Shown: piece by piece, positions 1 to 64,000 of the stretch
Position numbering within the stretch: position 1 is the first letter of the stretch
How the letters are laid out: each line of letters starts with the position of its first letter
Assembly (NCBI GenBank): GCA_030324005.1
Contig: JARDVH010000001.1
Location: 106,857,389 to 106,921,388 of the forward strand
Length of the DNA: 64,000 bases
Direction: 5' to 3'
Source: Negaprion brevirostris
Lineage: Eukaryota
The notes under the pieces: model-generated
Told to the model about the DNA's origin: nothing
Databases searched by the model: none
Seen by the model: the letters and a program-made list of their open reading frames with translations, nothing else
Translations under genes and position numbers: made by a program

Positions 1-1
1 A

Positions 2-346
2 GTCTTTGACAAACTCCGTGCCTGCTCCTCAGTCACAGTGGCATGGTTGGGCACACAGGAACGAAACAAGTTCTGTGTTTATAAAAAACTTGTGGAGAAC
101 AGCTACAGCGAAGAGCAGAAGAAAAGAGAGCAGAACCAATGTATTGGGCCAGATATCAGAAAGAAATCTGAGAAGGTGGTCTGCAAATATTTCCACAGTC
201 ATATCCTACAGAAAGCAGTGACCACAGAGACAATCAGAGGACTACAGCCAGGCAAATCGTACCTTCTGGATGTTTATGTCATAGGACATGGGGGACACTC
301 TGTCAAATATCAGAGTAAACTGGTCAAAACAAGGAGGTCTTGTTAG
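2..346 (+). CDS. NDNF: Neuron-derived neurotrophic factor, 3' part of terminal coding exon (C-terminal FN3 region); 5'-partial
   Basis: Open frame from base 2 reads VFDKLRACSSVTVAWLGTQERNKFCVYKK...EQNQCIGPDIRKKSEKVVCKYFHS...LQPGKSYLLDVYVIGHGGHSVKYQSKLVKTRRSC*, near-identical to the recalled vertebrate NDNF C-terminus. TAG at 344-346. NDNF upstream of PRDM5 matches human synteny. Confidence 0.96.
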   Translation, partial: VFDKLRACSSVTVAWLGTQERNKFCVYKKLVENSYSEEQKKREQNQCIGPDIRKKSEKVVCKYFHSHILQKAVTTETIRGLQPGKSYLLDVYVIGHGGHSVKYQSKLVKTRRSC

Positions 347-1090
347 TGACTCCATGTATAGACTCAAAACTTTATTGAACTATGAACATTATTTCACTAG
401 ATGAAAATATACAGACTGACTACTTATACAGCCGAGATGTTGCAACATGTATTTGTACTATTTAGAAAGATATCAACTTGTATATTTATGTTTACATAAT
501 TCCGTGGTTATTTGAAGAGACTGACCCCGATGCACTCAGATGACAGTGGGCCTTTGCAGTTGCATGACTGCAAGTCCTTTGTCACAGCTGACGTTGAATA
601 AGAATGGTCTACAGTGGCAGGCGATTGCTCAAGTACTGTCAGTTTTTGGACCTCTACACTGCATGAACTGCATCTAAATTATTTCACCTTCCAAGCCGCT
701 TCAAATTAGCTGCCCTGTTAATCGTACATGCAATATAGAACATAGAAAATCTGTAAATTATTTTATAAGAATAAAGTTCAGTCTTAAATGTCTATGTTTT
801 TATGATTGTAAACTTTAAGAATCATGCCCATTAAAATACAATTCTAACTATCTGTTTCATGATGCTCTGGATCAGTTTCTAATCAGTTTTGATGCTTGGC
901 ATCAAAAACATTTGCATTGGTGCTTTCTTTACAAGGATGCATCATGCACGCAAGTTTTGGTGACCTCATCAGGTGTTTTTGCATCATGCATCACATCTGT
1001 TTGGTGTTTCATATTTATTGAAGCTCTTCAATAAAACTCATTCATTGTTTCTTGTGTCTTATGTAGCAATAAATATGAAAAATAAAACTG
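347..1090 (+). other. NDNF: NDNF 3'UTR with candidate polyadenylation signals
   Basis: AT-rich sequence after the stop. AATAAA at 770-775, at 1030-1035 (followed by the GT-rich ttgtttcttgtgtctt), and at ~1068 and 1081. Confidence 0.55.
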
Positions 1091-1334
1091 GAAGAATGCA
1101 ATGATAAAGTGGCAGTAATACATAAGACAAATCACATTGCTATGTTGGTTTTGAGTATGGGGTAAAACTGAAAGGATAATTAAATATGTCACTAATTAAG
1201 CATGTAACTGTGATAGTAGATTGGCATTTAAACATGCAGTGACAATCTAATAAGAAATATAAAAGGTACTTTTAAATAACAATCAGTTCATGTATGGTTG
1301 ATAGAAAATGGGTTAAAAAGAACGGAAAAGAAAT

Positions 1335-2110
1335 AAGAACTTGCATTGAAAAGTCCAAAAACTTTCATACATAATAAAGCACAGCCACTATTGTTACATG
1401 GATAAACACAACAGCCCATTTACACACACCCAGGTCCCACAAATAGGAATTAGGGAAAGAACAATAATTTATTGCGCACCTTAAATGTAGCAAAATGCAC
1501 CAAGAGAGCTCACAGGAGTGTAATCAACCAAAAATTGACCTGAAGCCAAAGAAGTTCACACCAGGACAAGTGGACAAAAGTTTGGCCAGAGCAAAGGCAG
1601 GGAAGGGTGGTAGGGTTTTAGCAGTATCTCCAAGGAGAAAAGAGAGGTAAAGTGGTAGAGAATTTGAAGGAAATTCCAGAACACTGGATCTGGACAGCTG
1701 AGGACAAGGCCACCAATGGTGAGGCAAAGGAAGTGGGAGGTGCCCAGGAAATGCATTACTTAAAAGTAGAGTGGAGGAAGATTGAATAGCATATTTCAAA
1801 GGGAAATCGAATTTGGACTTGAAAAGGAAATAGTGACCAAGCTACTTGGAAAAAGCAGAGGAGTGGGATTAATTGGATGATTTTTCAAAGAACTGGCATA
1901 AACACAAGGAGTCCACATGGCCACTTTCTGTACTGTGTGATCTTATGGTCCAATGATGATTCTAAGAGCCAGCAGTTGGAAGAATGCAGAACTCTTGAAG
2001 CTACTGGGTTGGAAAGAAGTTACAGAGATGGGGATGTGTGAAGTGATCAATGGGTTTGAACACAACATTGAGATTTTGAAATTGAAACATTGATGGATGG
2101 GGAGCAATAA
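1335..2110 (-). mobile_element. Composite old repeats: DeuSINE/SacSINE-like 3' piece, L2-type LINE 3' fragment (minus) and a short CR1 3' end (~1790-1945, plus)
   Basis: Resembles the reverse complement of the L2-like 3' segment at 11600-11930. CR1-type ending ...tggccactttctgtactgtgtgatcttatg. Confidence 0.45.
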
Positions 2111-2554
2111 TATAGTTNNNNNNNNNNNNNNNNNNNNNNNNNNNNNNNNNNNNNNNNNNNNNNNNNNNNNNNNNNNNNNNNNNNNNNNNNNNNNNNNNNN
2201 NNNNNNNNNNNNNNNNNNNNNNNNNNNNNNNNNNNNNNNNNNNNNNNNNNNNNNNNNNNNNNNNNNNNNNNNNNNNNNNNNNNNNNNNNNNNNNNNNNNN
2301 NNNNNNNNNNNNNNNNNNNNNNNNNNNNNNNNNNNNNNNNNNNNNNNNNNNNNNNNNNNNNNNNNNNNNNNNNNNNNNNNNNNNNNNNNNNNNNNNNNNN
2401 NNNNNNNNNNNNNNNNNNNNNNNNNNNNNNNNNNNNNNNNNNNNNNNNNNNNNNNNNNNNNNNNNNNNNNNNNNNNNNNNNNNNNNNNNNNNNNNNNNNN
2501 NNNNNNNNNNNNNNNNNNNNNNNNNNNNNNNNNNNNNNNNNNNNNNNNNNNNNA

Positions 2555-2670
2555 AATTGGCTGCCATATTTCTGACATTCCAACAATGATTATGCTTCAA
2601 AAGTGTTTCATTGGCTGTGAAGAGCTTTGGGACAACCCCTGATCTTGAAAAACGTGATACAAATTTCCAC
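2555..2670 (+). mobile_element. DeuSINE/SacSINE-like SINE 3' end
   Basis: aaattggctgcc...cttcaaaagtgtttcattggctgtgaagagctttgggac matches the reverse complement of the start of the 35265-35630 copy. The 5' part is lost in a gap. Confidence 0.5.
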
Positions 2671-2971
2671 GAAATGTTTATTAGTACTCTGTAAGGACTT
2701 TGCTGTTTTGGGTAACTACACTTACAATCTTGATTATGCATCACCTGAATTTGATGGGTATAACAGAATACATATTCAAGAATTAACAGTCACTTTGTAA
2801 ATTATGGTGAATTTAAACTCTTACTTCCAAAGATCAGTCAATGACTGTAACTTCCTCAATTACAGNNNNNNNNNNATTCTGTGAAAACAGTATTTTAGAC
2901 AGGCCAGGCTCTTATTTTGTGCAATTATTCACCTTAAAACCAAAAATTGTTGGTCTCTGAGGATTGGGTTT

Positions 2972-3245
2972 AAAGTTTATTTATTAGTCACAAATAAGGC
3001 TTACGTCAACACTGCAATGAAGTTACTGTGAAATTCCTCTAGTCGCCACAGTCCTGTGCCTGTTCAGATCAATGCACCTAACCAGCACATCTTTCATACT
3101 GTGGGAGGNNNNNNNNNNAGAAGAAACTTATGCAGACACAGGGAGAACGTGCAAACTCCACACAGACAGTGACCTGAGGCCAGAATTGAACCTGGGACCC
3201 TGGCACTGTGAGGCAGCAGTGATAACTACTGTGCCACTGTGTCAT
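2972..3245 (-). mobile_element. tRNA-derived V-SINE (HE1-like), tail type B
   Basis: Reverse complement of the head ...cacagtggcacagtagttatcactgctgcctcacagtgccagggtcccaggttcaattc, the V-domain core and the gcgactag...gtaagcc...ttgtgactaataaataaac tail. Confidence 0.85.
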
Positions 3246-4769
3246 CCTGGCTTAAAGTTTAAAAGCTTTAAAACTTCAAAATTTTAAATTTTAAAACTTT
3301 TTTAAACAGTCAAGAAAAGAAAATGTACAAGTGCCATTTAATCTCTTGAATTACATTATAAATTTCTCCAACACCTCAGTCAAACTTTGCATGCTACTAT
3401 AAAATAGAACGTTGTGGAAACATTCAGTAGATCAGGCAGAATCTGTGGAAAAAAGTTAGAGTTAATGGGCCGAATTTCAACTACCAAGGGGAGGTGGACA
3501 TATGTCCATTTTCGAGTTAACATTGATCCCACCACTTCCAGTTTGCTGTGCATAGGCTTGCAGGTGAGGGGGTGCCCCCCACCCCCACCCACTAGCCATC
3601 AGGTAAGTAATTAAAATATTCAAATCAATCATTTGTTTGAATTTAACCCTTCTCTCAGGCTTTGATAGCTGGTTCCCTGAGCTCTCTGCATTCCATCAAG
3701 GTCCAAGAAATGAAAGCACAGTGAGGAGTGATTTATTTAATGAAATTATTTGTTGGGAAGCCTTTAAAGGCTGAAACTGCTAAACTGATGGTTAGCCAAA
3801 GTGAACAGCTTGTGTTTGCAGGATAACTTCTGTCAGTCTGAAATCATGACTTTGAGTGTCACTTTCAACTTCTTGCAGTAACCGTCAAGTGGCTTGAAAT
3901 TTACTCACCTCCATCACTATTTCCTTGCTCTCAGCCTTCACTGCAGTATGGGAGTTACCTATGCAGCAGTAACCTGGAGCTCCAAGGAAAAGCAACAGGA
4001 TCAATCACACCAGTAGCAGCAACAGCAAGACTACTGGCAACAGTTGCAGCTGTTTTCCCCACAGCCACAGATCTTCATTCTACATGACAGAGAGAATGGA
4101 CAGCGAGCTCCATGTCGAAAGAGGTAATACCCTCAGTATAGGGTTGACAGAGCATGAGCTTCCTCAACATGACTCAGCAACAGTGCCTCAGGCTTTCACT
4201 GCAGGTCATTGCTGACATCTGCAGTCTCCAGGCACCAGATCTCTTTTCCTGAGGACCAGGTGGACACACATTCTCCGTGGCCGTCAAGACTCTCACAATC
4301 CAGAATTTCTTCACCTTCAGCTCCTTCCAGGGATGTGCTGGTGACATCTCACAACTAGCAGTCAGAGGTCACTCCCAGGTTGCCAATACCTTGTTTTCCA
4401 AGGCCACCAGTTAGATGAACTTTGCCATGAATGAGTCCAATCAAAGCCAAGGGCTGTCAGCTTTGCTCCCTTGGCTGGATTCCCAAAAGTGTAGGGTATG
4501 ATCGATTACCCACACACCGAAGCGGCATCCATATGCATTCTTTTTAGGTAAAACCAATTAAACAAACATAGGACAAATTAAAAGAGCAGCCCCTTAAAGC
4601 GATACCACGTCAAACAAAATCAAATCATAGGAAAACTTTAAAACAATTGAGCCAAAATGTGACTAACACAGTTGACAAAACACCCCAGACCCTTATTGTG
4701 CCCCCAGGGTAAGGTACATTCATTTATAGTCGTGTCACCTGTCTTTAACAATTTAATTGGCTTAACAAG

Positions 4770-5030
4770 GGCAACACAGCGGCACAGTGGCTAGCACAGT
4801 TGCCTCACAGTGCCGGGAACCTAGGTTCAATTCCGGCCCTGGGTGAATGTCTGTGTGGAACCTGCACGTTTTTCCTGTGGTCTGCGTGAGTTTACTCCGG
4901 GTGCTCCGGTTTTCTCCCACAGTCCAAAGATACGCAGGTTAGTTGGATTGGCCTTGCTAAATTTCCTCTGAGTGTCAGGGGGACCAATGGGCGAAATAGC
5001 CTCTTTCTGCAATGTAGGGATTCTAGTAAT
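4770..5030 (+). mobile_element. V-SINE (HE1-like), tail type A (CR1-like), nested in the Harbinger element
   Basis: tRNA-like head ggcacagtggctagcacagttgcctcacagtgccgggaacctaggttcaattcc, core gggtgctccggttttctcccacagtccaaaga, ending tgtagggattcta. Confidence 0.85.
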
Positions 5031-5489
5031 CCATTTACCTCAGATCAGCCATAAGTCTTCAGCAACATTAAGGGATTCCACTCCCTCGAAGTCTTGTTAG
5101 TTTCCAATGATTGGAAGGTGATCATCCATGCCTATGCCAGATACCTTGAGTAGGAATGTCTCATTTCTTCTGTGACAATCTCCTGCAATTTTGTTTTCTG
5201 TCATACAGTCACAGTGGCTGGATCCTGGGAAATAAGGGGTACCCACTGAAACCCTTGCTGCTGCCTTCTGTGAGGAGCCCTAACACTGTGACACAGAATA
5301 TACAGGATAGGAGCCAAATCATCACCAAGTCAATAATAGAACAACCCACTGGACTCAACAAGGTGTGTGCTCCAAGTAGCTGGGCAGATNNNNNNNNNNN
5401 NNNNNNNNNNNNNNNNNNNNNNNNNNNNNNNNNNNNNNNNNNNNNNNNNNNNNNNNNNNNNNNNNNNNNNNNNNNNNNNNNNNNNNNNN

Positions 5490-5806
5490 GCATAATTAAG
5501 GACCCAACACACCCCGGACATTCTCTCTTCCACCTTCTTCTGTTGGGAAAAATTTACCAAAGTCTAAGGACACGTACCAACTGACTCAAGAACGGCTTCT
5601 TTGCTGCTACCATCAGACTTTTGAATGCACCTATGTCACACTAAGTTGATCTTTCTCTACACTCTAGCTATGACTGTAACACTACATTCTGCACCCTCGC
5701 CTTTCCTTCTATATGAACCATATATTGTGTACGTGTAGTGCACAAGAAATAACACTTTTCACTGTATATTAATATATGTGACAACAATAAATCAAACAAA
5801 TCAAAT
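5490..5806 (+). mobile_element. Rex1/Babar-type LINE 3' end
   Basis: IIKDPTHPGHSLFHLL..GK.YQSLRTRTN*LKNGFFAATIRLLN is the typical Rex1/Babar ORF C-terminus. It is followed by a 3'UTR, aataaa and a (caaat)n-like tail. Confidence 0.75.
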
Positions 5807-6710
5807 CAAAGGAAGGCATCATTGGCATTTACCAGGACTACAGCTACTACTGATGCCTTCCTGGCACCAGGTTCACAAGACAAGATGATCAAGGCCCATG
5901 GACCTCTGGGGCAGGTAAGCTGGGGGCTTGGGAAGGATAGGGAGAGGGCAAGGGTAGGAAGGAAAGAGATAGAACTAAGGAAGAGGGGGCATCCCACAAA
6001 GTGAAGGTCACAAAGAGTGACCTTCCTCCTTAGATATGACAAAGTAGTGTATTAACAGAGCAATTAGCTTGATTACAAGCTTAATTGACCCCTGATTATT
6101 CATTTCAATTTGGTGGGCAGACAGTCAATTTTGAGGTACGCATCTTTAAATAGGGAGAGATTGAGAGCCATGGGAAGGTGGTGGGATGAGTGCTGGGTGC
6201 CTGTCCCATTTTACATGCTCCCCCTCCCGCCATGGTAAACACATTCACTAGGGGCAGATAAAATTCAGCCCTTTGTATTGTTCTCCATTGGAACTGGAAA
6301 CAGAGCTAAAACAGGCATAAATGCAGCAGCAGAAATATTAACACAGCAGTGGTCAATGCAGAAGAGAGTGCAACACAAAAAGTGCAAAAGCTGGGAATTT
6401 AGCACAAGTAGAAATTCAGGGGGTGAAAGGTTCTGCTTTTAGGCTCCAATATTTATAGGTTTTGTTGTAAACAAATATGTAGTTTAATCTATGATTTTAG
6501 CTTGATCAAACAAAATACAAAAAAAGCCATAAGCTAATTTGCAGAATGCTTAGACAAATGAATTAAATAAATAGAGCAGTTACGTAAAAATGGCAGTGCT
6601 GCAACTGTAGCATGTGGGGAGTTGGTTGTGGAGAGCATTATAATACCAAAGAACCATGTCTACATCCTGAGCATCTTCAGCCAAGACTCATCGAGCTGCC
6701 TGGAGTCTGA

Positions 6711-8496
6711 TGATGTGGAGATGCCAGCGTTGGACTGGGGTAAACACGGTAAGAAGTCTCACAACACTAGGTTAAAGTCCAACAGGTTTGTTTGGTAGCA
6801 AAAGCCACTACATTTTGGAACACTGCCCCTTTGTCATGTAAGTCAGTCTCTTTCCCTTTAAAGATGCGTGCCTCAAAATCGACTGTCTGCCCACCAAATT
6901 GAAATGAATAATCAGAGTTCAATTAAGCTTGTTATCAAGCTAATTGCTCCTGTTAATATACTACTATATTGTATTTAAGGAGGAAGGTCACTGTTTGGAA
7001 CCTTTCCTTTGTGGCTTGCCCCTCTTCCTTCTTACTCTTACCCTGCCCCTCTCCTTCCCAAAACCCCAGGCTTACTTGCTCTGGAGGTCCATGGGCCTTG
7101 ACGAAGAGNNNNNNNNNNNNNNNNNNNNNNNNNNNNNNNNNNNNNNNNNNNNNNNNNNNNNNNNNNNNNNNNNNNNNNNNNNNNNNNNNNNNNNNNNNNN
7201 NNNNNNNNTTGTTCAGTTGGCTGGATGGCTGGTTAAAACAGTAAGAAGTCTCACAACACCAGGTTAAAGTCCAATGGTTTATTTGGTAGCAAAAGCTTTC
7301 GGAGCACTGCTCCTTCTTCAGGTGAGTGGGAGTTCTGTTCACAAACAGGGCATATAAAGACTCAAACTCAATTTACAAAATAATGATTGGAATGCGAGTC
7401 TTTACAGATAATCAACTCTTAAAGGTACAGACAGTGTGAGCGGAGAGAGGGTTAAACACAGGTTAAAGAGATGTGTATTGCCTCCAGCCAGGACAGTTAG
7501 TTAGATTTTGCAAGCCCAGGCAAGTAGTGGGGGTTACAGATAGTGTGACATGAACACAAGATACCAGTTGAGGCTGTCCTCATGTGCACGGAACTTGGCT
7601 ATTTGTCTCTGCTCAATGACTCTGCGTTGTCGTGTGTTGTGAAGGCCGCCTTGGAGAACGCTTATCCGAAGATCAGAGGCTGAATGCCCGTGACCACTGA
7701 AGTATTTCCCAACAGGAAAAGAACATTCTTGCTGCAAGCCTTCAGAAGAACAGTGACCGCGACACCATGCAACACTGCCGCGGCAACCTCAGCAAGACGC
7801 GCCAGATCATTGACTCGGATGCCATCATTTCACATGAGAACACCATCCACCAGGTACACTGTACATACACTTGCAACTCAGCCAACGTTGTCTCCCCAGT
7901 TCGCTGCAGGAAAGGATATCCCAAGGCATGGTACATCGGGGGGAACATGCAGACGCTACGACAATGGATGAATGAACACCGCTCAACAGTCACCAGGCAA
8001 GAATGTTCTCTTCCTGTTGGGAAATACTTCAGTGGTCACGGACATTCAGCCTCTGATCTTCGGGTAAACGTTCTCCAAGGCGGCCTTCACGACACATGAC
8101 AATGCAGAGTTGCTGAGCAGAGACTGATAGCCAATTTCCACACAAATGAGGACGGTCTCAACCGGGATCTTATGTTCATGTCACACCATCTGTAACCCCC
8201 AGGACTTGCCTGAGCTTGCAAAATCTCACTAACTGTACTGGTTGGAGATAATACACATCTCTTTAACCTGTGTTTAACCCTCTCTCCGCTTATATTGTCT
8301 GTACCTTTAAGATTTGATTTCCTGTAAAGACTCGCATTCCAATCATTATTTTGTAAATTGAGTTTGTGTCTTTATACGCCCTGTTTGTGAATAGAACTCC
8401 CACTTATCTGACGAAGGGGCAGCGCTCCAAAAGCTAGTGGCTTTTGCTACCAAATAAACCTGTTGGACTTTAACCTGGTGTTGTGAGACTTCTTAC
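6711..8496. mobile_element. Penelope-like element (family 1), composite inverted insertion with GIY-YIG endonuclease remnant
   Basis: Direct repeat ctggagtctgatg at 6700-6712 and 8496-8508 (TSD). Arms 7241-7737 and ~7995-8496 are inverted copies. 7767-8195 encodes YTCNSANVV...WYIG...TLRQWMNEHR...GLNRD (GIY-YIG), with one internal stop. Confidence 0.9.
7767..8195 (+). pseudogene. GIY-YIG endonuclease C-terminal fragment of the Penelope-like element
   Basis: ORF 7767-8099 continues past a TGA to TAA at 8193-8195. Motifs are NVV(Y)..C..YIG..R..EH and terminal GLNRD. Confidence 0.85.
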
Positions 8497-8901
8497 TGGA
8501 GTCTGATGTACAGACAGTAGGGGGCACCAGGGTGGGGGACAGTTACCTGGACACTGGTCCAGGAAGCAGTCCCACCCCTCTTAGGCAACAATTTAACTGA
8601 CAAGTTGGATGTCCCAAATCAATGACTCTTGTACTCTGAGCCTAATGCAGGCTTCTTAGGTACACTCCTGCTTCTTATTCCTTTTATTTTAGCAGAAATG
8701 TGTTGAGATACAGATTGCGATCTGTTTTTATCTTTTTTTAAAACCAGGTAAAGTTTGATCTCCTGTACTCACGGTGAAGAAATATACTTTCTCAATGTGC
8801 AAAACCACAAACAAAATTTTTGACACTAATGCTTCTTCACATCCCAGACAAAAAGAAAATGAGTATTTTTGATATTAATGCTTCTTCAGATGCAGCATTT
8901 T

Positions 8902-9290
8902 GGGTGGCATAGTGGCACAGTGGTTGGAATTTTCACCTCACAGTGCTAGGGACCTGGGTTCGATTCCTGGCTTGGGACAGTGTCTGTGCAGAGTGTGCAC
9001 TTTCTTCCTATACCTGTGTGGGTTTCCTCCCACAGTCTGACAGACGCATTGGTTAGAGGCATTGGCCATGCTAAAATTCTTCCTCAGTGTACCTGAACAA
9101 TAAGAAGTCTCAAAACACCAGATTGAAGTCCAACAGTTTGCTTGGAATCATGAACTTTCTGAGTGCTGCTGCTTCATCAGGCGGGTGTGAGTGTACCTAA
9201 ACAGGCGCAGGAGTGTGGCCACTAGGAGATTTTCCCAATAACTTCATTGCAGAGTTAATATAAGCCTACTTGTGACACTAATGAAGTTTT
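8902..9290 (+). mobile_element. V-SINE (HE1-like), tail type B, interrupted by a 90-bp Penelope terminal fragment
   Basis: Head gggtggcatagtggcacagtggttgg and tail ggcgcaggagtgtggccactaggag...gcctacttgtgacactaatgaa. Confidence 0.85.
9100..9189 (-). mobile_element. Minimal family-1 Penelope terminal insert with degenerate hammerhead
   Basis: Homologous to 7241-7330. Flanked by agtgtacctgaaca (9086-9099) and agtgtacctaaaca (9190-9203). Minus strand reads cctgatgaagcagcagcactcagaaagttcatg. Confidence 0.8.
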
Positions 9291-9419
9291 AGTCTGTTTA
9301 CACCCTATTCCGCACAATCTTTCCTCAGCTCTGTGCAAATCAGAACTGGATTTTGTTTTGTTTTGTTCATGCTGTGATTATTGCTTTTGTTGAGATACAT
9401 CGCAGTTGAGTAAAAGAGA

Positions 9420-9692
9420 CCTTTGAGAGTGGAGCTGGCACTCACACATTTCTCCAAACCTCCGCTTNNNNNNNNNNAGGGCATCCCGAGCAGGAAGATG
9501 GCAGCTGGGGCGGGGAGGCGAGGAGAACAGCGAGAGTCCTGACACAGAGAGAGAGAGAGAGTGTGAATGGGGAAGCTTCCCCCGCGGTCAACGGCGAGAG
9601 CACTGACTCAGCGACAGTGAGTGAATGGGGGAGCTTCCCCCGCGGCCAGCCCACTCACTGAGCCTCCCGCTGGGCCAATACTCCCGGTCACT
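9420..9692 (+). promoter_or_regulatory. PRDM5: PRDM5 promoter / 5'UTR (GC- and CpG-rich)
   Basis: Local CpG enrichment directly before the ATG. Contains a GC box-like ggggcgggg (~9507), a YY1-like aagatggc (~9495), tgactca (9604-9610) and a duplicated 25-bp palindrome-containing unit. Confidence 0.65.
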
Positions 9693-9756
9693 ATGCTCGG
9701 GATGTATGTACCCGATCGGTTCTCCTTGAAGCCGTCTAAAGTACAAGAAGGAATCG
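9693..9756 (+). CDS. PRDM5: PR/SET domain zinc finger protein 5, coding exon 1 (3' end lost in an N gap; expected to end ~9785)
   Basis: [21 protein letters not shown] matches the PRDM5 N-terminus (human [21 protein letters not shown]). Confidence 0.93.
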
Positions 9757-10244
9757 NNNNNNNNNNNNNNNNNNNNNNNNNNNNNNNNNNNNNNNNNNNN
9801 NNNNNNNNNNNNNNNNNNNNNNNNNNNNNNNNNNNNNNNNNNNNNNNNNNNNNNNNNNNNNNNNNNNNNNNNNNNNNNNNNNNNNNNNNNNNNNNNNNNN
9901 NNNNNNNNNNNNNNNNNNNNNNNNNNNNNNNNNNNNNNNNNNNNNNNNNNNNNNNNNNNNNNNNNNNNNNNNNNNNNNNNNNNNNNNNNNNNNNNNNNNN
10001 NNNNNNNNNNNNNNNNNNNNNNNNNNNNNNNNNNNNNNNNNNNNNNNNNNNNNNNNNNNNNNNNNNNNNNNNNNNNNCACAAAGGCTTTTCTGCTCGAAA
10101 GTTTTCAGTTCAGCCACGAACTATTTTTAAAAATGTCACCCACTCTCCCTCATCACCTAGGTGTTGCCCAATGTCTAGGGGCAGGTACACGCTTGAAATG
10201 TGGCGACTGATGCTGTCTTGTTCTCTGTTTCCAGTATTTCAGTT

Positions 10245-10520
10245 TTAGGTTATTTATTGGTATCACAAGTAGGCTTATATTAACACTACAATGAAATTAC
10301 TGTGAAAATCGCCTAGTTGCCACACTCCAGTGCCTCAGGTACACTGAGGGAGAATTTAGCATGGCCAGTGCACCTAACCAGTGCATGTTTTGAACTGTGG
10401 GAGGAAACTCACGCAGACACAAGGAGAATGTGCAGACTGTGTACAGATAGTGACCCAAGCCGGGAATTAAACCCGGGTCCCTGACAGAGAGGCAGCAGTG
10501 CTGACCACTGTGCCACTGTT
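10245..10520 (-). mobile_element. V-SINE (HE1-like), tail type B
   Basis: Reverse-complement head, core and tail, homologous to the 24235-24525 copy. Confidence 0.85.
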
Positions 10521-10859
10521 TCCAGCGTTTCATGTTTTATTTCAGATTTCCAGCACTTAACACCTTTTCTCTTCATCTTATTTTGAAATAGTTCATTATA
10601 ATAAACTGACATCTCAGATACTGAAAGACCAAATAACTTAGAGATCAGTTAACCTCCTGCACTTTTTTGCTGAAATGTTTTGGATCAAATAACCTTTACT
10701 CACTTGCCTCTGTTCTGCTCATTCTCCAATAAATGATCCAGAATCAAACAAACTCCTTTCAGCTGCACTCTCCTCGATTTCTGTTATCTTGTTGAGATCA
10801 GGTAACTCCTGTCACATCAGGACCTTTGGACTTTCCAGAGTTTGGAAATTCTTTCAGGT

Positions 10860-11175
10860 AAAAGTGCTTTCGGGGTAGATAGGAAGAAACTTTGCCGCAT
10901 AGTAGAGGGGTAAATAACGAGGGGCACAGCTTAAAATAAGGGGCAAGAGATTTAGAGGGGTTTTGAGGAAAAACATTTTCACCTAGTGGCTGGTGGGGAC
11001 TGGAACTTGCAGCCTGAAAGCGTGGAGGCCAGAACCTTCACAACATTTAAAAAACATTTGGATGAGCATTTGAAATGCCATAGCATGTTAAATCACAAAC
11101 CAAATGCTGGAAAATGGGATTAAAATAGATTGGTGCTTGATGACCAGTGCAGACATGTGCTGTGGAGCTCTAAGA
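10860..11175 (+). mobile_element. CR1 LINE 3' fragment
   Basis: RGHSLKIRGKRFRG..RKNIFT-like C-terminal coding remnant followed by a CR1-type 3'UTR. Confidence 0.7.
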
Positions 11176-11209
11176 CCCTATGGTTTTGTGTGAAAACTTA
11201 ATTAAATTA

Positions 11210-13015
11210 GATTTGCAGTTAAATATTGGGAAAACCAAACCCATTTGTTTTGGCCCCTTTTCCAAACTCCATTCTCTAGTTACTGACTCTGTCCCTCTGC
11301 CTAACAATAGTATTGGATTAAACCTGTGCATTTGCAACCTTGGTGTTACATTCAACCCCAAGGTGAGCTCCTGCCTCAAATTTGTGCTATCACCAAAATT
11401 GCCCATCTCCCGTAACAGCACCTGACTTCATCCCTGTCACATTTAATCAGCATTAGGCTTGACTATCCCAATGCACATCTGCTACCCTATATTCTACCTC
11501 TATAAACATTGTCATCCAAAACCCTGCCTGCAAAATCCTGTTCGCCCTACTGCCCCTGTGTTCATTAATCTACATTGCTAAACTAGAAGCCAATGTTTAG
11601 ACCTTAAAATGCTCATCCTTGTTTACAGATACCTCTATGGGTTTCTCTCTCCATCACTGTAATCTGCCCCCACAACCTTCCGAAATATGTGTTCCTCTAT
11701 TCTTATTACATAATTAAGGAGCATCCTCTTGAACATCCCTCATTTTAATTATCCAAGCATTGGTGGTTGTGCCTTCAGTTGACTGGGCCTTAAACTATGG
11801 AATATCCTCCCTACATTTCCTGACCCTTTGACTTCATTTTTCTCCTTTTAGAGGTACTTCTTGAATCCTTTTCTTGACCAAGCTTTTGGTCATCTGACCT
11901 AATAACTCATATGACTTGATGTCATGCTTTGTTTTAAAGTCCTTTGGTCGTATAGAACTCGAGCATTGCAGAAAAAGGAAATGTGAAAGCTTTTTATCTT
12001 GTGGTCATCAAGACATTTCATCAGTGTAAGAGGAAAACAACAATTTGTACTGCATGAGTAGAGAATGCTGATTGGATGGCAAGTCAGCTCTGATTCCTCT
12101 TTTAGGCGAACCAAATAAACCAACTCGAGTTTGTTCAGGGATAAAGTAAAAGGAGCTCGCCAAAAGGAGGGGGAACAGCCTGAACAGAATCAAAGTGCAA
12201 AGGAAACTTAAAACATCAAATCATAATGTGATTATCGGGGTCTATAATACACCCCAGTCCCTGCAGTGCCCAACGAGAAGATGTCAACTCCACCTGTGGA
12301 CACCGCATGCTCCCTCTCCAGGGACACCTAGCAGTGAACACAGACATGGTAGAGGGGCAGAAAGTCAACCTTGATTGGTACAGGTTTTGCCATTGAGAAT
12401 GTACTAATTAAAGGCGATTGCCAGTTAGCTGCCAAACGTTGTTTGAAATTTAAACCAGGCAGCTTGATGCTGATTGGACAATGCATTGGCCTGGGGAATG
12501 AATCAGTGAATGGCTGTTAATTTTGTTTAGCTGAAATAGGCACAATGTGTATATACTTCTGTCTGCAGAACAGGGCTCTGTGCATTAATATGTATAACTT
12601 CCAGTGCATGCAAATGTGTCACACTGTGAGCCTGACTGGCAATCTTAAATTAGTTGTCAATGTAAATTTTAGCATGCAGAGGATTATTTAGCAAATGTCT
12701 AATCACGCAATCACATCGAATGTTGGACAGTCTTTGGAGTTTTGCGGATACAGGCTGGTTGGGTATGGTCTGTATGTTGCCTGTTATGAACAGCATAATG
12801 GACATGTAGATCTGTAAGTCTTTGGAACGGCCAGCCTACAGACCAAGCATCACACTGGCACTGAAATTCATATAGCACTTCACTGGTATTCTTGTGAAGT
12901 GCCCTGATGAATGCAAAACAAAAAGCTTCAATATGTTTCTTTATTCAGAAATGCTTTGTTTAATAATACTTCTGTAGAGTGCCATGTGTTATTGTAATAT
13001 GGTAAATGCACTTTA
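11210..13015 (+). mobile_element. L2-type LINE 3' fragment (11210-11935 and 12951-13015), split by a family-2 Penelope-like insertion
   Basis: LQLNIGKTK...NLGVTF, RLDY and FKMLILV.R.L-like L2 ORF2 C-terminal motifs. The sequence resumes after the TSD. Confidence 0.65.
11939..12950. mobile_element. Non-autonomous Penelope-like element (family 2) with inverted hammerhead-like termini
   Basis: TSD atgctttgttt at 11924-11934 and 12951-12961. The right end ccctgatgaatgcaaaacaaaaagcttc is an inverted copy of the left end gaaagctttttatcttgtggtcatcaag. Homologous to 25723-26561. Confidence 0.65.
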
Positions 13016-14199
13016 TATGAGGTTTAGAATTGAAACAGATGTATGAAACTATTAGTGGCATACCTGCAAAACTTTTGAAATCTTGCACGTCATTTTGCTG
13101 TTTGCCAGTCTTGCTATTTAATGGACATTAAAAGGCAGCAAAGTTTTCATCTCCACATTTTTTTAATGCTCCTTTGAGGATGTGACAGAAGATATTTCCA
13201 CCATCAGCCTATTTCCTATGCACAGAACAGATCTTTGTTGCATTGTTTTGCAGGGCAAACACTTTCTTTTCACACTGAACAGTAATGGAAACATGGTGGG
13301 GCTGCTTCAAGGCAGGATTGTAGAATTTTAAAACACAAAACACGATGATGTGTATGCTGGCTTGAAAATAACCTGGATTTCCCAAGGTACAGAGAGTTGT
13401 TAATGGCAACCATGTCACCATTCAGACCCCTAAGGCACAGTATAATGGTCTATATGGATAAAAAGAATTTCTACTTCATCTTGGTGAGCTGGTCACTGTG
13501 CATTAATATTTTACTTTGCAGGTCAGATGTCCCACTCCTAGGCAGCATTTCATGCCATGATGCTTTCATTTTAAGATCATTGTATCTGTAAAGCCTGGAA
13601 AGTATCTGGAAAGGAAAGTGATACTGAAGGAATGGACCCTTGGAGATCAAGGCTTCCGCTTTAGCCCTGGTTAATGAGATCATTCACCAACATCGACCGT
13701 GTGGGTGACACTGTTCATGGCAGTTACAAGGCCTGTGTATTCACCAGGATCACATCTGGAGTGAGACAGGATTTAGACATGAAGAGGGATGAGGAAAACT
13801 CTCTTTATTTGTATTAGAACATGGAAGATTAAGAGGAGATCAGATAAAGGAGTGAGTTTTTTTATAATTAAAATTAAACTATTTCTGTTGATCAACGAGT
13901 TGGCAACTAGGTACCATAATTTAAAGCTTCCAATTTTAAAAAACTCAGAGGGAGAGATTTAAACATTGAGGATTGAATTAACTGCATAGTTATTTTCAAG
14001 CCAGCATACACATTATCACCTTCTGTGTTTTTAAAATCTACAATCCTGTCTTGAAGTGGTGCTTCATACATCATGACAGTACAACTGCACCAGTGCCTCC
14101 AAGATTCTACTCCATAATTTTGCTGTGCAAAGATTAATCGTGGAGATGGAGGAAAGGTCATGATTTTACTATGCAGGTCATTCATTTTGGTAGATTGAA

Positions 14200-15045
14200 C
14201 CAGGGCAGGATTTACTCAAGTTAATGGTAGGGCGTTNNNNNNNNNNNNNNNNNNNNNNNNNNNNNNNNNNNNNNNNNNNNNNNNNNNNNNNNNNNNNNNN
14301 NNNNNNNNNNNNNNNNNNNNNNNNNNNNNNNNNNNNGCGTTGGGGAGAGTGACAGAACAAAGAGATCCAGGGATACTTGTTCATAGCTCCTTGAAAGTGG
14401 AGTCACAGGTGGACAGAATGGTGAAGAAGGTACTCAGCACTCTTGGTTTCATCGGTCAGAACATTGAACACAGGAGTTGGGACATCTTGTTGAAGTTGTA
14501 CAAAACAATGGTAAGGCCAATGTGTACAGTTCTGGTCACTCTTATTATAGAAAGGATATTATTAAACTAGAAAGAGTGCAGAAGAGATTTATTAGGATGC
14601 TAGCTGGACTTGATGGATTGAGTTATAAAGAGAGGCTGGATAGACTGGAACTTTTTTCTCTAGAGCGTAGAAGGCTGAGGGTGATCTTATAGAGGTCTAT
14701 AAAATAATGAGGAGCATAGATCAGCTAGATAGTCATATCTTTTCCCAAAGGTAGGGGAGTCTAAAACAAGAGGATATAAGGGGAGAGATACAAAAAGATC
14801 CAGAGGGGAAAATTTTTCACACAGAAGGTGGTGAGTGTCTGGAACAAGTTGCCAGGAGTATAGTAGAAGTGGGTACAATTTTATCTTTTAAAAAGCCTTT
14901 AGACAGTTATGTGGTTCAGATGGGTATAGAGGGATATGGGCCAAATGCAGGCAATTGGGATTAGCTTAGGTGCTTTAAAAAAAAAAGGGTAGCATGGACA
15001 AGTTGGGCCGATGGGTCTGTTACCATGCTGTAAAACTCTACATGG
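14200..15045 (+). mobile_element. CR1 LINE 3' fragment (RT C-terminus and 3'UTR)
   Basis: EQRDPGILVHSSLK..LYKTMVRP..YRKDIIKLERVQKRFIRML.GL..LSYKERLDRLELFSLERRRLR. Ends ...accatgctgtaaaactcta. Confidence 0.9.
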
Positions 15046-15275
15046 ACTAATTATGTAGATATTGATTGAGAAAATGTATCTGTAGAAACCCCAACCCAGC
15101 CAAGGTAACTGGTGTACCAGTTACTCGTATGAGACATNNNNNNNNNNNNNNNNNNNNNNNNNNNNNNNNNNNNNNNNNNNNNNNNNNNNTTTGCACTGCC
15201 TTAACTAACTAGCTATAATGTATTGTGTTTCTATTTATTGTATGTTATCAGAAGGAGGCATAGAGCTCAAATACA

Positions 15276-15410
15276 GGCCGGAATTTTACCAGCGTGCCAG
15301 CCCCGATTCCGGGGGGGGGGGGGGGGGTTCGGCTCGGAGAACGGCATTCTGCGTTGGCCTTGGGTGGGATCGTGCGAAACTCGGGCAGACGTGCTTGTAA
15401 AATTCTGCCC
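15276..15410. mobile_element. 135-bp Harbinger-type MITE
   Basis: TIRs ggccggaattttac and gtaaaattctgccc with a 3-bp TSD aca on both sides. The TIR resembles that of the 3467-6271 element. Confidence 0.75.
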
Positions 15411-15414
15411 ACAG

Positions 15415-15655
15415 TCATAGAATCATAGAATATATAGTGCAGAAGGAGGCCATTCAGCCTATCGAGTCTGCAGCAATCGCTATCCTACCCAGGCCCTATC
15501 CCCATAACCCCATGCATTGTCCCTGACACTCAGGGGCAAGTTAGCATGATCTAACCTGCACAAGTTTGGACTGTGGGAGGAAACCGGAGCACCCGGAGGG
15601 AACCCACGCGAATACGGGAAGAACATGCAAACTCCACACAGGTAGAGACCCAAGC
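15415..15655 (-). mobile_element. V-SINE (HE1-like), CR1-like tail
   Basis: catagaatcatagaa tail and core ggactgtgggaggaaaccggagcacccgg on the + strand. Confidence 0.8.
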
Positions 15656-16004
15656 TGGTTCAACCAGCAAACAGTGTAACTGGTATATTCCCTGATTTTG
15701 TATCTTGAGTCAGTGATGTTGGTAACTTTTTCTAGGGCGCTAATAAAAGTGTTCTCCCTTTGCTGCTTGTGTACTGTCTGTCTTGCTAGACCTCAGTTAG
15801 AAATATAAGTGTGAGGAGCAATTTGGGATTCAAATTGCTCTCTACCTGAGATGACTTTATAACTACTGCTGTGACTAGCCTCATCTATATTGGCAGGCTG
15901 GCAACTGAAAACAAATCTGTTATCACTAACATCTGTGTACCTGGGGAGAGAGGATGGGGTAGAGCTGTAAGCTATGTTGTCCCAACGAGTGTCAAGCAGG
16001 AGTA

Positions 16005-16250
16005 TCCCCGTAACCCCATGCATTTTCCATGGCCAATTCACCTAACTGCACATCTTTGGACACTAAGGGGCAATTTTGCGTGGCCAATCCACCTAACCTA
16101 CACATCTGTATTGTGGGAGGAAACTGGAGACGCAGAGGAAACTCATGCAGATAGAGGGTGTATGTGCAAGTTCCATCAGTTACCCAAGGCTGTAATTGAA
16201 CCTGGGTGCCTGGTGCTGTGACGCAGCGGTGCTAACCACTGTGCCACCTG
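16005..16250 (-). mobile_element. V-SINE (HE1-like)
   Basis: Reverse-complement head (..gctgtgacgcagcggtgctaaccactgtgccacc) and core. Confidence 0.8.
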
Positions 16251-16509
16251 TAGAGAATTATTAAGACGTTCAGTTTACGATATTGGGCTATTTGATTTTT
16301 AAAAAAGCCACAATATTGTTTGATTCTAGATACGGAATTTATTTTGCTTGCTGTGAAACAAGGTGATATTTTGCCTTATCAATATCCCAAATATTTGCAT
16401 TTTGCTACCCTTGTCCTGGCTCATACTTTTCATTGGACTAAGAAGAAGAAATAATAAGACTGCAGAAAGTAAAATATTTCAGTGACTTAACAAATTGTTT
16501 ATTGCTATG

Positions 16510-16670
16510 ATTACAAACTGCTGGTAAAATTCAAACGATTTGACAGCATCGAGGGAGAGGGTCAAGTCATATTGGACTTGAAATGTTAGCTTTGTTTCTC
16601 TTTCCACAACTATTGGCAGACAGACCTGCTGAGTTTTTCCAGCATTTTCTGTTTTTATTTCAGAATTCTG
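16510..16670. mobile_element. Short fold-back element of family 3 (Penelope-like terminus)
   Basis: The left arm acaaactgctggtaaaattc...gacagcatcgagggagag is a degenerate inverse of the right arm ...gacctgctgagtttttccagcattttctgt. Same family as 25405-25535. Confidence 0.5.
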
Positions 16671-17471
16671 TGTTTGGCTTTCACTTTTATGTTCCATAGG
16701 CGTGAACACTGAAAATGTGATTGAACGTTTTAGAAAAAAGGGATTAGAGGCTTCTGAACTTAAATGGGTGGAGTTCAGGCTCTCAAACAACCAAATGGTG
16801 CCACACTGAATTTTTAAATTGACATTGATGCTTCACCAAATTTAAATGTGAATGTAAGCTTATTTTAAATTGAACACTGGGCCCAAAGTTTTACCTCTCT
16901 GTCAGGATTTCCCCCTATGTAGACTCTGCCTCGTCTTCAATAATTTATTGCAACATAAGTCCCGTATCTTCAGAATCTCTTGTTAGTATTGCCTGGTGTC
17001 TTTGTAGCTACAGCATATATAAATCACAACAGCACCTCGTACTGGACAATAACATTAGTTAACAAAAAAACTCATAAGTTTTTCAGCAGAGTTCTTAGTT
17101 TTTCACAAAGGATCCTGCAGACACAGACAGAAATGGCAAAATACTAATTTCTCCAGAACTGTAACAGCAGTCTAGATGTTGGAAATTTTGGTCAATCTTT
17201 AACATTTGGATGGTTTTACTATTGCGGCCATTAGAATTTGTGTATTCTGGCATAAAAATACCAGGGCTTCCATTTGTGTAATGCAAGTGATTGATTGCAG
17301 AGGTTGTGACATACAATTATCTCTAGTGGGCAACTATATCAATATTTTGTGGTAATCCTGAGTATCTGTTTTGCAAATTGGGTGTCGAATCAAATGCAGG
17401 TTAGCAGTGCAGATTTGATTTTCCTCCCTTTCAGATGTGCAATCAATGACTAACATTTCTCTTATTGGCAG

Positions 17472-17555
17472 GGAGAGAAATTTGGACCCTTTGCTGGAGA
17501 GAAAAAAATGGCCAATGAACTGGATGAAAGCATGGATCCCAGGCTGATGTGGGAG
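17472..17555 (+). CDS. PRDM5: PRDM5 coding exon 2 (PR/SET domain)
   Basis: ag|GGA...GAG|gtaac, 84 bp, phase 0/0. [28 protein letters not shown]. Confidence 0.95.
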
Positions 17556-18664
17556 GTAACAGTTCATAGTACTGTATTAAATCAGGTTTCTTAACCAGGA
17601 GAAAAGTTACATGCTGCACATAAGGCTTGAACATATATTGCTCCCTTCCCAAATGAAAGCGTTTTTTGGTTTTATTGTGTATTCCATTTCCCTCCAATAT
17701 GGGACATTTTATATAATCTCACATGGGAAACATTAAACAACACATCTGTTTCATTGATCCCGTGTGATGACATATCAGACATGTAATCTGTATGTCCCCA
17801 CTTGCAAACCTCATTGAAATGATTGTAGAAAGTGGTAACACAGTCCACCTGGGATTGAGTGCTTTTCTAATAGGATTGTGTGTTTGCTGATTATTTGGTT
17901 CTCTCTTGTGAACTCTGTCTGTCATCTTAGGTGGTCCTGGGGAAATAAAGATGTGGAAAGATTTGCCCTGGAGCACCTTTCAGGGTATGGGGAGGTGGGG
18001 AAAGAACACTTCTAATTGTGATACGAGTTGTACAGGCAATGGAAATAAACTCTTCTGTGAACACATTTCTGTGCCAGACAGTCCTATATTAGATAAGTCG
18101 CAGTTGAATGGAATGAAAATGTATTGAACAAGTTAGATACGTGCAGTGTGCCATTTGTCATATTAGTGTAGCAAAGACTTCTAGATTATTTCCACCTCCT
18201 CAACAAGTTTGTCATTTTTCTGAATACATCTGTTTTATTCCTGCAAAAAAAAAGTGGAAATGTTTTAAGGCCAGAGCAGTTTGAGGGAACGATGTGTAGC
18301 AAAGAATTGTGAAGGGCATTATCAAATGTTACATCAATACATTTCATGTCATGTTTTACAATAGTCTGTATTATTACCTGCCGGGATATTCTTTATTTGA
18401 AACTGAGTCAAAAACCAAACAGTACAGCCTCCTGGAGATTGTCGATATAGCACAGTGTGAGACTATCGCTCTAATTAAGGATTGCTAGATTTCTTTCGCG
18501 TGACTGTACATTTACTTTTATTTTCAGTCAGGTTTTGTGTTGGGTCTTGTCATCACAAAGGAAACGAACTCCTTTCTGTAATTGTAATATGTTTCTGTGA
18601 TATCTGACCAGACTTTGCATGGAATAGTTTAAATCATTGAAAATCATTGCTTGTGTTTACAATT

Positions 18665-18830
18665 AAAGTTTATTTTGTTAGTGTCACAAGCAGACTTACA
18701 TTAACACTGTGATGAAGTTACTGTGAAAATCAGCTAGTTGCCACGCTGCAGACCCTGTTTGGATACACTGAGGGAGAATTTAGCACAGCCAATGCATCTA
18801 ACCAGCATGTCTTTAAGACTGTGGGAGAAA
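18665..18830 (-). mobile_element. V-SINE 3' half, tail type B
   Basis: aaagtttattttgttagtgtcacaagcagacttacattaacactg...gactgtgggag. Confidence 0.75.
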
Positions 18831-19569
18831 CCCTGTCACTGAGAATCATCTTCTGAAGAACAAAGCAAAGCACAACACAGGGCCAGGCCCTTCGGCCCTC
18901 CAACCCTGTGCCCATCATGGTGCCCTAAGTAAACTTAAATAAAAAATTTTGCATAGGTAATAAATTCTGGCCTTATTAGTGATACTCATAATCCCAAGAA
19001 TGAATGAAAAAATTAACTAGATTTTGGGATTATATATTAATCTATATTTTTCCATGGCAATTCGGCGACTTGTGTTACTTTATAGGGAACACAGATCAGT
19101 AGGGGTGGTGGGGGCCTGAATTGCGATCCGGATTGCAACAATCCATCCTGTAAAATTCTCATTGCTTTTCTCACTGGCGATGACACTTCATCACCTTTTG
19201 GGAGAATTCGACCTGTCAGCTTTCATTCAGTGCCGCTGCATTCAAATCCTGACACTCCCTTCTTAACATCACACGATTGGCAGTGGTTCAAGATTCAGCT
19301 CACCTGCACTATCTCAAGGGCACAAATGCTATCCTAGCCAGGGATGACCACATGCCAGGATGAAATGAAATAAAACTCTGGTTATGATGGATAGGAATGG
19401 GACCAGATGATGCAGTCCTACCTAGTTGCACAACATTGGAAAAGATGGGGTTGGGAGTGAGGGTGCATTCTTATCCAGAACATTCACACGGAATCTGAGC
19501 AGGCGAGGGCCAGACAATGGAAATTTCCAATGTCCTGGAGAGGCATATGCCAGGCTCGAGTCGAGCGAG

Positions 19570-20892
19570 GCCATAAAATCCCACCCTTTAAATGCCGATT
19601 GAAGTGAAGACGGGAGAGAATCGTGCCCATTTTTCAGTTGAGCTCCCGGTTGCAATTATACGACGCTTATGTATTTTTTTAAAAAGCCCAAATACGATTT
19701 GTGCTTGCAGGGGGAGTGGGCGAAACCTATTCATGCTGAGAAACCGGCTGCTGAACTCTTGAGGCACAGTGCCATGATCTGTCTGTGCACTGTGTACACA
19801 TGGGACCGCTCCTTCATGCCCTGCCCCCTTGGCACTGCATTGTCAGGCTGGCAGTGCCAGGGTACCAGGCTGGCAGCCAATAATTGGATCAGGGGACAGG
19901 GATGGAGGAATAAGAGGTAAACCAAGGACTAGACCAGGGGTTGCAGAACTTGAGAAGTTATAGTGGTAGGAGCAATGGGTTGATTTTAAACTCGAGGGCC
20001 AGAATTTTAACTTTGCTGAGGGACCAAGGGGACGATTCTCCCAGAAGTGCTGAATTGGCAGGAAAACTGTTCTAACTCCCAATTGTTCTGACAATTCGCC
20101 TGAATCTCCGCACTCTGCGCACTGAAGTGGTCCTAGTCATAAATCTCATTGAAAACCCGGGGGGTGGGNNNNNNNNNNNNNNNNNNNNNNNNNNNNNNNN
20201 NNNNNNNNNNNNNNNNNNNNNNNNNNNNNNNNNNNNNNNNNNNNNNNNNNNNNNNNNNNNNNNNNNNNNNNNNNNNNNNNNNNNNNNNNNNNNNNNNNNN
20301 NNNNNNNNNNNNNNNNNNNNNNNNNNNNNNNNNNNNNNNNNNNNNNNNNNNNNNNNNNNNNNNNNNNNNNNNNNNNNNNNNNNNNNNNNNNNNNNNNNNN
20401 NNNNNNNNNNNNNNNNNNNNNNNNNNNNNNNNNNNNNNNNNNNNNNNNNNNNNNNNNNNNNNNNNNNNNNNNNNNNNNNNNNNNNNNNNNNNNNNNNNNN
20501 NNNNNNNNNNNNNNNNNNNNNNNNNNNNNNNNNNNNNNNNNNNNNNNNNNNNNNNNNNNNNNNNNNNNNNNNNNNNNNNNNNNNNNNNNNNNNNNNNNNN
20601 NNNNNNNNNNNNNNNNNNNNNNNNNNNNNNNNNNNNNNNNNNNNNNNNNNNNNNNNNNNNNNNNNNNNNNNATGGTCCTGATAATGAACACACGTGCAGA
20701 AAAGATTTAAATGACGTACCTGCGTTCCTGCCGGTTTCCAGCGTGGTCTGGCCGGTGACTGTTTGCTGGCTCTGGGAGATGCACGTGTGTTCCCGGCGCA
20801 TGCACGAATCCCTGTTCAAGACCGTAGATACACGTCTGCTACCACGGCCTGCAGGAAAAGTTGCAGGTCGCAATGGGAGAATTGTGGCCCAA
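19570..20892. mobile_element. Cluster of Harbinger-type non-autonomous element pieces (partly in a gap)
   Basis: CpG-retaining sequence with TIR-like ends ggggacgattctccc (~20028) and gggagaattgtggccc (~20875-20890), plus gggagagaatcgtgccc (~19611). Confidence 0.4.
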
Positions 20893-21576
20893 GTGTCAAT
20901 GACCACCATCAATCAGGATGATGTTTAATATAGAATGCGATATGGGCAGGTGAGTTTTGAATGAGGTGGAGCTTATTGCAAATGGGAGGCTGAACATTTG
21001 TATTCTCATTCATACCGCTGTTATCAGCAGATTCAATTCCTTCAGAGGCATGTGCACAGTGTTATACTATAGCATCGCTGGAAATATTTGGTCTTTACGA
21101 TCGAGATAAAGTTGGAGGTTTAACTGTGCTTCCAAAACAACACTGGGATTGCAAGTTGAATGGTTAAGCTGGAAAATTGCTTGGACAGTGGATGACAATG
21201 TTGACACAGGCTGAAGATGGTGGATTCTGTTTTTGCAATATGTAATTGGAAGAAATTAGGGCTCTGTAAGACAGTATTACATACCGTGGAGGATTGCGAG
21301 AGGAGGTGGGGAGATAGAGCTGGAGATATTGGTTTTTGCACAAAAAATGATGTGGCTTTGGATCAAGTTGCCAGGAGCAGCATGCGGATGCAGACAAGGA
21401 GACGATTAACCTTGCATGCTTCAAACAGTCCAGAAGTTTAAGTGTTTAGTTAAGTAGTTTACTAATGTGAGACATAGAACAGTTCGCAAGCTTATATATT
21501 GAGAATAAGGTACAGCGATGGCAAGAGTTAAGAAGAATAAGCTGTGAAGTACATTGCAAAATTATGAGAAATATGT

Positions 21577-21810
21577 AGCACAGTGGTTAGTACTGCTGCC
21601 TCACAGGGACCCGGATTCAATTCCGGTCTTGGCAAAACTGTCTTCGTGGATTTTGAATGTTCTCCCCGTGTCTGCATGGGTTTCCTCCAGCTGCTCTGGT
21701 TTCCTCTCCCAGCCCAAAGATGTGTAGGTTAGGTGGATTAACCACGGTAAATGCATGAGGTTACAGGGATAGGGCTGGGGGTAGGCCTGGGTAAGTTGTT
21801 CTTTCTGAGG
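21577..21810 (+). mobile_element. V-SINE (HE1-like)
   Basis: gcacagtggttagtactgctgcctcacagggacccggattcaattcc head and core. Confidence 0.8.
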
Positions 21811-22374
21811 AATAGCCTAACCCCACAAACTCATTCCAGCTGTACTCATAAATTTCAGGTAAAATTATAAAAAGTAGAGGTTTTGATTTGCTGGTTTTTC
21901 ATTCTGGGATTGGTTGACTGGCCCGATCCTGGACTCACTCAACATGTGCGAGTTTGAGTAGAGAATGCAAGGGAATTGATTTGAGGAAATGCGAGGGACA
22001 TATCTCTTGCTCGTCTTTAATATGGAAACTGCCCCTTCAAGTGTTATTTATCTCCCTATCTTTGGTCATAAATGTTGAAACCAATTACAGTGCTGTCCTT
22101 ACTGCTGTAGCAGCTAAGAACATGGTAGGGATCATTTCTGAATGTATGCTTCATTATTGCCTCATTTGTTGTAATTAACTATTGAGCTACTTGGGAGTTC
22201 TTGGCTGCTTCATTTAAAAATTAAACTGCTCTTTGTGATTGACCTTGATGCAATTGTTATAAAAGTAGTGACTGCAATTTAATGTGAAAATGTTGTGATG
22301 CAGAATGTTGTGACACGAGTGGTCTTTTTCCATGGCTCGGGAATTGTTTAGACTTAAATTGTTAATTTGCTATG

Positions 22375-23275
22375 AGTGCCATTGACAAGACCAGCATTTA
22401 TTAGCCAACCCTTATTGCTGTTGGGAAGTTGGCCATGAGGTATTTTAATGAAATGCTGCGGTCTGTGTAGTAGAGGTACTCATTCAATAATAGACAGAGA
22501 GTCCTAGAAATTTGAAATGTGATGGTGAAGGAACAGTAATATATTAACATATTGGGATGTTGTATATCTTGGCTATGGTTTGTTCCTATTGTTGCCTTAT
22601 TCCTAGGTGGTAGAGTTTGCAGGTTTGAGAAGCTACTATTGAAGAAACTTTTGCAGATGATATACACTGCAACTAGTTTGTGACAATGATGAAGGGAACA
22701 CATGTTTAATGGGGGCCCAAACAAGTGGACTCCTTTGTCCTAGATGGAGTCCAGCTTCTTGAATATTATTGGAACTGCATTCATAAAGGCAAATGGAGAG
22801 TATTCTATCACCATGACTTGTGCCATGTAGGTGGTGGACAGTCTTTGGGCAGTCAGGAGGTGAATCACCACGGAATTGTTGTCAGCCTCTCACCTACTGA
22901 TATAGCCACTTAATTGGCTGGTCCAATTAAGCTTCTGGTCAATGTTAATGGTGGAAGGTGGTCTGCCATTGAATGTCAAGAGGAATTGGTTTCTTGTTGG
23001 AGGTAGTTATTGTTTGCCTCTTATTTGTTTGAATTTATCAACCTAAGCCTGGTCTTGCCACATGTAAGCATGGAGTACTTCTATATCTAGGGAATTGTGA
23101 ATAGGACTGAACTCTGTGCAATCATCAGCAAACATCTGCAATTCTGTCCTTATGATGGAGGGTCATTGATGAAGCAGCTGAAAGTGGTCAGACCTTGGAC
23201 ATGACTTTGAGCAATTCCTGCAGTAATGTCTGGGGCTGAGGTGTTTGGCCTCCAACAATCATGGCCATCTTCTTT
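22375..23275 (-). mobile_element. CR1-clade LINE fragment with RT motifs
   Basis: Minus strand gives AGIAQSHVQGLTTFSCFINDP (GVPQGSVLGP..F..FINDL-like, ~23150-23222) and MFADDC (~23118-23135). Confidence 0.75.
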
Positions 23276-24234
23276 CCCTAATTCCCACTGACTTTTTGAA
23301 ATTTCATTTTACTCATTGGGCTAACGCAATTTATCGTTTTCCAAAAATGCCATCGGTCCCACACTTAACAACATATCACAGGAGGTAAATTTTCAATTAA
23401 TGATTCCCCTCATCTAGGTGTGAATCAGAATAGACCTTGATAGATTGAGGAGGATTTACAGAAAGTTGTTGAAGGTAAATGCAATATATAAGGCTTTTAA
23501 ATTGTGAAATGATATTGGCTGAGCAGAACTTGTTTTTAATGGAGAAGAATAGATTGAAGAGTAATATGCTACAGGGCAATAGAAGGTTAAGTAGACTATA
23601 TATAGTATATTTAAAGGAATTAAAACGATTGTGTTTGTGTGNNNNNNNNNNNNNNNNNNNNNNNNNNNNNNNNNNNNNNNNNNNNNNNNNNNNNNNNNNN
23701 NNNNNNNNNNNNNNNNNNNNNNNNNNNNNNNNNNNNNNNNNAGTAGACTATATAAAGTATATTTAACAGATTGGTCATGCTTTTTTGACAACTGAAGCAT
23801 AGAAATACACAACTAACAGGAATACAGAGCAGAATAATTTATTTCACATAAACTCCCAGCAATTGATGTTAAAGCAGTTGGATAAATATTTTAAAGAAAT
23901 GTTATATAAAGTTAGTTTTTATATTTGATGATTCCATTGTAGGGAGATTCATTAAAATACAAAATTAATGTCTTAATTTGTAGTTGAATTTAAGATTTTT
24001 AAAAATCTTACAGTTAAAATGTCTCGTATATGCTATTTGTGACTGTTCTCATTTGGAAAAGTGACTTTTAATCTGTAACACCTGAACTGCTACAAGTCTT
24101 AAAAAAAATTGCAATGTATTTACTTAGGACAAATAGCTCAAAGGAGGGCAGCAGTGGCAGGTTTACAGGGTTATCAAGCAGTATAGGGAGGGGGAGAAAA
24201 GAAAGAATGGGGTCATGATATTTGTTGCGGGATG

Positions 24235-24525
24235 AATGATGCAGTGGTTAGCACTGCTGCCTCATAGTGCCAGGGACCTGGATTCAATGCCCAGCCTGGA
24301 TCACTGTGCAGAGTCTGCACATTCTCCCCATGTCTGCGTGGGCTTCCTCCCAGCGCTCTGGTTTCATCCCACAGTCTGAACGATGTACCAGTTAGGTGCT
24401 TTGGACATACTAACTTCTCCCTCAATGTATCCGAATAGGCGCTGGAGTGTGGCGACTAGGGGATTTTCACATTAACTTCATTGCTGTGTTAATGTAAGCC
24501 TACTTGTGAAACTAATAAATAAACA
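24235..24525 (+). mobile_element. V-SINE (HE1-like), tail type B
   Basis: Complete head, core and the ggcgactaggggattttcac...gcctacttgtgaaactaataaataaac tail. Confidence 0.88.
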
Positions 24526-25404
24526 AAACGTAAACGACTAGAAGGATCTTCGGATGAGTCCATTTTGGTTGAACTAAGGAACAAAAATAGAGCCAGTAAT
24601 GGGATTTTGACCACCCTGATATTAACTGCAATAAAATGAATATAAAAGGTACAAAGTGCGCACAATTCTTAAAAGTTCTTCAGAATGCATTTTGTCAGTG
24701 TCCAGCAAGCCCAACAAGAGAAGAGACTGTTCTAGACTTAATTTTAGGGAATGAGTCTGGACAGATGGAAGAGGTGCTGTAGGGGATCGGTTTAGTAGTC
24801 GTGATCAAAATTTAATGCAATTGTGTAAAAGGATAAAGATTGATCAGGAGTAAACATTTTAATTTGTTGGATTGCTAATTTTGCAAATTGAGATGTGATT
24901 TAACNNNNNNNNNNNNNNNNNNNNNNNNNNNNNNNNNNNNNNNNNNNNNNNNNNNNNNNNNNNNNNNNNNNNNNNNNNNNNNNNNNNNNNNNNNNNNNNN
25001 NNNNGTGATTTAACAAATATGGACTGGACCAGCTACTTGAATGGAAATTAGAGTCAGAGCAGTGGGAGGTTTCAGAGGAAACAAGGAGTCAGAACAAATG
25101 TGTTCCCATTTTTAAGAAAATGGATCTACCGAATCTACACCACACTAGATGTCGAAGAGCATACTGAGCAGGATCAGGAAAAAAAATAATGGCTGGAGTT
25201 TTGAGTGGCGCCCAGGAACAGCTACCCGAGTTGGAAATGTGGCGGTAGTGCTTCTCAATTGCATTATTATCTCTCACTAGATACGCAGGGCATGACCATT
25301 CTGGGACTGGAGGATCAGTATTTATATGGTGGATAGGGTGTCAGCTGAAAGCATTGGATGTCCGGGCATTACCTTTAAAGAGCTGCTCCAGTGGAATGCA
25401 GCCA

Positions 25405-25535
25405 AAACCTTTGATGAAATGTCATCGATCTGAAATGTTAACTCTCTTTGCAGATTCTGCCTGACCTGCTGAGTATTTCCAGCATTTTCTGTTTTTATTT
25501 CAGATCTCCAGAATCTGCAATATTTACGTTTTTGA
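25405..25535 (+). mobile_element. Family-3 Penelope-like terminal fragment with degenerate hammerhead
   Basis: ttgatga-aatgtcatcgatct-gaaa-tgtta followed by gacctgctgagtatttccagcattttctgtttttatttcagat. Confidence 0.55.
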
Positions 25536-25722
25536 CCTGAAAGAGTAGAAGACTGTAACTCTATGAAAGATTGAGATAATTAAGCTGGTGCATGGATTTT
25601 CCCCTGGCACCAGCTCAGTATTATCCAATGAGAATGGTTACTTTTGCTAATTGTTAGATTTCTTTTATAAAGGGAAAGGACTAAAATATTCTGATGCATG
25701 ATATTGTGCAGTAACGCAAATC

Positions 25723-26561
25723 AGAAGTTGCTTTGCCAGTACAGAATTTGAGTATCGCTGAAAGGGAGACATGCCACTAGAGTCCTTTTGTCTTGCAGTA
25801 ATTGGGACAGATGGAAGAATGNNNNNNNNNNNNNNNNNNNNNNNNNNNNNNNNNNNNNNNNNNNNNNNNNNNNNNNNNNNNNNNNNNNNNNNNNNNNNNN
25901 NNNNNNNNNNNNNNNNNNNNNGGAAGAATGGCAACTTCAAAAGAAGCAACAATTTATATTGCATGAGAATAGGGTGCTGATTGTTTGGCCACTCAGCTCT
26001 GATTGGCTGAGGCATTGTCGTGGAGAATGCACAAGGGAACTATTGTCTCCCACCATTGCGTTAAAACAGTCATAATTCTGCACATTGTAAACCGTGTGAA
26101 GAAACATATTATTTTATACTATTGCCAGTCATCGCTACTTATGGCCTATGTATCTGGCATTGCATCAGCCCTTGTGTGCAAAGCTCAAAACATAATGTCT
26201 AACATAAGATGTGATTTTTGCAATTGGGCAGCACATGAAGAACAATCCTGAGTATGCTAAGAATTACATTAACAGCCAGTCCGACTAGTGTTGCAGTTCA
26301 CTTATGCTTGCTAGAAGCTACATATATACGTGCGCTGGGCCTTATCTTCTGCAAGCAGAAACAACATGTCCAGGCATTCTGCCTCTTAAAATAAAACAAA
26401 AGCATAAGAGCAATGCTTCAACCAATCATTTGGCTGGTAAACCATTCAGCACCCATTCTCATGCAGCATAAATTGTTGTTTTCTTTGTAGTTGCTTTTTT
26501 TGTATCTGTCCTGTTGAGTGCAAGACAAAAAGATTCAATGGCATATCTCTCTCCTGGCAAT
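25723..26561. mobile_element. Non-autonomous Penelope-like element (family 2) with long inverted arms
   Basis: Arms ~25750-25985 and ~26445-26561 are inverted. Probable TSD acgcaaatc (25714-25722) and acacaaatc (26562-26570). The right end reads gtcctgttgagtgcaagacaaaaagattc. Confidence 0.65.
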
Positions 26562-27402
26562 ACACAAATCGAAAGGATGAACAATAAAACAACTTGCAAT
26601 GGAAAAGTATCATTTTGGGACTGGTTTCTGGAAGGAGGGAGCCATTTTTCATACAATCTGAGGAAAAAAAACACCTTTAATACATAAATTCTTGGTAAGT
26701 TTGATTATTCTGACCATGCCAGGATTAATGACTCTGAATAAACTTCAGAAGGTCCATTTTATCATTTGGATAATAAGCAGTTCTGCAAATTTGGGGAATT
26801 CTGGGATACTAACAAAATTGACAGCATTCTGGAACATTGAAAAAGGTAGTTGCCTCATAAATTTGACCGATGATGTGCAACAATCTGTGGCTAAGTTTGT
26901 AAAACTTCTGTCTGTTATAATTGTCTCCAGCTATTGTATGGATATGCTACCCAACGTACAAAAGCAAATGATGGAACATTCTGAATGTATGGCTAGAGGC
27001 TAAATGAAGAATTGAAGATCAAGCTGTGTTGTTTATGGACAAGCTTTTAATTCCATTCTAATTAGGATAATGTGTACTGATACAGACACAATAATTGTAG
27101 GATTTGACAGAGGTCAATATTTAAAGTCACGGAAACTGAAGCCTTTTAACTTGACTCTCATTTTGCAAGCAGGGTTTGTGCAATAACTGTATATTTGGCT
27201 ATGCTTTTCTTCATTCATGGATAGTACAAGTCACGCCTATTCTTTTTAAAGAAGAAAGCTTTGTTCATTGAACCTTACTTGTACAGTGTGGTCGGATGGT
27301 GAGATTTGATATGGATTAAGGAGAGAGAGGAAAAAAACCTCCAAACTGTTTTGAATCATTTTGTCATTACTGTTCTCCTGAACTTTTCTCTGACATTTGC
27401 AG

Positions 27403-27525
27403 GTCCGTGGGAGTAAGGGAGAATTGCTGTATGTTCTGGATGCCAGTAATCCGCGGCATTCAAACTGGTTGCGCTTCGTCCATCAAGCTCCGACACAAGA
27501 ACAGAAAAATCTGGCTGCGATTCAG
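27403..27525 (+). CDS. PRDM5: PRDM5 coding exon 3 (PR/SET domain)
   Basis: ag|GTC...CAG|gtgtg, 123 bp, phase 0/0. [41 protein letters not shown]. Confidence 0.96.
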
Positions 27526-28779
27526 GTGTGTATAGCGATATCGCAGAGGCTTTCAGACATGGCGTGTGGTTCAGCAATTGTGTCTCACTTCCAGCGCATG
27601 CCATAGAGCCACCTGCGTTGGCGTAGTGCCCACTCCCTACTTTGTAGATTTGCATTAATGTTCACAAATTAGCTTTTAGTTCCAATAATTAGTTGGTATG
27701 TACATCTGGGATCTGTAGTAATTATATTCTTCTGAAATATTAAGGTTTCAATAACAATATAATACTGTATTTAATCTGTGGTGTAGTGTAGTCAATACTC
27801 TGATGCTTTTAGTCCTAATTTAAAATTCCATATCAGCTGCTTTCTGCCAATGTCAGACAAGATGGGAAATAAAGGCGGAACAACATTGTACTGGACAACA
27901 CCATTAACTATCAATAATCCCTGTTGAAGTAATGATTATATAATTTTTATGTTGATGCCAACTGAATTATTTTATCCAGAATAACAGCCTGCTTTTAACA
28001 TACCTATGTGATTAGTTTTCTCTCTGCACATTCTCAGCCACGTGGGGGTAAAATAAACCCTAGTGCAGCATAGCATACTGTCAAATGGTGCAAACAGCTT
28101 TTAAATGTTCAAAGCTTAAGCCAAGGTCAAGCTTCTGCAAAACTGGCAGGGATTTGGTTCACTTCTCTCCAGGCTGCCAAAGGTCATTCATGTATTCCCT
28201 TCATTGACTTGAGATTTGACACGCCACTCTTTCTCCTGCGCCGCTAGGATTACTTTCTCCCCCTTATCTGGACCACCAAGGATGAATTACTTATACTTTT
28301 ACTTCAAAAGAGAAATTGAATGCATATTCTGCCATTAAATCCTTTAAAGTCAATTAACTAAACCCAACTATATTTCTGCCTAGTCTTTCACTGCTGTAAG
28401 AATAGAAAATGTTATGTATTTGTCATTAGCTATTGGAGATTTAATGTCTCAAAAATGCCCATAGTAATGATGCATATTCAGAGTGGGAGAAATTGAATTC
28501 CGTGAATGGATGGGATGGTATATTCCATTCTGTTTGTGTGGGGGTATACGTTTACCTTCAGGTTGTCTGTCATCATGCCTTTGTTCTGTCATGTGTTTAG
28601 ATGTGAATATTCAAATTGTCGTATTATATGCTTGCAATGGAATAACATGGGTCATGTAATGCGTTGATGGTATCAATGTAAGTTTGTAAGTAGACCTTCC
28701 CAATGTGTTGCAGCTTATCTTTATGCTCAAGGAACAATATTCCGCAAGGAAACATGATTATGCTTACTGATGTGCAGAT

Positions 28780-29055
28780 AATAAGACCAGAAGATATAGG
28801 AACAGAATTAGGCGATTCTGCTCCGCCATACAATCATGACTGATAGGTTTCTGAACCCCATTCTCTCGCCCTTTCCCCATAATCTTTGATCCCCTTAGCA
28901 ATCAGAGCTTATCTATCTCTGTCCTTAATGCACTCAATGACTCGGCCTCCCCAGCCCTCTGTGGCAATGAATTTCACAGATCCACCACCCTCTGGCTGAA
29001 GAAATTCCTCCTCATCTCCGTTCTAAAGGGTCGTACCTTTACTCCGAGGCTGCCA
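28780..29055 (-). mobile_element. CR1 LINE 3' fragment
   Basis: Reverse complement of the ..EMRRNFFSQRVVDL*NSLPQRA..-type C-terminus plus 3'UTR. Confidence 0.75.
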
Positions 29056-31589
29056 CACTAATGGAAACATCTTTTCCACATCCACTGTCTTTGAGTCTAA
29101 TGTATCTGATTACATTTGCTACAGCAAAAACTCGAGGTAAAATTGTAATTCACTTGGGGAATAATTTTTGTACTTTTTTTGTGACCGAGGGGTTAAGTTG
29201 CTATCAGAAACCACATAAATTTATGAGTCTAATTCTTCATGTGTGTACACGAATCTACTTGGCCCCTTACCAACCTGACACATTGATGGCCTTTGCTACC
29301 TTCAATAAAAAAAGCCTTCCACACAAGCGGAGTAATGAAATATTAAAGATTAATGGCACAAGAGCTATTTAGTTTGAAGTTAAGACAGCCTTTATAAAAA
29401 TATATTTTTACTGAAAGATTAAAGATAGTCTCAGTCAGCACTTAACAAAAGAGCATATTTGGACTATCTCCACTCCACAGATGAGTGAAAAATTGGATGG
29501 AAGAAAAGCAGAGGCCTGTTTGGATAAGCAGCTTAATAAATTAACATTTCGGAGAGCAATTCAAAGATGACAGCTTGCATTTACATTATGGTGTTCAGAA
29601 ATCAATTATTTATTTCAAAGCAATGAAAATAACTTGCAAAATTTCAAGGAGAAATCCCGTTAAGATTACAACAGATGAGCTGATGACAGCACTTGCTGGT
29701 CAGTTCGACACACCAATTTATTTTTTTTCCAAGGCCACAATTCAGTTTTGACCTCTGAAGGTCCTGCTGCAATTGCTGCCAGAGGAATGCTGGAGATTTA
29801 TTGCAGAGGAACTATTAAAGGGGATACATTTCTACATCCTCCACCTTTTACTTTTTTATGAGGAAATCATTAGACTCCCAAGATCATCAATCCTAGTTGT
29901 GTAAGACTGATGTTGAATCTATCTCTCCTCGCGTGCATATTGTGCTGCTATGCTGAGTACTTTGTTGTGACGGCAAATTCATGTTAGTAAGTCCATAAAG
30001 TAATATGAATCAGAAATTTAAGCTACAGATGGAAGTGTTTCATTTAAAGGTGCTTAAATTGATGATGGATTATGATACTATTTTTCACTTCATTCTGGAT
30101 GAAGAGATTGAAATTATTTCACTCTGGATGTTAAACCAGCGGCTCTTTTTTCTCTGTCTACACAGTTATGCTTAAGGATGCAAATTGCTTGTGTTTGCAT
30201 TTTCTAAACAAGACTTTCTTTCAGTGTTTTGTCTCTCATGCTCCCTTGAAGGTAGTGACTTGTGATGGTGTGGATGGTCACAGCTACCAGACCCTCTCCC
30301 ATACTTGGTGCTCATTATTTATGCCCAAAACCTTGACAATGTGTTGGCAGAGCGTGATGTGGGGTTTCACCGCAGCCAAACCGTTCAAGATATTACCTGA
30401 TGTTTGCTTGTGAATTTTTCAGCAGGGGTTATTGGGCAATGGCCAGGAGTTGGAACTCTGACCGATTTTTATTCTTCCCTCTTATTACCTTGGGTTGTCA
30501 GGAGCATTTGTAGCCCCTAGACTGACTGAGATTATCATTCAGCCTAGAGTAGGAATTGAAATTGGAAGTTTCCTTGCATTTATAATTCAGTGATTTCTCT
30601 TGATCTTATAAATTTTTTTTATAATTCAGTGTGGCACCATTTGGGGCATTTTTTCAAATGGAGCTATCAGGACAACTATCAATTTTCTCTAAATATGACC
30701 CATTAGCCTGATCATGGTCCATGATCATTTCAAAAAATACTTTCTTAAAAAAACCATTTTGTCTTGAAAGATGTGATAAAGTGGCCTTCAGTTTGCTCAC
30801 TTTATTGTCCTTTTTTATTCATTTTCTCACAGTGACTTGTAAAATCATTTCTGTTATGGACTGCTGAGTAGCTGATTAGTCAATGAGACCTTGTTAAGGC
30901 TAGTGTATGTGTGAGAGGGGGCTCATATGAGTTTATCTAATTGATATTCCTCTTGGCCTCCATTTGGTACCTCTGTGAATATCAAAAGTTCACTTTCAGT
31001 TGCTGTTCCAGTGTCCTGCGCATAGCGCATTGGTGTTCAATTTTCAGCAACATCTCTCTTCCTTGTTTTTAATCAGAATCGTTTTTCTAGTTTTTGCTGC
31101 TTACTAAGTAGAGGCAAGATGATGCAGAAAAGAGTTGGTGAACATATAATGTGAAGAAAAGTTTGTATTACAATAACTTCAAAATACTTAATACATTTAT
31201 TATGATAAGCAGAAGGTTGTTAATACTAATTGCTGTATTTATATATTGCGATGCGGTGATTGTTTCAATGATCTGTTTGTTTCAGGAAAATTTGACAAGC
31301 CTTTTATCTCTTGCGTATGCATTTGCCATTGACTCCTGGCCACAGAAGCAGAGAGGAATTTTTGCCTTTATTGTATAATGTATAATGTCCCCGTGGAGAT
31401 ATCTGCATTCTACAACTGTCAACACAGTTCCTGCTGTCATAATAATGAATAAAAACTGAAGCAACGCTCCAACTCTTCAGGGCGTTTTCAAGAGAGCACA
31501 ATCTTCTCCTTACAGGAGTCCACCTATAAACTATTGCAGTCAGCAAACCCCTGATAACAATGCCAGTGGATCATCTGAGGACTCTCGCT

Positions 31590-31882
31590 TGGGCGGCATT
31601 TTGGTTAGCATGGCTACCTCACAGCATCAGAGACCAGGTTCGATTCCCAGCTTGGGTCACTGTCTGTGTGGACTCTGCACACATTCTCCCCGTGTCTGTG
31701 TGGATTTTCTCCGGGTGTACTGGTTTCCTCCCCCAGTCTGAAAGATGTGTTGATCAAGTGCATTGGCCGTGCTAAATTCACCCTCAGAGTACTCGGAATG
31801 TGGCGACTAGGGGATTTTTAGTGTAACTTTATTGCGGTGTTAATGTAAACCTTACTTACACTAATAAATAATCTTTAAACTT
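31590..31882 (+). mobile_element. V-SINE (HE1-like), tail type B
   Basis: gggcggca...ggttagcatggctacctcacagcatcagagaccaggttcgattccc head, core and tail B. Confidence 0.85.
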
Positions 31883-33816
31883 TATGAAGAACAAGCAGCC
31901 TTTTGCATGTTGGAACAATCATATTAGTCTAATGCTTGGGTTGAGTTGCAAAAAGATACTACATATTTTTTCTGGTATAGATTGATGTCTATGATGTGCT
32001 TGTGAAAGTTGAAAGAGAAGAATTCTGAGGAGTTGAGACCAGTGAGGAGTGTGTGGCGATTTGGTTAGAGAAGGGGGGCACAGCCTTAAAACAGGAGTGT
32101 TCTGTCAGTCACAATAACTAGTTACAGAAGCTAGCACAGAAAATATAAATGGAACAGATGTAAATAGGCTCGTCATTTTGGCTGTGGATTTGAGAGGTCC
32201 GTTACCAGGAAAAGGATTACATTCCATACTAACCTGTTTGTTCCTTTCATGTTTTGGGCATCAAAAGGAATAAATTATAAAGGAGCAACAGGGACTGCAC
32301 TGGCATCACAGAAAAAGGCCCAATCGCCAAATAAAAGATAATTGGCTAGATTTTTCTCTTGTTGGTCTTTGAAAATTTATCAATGACAGCAGCAGTGGTA
32401 AAGCCATGTTCTGTTTTCTTCTTGTCAAGGAAATATGACATTACTAGCAAAGACTTATGAAATATTTGTGAAGAAATTATTGCAACAATACTTTAAATCC
32501 TCCTTTCTGTTCCACACCTATTACACCAATCCACATCATGTTCCTTTCACTCCTTTCATGTATCATCCCATTCCATCCTTCATCCCACCCCTCCTTCATA
32601 TCACCCCAGCCGGCCTGCAATACCACCTTCCCCCTACACCCCAGATGTTTTAGCAGCAACACTGTTGTTAACAGCCACATAGTGGAGGACAAGGAACAGC
32701 GAGAGCCTGGGGCAATAAGAGAGCTAGGGGAGCAGTCAAGACTGTAACTGAGACTGGGAGTGGTAGAGGCTGAGATCAGTAAACTGGATTGAGGACCAGT
32801 AACCCTGGCCAGAGAACAGGAATAGCTGGAGCCTAGTAATTAAAGCCAGGAAATAGAGTTAGTGTCCAGGGTGTATGCTTTGGCCCACCAAATTGAATCA
32901 CCAATTGATCAGATTAAGTGGACAAGCAGAACCTGTATTCCCTGCATGGATTATAAATAAGCATATGGTTAGCTGAATGCACCATCTTTTTGCTACGTTG
33001 AATAGGTATGAAATTATTTATTTTGATTTTCATAAACCAGGAACTCGGTTGGCCATTTCTCAGCCATATCATCTTTTGTGCAGAATGGATTATTATTTTG
33101 GGGGGGAGGGGGGGATGAGGTGGGGGAGTTAAGGTTGTGTTTCTAATGATGGGATATAATATCAGTAAAAGCTGGGGAGTTCTCTGGGAGCAAAGAAGTT
33201 ATTAAAATAATCAAAGGACTTTTTTCAGTTTCAAGAGAAAGGCTCTTTTAATTCTGTGCTCGGCCTCTAATCCCTGCTACCTTCAACCAGCCATTAATAT
33301 TCAAATAAAGGATGTTAAAGCACAGTGATGTTGGTGTGATGCCAAAAGCTTTATTTCTTAAAAAATCAACAGCAAGTATATTTAGTCCATTATTTTTGCA
33401 ATGCTCATGATCTGAAGTTGATTGATTCCCGTTGAATGCACTTCAAGTTATTTATTTTAAGAATGTATTTATTTCAAAAGTATATCACAGCTACAAGTAG
33501 AATATGAGCAAAGTGTCAAAAAATGTTAATGATTGCTTATTTTATCTGAATGTAAAATGGAGCAGTGTGTTGTAAAAGTTATTTTAATTGGTTGTGGTTG
33601 CAACATAGAGTTCATTCATCTTGGTGTTGGGACAAAAACAGTTCACAAGCAGCTGAGGTGGCCAGCTGTTGTTTTAGTGTAGCTGCCTGATGTGGAGTTA
33701 TTCAAGTTTGTTTGGCTGTCCTGTCATGTCTTTAAAATGTTGATGCATTAAAACTTTCAGCCTCACATCAGCCTTTTTAGAAATATTTCTGTTCCAGCTC
33801 AGTGATCTCAACAAAC

Positions 33817-34590
33817 TGTTACGATCTCCGAAGAGACTGACAACTTTTAAAATTCCTCAAACAACCAACATAAATAACCGAAGGGCAAGATATTGTGTTC
33901 AGATATTTACTGTAACAAACAAATTTAAATCAACATAAATCATGCTATACTTCGCAGGCAACTAATACCTCGAATAAAAAAGACAAAGTGTATTAACTAA
34001 CTAACACAATCGAGATATGTTTTACAATCCCTTTGGCTGTGCACCACACTGATGACAGATGTGTAGCCTAACAAGAAAAACTCTGGGCTACTTTTGGCTC
34101 CCTAGCAGGTTCACCTCTCCCTGCTGTGCTAGGTCACAACTTCCAGTGTCCTTCAAAAGTTGTTTCACTCAGCCTGAGACTTTCAGATCTGACTTTCACC
34201 AGCAAGGCCCATCTTAGTGACTCCTTGTTCCCTAAATCTCCAAAATTCCTGTCTGTTTACTTCCCTTCCTTTTGAACAGAAAGCAAGCTCTTACAAGTGG
34301 CCTGCTTGTCCATAGCTGTAGTACTTTGTTCCTCCACACAGCAGTAATTGCTTTCTCTTTCTTCCTCTCATTCTGTTGCTGTCTCATAGTTGTTCTTTCT
34401 GTGAGTTGTTGTGTGATAGTATACAAACTATCAATTGATTTCAATACGTTTTGTAGCAGTTTCACTGTCATGGCAAACAGACCACGGAGGCATTTCTATA
34501 AGCTGGAATGTTTCTGAAATTCACAATGTTACTTTGTCAAATGGGACATGTTAAAACATAAACATCTTATAAGGTCCAACTTTTGTAACA
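33817..34590. mobile_element. Probable solo LTR (774 bp)
   Basis: Begins tgttacga and ends ttgtaaca (TG..CA with 7/8 inverted match). Flanks aaac and taac could be a 4-bp TSD with one mismatch. Confidence 0.45.
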
Positions 34591-35264
34591 TAACCACTCA
34601 ATAGTCAATCCTGAGATTTGTTTATATGTTGTTCACTTGGATGGTTAATTAAATTTTTGCTTTTGAGGAAAAGGTATGGAGTGTAAATCGATCATGTGAA
34701 GCATGAAACTTTTGGGCCGTTTGAAAATCGTTTAAGCAGAGTTTAAACAGACTATAGTTTTGCTCTTCAAAGGTTCATAACTTGCAGTGTGGCAATTAAA
34801 AATTTATGGAGGAGATACAAACAATCTTGAAAGGGGATAAGGTTTATTTAAGTGTTATGAACTGAAGTTCTTTCAATCTCCAGTCCTTTAAAATTGGAAA
34901 ATAGAATTACATTTTAGCAGTTTAAATGTGCTGCTAGAATAAATTGATAGACAGACCATATGGTGTAGCTTTAAAAAAACCTGCAGTTCCCTTGTCCCTG
35001 CAGTTTCAATAGACTTCATTGTTTATATTTTCCATAGGCTGTAATTACAGCTGAGCCCATTGTGAATGCTTGGTTGAGTTTCTAAGGGTCCAAAACCTCT
35101 TATCCCAAGTGGCATGTCAGTTCACATTCAACAGATAGTTTTAAGAGGCTGTTGAAGGATTAGCAGTTTTTGATGTGGTTACTGACTAGTGGTTTGGTTT
35201 TATAATAGATTGATCATTTGAGATTTAGATATTTTGAATTAGAACTTGTCGTAAATAAAGAAAA

Positions 35265-35630
35265 AAATGCATTTAAAAAGTTTTTTATCACTGTAGGATG
35301 TTTTAAAGTGCTGTACAGTCAGTAAAATATCTTTGAAACTTAGTTGTTAAATAGGGAAAAGTTGTAGCTAATTTGCAAACTCTTGTAGACGTATAAACAG
35401 CAATGGCCCAAGTGAACAGTAATTTTGTTCGAATGCTTTCAGTTGATAAGGACTTTAGGAAAACTCCCCTGCTTTTCAAATAATGAAATGGGATCTGTTA
35501 TGTCCACTATCACATTCCTTCAATAGTACTGCACTGGAGGACCTAACAAGATTGTGGGCTCAAGTCTTTTGAGTGGGTCTTGAATCCACATATCTCTGAC
35601 TGAGAAGTGAGAATACCACTACTGAGGCAA
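35265..35630 (-). mobile_element. DeuSINE/SacSINE-like SINE
   Basis: The reverse complement has a tRNA-like head (ctcagtagtggtattctcacttctcagtcagagatatgtggattcaagacccactc), a central domain (cagtgcagtact..cccatttcattatttgaaaagcaggggagtt) and a 3' end shared with 2555-2670. Confidence 0.6.
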
Positions 35631-38139
35631 GGAAATGTTAAAATAATCATACATATAAAATACACAAGGAGTAATAAAAGCACATTTTTTTGGTGCAAAA
35701 TTGCTTTTCAATTAACATGATCACAATGAGTGATTCTGAGAGGTGTCTTCATGCCATTGCCACTCTGCCTCCATCAGAGATGCCGTGCAGTGCAAATGTC
35801 AGTGCAGCACTGAACAGTCCTTTGTGCAATGACTAGACTGGAACAACAAGTGGGGGGAAAAATGTCCTCACCAATGAGTTGACTGAATAATTCCTAGCTG
35901 CCATGGGTGAACTTATTCATGACATACTGGAGAGAAACTCCTTTTTACCCCTATTCTCCTCATTACTTATACTATACCATTGTGTGAATGCTGAATGAAA
36001 GAGACTTAGAAGTGGAAAAGATAGAGTTGTGTAAGAAAGCTTTGAAATATCTCACCAATAACCCTCCCTACAGAAATAGGAACTCTAATCTGACATGTCC
36101 AGCACACACAGTTTGGGATAAATATTTTATTAAACAAATACTGTACACATATATTTGAGAAGGGTTCCAATTCTCCTTCGAATGTCTTAAGTTCATGAGA
36201 TGCTCCCTGATAGTTTAATGTAATGCAGAAGACCAGGAGTGTGCAAAAATGGATGTGCAAGTTCCTTTCAACTATGTATTTATTTGGAAGGGTGTTTCTC
36301 CTCTGCCCAAGCTTTCCTCCAGTATTACAGAATTGGAGATGTTCAGTTTGTGTCCAAACAGGGTTTTGTAGAAGCATTGGATGAGTTGGAGGGGTCTTGA
36401 AGGTCTCTATGGATGAGGAGGTCCAAGTTGTTGCTGATTAGAGTCAATTCTGTACCTGTTGCTTAATTCCATTGAAGGAAAGAGAAGGACAATATCTGAC
36501 AGGATATGTAGCCACCATTTCGGATATAGAGTTAGTGGGGCACTGTGCATTGTTTCATTTTAAGCACACCCCCCTCCTGTGGAACCCAACCAAGGAAAAG
36601 AGCATTTCTCTTAATTTCCCCTGTTATTCATTTTTCTACTTCATCCTATATTCTAAATAATAGAAAGCACATAAAAATAAAGTGAGGTGCTTTGATTGTT
36701 TTTGTAGTGTAACCTTTTTCACAGACTACTGACAATTGCTGAGGATCTTGGCAGACCACTTACTACCATCAACAAATGTTTATTTTTCTTTACAATGGTC
36801 AGGGAATAATTTGCAAAAGTAACAGTAGACTGCCTTACTGGTTTCAGAAAAAAAAACAACAAAATTCCTATTTCTGTTATCCCATTTTTCTTCCTTGGAA
36901 AACGGGGCTCATGAAGACCTCTAACTTGCTTCTCCCATCTTTCAACCTCACTCTTTTCTCCATTATTACATGTGATCTAAACTTATTCTTTTATTTACAA
37001 GAAATATTCTGTCATGTTGAATGAAACAGATTTTGGCCATGATACAGTGACTTCAGGGTAGGCTTCGTCCCCTATTTTGACAAAGTTATCAATATTTTGT
37101 AGCTCCATTGTCATTTCAGAATACACTTGTTCAGCTTTTGTAGTTGTTGTTGTGTCCCCACAACTCTAAGTGATCAGACAACTCTGATGTTTCCTCACCT
37201 ATGTTTTTTAATTCATGTCCACTATTCAATAGTTCAAGGTTTTCAAAATAAAATGAAAAATTGTCTTTTTGCTCATCTTGCCTCGCCTTCATTTTTTGCG
37301 TTTTTGACTGCCAGACCTGTAGGCCTGAATGTTTACATTCTGCCTCACCACGATAAGTGGGATGAAATCTTGTGGTGTGATTCCATCTCTAATGCATCAA
37401 TCTTGTAGCTGGTCAGATTGGCCACCTCCCATTCTTCTATGCTCTGCCGCACCATAGCTTAATTTTTCCTTTAAAAGGAAGAATAGAATTCTTCATTAGC
37501 ATCCCCTTTCTCCACATGCCCTTGAATATCATGAAGAGTGTTCACCCAACTCCAGTTCTCCATGCAGTTCCATGCCATCGCTGCACTCACCCTTGCTGAC
37601 TACAAAGATCATTGACCTAGTGTGAAATTATGGCCATATGGTTGCTTTGTTATTTCTTTTAAAAAAAAGACTGACCTTGATTTAAGGCAGNNNNNNNNNN
37701 NNNNNNNNNNNNNNNNNNNNNNNNNNNNNNNNNNNNNNNNNNNNGGCCATTTTATTAGATTTAACACAATTAATCCCAGGTTCTTATCAGCTACTAAAGA
37801 AACAGAATTTTGAACCATTGCGCATTCGAGACATACCATGGGCATTGTTGCAAAGAGCGGGGGCAGCGTGTTTGTTCAGTTGGATAATTGGTCAAACAGA
37901 TTATGGTTGGCAAATGCCAATTTCCTTCATTTGCTGTTATTGCCAGGATAGCAGAAGGATTGCAAAGTGAAATTTTTTGCTAGACTACTTCAGAAAACCA
38001 TGTCTGGAGCATCGATTACAGAATAAGTTAACCGAATGCAGAAAGCCTGGATTGCTTTGCGACTTGCAACACTTATTACATTCAGTCATTTGTTAGATTT
38101 GTCCTGCTTTTTAGGGGCCCCGTGCCGCCACATGGTTTC

Positions 38140-38450
38140 TTTCATAGTAAATCTGCCATTGGTAACTGGAGTTGATCTCAAAGTTTCAGAAATTATCCTC
38201 ATTAATGAGTGAAGTTTGTGTCACTGAACTCGGTATGGCCGCTTGCGGCCCAGACAGGTGCACAGTGCTCAGCTGTTGAGAAGACTAGAGCTACGGCGGA
38301 AATACAAAGAACCATGGCTTTTGTATCCCAGCAAGTGGCTGAATACTACCTTCTTGTGGCTTACCCTGTCCAGCAGATTGTTGAACTCTTGAGTTTGTAA
38401 CTAGTGTCATTGAAATGATGACCAAACGTCCTTTATGGGCCTCCCAGTCA
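38140..38450 (-). mobile_element. Ingi/Vingi-like LINE ORF fragment
   Basis: Minus strand reads WDTKAMVLCISAVALVFSTAEHCAPVWAASGHT...MRIISETLRSTP, matching the LRTSALAL.YS.AEYCAPVW..S.HT...MR.ISG.LR.TP motif. Confidence 0.6.
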
Positions 38451-41400
38451 GTGGAGCAAAACTTAAAAAACAAACGTGGTTCTCATTGAAGAACAGTCAT
38501 TGAAATTACAGAGTATATCTGAATACTGAAATGAGATAAACGTTTTGGGTGTTATCAGCACCAAGATACAAGACACTGAAGTTCAGAGACTTCACTGGCT
38601 GCCAAAAGCATAAAATAATTTTGTTGCCTGAGTGTGTGGTCTGGGTAGCTGTGTCTAAGTTTATATACACAATGAGGTCATCAGGATATAATGGAACCTC
38701 CGTTTATTGTGACAAAACTGTGCTTGACGACCAGTCAGAATTTTTCTGCTACTCCTGTTGGTTTTATTGAATTCTTGAAAGATACATTCTCGATTTTCCC
38801 TCCTTTTCCTCTCTCTTCAGGATTCCCCTGGGGAGGGACGTGCATCATTTTCCATCTAATAGGGCAAACAGGCTTTCTCTTCCAGAAAGCTACTTGGACT
38901 ATTCTTGTACTGAATGAATGACTGCCATGCAATCACTTGTGGTGTGCCCCAAGTTTCTATCCATGGAGGTGTGCTTTTATGATATAAAAGCTGGGAAAAT
39001 TCAGCAGATCTGTAGAGAGAGTGTGTTTGGAATCCATGTGACACTTTTTCAGATATACATATAAAGAATTCAGGATGTGGACCATGTTGTTCCAGAAATA
39101 TTATTGATAAGCAAGGTGCCAATTTTCATAGATTTATTGAGCAACCCAGCTTTAATACTTCCACAAATTCATGACTTTGGCAAGATTCTCCAGCTTCCTG
39201 TTTGATATGCATGCCAAGGATGACTTGGGCATTCCTATAGAAAAATGCAAACAATCGATTTCGTCCTTACTAGAAACTTTGCACCTTGCCTCCCCACCCT
39301 GGCTAAGCTGGCTGGTGTAAAATATTCTGCTTGATCTTGAATTAAGCTTCAAACCTCACCACTGACTGTATTGTGAAATTACTTACTTCAGCTTTGGCTG
39401 TTTTGACCATCCTCACCTCAAATATTGAAACTACCTTCTGCATCTTGCACCATCTCCAGGCTATAACAGTATCTTCTCTAACAGTATCCTTGTCGGATTC
39501 CCTGGCTCTATGCTACAAGCAATCTAACGCATTCAACTCACTGAATATGTACAATGGCTCATTCTGCACAGCATCCAGATCACCCTCACCCCCATTGGTT
39601 TCCATCTCCTCCCAACTCCGGAACATTGATTTTAGCGTTCTGGTCCATGACGGTAAATCTCTCCAATGTCTTTTTCTGTGCAACCTTCTCCAGTTCTACA
39701 TCCAGCCTCAATTCTTCCAAAGTCGGCTTGTTGTGCATCTCACCCTATCTCTAGCCCGTTGGTGACAGAACCTTCAGCCACCATCTTTTTATGTTGCCAC
39801 ATCTTTTTGTAGGATGTCAGAAAATTCCATTCATTTGGAGGGGCCTTAGCATTGGAGGATACTATGAGCTGGCAGGAGTGTGGTCGTGAAGGGATTTAGA
39901 AGCACGGATGAGGTTAATTTGAGGTATTGCTCAAATGTGAGCCAGTGTAGATCAGTAAACACAGTGAATTGGACTGGGCAAATGGGCCAGGAACTGGCAA
40001 ATGGAATTTAATGTTGGCAAGTGCGAGGTGGTCCACTTTGGTAGGAATNNNNNNNNNNNNNNNNNNNNNNNNNNNNNNNNNNNNNNNNNNNNNNNNNNNN
40101 NNNNNNNNNNNNNNNNNNNNNNNNNNNNNNNNNNNNNNNNNNNNNNNNNNNNNNNNNNNNNNNNNNNNNNNNNNNNNNNNNNNNNNNNNNNNNNNNNNNN
40201 NNNNNNNNNNNNACTAATGTAAAAGCATTAGTTAGATTATGTAGGGCCTTTCCTGTCAGGAAGAAAAATTATACCCAGTAAATGTAAATACCATACATTA
40301 CCAAATGAGTGTGTTTGTGCACCAAACAAACTATAAAATAAATATGCTAATTCTTTCTACTTTCTGCTCCTGCTCCGCAATGTTCCTGCTGGCTAACTCT
40401 TCTGTTGGCTGACCTGCTTGTTCACCATTTCGCTCTCCTGAATCCTTGTTCCTGAGCTCCCGAAGCCTTGCGAGCTGAGTGGCAAGGTGTAGCAAGCAAC
40501 CTATGGAGTCAGAGGAGCTTCAAGTTGTGGGGTCGCAGAGGTCAGCTGCAAGCTGGAGGGATGGGGAAGTGGGAGGGTTGGTGGCTGACCCTTCCTGTTG
40601 CCAATCAGAGGCACTTCCCAAATTAGTGCTGATTGGGCAGCGCAACCTTGCATCACCCGGTGCAAAATATTCTTAATGTGAATCCACAACATTTGCTAAA
40701 AGCAAATAACCACCCTCATTNNNNNNNNNNNNNNNNNNNNNNNNNNNNNNNNNNNNNNNNNNNNNNNNNNNNNNNNNNNNNNNNNNNNNNNNNNNNNNNN
40801 NNNNNNNNNNNNNNNNNNNNNNNNNNNNNNNNNNNNNNNNNNNNNNNNNNNNNNNNNNNNNNNNNNNNNNNNNNNNNNNNNNNNNNNNNNNNNNNNNNNN
40901 NNNNNNNNNNNNNNNNNNNNNNNNNNNNNNNNNNNNNNNNNNNNNNNNNNNNNNNNNNNNNNNNNNNNNNNNNNNNNNNNNNNNNNNNNNNNNNNNNNNN
41001 NNNNNNNNNNNNNNNNNNNNNNNNNNNNNNNNNNNNNNNNNNNNNNNNNNNNNNNNNNNNNNNNNNNNNNNNNNNNNNNNNNNNNNNNNNNNNNNNNNNN
41101 NNNNNNNNNNNNNNNNNNNNNNNNNNNNNNNNNNNNNNNNNNNNNNNNNNNNNNNNNNNNNNNNNNNNNNNNNNNNNNNNNNNNNNNNNNNNNNNNNNNN
41201 NNNNNNNNNNNNNNNNNNNNNNNNNNNNNNNNNNNNNNNNNNNNNNNNNNNNNNNNNNNNNNNNNNNNNNNNNNNNNNNNNNNNNNNNNNNNNNNNNNNN
41301 NNNNNNNNNNNNNNNNNNNNNNNNNNNNNNNNNNNNNNNNNNNNNNNNNNNNNNNNNNNNNNNNNNNNNNNNNNNNNNNNNNNNNNNNNNNNNNNNNNNN

Positions 41401-43159
41401 NNNNNNNNNNNNNNNNNNNNNNNNNNNNNNNNNNNNNNNNNNNNNNNNNNNNNNNNNNNNNNNNNNNNNNNNNNNNNNNNNNNNNNNNNCTTGATGTTGC
41501 CAATAAATATTATAAAATCTAAGTTTATCATGAACAACCAAAAGTTTTTCATGACTTTGCTGACGACTACAAATTCTGGAATACTTCTTAGTGTGTTTTT
41601 TTTATATATTGTAGAAATGGAGTGAATGAGACTGGGCTAAAACACAAGCCCTTATAACATGCAGTGGAATGTGATTGTTGACTATGGGCCAGCTAAAAAA
41701 AAATGCGCTGTCTTGCGTTGACATAGAGCTGTTTCTGCAGCATCTAATGCCATGGATCATTGAGGAGAGGCTGCTGTCACAAGGATCTTTAATCACATTC
41801 CTCTCCTGCTTATACACAAACGTGGATAAAGCTGAAAGCTTGAGTGTCATTCAGCGGATCAGTTTCTCAGGAATAACTGGATTTTCTGGAGGTTTACTTT
41901 GAATTTGTCTCGGCTTATTTGATTTCAAACGCATGAGTTGATTAGCATTACAAAGGACAAACGTTGAAACCTCATGACAGTTTATGCAAATCTCTTCCGC
42001 TATCACATAATTAAAAATCGTTAACCAGCCTCCACATTGCGAAAACTCTCATAAAAATTGCTGGCTGAATGAAAGTCCAGCGTTAGTTTAATTAAGTTTG
42101 CTGGATGTTAATCAGATAAATGTTGAGATTTATGGCATCATTTGGAAGACTTCATTAGACAAACATAGTTTTGTTTTTTGGCATTTGGCACAGCATCCTC
42201 CCAGGATACACTTCCCTCAAAGCTGGAGCTGCTGCAAGCCACTGTTGGTGGGTGGGACAGCTGCTCCCATATGTGGGGCTGTTTGAAGTTCGTTTTGGGA
42301 ACTTTTAAGGAGAAAGGATAAGGATTCCTTTTATAAGTCTGAATAACAAATGTGTTTTTCTTCTGCAATATGTTGGGCTGTTTCAGTTTAGTTTGAAATC
42401 AGACAGCAGAGTTGAGGGTGCACCAGTGGGAAGATTTACTTAGGAATGTCCTAAAAAGCAAATTCTGAAAATTGCACTGTTTTAAGGCATCCAAATACAA
42501 TTAGTTCCCTCTCTCTACTATTTTCCTTCAATATGTTTTTTATTTATGGTTCATTTTACAGGCATACTCATCAAAGTAATATTTTCGCTTTCAACTTTTC
42601 ATTTCTTAATTCATTCCTTTTTTTTGTTTGAAGGTGGTGCCTCTCTGGGTTCAGATCCACATGGCCCAGTAGCCCACCAATAACTCTACCCAACTGACCA
42701 TGCCTTGGAAAGGGCAGAGGCACTTCTCCCTGCCTTCCTGGGGGTGATAAAGTTGGACCCAGCCACAAGAATAGTTTGGCATTACACAAGCAGTCCATAC
42801 AAGGCATTACAAGGTGTGCAAAAGAATTTCAATGCTACTGATGAGGGTGCGGATGAATCCCCAAACAGTTGGTGTGTGTGGTATCATCTCTCTCTTAATA
42901 TCCCCACTCTTCAGTTGACCCTGGAAAATGGGGCCACCTCCAGAGAGATTGCGGCCAGGCCCTTGCAACAACAATTCACGTTTGCAGCTTTGTTAGAAAC
43001 TCAACTGGCTGCCAGGCAGATTGAAGACTTCACCTTGGAGAGACCAGTGGGCAGAATAGATAGAGACCTTGAAGGAGCCACTAATCTTCCACCGCCTTGC
43101 TTAACCACAGATCAACTGATGAAAAATCAACACTCCAAAATGGCGTGATTCCAGGTAAA

Positions 43160-43225
43160 CCCGTTGGACATTAACACGGTGTTGTGAGACTTCTTACTGT
43201 GTTCATCCAGTCCAACGCTGGCTCG
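43160..43225 (+). mobile_element. Family-1 Penelope 3'-terminal fragment with tail
   Basis: gttggacattaacacggtgttgtgagacttcttactgtgttcatccagtccaacgctggc. Confidence 0.7.
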
Positions 43226-44158
43226 TGGTAACCAGAGATCAGTGGACGTGCTGAAGCACATCTCAGTGAGAATGCCAGTGGCATTATGGGAGCAGGGTGT
43301 TTAGGTTTTTCTCAGGATTTCATTGGATCACCTTTTTTTTTACCACCCTCTCGTGTAATGTGCACCATGATTTCAGCAAATCATCTGGGACAGACAGTAC
43401 ATTTGTCTGCAACTGGGCCTCATAGGCTGTGCATCTAGACGTCACTAGCCATCTACATCTCTAAAGCTATGAAGAGCAGTCTATCACTGGTGGTAGAGTT
43501 AGTAAATCTTCTTTAAAGAAACGTGTTATGTTTGGGCATGATGTGTTATGCAGGATTGTCAATAATCATGTTTACAGGGTGTAATCCTGATCCCTCAGCA
43601 AACAGCTTGTTATGTTGCTTGCAGGGTTGATTATTGGATGGTATGGTAGACTGTCTCAACATGAAAATATCATGGATGATGTGGAGTAAACTGAGGGTTC
43701 TTGGGTTTTTTTTTGTATCAAGTGAATTTCTCTGGCATTTTGTTATTGTGTGTCTCATTTTCTATTTCTGTCTGTCTCTGCAGCCGACCTCTCTGCCTGT
43801 TTGTTCTCTCCCTTTGTATCTGTTTCCACTACTCCGCCCACCCCACCAACATTCTTTTTACGCTTCTCATTGTTATGTCTCCTTTAACTTTCTCTTCAGC
43901 CTTTGGCAATTCTGAGGGTGGGGGCTGGGACAACACTCTGCATAACACCAATGTGGGGCCCAGGAAGCTGAACTTTCTGCCAAACACAGCAGTTCGTTTG
44001 AGCAGGCTAGCTTGCTGTCTCCTGCACTGCACTCCATCCAGAATATGCTCTGTAAGATTGTGTGGAAAAATATTGATAACATGGTTTGGAAGTAGCTGAA
44101 AATGTCGTAACATTATAACACGCAGAAATAGTTAGTGTCCTTTGTTTTGGAACATCTA

Positions 44159-45007
44159 AGTAAGAAGCCTGACAACGTCAGGTTTAAGTCCAACCGATTT
44201 ATTTGATAGTAAACTCGCAAGCTTTTGGGGTTTGCCCCTTCGTCAGGTGAATGGANNNNNNNNNNNNNNNNNNNNNNNNNNNNNNNNNNNNNNNNNNNNN
44301 NNNNNNNNNNNNNNNNNNNNNNNNNNNNNNNNNNNNNNNNNNNNNNNNNNNNNNNNNNNNNNNNNNNNNNNNNNNNNNNNNNNNNNNNNNNNNNNNNNNN
44401 NNNNNNNNNNNNNNNNNNNNNNNNNNNNNNNNNNNNNNNNNNNNNNNNNNNNNNNNNNNNNNNNNNNNNNNNNNNNNNNNNNNNNNNNNNNNNNNNNNNN
44501 NNNNNNNNNNNNNNNNNNNNNNNNNNNNNNNNNNNNNNNNNNNNNNNNNNNNNNNNNNNNNNNNNNNNNNNNNNNNNNNNNNNNNNNNNNNNNNNNNNNN
44601 NNNNNNNNNNNNNNNNNNNNNNNNNNNNNNNNNNNNNNNNNNNNNNNNNNNNNNNNNNNNNNNNNNNNNNNNNNNNNNNNNNNNNNNNNNNNNNNNNNNN
44701 NNNNNNNNNNNNNNNNNNNNNNNNNNNNNNNNNNNNNNNNNNNNNNNNNNNNNNNNNNNNNNNNNNNNNNNNNNNNNNNNNNNNNNNNNNNNNNNNNNNN
44801 NNNNNNNCCGATTTATTTGATAGTAAACTCGCAAGCTTTTGGGGTTTGCCCCTTCGTCAGGTGAATGGAGAGTTCTCCTTTCACCTGACAAAGGGGCAAA
44901 CCACGAAAGCTTGTGAGTTTATTAACAAATAAATTGGTTGGACTTAAACCTGGTGTTGTCAGACTTCTTATTGTGTTTACCCCAGTCCAACGCTAATCTC
45001 CACATCA
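44159..45007. mobile_element. Palindromic mini Penelope-like element (family 1 variant) with two inverted hammerhead motifs
   Basis: TSD ttggaacatcta at 44147-44158 and 45008-45019. Fold-back centred near 44872, with the tail on the right end only. 62 bp are duplicated across an internal gap. Confidence 0.85.
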
Positions 45008-45345
45008 TTGGAACATCTAGCCAGGACAAGCACAGTTCAGAACAATTGTCTTCCCATTATCAAGTAATGTATTGCCATCCTGTCATTCCCCTGACAAATG
45101 GAATTGCCTTTTAACAGCACCACCTAAAGTCGTAAGTGGTATTGCAGGTACGTTTTGATATTTTTACTTAAAGCTTGACAGAAATTTAACTATATTTTGA
45201 GATGTGATAGTGCAGTTAATACCTTTAATATGTTATGGAGTTGTGGAATTTATACATATTTTGTATTCCTCTTGTTCAAGTTTAAGGGAACAGTTAAAGT
45301 TGTGAGATCTTTGTTCATTTTTCTAAATCTGTTTACAATGTGCAA

Positions 45346-45628
45346 AGTAAGAAGTCTGAAAACACCGGGTTAAAGTCCAACAGGTTTATTTGGAACTAGC
45401 TTTCGGAGTCTCAGGCTCCTTCATCAGGTGAATGAGGACTTGTGTTCACAAACAGGCCATATACAGACACAAACTCAATTGGAATGTGAGTCTTAAAGGT
45501 AATCAAATCTTAAAGGTATAGACAATGTGAGTGGAGAGAGGGCCAAGCATGGGTTAAAGAGATGTGTATTGTCTCCAGCCAGGACAGTTAGTGAGATTTT
45601 GCAAGCCCAGAAGTTGGGCGGGGTTACA
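45346..45628 (-). mobile_element. Family-1 Penelope 3'UTR/pLTR fragment with intact hammerhead core (45393-45432)
   Basis: Homologous to 7241-7540. Minus strand reads cac-ctgatga-aggagcctgagactcc-gaaa-gcta. Confidence 0.85.
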
Positions 45629-46196
45629 GTATGCATAATAGAGCTCCTTTGTAAAGTTTTGTACATGGGGACCTTGCTGTAATGAAATTTGGTGTAAAAC
45701 GGGTCCATCAAGGGTCCTGAAAATGCTATGTAAAGTTACCATTTCAGAACATAAATGCACTACTAATAATTTAGAACCAGCCAAACAGTTTCAGTTTCCT
45801 GACTAATGAATGCAGCAGTTTTCTCTATAAATACTAAATAGTTAAAATTGCATTGATACCCGCAAAACAATCAGTGCAAAAAGGTGTATACTGAATCATG
45901 AAAGAGAAAATTTTATACCATCACCAAGGGACTGAAAATCATTGTCCACGTCAAGGAAGGTGCTGTGCAAGCGTCTGATTTACAGAGAATGGTGATCACT
46001 AAATCAACATCTCATGGGTAGCTTAAAAATAAAGACACATTGAGAAAGACATTGACAGAGGTTGATGACATTGGCCAACCAAGAAAAGAAGCCCAAAGTG
46101 CAGACAACATGCCTCTCCACAAGACCGTATGCATGTGGCGCAGTTCAAGCTATACTTGACGAGCCATCTGAAACGTTCTTTTTAAAATTGTTGCAT

Positions 46197-46282
46197 TAAG
46201 AAGTCTCACAACACTAGATGAAAGTCCATCAGGTTTATTTTGAGTCACGAGCTTTCGGAGTGCTGCTCCTTCATCAGGTGAC
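46197..46282 (-). mobile_element. Minimal family-1 Penelope terminal insert
   Basis: taagaagtctcacaacactagatgaaagtccatcaggtttattt... homologous to 7241-7325. Confidence 0.8.
46244..46282 (-). ncRNA. Minimal type-I hammerhead ribozyme motif
   Basis: Minus strand GUCAC-CUGAUGA-A-GGAG-cagca-CUCC-GAAA-GCUC^GUGAC. It has a 5-bp stem I, complete core, 4-bp stem II, palindromic AGCU in place of stem III and a CUC cleavage triplet. Confidence 0.75.
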
Positions 46283-48449
46283 AATAAAGGTACTGTTGAT
46301 AGTTCTTTGCTACAGCAAAACTGGTCTACATAAGCTGATTCTGCTTGTCATCAGAAAATTTACCGAAGTGTTGCTTCCGTCGTCTAAAGCTGAAATCACT
46401 ACCATGCCATGGCTCGGTTAGTGCCAAAGCCTGGATGGCTTAATTAATTGTTGATGATGACCTCCATCAATGTTGAAAATTCAACTCATTGACCAAATCA
46501 TTACATCAATCTTCTAATGTAACTGCAGAAGAGAATGAATCAAGGGAATAGTGGACAGTAAGGATGATGTGATGAGTCACCTGAAGAAACTTAACATGAA
46601 AGGAGGAATTTACATGTGTGCCAATACCTGGCAAGAAGTGATAATCGATTACATAAAAACTTCCTGAAGAGAGACACTGGGTGCTATACTTGAAATATAA
46701 TCCAACAGTGCTGACGTGGAGGATATGAAGACTTTGCTAAAGAAGAAATACTTGTAAGTGAGAAACATGTCGGGACCACAATGGATTCTAGCCCACAAAC
46801 TAAAAAAATGCCAGAGTCATACTTGGAATCCATTTCAACACTGAATGCATCAATGTGTGGTTGAGTATCGATGTTCAAGTGCTATGAATGTGACAATTGC
46901 AGATAATCAAAACACTGGCCAACAGGTTTAAATTCTCAAGGTATTCAGCTACCTGAAGAAGATGACGCTGCCATCAATTGGAAAACAATGACAAATCAAC
47001 CATTGCAAATGTGACACAACTACAGAGCAACTAGCAGGGGCAGATGTGAGGAGTAATTATGACCAGATGACAATTACCGATATCTTCAACATGCATCCAT
47101 TTGTTCAACAATTGTTGATTGTACATCTGTATTTGTATTTCTGTTCCAGAAGAAGTAAAACTTAAATTTTAAATTAATTGTCTTGTTTGCTTTGTTATTC
47201 TGGCTACTGACTTGTCTCTTTTGAAACAACCTCATTTTAAAGTGGTCTCGCCAAAGATGTGGTCTCCATTATAGTGTAGTCCCATTATAGTATAATGTAA
47301 ATCACCACAGTTGTCTCAAGTGGAAAACATGTCCACATATGCTTTGGTAATATAGATCCTCTTGCAGTTGCAAGGTGCCCATTTTATAGTAAAGAAGCAT
47401 GCAGTTTTAAACTTTGGTCATTTATTGAGTGGTATTCCAGACTTCTGTGTATTTGCTGATTCCAAATGCAGCCATTCCCTAAAGCTGTGATCCTTGTATC
47501 ACACCAGTATACCTACTGCACTAAAGTGTTACTGCAGATGGCTGAGGTTGCCCTTTACCCCTCCTGTTGACACTGCTTGAGCACCACTTATCTCTTGATA
47601 GTACAGAAACGACTACAATCCATAAGATTGTCATTTGAGTACATTAATGAAAGTAAAAATAGTTTGTTAAACTTAGACAGTAGTTGCTTATAATGGCACT
47701 CTTGTTGAAAAATGTTAGTTTCAGGAACACAATTTTTGTTCCCCCTGTATCATGGTGCTACTCATTTCTTCACATTTCTGCTACTCATTAGTTTTCCAGT
47801 TTTCAAAACCTTTTGGAGACATTAAAAATAGCAATTTTATGGAGTTAGTTTACAAAAGGAACAGTGACCCAGCAGCCATGTTCTAAATGGTCTTTCATTG
47901 TTGTCTTTTTAACCTCTGGTGAGCAGAAAGGTATTGTGCTCCAAGTGAGGCAATTACAGAACACTCTAATTTCATACATATGTCTTAGTTGTCCTCACTA
48001 AATAAATACATTGATTTTGAAATTAAAATGGCAATGTAAGTTTCATTTTGGTGTTGGTTTGTGTTTGTGAAGGGTAGAATTGTTGATGGATGTAAGCTGC
48101 AGTATTAACAGAGCCCACCATTCCTTTCCATCCAATTTTGAAAAAAAAAACACGATTTTTTTTGTGGGGTGGAAGAGGGGTTGAACCAGATATAATACTA
48201 TCATTGTATTTAGTGTGTAAAAACAAAACCCACCAAGTGGTTTAGGTTCAGTCACAATACTTGCATGATTATCTTTTTGAGTGCAGCCTTGGATTGAACA
48301 TTTCAAATGGACTTTGGTTATTAGACCATCAGATGTCCTGTTGGTTTAAAAAAAGAGCTTGGCAAATAAATCTCTAAAGTGAAGTACATCAAAACAGTTT
48401 GATGCTGACATGATGCGTTTCAGACCATTGACGTAAACGTGTATTAGAA

Positions 48450-48816
48450 GGAGAGGACTGGCATTTGGGAAACTGAAACCAAATATCACATCAAGATCAG
48501 ACTGAGTTGCCCAATTTATCGCAACCTGGATATCATCAGATTTTGAACATGGAAGGAAAAAGCACCGTTCACAATGGGGAGAAACTGTACACGTGTTCTG
48601 TGAGTGGACGAAGCTTCAGCCAGTCATCTGTTGATCCACAAACACAGTCACTGTGGGGAGAAGCTGAGGAAATACAGGGACTGTGGGAAGGGGTTCCATT
48701 ATCAAAGTGAACTGGAAGCTCACCGGCGCAGCAGCCACACTGGGGAGAAACTGTTCATCTGCTCAGAGTGTGGGAAGGCATTTGTTCGTTCATCCCAACT
48801 GCTGACACATCAGTGA
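48450..48816 (+). pseudogene. C2H2 (Kruppel-type) zinc-finger gene fragment
   Basis: [27 protein letters not shown], frameshift, then [59 protein letters not shown]. Cys residues are lost and there is a premature TGA. Confidence 0.8.
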
Positions 48817-48839
48817 GAAATGTTTTAAAAAATGGGATG

Positions 48840-49268
48840 GCATGTCTGTCATGTGAGATGAGACTAAATTGGTTACGATTACACTCACTAGAGTTTAGAA
48901 GAGTGAGAGGGGATCTCGTAGAGATTTGTAAAATTCTTACACGATAGATTGAGAAAGAATTTTCCCAATGGTGGGGGTGTCCAGAACTAAGGGGTCATAG
49001 ATTGAGGATGAGGGGTAAACCTTTTAGAACTGAGGTGAGGAGAAATCTCTTCTCCCAGAAGATGGTGGATGTGTGGAATTCACTCCCACAGAATGTAGTT
49101 GAGGCTGAAACGTCTGATTGCAGGGAGAAATTAGATATAGCTCTTGTAGCTAAAGGGATATGGAGGGCAGGGGGATCAGGATATTGATTTCGATGATCAA
49201 CATGAATGGCGGAGCAGACTCGAAGGGCTGAATGGGTCACTCCTGCTTCTAGTTTCTATGATTTCCAT
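48840..49268 (+). mobile_element. CR1 LINE 3' end
   Basis: SLEFRRVRGDLVEICKIL...RGHRLRMRGKPFRTEVRRNLFSQKMVDVWNSLPQ. Terminal ...ctcctgcttctagtttctatg. Confidence 0.88.
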
Positions 49269-50156
49269 CTGAATTGCAAATGAGAAGGAAGATGTATAAA
49301 GAAGGGGAATGTTATACATGTGGTTAAGGGCGAACCTTCAATAATCCATTATCCCACTCTTGTTTGTGATCCAGTTAATATTTTTGATTAATTATTAGAA
49401 ATGTGGGAGAAATAAATCTCCAAACTTTTGTTTTATATGTTTAGAAAATCTTGGGTAGAGACTAGTTTGTCTGCAGTATGTCACAAACAGTCTGATTGCA
49501 CTCACATAGAGACAATCCCCTTAGGCAGTGTCACCTTGGTGTATTTGCTTCATTATTCAGCCGCTGAAGTTTGTGAATGCGGTGTTACAACTGGAAGATT
49601 TGCAAAATTGACTCAATTTTCAAAATCCTTTGTAAATATTTTCTATGAGATCTAATCACTCTGTGTATAAACACTTTAATTTGAACAACTGTTGCTTTAA
49701 ATGTGGTGTAGATGTGATCCATTCCTGAATATTTACTTCATCAAGTGTCATGCATATTATGGTTTCAAACTATTCTGGGCAAAATCAGAACCATGGATAT
49801 GGTTCAAATATGCAAATCACAATTTGTCAGCAGCCAATAGTATAACCCAGTTCTCCCCTGTACCAAACGCTGATCAATTTCAGCCCANNNNNNNNNNNNN
49901 NNNNNNNNNNNNNNNNNNNNNNNNNNNNNNNNNNNNNNNNNNNNNNNNNNNNNNNNNNNNNNNNNNNNNNNNNNNNNNNNNNNNNNNCTCCCCTGTACCA
50001 AACGCAGATCAATTTCAGCCCAATTAGTACGGAGCTCTCATTCCCCTTCGTTCAAATGATTTTAGAAGTGTTTAAGGCAAGCAGCTATGAAGTGCAGTAA
50101 CTCTGAGCAACATCTAATCAAAATAACAACTCAACTCATTTCCCCATTGCTTTTAG

Positions 50157-50325
50157 GAAGGAGAAAATATCTTCTATTTAGCTGTGGATGACATTGAAAC
50201 AGACAATGAGTTACTAATTGGTTACCTAGATAGTGAGATGGAGGAAATAGAGGAAGATGAGGAGGAGGAAGTAGCGGTCAAAGATGAAGAAAACGCCAAA
50301 GATATACAGCCATCCGGTGAAAAAG
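50157..50325 (+). CDS. PRDM5: PRDM5 coding exon 4 (end of PR/SET domain and acidic linker)
   Basis: ttttag|GAA...AAAG|gtact, 169 bp, phase 0/1. [38 protein letters not shown]...GEK. Confidence 0.93.
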
Positions 50326-51099
50326 GTACTTGGCATGAGCTATATTACACAAATCAACATCAATGTGTCCCATTTTGAGATACTGTTTTTGAACTATGAT
50401 AACCTTGTGACTTGGATCATTTTTGGTTTTGCACACCTCACCTCAGCATAATTACTACTAGAAAATGAGTGATAATTAGTCTGCCTCGTGAAGCATATTT
50501 GTATGAAAGGTGGAGAAGACAGGATTAAGTTTTGGTTTGTTGCACTCTCCTGACCTAACACAGGTTATCCAGGTGCTTAATACATATTACCAATTAGACC
50601 ATTTCTGAGGCAGTTATCCACGGAGATTCCACAGCACTGCACACTGTCATCTATAAATGTGGTCCCCTTGCACTGAGTTTTGAGAATAGTTGAACAGAGA
50701 AGACAATGCTCTACATCCGTGTGGTAGGCCTCTAACTCCATTGAAAGTTACCTAAGAGATGCCAAAATATGGCTCTTAGCNNNNNNNNNNNNNNNNNNNN
50801 NNNNNNNNNNNNNNNNNNNNNNNNNNNNNNNNNNNNNNNNNNNNNNNNNNNNNNNNNNNNNNNNNNNNNNNNNNNNNNNNNNNNNNNNNNNNNNNNNNNN
50901 NNNNNNNNNNNNNNNNNNNNNNNNNNNNNNNNNNNNNNNNNNNNNNNNNNNNNNNNNNNNNNNNNNNNNNNNNNNNNNNNNNNNNNNNNNNNNNNNNNNN
51001 NNNNNNNNNNNNNNNNNNNNNNNNNNNNNNNNNNNNNNNNNNNNNNNNNNNNNNNNNNNNNNNNNNNNNNNNNNNNNNNNNNNNNNNNNNNNNNNNNNN

Positions 51100-51206
51100 C
51101 TCGCGTGCTGCCCCTCACTCTCTCTCGTGCGGCCCCTCTCTCTCTCTCGTGCTGCCCCTCTCTCTCTCTCTCTCGCTCTCTTTCTCCGTGCTGCCCCTCT
51201 CTCTCT
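51100..51206. repeat. CT-rich minisatellite/microsatellite
   Basis: Units ctc(tc)ngtgctgcccc repeated about four times next to an N gap. Confidence 0.75.
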
Positions 51207-51776
51207 GATGGTGCAGACTTGATGGGTCGTAATGTCTCCTGCACTGTAGGGATGATTCTGTTAGAAAATTAAGTTGCTGGACATAGAAAATTGGAAAAGG
51301 TTAGGCAAAACCACAAGTTCTGATTTGGTTATAGCATCACTGGAAACCTTGGACGAAAAGGAGAAAAGAATGTCTGAGCAATATAAGGAATTCAACTTTG
51401 AGTTTCTGGTCGAGTTAGAAATTTGCAGTGAGAGATAAATCGTGATTTCAGGACAGCGATTTTGTAGACAGAAGACAGATTGTATGGAACTAGAAATTTA
51501 GACCAAGGTAGAAACAAAATGGAGTCTACTAACTGCCAAACAGCCTGGTTAATTAGAGTGGACAGTTATGATGTGGGGATGCTGCTTTCATAATAAAGAT
51601 AACTATAGCTGACTGTGTTGCTGTGTTAAAATCTAATCATATATTGTCCCAAATTAATTCTTTTATTTGAATACAAATAGCGATTAAAGATATTTGTGTA
51701 CAGTATTGAAATATAGCATAAATATGAGTATGTTGTTCATGCCACAAACTTAACCATGTGCTTTATATCTTCCTAG

Positions 51777-51951
51777 AAATAGTGAGTGATAAAGAAGGCT
51801 ATGCTTGCCCACAGTGTGAGAGCAGTTTTCGAAGCCAGGACATCTTGGCTGAGCATTTGCAGTCTCTGCACCAAAAGCCAAGTGAAGAAAAAGAATTCAA
51901 GTGTAGAAATTGTGGCAAGAAGTTCCCTGTCAAGCAGGCCTTGCAGAGACA
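51777..51951 (+). CDS. PRDM5: PRDM5 coding exon 5 (zinc fingers 1-2)
   Basis: cctag|AA...AGACA|gtaagt, 175 bp, phase 1/2. [57 protein letters not shown](H). Confidence 0.96.
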
Positions 51952-53101
51952 GTAAGTACCACACTAAAATCCAGGCTTCCATAAAATTATCAAATAGAGC
52001 AAAGGTATCAATAAAGATGATAAATAACTGATGGTAAAATGTTTGATAAGTCTTGGGCACCATGTTTGGGGAACTGGGATCTCACCAAAATGGTGCATCA
52101 CAGGCACAACCTCCTATCTCATGTCGTAGAAGCCTATTCAGTTGTTGTGTCATATTGATGACTCCTCTAACAATACCAGAGTCTATTTGCTGATCCGTTG
52201 TGAGGACACCCAATATGTCCCCTTGATTCATGAGCAAGTGGCAAACAGGGAGAATGTACAATCAGGTGTTGCAGATCAGTGACGTATGTGAATTAACACA
52301 CTGCCAAAAAGGTCTCAAGTAGACTTCACTTACATGGAATATAAGCCCTCTTAGGTCCTCCATTGATCTGAGGCATCAGCAATCAGTCGTAGGCTGCCTG
52401 TTCATTCCTGATCGAGAATGGCAGTGATACACTGGTTGGTTGTACCTATCTCTGAGGTGGAAGAGTTCAGTCCGATTTCAAGTCGCTGAGGAAGTTGCCT
52501 ACGTGACACCATGTAACTTCTGTGTTAAGGTTTGCTCTGTTCATTGATGTCAAATACTGCAATTATATCCTTTCAGCAGCTCAAACAGTGGTTTGCCATC
52601 TCTGTGTAAATTTTGGGATGAAAATTGTTTGGTATTCTGCCAGCCCCAGGAATGAGTGGAGTGTCTCCTTCGTAATAGGAAGAAGCATCCACAAGGTAAT
52701 TTTTACCTTGTGGCTCTGTGGGGCTTTTCTTTCCAGTTGTATAGGTAGTCCTGGAAAAGTGACTCATTCTCTCAACAACTGAGCTTGTGCAGATTGACTT
52801 TAAGACCATTGGAGAGTGTGGTCAGTAGTTCTTCAAGAAAGAATAAATGTTTGTCCACTGGTGGTGGCCAAATGCAATTGGTACCGAAACATCCACGCAC
52901 TGAAACAAACGCTCCAGTGTCAAGTTCTCTGAGTGCCTGTGCTATGCATTTGTGAAATGCATAATGGCGAACCATTATGAATTCTTTGGGGTAACCTTGT
53001 CCAAGGTTAAATGGAAAACTCCAGAATCCATTTGAATGCAGAGTCGAAGAATTCTTAGATCCAGTTAGTATCTGTGACGAAAGCATTGGCGATTCCCTCA
53101 T

Positions 53102-53871
53102 TAAGAAATCTCACAACACCAGCTTAAAGTCCAACAGGTTTATTTGGTAACGCAAGCCACAAGCTTTTGGAGCGCTGCCCCTTCATCAGGTGAGTGGGAG
53201 TTCTGTTCACAAACAGGGCATATAAACACACAAACTCAATTTACAAAATAATGGTTGGAATGTGAATCTTTACAGGTAATCAAGTCTGAAAGGTACAGAC
53301 AATGTAAGTGGAGAGAGGGTTAAGCACAGGTTAAAGAGATGGGTATTGACTCCAGCCAGGACAGTTAGAGTTTGCAAACCCAGGCAAGTCGTGCAGGTTA
53401 CAGATGGTATGACATGAACCCAAGATCCTGGTTGAGGCTGTCCTCTTGTGTGGAACAACACAGAATCGCTGAGCAGAGACTGATAGCCAAGTCCCGCACG
53501 CAGGAGGACGGTCTCAACTGGGATCTTGGGTTCATGTCACACTATCCGTAAACCCCACGACTTGCCTGAGCTTGCAAAATTTCACTAACTGTCCTGGCTG
53601 GAGACAATACATATCTCTTTAACCTGTGCTTAGGTCTCTCTCCACTCACATTGTCTGTACCTTTAAGACTTGATTACCTGTCAAGACATGCATTCCAACC
53701 ATTATCTTGTAAACTGAGTTTGTTTCTATATATGCTCTGTTTGTGAACAGAACTCCCACTCACTGATGAAGGGGCAGTGCTCCGAAAGCTTGTGGCTTGT
53801 GCTACCAAATAAACCTGTTGGACTTTAACCTGGTGTTACCACAGTCCAACGCCAGCATCTCTACATCATGT
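53102..53871. mobile_element. Fold-back Penelope-like element (family 1)
   Basis: TSD ttccctcat at 53093-53101 and 53872-53880. Arms 53102-53455 and ~53490-53838 are inverted, with the tail on the right. Hammerhead core ctgatga..gaaa at 53763-53790. Confidence 0.9.
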
Positions 53872-54067
53872 TTCCCTCATGGCCAGGAACCAAGCTGGTG
53901 TTACACAGTTAAGCTTGAAGTAATTGATGGTTAACCTTTTACAGACCAAATAGGTGAGTTGTTTGCAAATATCTAACTATACCCCAGCTGAAGGAGAGTT
54001 TGAATTGTGTCACTGACTCAATTCTTCAGGGATAGGGTAAAGATTCATGGATGTGTGAGGAGGAACA

Positions 54068-54247
54068 TTTAAGTTTATTTATTACTGTCACAATCAGGCT
54101 TACATTAACACTGTAATGAAGTTACTGTGAAAATCCCCCAGTTGCCACACTCCGGTGCCTGTTTGGGTACACTGAGGGAGAATTTAGCATGGACAGTGCA
54201 CCTAATCAGCATGTCTTTCAGACTGTGGGAGGAAACCGGAGCACCCC
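54068..54247 (-). mobile_element. V-SINE 3' half, tail type B
   Basis: aagtttatttattactgtcacaatcaggcttacattaacactg...gactgtgggaggaaaccggagcaccc. Confidence 0.8.
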
Positions 54248-54389
54248 TCTCATTTGTCCACAATCATACTTGCCTGTGGCGAGCATTGGGTAGTGATTGT
54301 GCTTTGATTGCATCACCCATGTTATTGTGGCTTTAAAGATGATGGGGTAATGTTTTCTTAATCATGAAAATTGAATATATGTCNNNNNN

Positions 54390-54463
54390 GGTTGGACTAA
54401 AACCTGGTGTTGTCAGACTTTTTACTGTGTTTACGCCAGTCCAACGCCGGCATACCCACATCA
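54390..54463 (+). mobile_element. Family-1 Penelope 3' terminus with tail
   Basis: gttggactaaaacctggtgttgtcagactttttactgtgtttacgccagtccaacgccggcatacccacatca, following a small gap. Confidence 0.75.
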
Positions 54464-56209
54464 TCAATCAGTACATCAGTTCCCAAAATTCCCCTTCTAT
54501 GGGGAGGTCATATAAACAGACATGTGAGGTTTACAGATCAGGCCTCTCACCCAGATTTGAGTATGGGCTGAGTTTGCCACATTTCCACTGAAGCTTGAAT
54601 GGCAAATGACCCCTTCCCATTACAGCGCAGCATTCAGGGCGTGGGGTATGGACAACAGTAATGGCCGAACCATGCCTTTTAGCATAATCTGTCATTGGTC
54701 CTTTTCGTAGTTCTGATTGTTCAAAAGGAGCCTCATTGAGGTAGAATAGGCTTTGTTGAGTCAAGGTGGTGAGAAGGAGAAGCCCTCCAGGGCCAACGTT
54801 GATGGAATCGACAAAGAGCATTTCAAATAGCTGCACTTGATTGCGCTTCTCCCACCCCTTGGAATTCGTACTTATCAGGGCTATTCAGTTGGACTGGATT
54901 GAGCCAAGGGCCACAAAATGACAGCAGCCAACTCAGATGGGGCTGGGAGCTGTAGTGTGGCGCTGACACATTCGTGAGTGCGTGACAGAGGTATACGGCT
55001 CATTCTGTCGCAATTACATTGGGAAACTCCTCGGATGAGGTTTTCCGGCTGCACTCACCTCAAAACCGGAAAATCCTGCCCAAGATCGACAGACCTTTGC
55101 ACGGTCCGCCTCCCCACCCACTATGATTCCTGTGGCAAGTGGGACAGGAAAATTCTGCCCCCTTTGTCCTCTTGTTAAACATTCTGTTTCAAAATGAGTC
55201 AGAGGCCTGGACTCCTGTTGCAGCTATTGCTCCCCTGTTGCGGCCCTTATCTTCCCATTTCACAACTGTGGTCACACTTTTTAAGTGAAGCGCTGTGTGT
55301 GTTGTGCTGCAGTCAAATAAAAGTAAGTACAAGGTCACTTTTTTTTGACTTTTGCTTCTATCTCCAATTTAAATTGGTGGAGAAAGATGTAAATAAATAT
55401 TTTGGGACAGGCAGGTTAGATAAAGGGCTTTAGAAAATTCACCAAAACGTTAAAAACCGTAAATTTCGTAAGAAGTTCATTTGACCACAAGAATCCAAGT
55501 GCATGCATCATAACCTGTCGATTTTTCTCTTGATTGTTTTTCTCGGTTACAAATAAATTAGAAGTGAGTTACCAGTAGGTAAGTACTTGGAATTACTCTA
55601 ATTTATCAATTCTAAATATAAATGCTGACTACACAGAACAGGGGCAGATAATGTTATTGGCACAGTGTCAAATGTGAGAACATCTTGAGTCAACACCCAT
55701 TTGACTCAGAAGTTAACACGTCCTTTAAAGGCCAGATTAAACCAAGTTATTATCAGTGGGGTGAAGTTTATTATTACTTAATTATGACAACCATCCAAAA
55801 TATTTATTTAGTCCCTTATTTGTTGCTTTAAACAATTAAGACAAATCGTCGTTGGATTGAAATTCCATGGATTTGGGAGACCAATGGAATCCCTTCACAA
55901 CCTCAGCTCTTTAATCTCCAGTTACTCTTACCATAAAGCACACAGGGGAACAGTTTAAATTGTCGTGATCTTGTACATCACCTTATTTCTGCTCAAGTAG
56001 AGTGAGAGTATATCCAGTTGAGGTAAATTGTAATCAAAAATTAGCAGGCAAAAATATAAAGAGGTGATGGTTCGGGAACAGTTGAAGTATATTCCCAAGA
56101 AAGGGGAAATATAGGGGAACCAAAGTCAGATCTCTCTGAATGACAAAGCAAAACATAGAAAGGATGAGTATGTCAGATGTCAGGTTGATAACTCAAGTGA
56201 GAGCCAGAA

Positions 56210-56850
56210 AAAGTTTATTTATTAGTGTGTTACATTAACACTGCAGTGAAGTTACTATGAAAATCCCCTAGTCGCCACACTCCAGAGCCTGTTCTGATGC
56301 ACTTGAGGGAGAATTTAGCATGGCCAATGCACCTAACTAGCATGTCTTTTGGAGTGTGGGAAGAAACCAGAGCATCTAGAGGAAACGCAGACACGGGNNN
56401 NNNNNNNNNNNNNNNNNNNNNNNNNNNNNNNNNNNNNNNNNNNNNNNNNNNNNNNNNNNNNNNNNNNNNNNNNNNNNNNNNNNNNNNNNNNNNNNNNAGG
56501 GGGGATCTGATCGAGGTGTTCAAAATTATGAGGGTCATAAATAGGGTGGATTGGATAGGAATTTTTCCCCTTAGTAAAGGGTTTTAAGTTTTATTTCATA
56601 TTGTCACTTATAGAGTTACATTAACACGGCAATGAAAATCCCCTAGTCTCTGGCGCCTGTTCAGGTACACTGAGGGAGAACTTAGCATGGCCAACACACC
56701 TAACCAGCACGTCTTTCGGACTGTGGGAGGAAACCGGAGCACCCGGAGGAAACCCTCACAAACATGGGGAGAACTCCACACAGACAGTGACCCAAGCTGG
56801 GAATTGAACCTGGGTGCCTGGTGCTGTGAGGCAGTAGTGCTAACCACGTT
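56210..56850 (-). mobile_element. Two adjacent V-SINE copies (56210-56397 and 56588-56850), tail type B, with a short CR1 piece (plus strand) between them
   Basis: Both show the reverse-complement tail and core. RGDLIEVFKIMR at 56498-56535. Confidence 0.75.
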
Positions 56851-56879
56851 GCCAAGTTGAATGTAGAAAGTTCAGAAGG

Positions 56880-58575
56880 GATGTGAGAAAGGAACAAAGT
56901 ATGGAGAAAGACTGGCAGCTAGCTTAATTGATCAACCCAAAAGTTTTCTACAGGTGCACAAACAGTAAAAGGGGACAACGGACCAATAGAGGGGGGTTGG
57001 GACCAAAAAAAAGAGATCTGTGCATGAGTCAAGGACATTGTTGAAAATATCTTCCTTTACCAAGGGAAAATAGTACTGCCAAAGTCATAATGAAAGAGGA
57101 GGCATTTGAGCTACAGATGGGCTAATAATTGATAGAGATTGTAAATAGAAAGCCTGGCTGTAATTAAAAAGTTAATCTTCACCAGGATCTGATGGGATGC
57201 ATCTGAGTAAGGTAAGGGTGAGTGTTCTGGAGGTACTATCCGCAATTTTCCAACACCTCTCCACCCCGCTCCCCTCCCCCCCCTCCACTTTAGAAAGGGG
57301 ATGGAAGATTTGCAAATGGCACACCTGTTTGAAAATAAGGTGCAAAAAGAGACTCATCAGTTTAACCTTGATGGTGACAAATTTTTAGAAATGATACCAT
57401 TACCAGTTACTTGGGCAGGCATAGATAAATTAAGGAAAGCCAGCATGGATTTGTTAAAGACAGGTCATGTTTAATCTCCTTGGTTGAGTTTTTTGATGAG
57501 GTGACAGAGAGGGTTTAAGAGGGTGATGTACATGGACTTTCCAAAGCTGCCACAAAACAGGCTTATGAGCAAATTCGAAGCCCATGGAATTAAAGAGAGG
57601 CTGACTGTATGGATACACCAGTGCCTGAATGGCAGAAAAAAATAATAGTGAGTTAGAGAAAGGTATACAGTGCAGTCCTTGGGATTGGTACTATACCTAG
57701 ACTTGGCTGTATGGGGCATAACTTCAACATTTGCAGATCACAAACTTTGGAAGTGATGATGGACTTCAAGACACCATAGACAAGTTGGTAGAATGGTTAG
57801 GAACACAATAGATGTTAAGAAGTGTGATGATACATTTTGGTTTGAAGAATGAGGAGAGGCAAGAAACAAAAAGGTATGATTCTAAAGGAGTTGCAGGAAC
57901 AGGCATGTGTGTACAAATCACTGAAGGTAGTAAGGCAGGTTGAGAAAGTATTTAAAAAGGCTGATGGGCCCATTTGGTTCTATAAGTGGAGAAATACAGT
58001 ACAAAAGCAAAGGGGTTGTGAGTCTTTGTAATTGTTGCAACATTGCAACTGCAGAATTGTGTTCAATTCTGCGATTCACAGTATAGGAAGGATGTGAAGG
58101 CATTAAAAAAGGATGCAAGAAATATTTACATAAATTTCTGCAGGGATAACAGTTTTGTGCATTGATCAGAGGAACTGGGGCTGCTCCTCCAAGAAGAGAA
58201 GGTTGATTGGAGATTTAATAGCAGTGTTCAAAATAATGTGGGGGCTGGGCAGAGTAGATGGCAAGATAAACTGTTCCCATTGGTGGAAGGATCAAGAAAC
58301 AGAAGATCCAGGTCTGAGGTGAATGGCAAGAGAACAATGTCGACATGAGGAAAAAGCTTTTGATGCAAGGTGCGGTTAGGATCTCGAATGCACGGCTTAG
58401 AATGTGGCCAGATTCAATTGTGGATTTTGTAAGGTAATTGGACAGGCACGTGAAGGAAAACAATATGCAGGCCAACAAGGAAAAGGCAGGGGAATGGCTA
58501 GCTGATTTGTTCTTGCAGAGAATGGGCACGAGCACAATAGGCCAATTGGCTGCCTGTCCTATAACATTCTGAAGT
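56880..58575 (+). mobile_element. Old CR1 LINE ORF2 remnant with 3' end
   Basis: SPGSDGMH, TPV*K*G, SQHGFVKDRSCL, YMDFPK, FADH, RRLIGDLIAVFKIM motifs and a CR1-type 3'UTR. Confidence 0.8.
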
Positions 58576-59561
58576 AGGTAAATTTGTCTCTGGGGAGTAA
58601 TAGTGTGGCTAGCGACAAAGACCTTTGGAAAGCGGAAGCGTGGGGTTACAGTTTATGGCTTTTATTGGCTTGATGAATTTAGCAGACAGACCACCCTTTT
58701 AGAAACAGACATCTCCCTTCAGAGAGCACCGATTTGACGGAACTGATGATTCCTTTTCCATTTCTAATTAAGCTGTTTGAAAAGTAAAGTATGTCCCCTG
58801 AAGGCATGTGTGACAGATGCTTCTTACTAATCTTAACTACAGTTTAGGAAGCAAAGTTTTCCTGTTCTTAATGGTGAGCAATGGCACAGAGATAATCCAT
58901 AGAATTTGAGAGCGTTTAATCTTGGATAAATCACAGTTAATTTTAGCTGATCAGTTAATTGTTGAACTAATCTTCAGTGCATGGATTCTACTTAGAACTC
59001 TTATTACTCCTTTCAGATGGATAAATAAATTATAGTGACATGACGTGCTCTAGATGGGCTAAATCTTAACAATATTGGGACCAAATGGTGGCTCTGAGCC
59101 CACAATTGCTTGCAATAGGATTGACTCCGGAGGTGGCCTCTTAATTGGAGGTCCAGTCAGTGGGCTGACAACTTTGATGCCTTGGCAGCCCCACTGGGAG
59201 AAATGGATGCTGCTGAGGCTGATTGGAGACCTTGGAGAAGTAAAGTATTATGTGTACTTCTGGATGGCCAAGATAAAAAGGCCTTGGTGATCTGAAGTGA
59301 AGCTGGTTTCCTGCACCTGAAGTGTGGGGGATGCTAACAACCAGCTCAATTGCCCCAAGTAGATCACAATTATGCAGATTGGCTGCTTGCCTCCTTAGAG
59401 TGGACAACCAATCCATTTCAGCCCGTGGCTGCGAAGCTATCTTGGCAGCAGGATACCAATGGGGAGCCATTCTGATGTGGCACCCTGTTACCTTGCTGGT
59501 GACTCTGCCTCTGTTGGTGGCAGCTGGGGACTGCTAACATTTTGGCCAACGTACCTAAATG

Positions 59562-59850
59562 ATGGCCCAGTGGTTAGCACTGCTGTCTCAACGCTAGGAG
59601 CCTGGTTTTGATTCCGGCTTTGGGTGACTGTTTGTTTGTGTGTGCTCTCTGTATCCGTGTGGGTTTCCTCCGGGTGTTCCAATTTCCTCCCACACACCAA
59701 AGGTTTGCTGTTTATATGGATTGTCCCTTACTGTCCAAAAATGTGTAGGTTAGGTAGGTTAGTGGAACTATGGGGCTGAGCCTGGGTGGGATATTTTGTG
59801 CAGACTCGATTGGCTGCATGGCGTCCTTCTGCACTGTAGGGATTATATGG
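59562..59850 (+). mobile_element. V-SINE (HE1-like), tail type A
   Basis: cagtggttagcactgctgtctc head, core, and ...ccttctgcactgtagggatt ending. Confidence 0.8.
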
Positions 59851-60794
59851 AATCTATGCTACTGCTCCAAAAAATGTCTGCGGAGGAGTACCGAAAAAGC
59901 TTCATTCACTAACTTCTGGTTAACCTTTTTGAAGAGAACTGATAGAAGCATTAAAAATCATTCAAATCTGAAACTTGTATCGTATCTTCCCAAACTGATG
60001 GAGTGGGGAAATTAATCCTCCGGTGAGAAGTAGCGTTTTTTAAAATATTCATTCTTCGGGTTTGGGTGCCGCTGGGAAGGTCAACATTTATTGCTCATTC
60101 CTAATTGCCCTTGAGTCACCTACAACTGAGTGCCTTGCTCCATTCTAAAGATTAATTAAAAGTCAACCATACTGAAGGACAAACAAAGTAAGGATGCAGA
60201 TTTATTTTCCTTAAGGACATGTGTGAACCAGATGGCTTTTTAACGACAATCTGATAGTTTCACGATGATCAATGGGACTAATGTTCTACTCCAGCTTAAT
60301 TAGTTGAATTAAGTTCTTTCATTGCTGTGATTGGATTTGAACTTGTATATCTCCAGAGTCTCTGAAATACTACTCTAGTAATATTCCCACTCAGCTGCTG
60401 CTGCTCATTTATAATGAAACTATTTGGCCTCATTTTACCAGCCATTTTATTTTTAACTGAAATCTGTGGGACTATCAGACCTGCAAAACTCAGTGCCCTG
60501 TTACAACTGTGTGAGGAGTGAGTTGGTTCCCCTTCAATTCAGCCCCCTTGGGTGTTTGTAACAAGATTTTAAAACCTTTTTTCCTCATAAGTGCTTTTTC
60601 CAATTTAAATGCATTTATTTGTTGATAGGTTTCCTTGTGTCAAAGAAAGTATATTAGTTACTAAACCCAAGAAGAAAGTAATAAAGTCGCCACACACATG
60701 TACACATTAGAAAGAAGAAAGTTAACATCCATTAAAATTTAACAGAAAATACAATAATGTTCTTTGCATGTCTTTGGTACATAGGTTGTTAAAT

Positions 60795-61087
60795 GCACTG
60801 CTGCCTCACGGCTCCAGGGAGCCGAGGTTCAATTCTAGCCCTGGGTGACTGTGTGGAATTTGCACATTCTCCCCGTGTCTATGTGGGTTTCCTCCGGGTG
60901 CTCCGATTTCCTCCCACAGCCCAAAGATGTGCGGGTTAGGTTGACTGGCCATGATAAATTGACCTTGGTGTCAGGGGGATTAACAGGATAAATCTGTAGA
61001 GTTGTGGGAATAGGGCCTGGGTGGGATTGTTGTCAGTGTTGGTTTGATGGGCCAAATTGCCGCCTCCTGCAGTGTAGAGATTCTGTG
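60795..61087 (+). mobile_element. V-SINE (HE1-like), tail type A
   Basis: gcactgctgcctcacggctccagggagccgaggttcaattc head, core, and ...gatgggccaaattgccgcctcctgcagtgtagagattct ending. Confidence 0.85.
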
Positions 61088-62591
61088 AATGTTGTGGCTA
61101 TTTGAATTTAGGTGGTTTCCTGTAGAATTCTGGAGTTGACTTTGTTCAGGTCTGCACCTTTGTGGGCGCATGTGTGAATATTCCACTCTGGTTGTCAGTT
61201 TTAATAAATTTGGTTAAATAAACCAATATAAGCTAATTATGATTTAAGATTTTGGGAGTTGATGCTGTAGAAGCTTGGCAAGTTGTTTCAGTTCTGCTGT
61301 AGAAAAGGTGCATTGCAGCAATGGAACACAGATGGTAGTGAATGTGGATGTTGAGGCTTGTGAATGAGGTGTCAATCAAGGCACTGTGTGGCCCTGGAGA
61401 GTGTTGAGTTTCTTGCAGTTGCACTCAGTCAGGGACAGACAAAAGATGTGCATGCATGGGTACCATTGTAAATGAGAGGCATACACTGCACAAGTGAAGT
61501 CCCTAAGTTTTTATAATTTTGTTGTATACAGCCTATTTGATCACAACTAATAGATTGTATCCTTGCTTTCATCAGTCTGAAAAACTAAGGTGGGATTTTC
61601 CAACCNNNNNNNNNNNNNNNNNNNNNNNNNNNNATGGGTCCTTTGGCAGTGGGATGGGGGGGGGGGGGTGCCTCAAGCAAATTCCCATTGACTTTGGCGG
61701 AACATGAAGAAGTGTGTGGGGAGGCGGGGGGGGCGGGGTTCTGGAACGTTCTGACCCTCGTGTTCTTGGATTCTGAAAGATTTTATCAAAAATAAAAGAA
61801 ATGGAAGATGTGCAAAAACATTTGAATGCTACAAGTAAAACTTCACAACTAATGAAGCTGGAAATAAGTTGAGCAAGTGGGTCATATAAATTGCATACTT
61901 ATGGAATTCACTGATTTCCTCCATCTATTTATGCTGTAAACTATGTTGGCAAATGTAACCAATCTGCTTTGATGTTATTATTTTTAAAAATACATCTAAT
62001 TGCTTGTGTGTAGGCAGCGGCCCTTCCGGATGTCCTTAATGATTTGAGCTGATGTGCAGGGTTGTTGTGGTGGTTTGGAAGGTTTGAGATAAATGTATCC
62101 CATTGAATAACTATTATTTTACCATCACCCATTCTGACGCCCAAATTAATTATTATTTGGCTTTGGAATCATTCCAGGGTGGAGGATTCCGATAATAATT
62201 TTAGGTAATATTAATTGCACATTTATTAATATTTGCCCTGAAATCATATCACCGAAAGAGTATCATCCAAACATTTATCTGCTTATTTTAAATTCCTCTG
62301 TCCACTCTTCTACTGGACTTGATTCCCTGATACCTTAAATCACTTAATGTTTCTGGTAGCATATTGGAGAGAACTTTCAGGTGAAATGAGGCAATTTTGA
62401 AGTCATTTCTGGATGTATAAAGTTTTTTTCAGCAATTTGTAAATTGTGTGGTTAAGATAAATGTTGATGCAAAATTTGGCTGCTGTATTGACTTGATTTT
62501 ATATTAAATGCTGTTGTGTGCTTAAGTGGCATATCTGATTCGATAACCATTTTGTTCTATTAAGTTTTTGTATATGTTTATTTGCTTGTAG

Positions 62592-62684
62592 CGTTCTACA
62601 GTGTACTGAAAATGTTCTTGCCGGCGACACTGCTCGAGGCCATCAGTGCTCTGTTTGTAACATCTCCTTCAGCTCTGAGTCAAG
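62592..62684 (+). CDS. PRDM5: PRDM5 coding exon 6
   Basis: ttgtag|C...CAAG|gtttt, 93 bp, phase 2/2. (H)VLQCTENVLAGDTARGHQCSVCNISFSSES(S), in frame with exons 5 and 7. Confidence 0.9.
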
Positions 62685-62958
62685 GTTTTGTATTGAATCA
62701 CATTTGCCCATTTTATAACCCGTTCGATTGTTTCAGTTTTCCACGGCGGATTGCTTTCCAATCTTGGCTGCTTGCATGCAAATTAAAACCCAAAATACAA
62801 AAAGTAATACCTGTCCAGCTTCTACCCTACCCTGATTGGGCAAAGCATGATGGAAGTCAGAGACTGCTGCTGTGAAGCATGTATTAACCTGGTCTGCATG
62901 CAATAGAAAGACGCTACGTTCTTATCACATTGTGGTTCTTACCAAATCTCTACTGCAG

Positions 62959-63080
62959 TTTTGAGCAGCATAAGGAAGCCTGCAAAGGGGATGCCAGGTT
63001 TGTTTGCAAGGCTGATAGCTGTGGGAAAAGATTCAAAAGCAAAGATGCCTTGAAGAAACACAAGGAGAATGTGCACGCAG
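62959..63080 (+). CDS. PRDM5: PRDM5 coding exon 7
   Basis: ctgcag|T...GCAG|gtaag, 122 bp, phase 2/1. [40 protein letters not shown]. Confidence 0.95.
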
Positions 63081-63612
63081 GTAAGATCACTGACTAAAGG
63101 AGAGAATGATCTAAACTCTCTGACTTGTGGTAATGTTGATAGGTTAGAGGATATACAAAAATATACAGCTTGATTTTGAGATTTTTGCTTGTGCTTATAA
63201 AGGAGTATATTACAATCACTTGATTGTAGTTTACGTTCAAGGATTCAACCTGACAATGTAGTTTTTTATTTGTGACTTCAACCCCATGCATTGTGGGATA
63301 TGGAGAAGTATGTCCTCCATCCTGGTATGCTTTTGTTGCACACTCCTGGATTTGGTCTGTTTATTTTTAGGGTAAGTTTCAGAGTAGTGTCAGTGTTAAG
63401 ACAAATGCATGTGTATACAAGGCAACCTCCTGCTGATTACCACTGACCACCCTCCCTCAGCTGATGGATGGGTGCTCCTCCATATCAAAGAAGCATTGAG
63501 GGTAAAAAGGGCNNNNNNNNNNNNNNNNNNNNNNNNNNNNNNNNNNNNNNNNNNNNNNNNNNNNNNNNNNNNNNNNNNNNNNNNNNNNNNNNNNNNNNNN
63601 NNNNNNNNNNNN

Positions 63613-64000
63613 ATCCTGTTAAGTCCCATGTACTCATCCAGAAGTCTCCTAAAAGACCCTATCGAATTTGCCGCCACCACCACCGGCAGCCGATTCCACT
63701 CACCCACCACCCTCTGAGTGAAGAACTTACCCCTGACACCTCCTCTGCACCTACGCCCCAGCACCTTAAAACTGTGTCCTCTTGTGGCAGCTATTTCAGC
63801 CCTGGGAAAAAACCTCTGAGAATCCACCTGATCAATACCTCTCATCATCTTATACACTTCTATCAGGTCCTCTCTCATCCTTCATCTCTCCAAGGAGAAA
63901 ACACTGAACTCTCTCAACCTATTTTCATGAGGCATGCCACCCAATCCAGGCAACATCCTTCTAAATCTCGTCTGCACCCTTTCAATGGCTCCCATATCCT
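63613..64000 (-). mobile_element. Relatively young CR1 LINE 3' fragment
   Basis: REDLIEVYKMMRGIDQVDSQRFFP...TRGHSFKVLG...GKFFTQRVVGEWNRLP, in an open frame. Confidence 0.9.

Follow-up and report, generated by a model that had tools for sequence, protein, structure and literature searches.

We propose, with a probability of about 0.85, that the palindrome lying between positions 44147 and 45019 of the window (the whole 64,000-nucleotide stretch of Negaprion brevirostris DNA that was analysed) is a single old insertion flanked by a target-site duplication (TSD), which was built on site from two 5'-truncated ends of a Penelope-like element joined head to head. This dead old insertion is an ordinary example of a published layout, that of the EN+ Penelope-like insertions, with its inverted 5'-truncated copy, its one-sided tail of 30-40 bp and its TSD. 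No coding DNA is left in it, both arms being cut too short.

Architecture and age of the insertion

The exact 12-bp repeat TTGGAACATCTA, present on the + strand at 44147-44158 (left) and 45008-45019 (right) and already reported as a TSD in the initial annotation, is a real TSD, as supported by two lines of evidence. First, TSD-like repeats were found in none of 40 mismatched flank pairs (0/40) and in 32/40 true two-armed copies (7-17 bp, mostly 12-13), so that the 12-bp repeat is not expected by chance. Second, a relative has an empty site, where no more than 10 letters of its contig separate window positions 44142 and 45008, 6 more than the 4 letters of a clean empty site. Contigs running from the flank into the element were recovered on both sides in six public contig sets, and at the right junction only in one further set; in five of the six sets with both junctions, the contigs have roughly 2-8% of other letters as compared to the window. 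As the contigs of several organisms enter the element from both flanks, the insertion is therefore old and common to several organisms.

The extents of the arms are best given in family coordinates, where 0 is the G starting the single-arm hammerhead 24-mer. The inverted arm, devoid of a tail, is the 3' end (pLTR) of a Penelope-like element read on the - strand (44159-44255; 94% identity to the family majority sequence); it runs from family position +82 inward and, once the N run described below is closed, resumes at 44870-44876 to end at -21. The sense arm (44874-44972, + strand) is the 5'-truncated 3' end of the same Penelope-like element, with 93% identity to the family majority over 44874-45008, and extends from -16 to +120 with the tail included. 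The two arms meet at a head-to-head junction (44874-44876; family positions -21/-16), where they overlap by a 3-nt microhomology, TCT, common to both. The fold-back centre that had been noticed around AGT is thus located, as the 26-nt GGTGAATGGAG-AGT-TCTCCTTTCACC, at 44860-44885. The inverted arms are real and 88% complementary (44161-44255 versus 44876-44970), so that near-perfect stands here for about 12 mismatches per 100. The tail, correctly described as occurring on the right end only, is 35 nt long (44973-45007, + strand) and stops directly ahead of the position where, in three longer copies, an ATG opens a frame. By analogy with the PAc element of Anolis (PMC11167929), it would be the stretch bounded by two reverse-transcription start sites. 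The gap-closed element folds to a single hairpin (-151 kcal/mol); hence, any transcript of it would be predicted to form one long hairpin burying the ribozyme.

The same anatomy, with longer arms, occurs at two other places of the window. At 53099-53869, a two-armed Penelope insertion with the TSD-like repeat TTCCCTCAT comprises an inverted arm (-279 to +83) and a sense arm (-321 to +120). At 6710-8498, another two-armed Penelope insertion harbours an endonuclease frame (7701-8099), the TSD-like repeat CTGGAGTCTGATG and, beyond a gap of 100 N, an additional tailed piece. Three further stretches, at most about 1.3 kb away from the element, are Penelope end fragments that belong to other subfamilies (43112-43222, 45343-45629 and 46194-46281), the last one with an intact-looking hammerhead core. 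A short frame with C2H2 zinc-finger-like repeats and an HTGEK linker is found at 48604-48816 (+).

The parent family and its hammerhead motifs

Two sets of loci were picked by exact motifs in the genome, where the hammerhead 24-mer and a downstream 29-mer have 623 and 5,192 exact matches, respectively. For the first set, 90 of the 100 listed places matching the single-arm 24-mer were fetched and 2 duplicates were removed, leaving 88 loci; the second set, obtained from the 29-mer by the same procedure with near pairs merged, also comprises 88 loci. The 88 loci of the first set fall into 42 copies with an abutting inverted arm, 6 with an inverted arm across a gap, 28 solo copies and 12 copies cut by N. 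Their 5' ends are spread between 0 and about -860, the arm lengths forming a continuum up to the coding region.

The Penelope origin suspected in the initial annotation is well supported, as was its view that the distinct stem II belongs to a separate subfamily. Indeed, the same GGGG-CAAA-CCCC stem II is found in three longer copies (L049, L101 and L080) following a frame that shows a CX4CxxC linker motif and VVY..CC..YIG (a GIY-YIG-type core), and the arms of our element are 3' ends of such a coding element. As it lies behind an endonuclease frame in these copies, stem II thus appears to mark a subfamily of a coding, endonuclease-bearing Penelope-like element. The linker CHSNLCKTC, present in L049 and L101, fits the CX2-5CxxC pattern described as the mark of Neptune/Nematis in the stretch from the RT domain to the EN domain (PMC8557442); this linker motif, taken alone, points to a Neptune-like family. 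Pfam returned GIY-YIG matches in 2/8 related frames (best E 0.00076) and an RVT_1 match (E 0.0037), all below the cut-off, and no credible family for either the L049 frame or the window frame 7701-8096. The best longer homologs carry PF00078, and RT is present in sister subfamilies; among 20 RT-rich loci, none of the copies that bear RT had precisely this stem II. Judging by the best protein homologs, the host would be a cartilaginous fish. Sequence past the tail was seen in 3/30 loci, in the form of the ATG-opened frame, and our element has none of it. A perfect palindromic master centred on TGGCCA, an idea taken from two loci (L006 and L007), was rejected, the real upstream sequence being TCTGAGGCCAGAAC.

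The number of records matching the stretch was 2,035 in the relative with the empty site, as compared to 15,000-34,000 in the other three runs. This far lower number suggests that the subfamily expanded after the split from that relative.

Each strand of the element carries a minimal type I hammerhead motif, which motif comparison predicts to be inactive: at 44214-44251 on the - strand, with a G12 to A change at 44226, and at 44880-44917 on the + strand, with a G8 to A change at 44890 and a stem II pair broken at 44903. With the core positions numbered according to the established nomenclature, the required core (C3-U4-G5-A6-N7-G8-A9 and G12-A13-A14) is therefore incomplete in both copies, through G8A on the + strand and G12A on the - strand, and both changes are of the CpG type. 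Neither hammerhead was matched by a strict CTGANGA..GAAA scan, and an Rfam scan of the 64,000-nt window gave 0 matches at the gathering score. The motif noticed on each strand is a hammerhead by descent, with a core that is intact in neither copy. In the family majority sequence, the minimal type I core is intact and comes with a palindromic AGCT, and stems I and II form on folding. The occurrence of a ribozyme on each of the two strands results from the inversion itself, and it is predicted to be inactive. Stem II differs strongly among subfamilies with its pairing kept, and the flanking sequence is nearly constant.

Cervera and De la Pena describe a minimal type I core with the palindromic AGCT, a highly variable stem II, and dual motifs on opposite strands 100-700 bp apart (PMC4209133). 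As in the Penelope-like hammerheads published there, our motifs have an extra base after A9, the AGCT palindrome in place of helix III and a 5-bp helix I; unlike them as described, they have a short stem II (4 bp) and core mutations in both copies.

Origin of the two arms, recurrence of the centre and the N gap

The Penelope-like protein of Anolis cleaves and extends both strands, and two start sites bound the tail (Frangieh et al. 2024, PMC11167929). We propose that, in a similar way, a Penelope-like protein would have nicked both target strands 12 nt apart; that priming at the outer start site by one target end would have given the tail, the other end having used the inner site, which lies about 35 nt upstream, with template RNA from one source; that synthesis of both cDNAs would have ended some 100-135 nt on, shortly beyond the hammerhead; and that host end-joining would have fused these short cDNAs head to head. 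The Anolis protein needs RNA up to ORF +172, well beyond the start sites (PMC11167929). As our insert ends before this downstream RNA, it would, by analogy with the related protein, be unable to move again.

The tail is paired with its absence almost strictly. The two motif-picked sets (88 + 88 loci) contained 68 two-armed copies, 21 of which were set aside because their outer end was cut or atypical. In the other 47, the outer ends were tail plus no tail in 44 cases, no tail plus no tail in 3 and tail plus tail in 0 (binomial p 2e-10 versus 0.5). Rare two-tailed copies (L004, L014 and L169) were seen in the pooled set, which comprises 87 two-armed copies from 270 loci and mixes biased and unbiased sets, with some neighbouring insertions. 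Such a strict pairing is not explained by the in-vitro work on the Anolis protein, as its start-site use is equal between strands (PMC11167929).

An alternative, which we regard as improbable, is that one cDNA folded back on itself by self-priming at AGA/TCT and that the mirror arm was copied from it, in keeping with Arkhipova et al. 2013, who read junction palindromes as self-priming. The junction indeed lies at a spot able to form a 3-bp snap-back, where many copies carry short templated fold-back extensions, and the arms of one copy share subfamily variants. Three points nevertheless argue against it. First, the tail-less arm of our element (-21) reaches further 5' than the tailed arm (-16). 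Second, the tail cannot derive from a tail-less cDNA. Third, among 53 copies the arm reaching further 5' was the tailed one in 23, the tail-less one in 29 and neither in 1 (the arms being equal), for loci picked by exact motifs and BLAST end points good to a few bases only. This split disfavours the simple fold-back of one cDNA, and suggests that, as a rule, neither arm is a copy of the other arm's cDNA. An end trimming of a few bases may save the fold-back of this particular copy; it falls short where the arms are offset by tens to hundreds of bases. As many junctions carry short templated fold-back pieces, short fold-back synthesis contributes locally. Short templated duplications directly past the fold-back centre were noted in L126, L129, L130, L135, L138, L139 and L145, and we assume that they resemble the snap-back synthesis of polymerase-theta end-joining. 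In another copy (L100), an inverted piece from upstream (-544 to -433) has no overlap with the sense arm (-139), an inversion of the L1 twin-priming type.

The distribution of the 5' ends was also considered. In the first set, 21/71 uncensored ends fall at -5 to -12 (3.7 per 100 nt versus 1.2-1.7 in adjacent bins). This modest pile-up lies at the 5' edge of the hammerhead, with a TATA-like box 30 nt ahead of it, and would reflect run-off at the start of the RNA. The second set is devoid of a clear pile-up (5/44 ends between -10 and -22; 30/44 at +9 to +48), and inspection by eye found no consistent extra cap-derived G at the 5' ends. On these grounds, a transcription-start hot spot was not retained and remains a lead.

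Returning to the arms joined on site, it is worth comparing them with the MITE-sized element of the initial annotation, that is, a non-autonomous 235-bp palindrome transcribed and inserted as one unit, which we regard as highly improbable. Compact double-hammerhead centres of any kind are common, with 271 strand matches and very mixed middles; the genome has a single occurrence of the exact 26-nt centre, and 63 of its family form at no more than 1 mismatch. Both strands were matched by each of the 40 relatives with the best scores, a figure biased by a query containing both arms; L148, a locus truncated at a contig end, agrees with our element in centre and tail side and is a possible sister. 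Many copies with the same centre and different TSDs, which had been put forward as the sign of unit movement, thus exist in the letter. Movement as a unit does not follow, as the copies with a same centre differ in tail side and, on both arms, in subfamily. Indeed, the 30 inspected copies with our centre have many stem II variants, a tail on either side and frequent extra templated pieces after the centre. Similarly, the 7 copies that share another recurrent centre have at least 5 stem II variants, mostly common to both arms of one copy; 3 of them are tailed on the right and 3 on the left, and the side is unresolved in the seventh. As the same centre occurs across stem II variants and tail sides, it arose independently, the shared centres being convergent joins re-formed at 3-4-nt microhomologies.

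Four further observations stand against unit mobility: the junctions are diverse (48 different ones among the 53 tail plus no-tail copies of the pooled set); no arm-class-specific variants were found after 49 tests; the arm lengths are continuous up to the coding region, with longer coding copies carrying the same stem II; and what follows the tail in longer elements is missing from the insert. Hence, the unit-mobile, MITE-like reading is largely refuted for the sampled copies. The opposite case of a unique junction, which would have made the palindrome a one-off, was too strong in view of the 271 strand matches: the compact palindrome is a recurrent product. Within one copy, 32.5% of the non-CpG variants are common to the two arms, versus 10.7 +/- 1.7% in shuffled pairs (maximum 17% in 1000). 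Both arms come from one subfamily, as a family-wide result and not for this copy alone, the arms of which share 0 of their 3-4 non-CpG variants. At the title and abstract level of the literature, no Penelope-derived palindrome moving as a unit was found; Repbase or Dfam may already hold the family.

The length of the element depends on the N run (552 N, 44256-44807), which is flanked by an exact repeat of 62 nt, as had been noticed: 44194-44255 is read a second time at 44808-44869 (- strand), a probable assembly overlap. We therefore interpret the run as most likely a false gap between contig ends overlapping by 62 nt, the shorter of the two options offered in the initial annotation. The 62 nt are identical, including the G12A change of this copy, despite arms that are 12% apart, and the chance of such an identity for two copies of that age is about 4e-4. 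The 176 loci contain 13 N gaps that are bordered left and right by element pieces of the same strand; exact overlaps of 17-73 nt were found at 7 of them, and one gap with an exact overlap is 365 N long. From these comparable gaps, we infer that the gap is probably false and that the true element length is about 235 bp. That the gap hides real sequence, either the retrozyme-like tandem array also envisaged at first or a local duplication, is very unlikely in spite of its stated size (552 instead of the round 100 common at other gaps), the lack of any contig bridging it and the report of retrozymes in one cartilaginous fish (bioRxiv 10.64898/2026.07.22.740005), because the overlaps and the identity just described argue against it and because the 176 loci contain 0 gap-free head-to-tail hammerhead units. 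The missing bridge concerns four public contig sets, where the unitigs break inside the repeat and are uninformative either way. Apparent tandem matches 136-156 nt apart were rejected, the three inspected ones being overlaps across 100-N gaps. Besides, an N gap adjoins the 5' side in 44/88 copies of the second locus set, which makes these elements a leading source of assembly breaks here.

Known systems and significance

The insertion of two head-to-head arms has counterparts in several published systems. In Adineta vaga, Pen2a is described with an inverted pLTR 37 bp shorter, a 31-bp tail and a 9-bp TSD (PMC3846280), and a general scheme of EN+ Penelope-like insertions is given by Craig et al. 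2021 (Fig. 2; PMC8557442). Like Pen2a/Pen2, the insertions of this scheme and the Penelope of D. virilis (PMC2377424) as they are described, our element has head-to-head arms and a one-sided tail; it also shares with EN+ Penelope-like units an inverted arm shorter by about 35 bp, a TSD of about 9-13 bp, a palindromic or microhomology junction and trouble in short-read assembly. It differs from the units described in that both arms are without coding DNA, which places it at the short end of a continuum and not in a separate structure.

Similarly to the Poseidon element PAc of Anolis carolinensis (PMC11167929), our family would have two start sites bounding the tail and both strands extended, and the distance from the outer start to the start of stem II is about 120 nt here versus 111-118 nt in PAc. 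Unlike PAc, it has a CX4CxxC linker, which as a motif alone favours Neptune/Nematis over Penelope/Poseidon; the opening of its frame seems to lie past the tail, and its genomic copies pair the start sites almost strictly. As compared to the non-LTR retrozymes (bioRxiv 10.64898/2026.07.22.740005), the element is likewise non-coding and pLTR-derived with type I hammerheads; the retrozymes are described as head-to-tail arrays with intact ribozymes, whereas it is head-to-head and mutated, with no array found.

The locus itself is of little weight, and may be used as a presence/absence marker among related species. For annotation, it is worth noting that such palindromes mimic MITEs and break short-read assemblies, and that a common centre is not a proof of unit mobility. 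The copy statistics bear on the question left open by Craig et al. 2021, namely the formation of tandem or inverted pLTRs and of the tail, and they link the two target ends with the start sites that Frangieh et al. 2024 saw in vitro. Whether they reflect a fixed rule of Penelope-like elements is, in our opinion, evenly balanced. According to this rule, the two target ends would always divide the start sites of the same source RNA between them, one end taking the outer site and the other the inner; the two would extend independently and be joined by the host through microhomology, to generate the thousands of short two-armed copies. If this is true, the unexplained layout of an inverted pLTR plus a tail becomes a directly testable double-priming model.

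Follow-up and report, generated by a model that had tools for sequence, protein, structure and literature searches.

A minimal hammerhead motif, probably inert, in an old fragment of a putative Neptune-type Penelope-like element antisense to PRDM5

The motif and its setting in PRDM5 intron 3

The window (the whole stretch of 64,000 nt of Negaprion brevirostris DNA that was analyzed) carries exons 3 and 4 of PRDM5 on the plus strand, and the intron between them holds a hammerhead motif on the minus strand. The motif had thus been correctly placed as antisense in PRDM5 intron 3, and it is absent from the PRDM5 pre-mRNA. The gene, the carrier of the motif, and the parts of the motif are as follows.

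27403..27525, plus strand: PRDM5 exon 3 (end at about 27525), matching PR domain zinc finger protein 5 of PDB entry 6xaz (E 6e-21)
50157..50325, plus strand: PRDM5 exon 4 (end approximate)
46197..46281, minus strand: 5'-truncated mini-copy of the pLTR end of a putative Neptune-type Penelope-like element (PLE), with loose ends at 46197 and 46281
46244..46282, minus strand: minimal type-I hammerhead (stem I, core, extra A, stem II, GAA, AGCU, C17)
46278..46282, minus strand: stem I, 5' strand GUCAC, its first G at the flank junction and outside the family sequence
46270..46277, minus strand: core C3-A9 (CUGAUGA) and the unpaired A between positions 9 and 10.1
46257..46269, minus strand: stem II of 4 bp with a loop of 5 nt (GGAG, CAGCA, CUCC)
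46249..46256, minus strand: G12 A13 A14 (GAA), palindromic AGCU, and C17; stem III would form only in a dimer (model of PMC4209133)
46244..46248, minus strand: stem I, 3' strand GUGAC

The original prediction had claimed a hammerhead from 46282 to 46244, and the letters read as it described. C3-A9, G12-A14, A15.1-U16.1, and H17 (here C17) are all present, stem I closes the 5' and 3' ends, and G10.1-C11.1 opens stem II after one unpaired base. The fifth stem II pair of the family is gone from this copy by CpG decay at 46261. A fifth stem I pair is not encoded by the family, G46282 lying at the junction with flanking DNA. By the hammerhead numbering that we assume, the predicted cut falls between 46249 and 46248. 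The palindromic remnant of stem III, AGCU, is present without a loop and is the majority sequence in all subfamilies. An unpaired A between positions 9 and 10.1 is typical of PLE minimal hammerheads (PMC4209133).

The bare core pattern matches six times in the window against 1.76 matches expected, and 0 of 100 shuffles reach six. The 39-mer folds into stems I and II at −10.8 kcal/mol, with a z of only −1.47. A scan with Rfam gave no match to the hammerhead families at E<=10, which is as expected of a motif lacking stem III. The motif is upheld as a minimal type-I hammerhead of PLE origin in which AGCU is the palindromic remnant of stem III, and it is of a known kind (Cervera and De la Pena 2014).

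The ~85-nt repeat that the motif opens occurs about 13 times in the window, including the following features.

45393..45432, minus strand: nearest same-strand hammerhead, 850 nt downstream, with an intact core and a stem I of just 2 bp
44161..45008: head-to-head pair of ends of the GGGG-caaa-CCCC subfamily, one arm with G12A and the other with G8A, split by a gap
7239..8498: longer relic of the same family, with inverted pLTR arms at 7294-7732 and 7997-8435
7701..8099, plus strand: GIY-YIG endonuclease remnant between the arms of this relic
53099..53868: two inverted pLTRs, each with a hammerhead at its outer end; only the right arm has a tail

By eye, the copy at 46244-46282 is the only complete one in the window; the others carry G12A or G8A or have a broken stem I. 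The copies quoted in the original prediction had been said to keep the core apart from CpG-type decay. Those at 7292-7325, 45393-45432, and 53763-53790 (the last on the plus strand) do keep it, but with stem I broken or shifted in all of them. In that at 44215-44250, G12 is replaced by A. As G12 is the general base (PMC6155905), this core is dead. The same copy is duplicated at 44809-44868 across a gap: an identical 60 nt at 44195-44254 and 44809-44868 flanks 552 Ns, so that one arm of a short fold-back has probably been duplicated by the gap.

Read backwards, the element start is CAG/GTGAGT, found at 46272-46285 (+), 45422-45435, 53184-53197, and 7316-7329. This sequence is splice-donor-like. 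In the copy at 46244-46282 the site reads CAG/GTGACA, and a perfect version is found at 53189. Antisense copies thus bring donor-like sites into the PRDM5 pre-mRNA.

Other abundant dispersed repeats in the window are SINE-like (4775-4962, 10243-10483, 18664-18842, 21639-21752, 54068-54246, 56198-56854, and 60825-60959). At 5900-6990, inverted arms (6058-6181 and 6826-6949) surround a PLE mini-copy (6721-6842); this may be a non-autonomous DNA transposon into which the PLE inserted. The frames at 14199-14570 (+) and 63396-63881 (−) presumably resemble the C-terminal ends of CR1/L2-type LINE proteins.

The carrier element, its subfamilies, and its decay

The mini-copy at 46197-46281 starts 4 nt before the core and stops, tail-less, at the first of two 3' end sites of the family; the search for a target-site duplication at this copy gave nothing above 6 nt with one mismatch. 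In other genomic copies, a PLE-type reverse transcriptase (RT; RVT_1, E 1e-8) is followed by a C-terminal GIY-YIG-type frame with a CX4CxxC linker and then by the hammerhead in the pLTR. This context comes from those copies and from the relic at 7239-8498, not from the fragment itself. The GIY-YIG remnants were not recognized by Pfam, and the domain was read by its motif. In 17 of 32 loci among the matches listed (some loci overlap), the hammerhead lies at +506 to +623 from the start of the GIY query. Going by its CX2-5CxxC linker, the element is an endonuclease-bearing (EN+) PLE of apparent Neptune type; this linker also occurs in Nematis (PMC8557442).

Family copies show 5' truncation, inverted arms, and an optional tail of 30-40 bp, and their 3' ends fall into two clusters (19/68 and 36/68 copies), which fits a PLE tail. 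The fragment stands solo in unique flanks, outside any tandem repeat of the kind that defines non-LTR retrozymes. No full-length element was recovered, the long “open frames” being gaps, and a common ORF continuation past the tail was not found in 94 copies. The letters that follow the tail motif are A (76/94), T (66/94), and G (44/94), after which conservation stops; an ORF start codon possibly marks the second RT start site. The family is abundant: 140 stretches at arbitrary coordinates on large scaffolds, together 1.2 Mb of N-free DNA, hold 70 element ends (58 per Mb), hence roughly 10^5 per genome. The exact core pattern, with AGCU fixed, has 9,977 matches genome-wide, and its reversed control has 0.

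The original prediction had also stressed that stem II varies between copies but stays paired. All four stems that it quoted are present, and the family does covary; two of the four, however, represent CpG decay. The forms GGAGC agt GCUCC and GGAG cagca CUCC are two CpG-decay products of one ancestral family stem, GGAGC AGC GCUCC, and are thus not covariation. GGGG/CCCC, in contrast, is a true compensated subfamily, and GGGGC/GCUCC is a recurring wobble. Covariation was measured on 31 sequences (30 among the pattern matches listed and the copy at 46244-46282). Four of the five stem II pairs change on both sides, and the whole structure has 20 cells changed on both sides, a value that 0 of 500 shuffles reach. 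The recurring classes among the matches listed are GGAGC/GCUCC, GGGGC/GCCCC, GGAAC/GUUCC, GAGG/CCUC, GGGG/CCCC, and GGAGUC/GACUCC. Because these classes are subfamilies, the independent events are few and relatedness inflates the counts; between subfamilies, the stem II covariation signal is real. The search pattern fixed every stem I column but the fourth pair, which is U-A in 14, U-G in 9, C-G in 2, and unpaired in 6 of the 31 sequences. The letter at position 17 depends on the subfamily (C 44/72, A 34/43, U 40/43), so cleavage rates should differ.

The completeness of the copy at 46244-46282 is not special. Of 61 copies collected without regard to the motif, 22 keep all 11 core letters. Of 35 unselected copies that were parsed, with errors in a few rows, 4 have the complete motif, so that one complete motif per window is expected. 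With 9 of 87 letters off the subfamily majority, the copy is mid-range among its relatives (4.5-17% in 13 other copies). In a related organism, both flanks run into the element with 27 changes in 468 letters and 21 in 494, where the relative is represented by three runs of one sample whose contigs break inside the motif and do not bridge its middle. As the insertion is shared with a relative that is 4-6% diverged, it is old.

Non-CpG core letters change less often than those downstream (7/348 vs. 116/1467). The difference persists for private changes only (5/348 vs. 57/1467, p 0.02), and the copy at 46244-46282 has zero core changes. Purely neutral decay from one master thus does not fit. We read the low rate of core change as selection among many source elements, to which some selection on inserted copies may have contributed.

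A 5' boundary just before the motif

The following boundary counts were made by eye, in genome order, among the matches listed. The same stem II arm and core are found in 6,962 matches; among 100 of these that were listed, 33 continue upstream into the pLTR. The other 67 stop; some 60 of these end 3-8 nt before C3, and only a few end in the following 7 nt. The copy at 46197-46281 stops 4 nt before C3. Among the matches listed, the commonest stops are an A six bases before C3 and one base beyond that A. This A stands in an initiator-like context. When copies matching through that A and then differing were collected (943 matches), 26 continue and 74 stop among 100 matches listed. Literature searches, at the level of their listings, gave no published report of this 5' boundary. 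Perfect fold-backs with arms that meet at the boundary also occur (e.g., C1:36745687-36745725), and in some of them both arms start at the same A with one base between.

The boundary suggests copying of capped, uncut RNA. As a tentative proposal, to which we give somewhat less than even odds, transcription would start ~6 nt before the core, so that the capped mRNA of the element opens with the hammerhead as its first 40 bases, and the mini-copies of 85-135 bp would be cDNAs that were primed at internal tail sites and ran off the 5' end of capped, uncut RNA. A competing explanation, a real possibility though less likely than not, is that the boundary arises from stalling of a 5'-3' exonuclease at the folded ribozyme or from cDNA snap-back, and not from a transcription start. 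Stalling or snap-back would account for a boundary that hugs the structure and for the many fold-backs, which make up 37 of the 74 junctions among the matches listed. It is also favored by the GGGG-caaa-CCCC subfamily (1,128 matches), in which the boundary is weak despite similar upstream sequence (about 14 of 100 stop there among the matches listed).

The letter at the junction points the other way. Among the matches listed, the next sense letter is G at 53 of the 74 junctions (26% expected). This extra G is also found when fold-backs are excluded (23/37 vs. 26% expected, p 3e-6), and it is absent at internal junctions (16/54 vs. ~16.5 expected), both of which speak against stalling or snap-back. 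Frequent 5' guanines have been taken as a sign of the cap for LINE-1 (PMC2831318). Starts at the cut site, for which 27 of 100 listed rows were set aside as internal deletions or insertions, number 11 of 73 junctions among the matches listed, against 6-15 at neighboring positions and ~6.8 expected (p 0.08). The boundary, the extra G, and the lack of a clear cut-site peak together fit cDNA synthesis that is primed internally, at the tail sites, and runs off where a capped, uncut RNA begins.

A stricter extension script, which scored mutated cores as truncations, gave a weaker boundary (6/37 within 13 nt of C3 vs. 15/31 otherwise). Two other candidates were discarded. Three fold-back arms had seemed to start at the cut, a footprint that was dropped when the genome-wide matches listed gave no clear peak. 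Antisense splicing at CAG/GTGAGT as the cause of the boundary was ruled out, as the junctions keep GTG.

If the capped-start proposal is true, a cut would remove the cap together with a leader of ~35 nt, and the genome would record both that PLE reverse transcriptase copies uncut RNA in vivo and the place where a vertebrate Neptune promoter fires.

Cleavage prospects and comparison with known systems

We consider it likely, with a probability of about 0.88, that the minimal hammerhead at this locus is carried by an 85-base remnant, old by now, of an abundant PLE of Neptune type, and that this antisense copy is probably inert. When the element was active, stems I and II of the motif would have folded within one copy, and stem III would have formed only by pairing of AGCU with a second copy. 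The element's protein probably helps dimer assembly, and the cut would follow C17, both by analogy with published elements (PMC4209133, PMC11167929). The stem II covariation between subfamilies suggests that selection held the fold while the element spread; after insertion, each copy decays, mainly at CpG. For the fragment at 46197-46281, reverse transcription would have begun at an internal position, the first of two fixed sites that lie ~60 nt beyond the cut, and have proceeded up to where an uncut RNA begins, just a few bases ahead of stem I.

That the motif was never catalytic in the family, and that its fold persists because it serves the pLTR in protein binding or as a promoter element, we regard as improbable. 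G17 disfavors hammerhead cleavage and is found in 5 of 72 copies, and the starts at the cut site are without clear excess, both of which such a role would explain. It would also agree with the anole element, in which core mutants leave in vitro insertion unaffected and RNA-seq reads neither begin nor end at the cut site (PMC11167929). However, it is exactly the catalytic letters that are common to the subfamilies, with variation in stems, loops, and position 7, and the anole PLE hammerhead does cleave, only when PLE protein is present (PMC11167929).

AGCU cannot close stem III inside one copy, so a second copy is needed. Nearest-neighbor models, which ignore core tertiary contacts, place the active homodimer at −19.9 kcal/mol, less stable than two monomers (−21.6) or an inactive dimer (−25.5). 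With the same-strand neighbor 850 nt away, the cross-cutting form (−14.5) is predicted to be no better than monomers (−15.2) or an inactive fold (−17.2). The modeled energies thus do not favor the active dimer. A synthetic tandem construct may cut weakly as a dimer; among tested PLE hammerheads, monomer cleavage was absent and dimer cleavage low (PMC4209133). Cleavage at this locus in the cell is unlikely, given that the copy is antisense to the host gene, that its sole near same-strand partner has a 2-bp stem I, and that the dimer energies are unfavorable. We therefore see very little chance that an antisense intron 3 transcript is cut at 46244-46282 with 45393-45432 as the second dimer half, even though the copy is the sole complete one in the window, the neighbor's core could pair with 4+4 bp on its cut site, the insertion is common to a relative, and the stems form with a predicted probability of ~0.8 in short context, since this probability is only 0.15-0.34 once 100-200 nt of flank are included, the cross-cutting pair gains nothing, and one complete motif per window is expected in any case. 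Elsewhere in the genome, same-strand copies lie 150 bp to 7 kb apart (C1:26224804/26224956, the C1:24730129/24730914 region, and C25:18604793/18611930) and may represent natural tandem dimers.

Taken alone, the copy in PRDM5 is of little importance, being one relic among ~10,000 core-intact ones and oriented against the host transcript. Of more use is the family, as the role of PLE hammerheads has been called unclear (PMC8557442). Its thousands of copy ends predict a cap-bearing start just before stem I and few starts at the cut, and several natural stem II variants suit assays of dimer or protein-assisted cleavage.

The domesticated hammerheads of amniotes (RECK etc.; PMC6155905) likewise lie within introns. 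The copy described here differs in being repeat-derived, minimal, and one of ~10^4, and, as it is antisense to PRDM5, it is not on the transcribed strand. Non-LTR retrozymes share PLE-derived type I hammerheads, and one chondrichthyan genome has been reported to carry them; they form tandem arrays, whereas ours is a solo dispersed fragment (bioRxiv 10.64898/2026.07.22.740005).

Neptune and Nematis EN+ PLEs have the same RT, CX2-5CxxC linker, C-terminal GIY-YIG, inverted arms, and one-sided tail, and an initiator-like motif was noted in the pLTR of Adineta (PMC8557442, PMC3846280). The element described here was placed in this clade by its linker rather than by a tree, and from copies none of which is intact over the full length. 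PAc of Anolis carolinensis is of Poseidon type, while our element is apparently of Neptune type. PAc also carries its hammerhead in the pLTR, its two internal RT start sites give an optional tail like the two 3' end clusters of our family, and uncut RNA is its main template, as would hold for the family under the capped-start proposal (Frangieh et al. 2024, PMC11167929). In PAc the ORF begins inside the hammerhead (PMC11167929), whereas no shared frame starts there in our copies and ATG is favored only at the tail end.

The closest match is provided by the minimal hammerheads of metazoan PLEs, reported also from Neptune elements of fishes (PMC4209133). Their account, supplements aside, names no shark and says nothing on the 5' ends of mini-copies, and stem II has 7-8 bp in Schistosoma compared to 4-6 bp here. 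In all other respects compared, they agree with the motif and its family: type I, a stem I of 4-5 bp, an unpaired base between 9 and 10.1, G10.1-C11.1, palindromic 15.2-16.2 without loop 3, and thousands of mostly solo, truncated copies in families with compensatory changes (PMC4209133).
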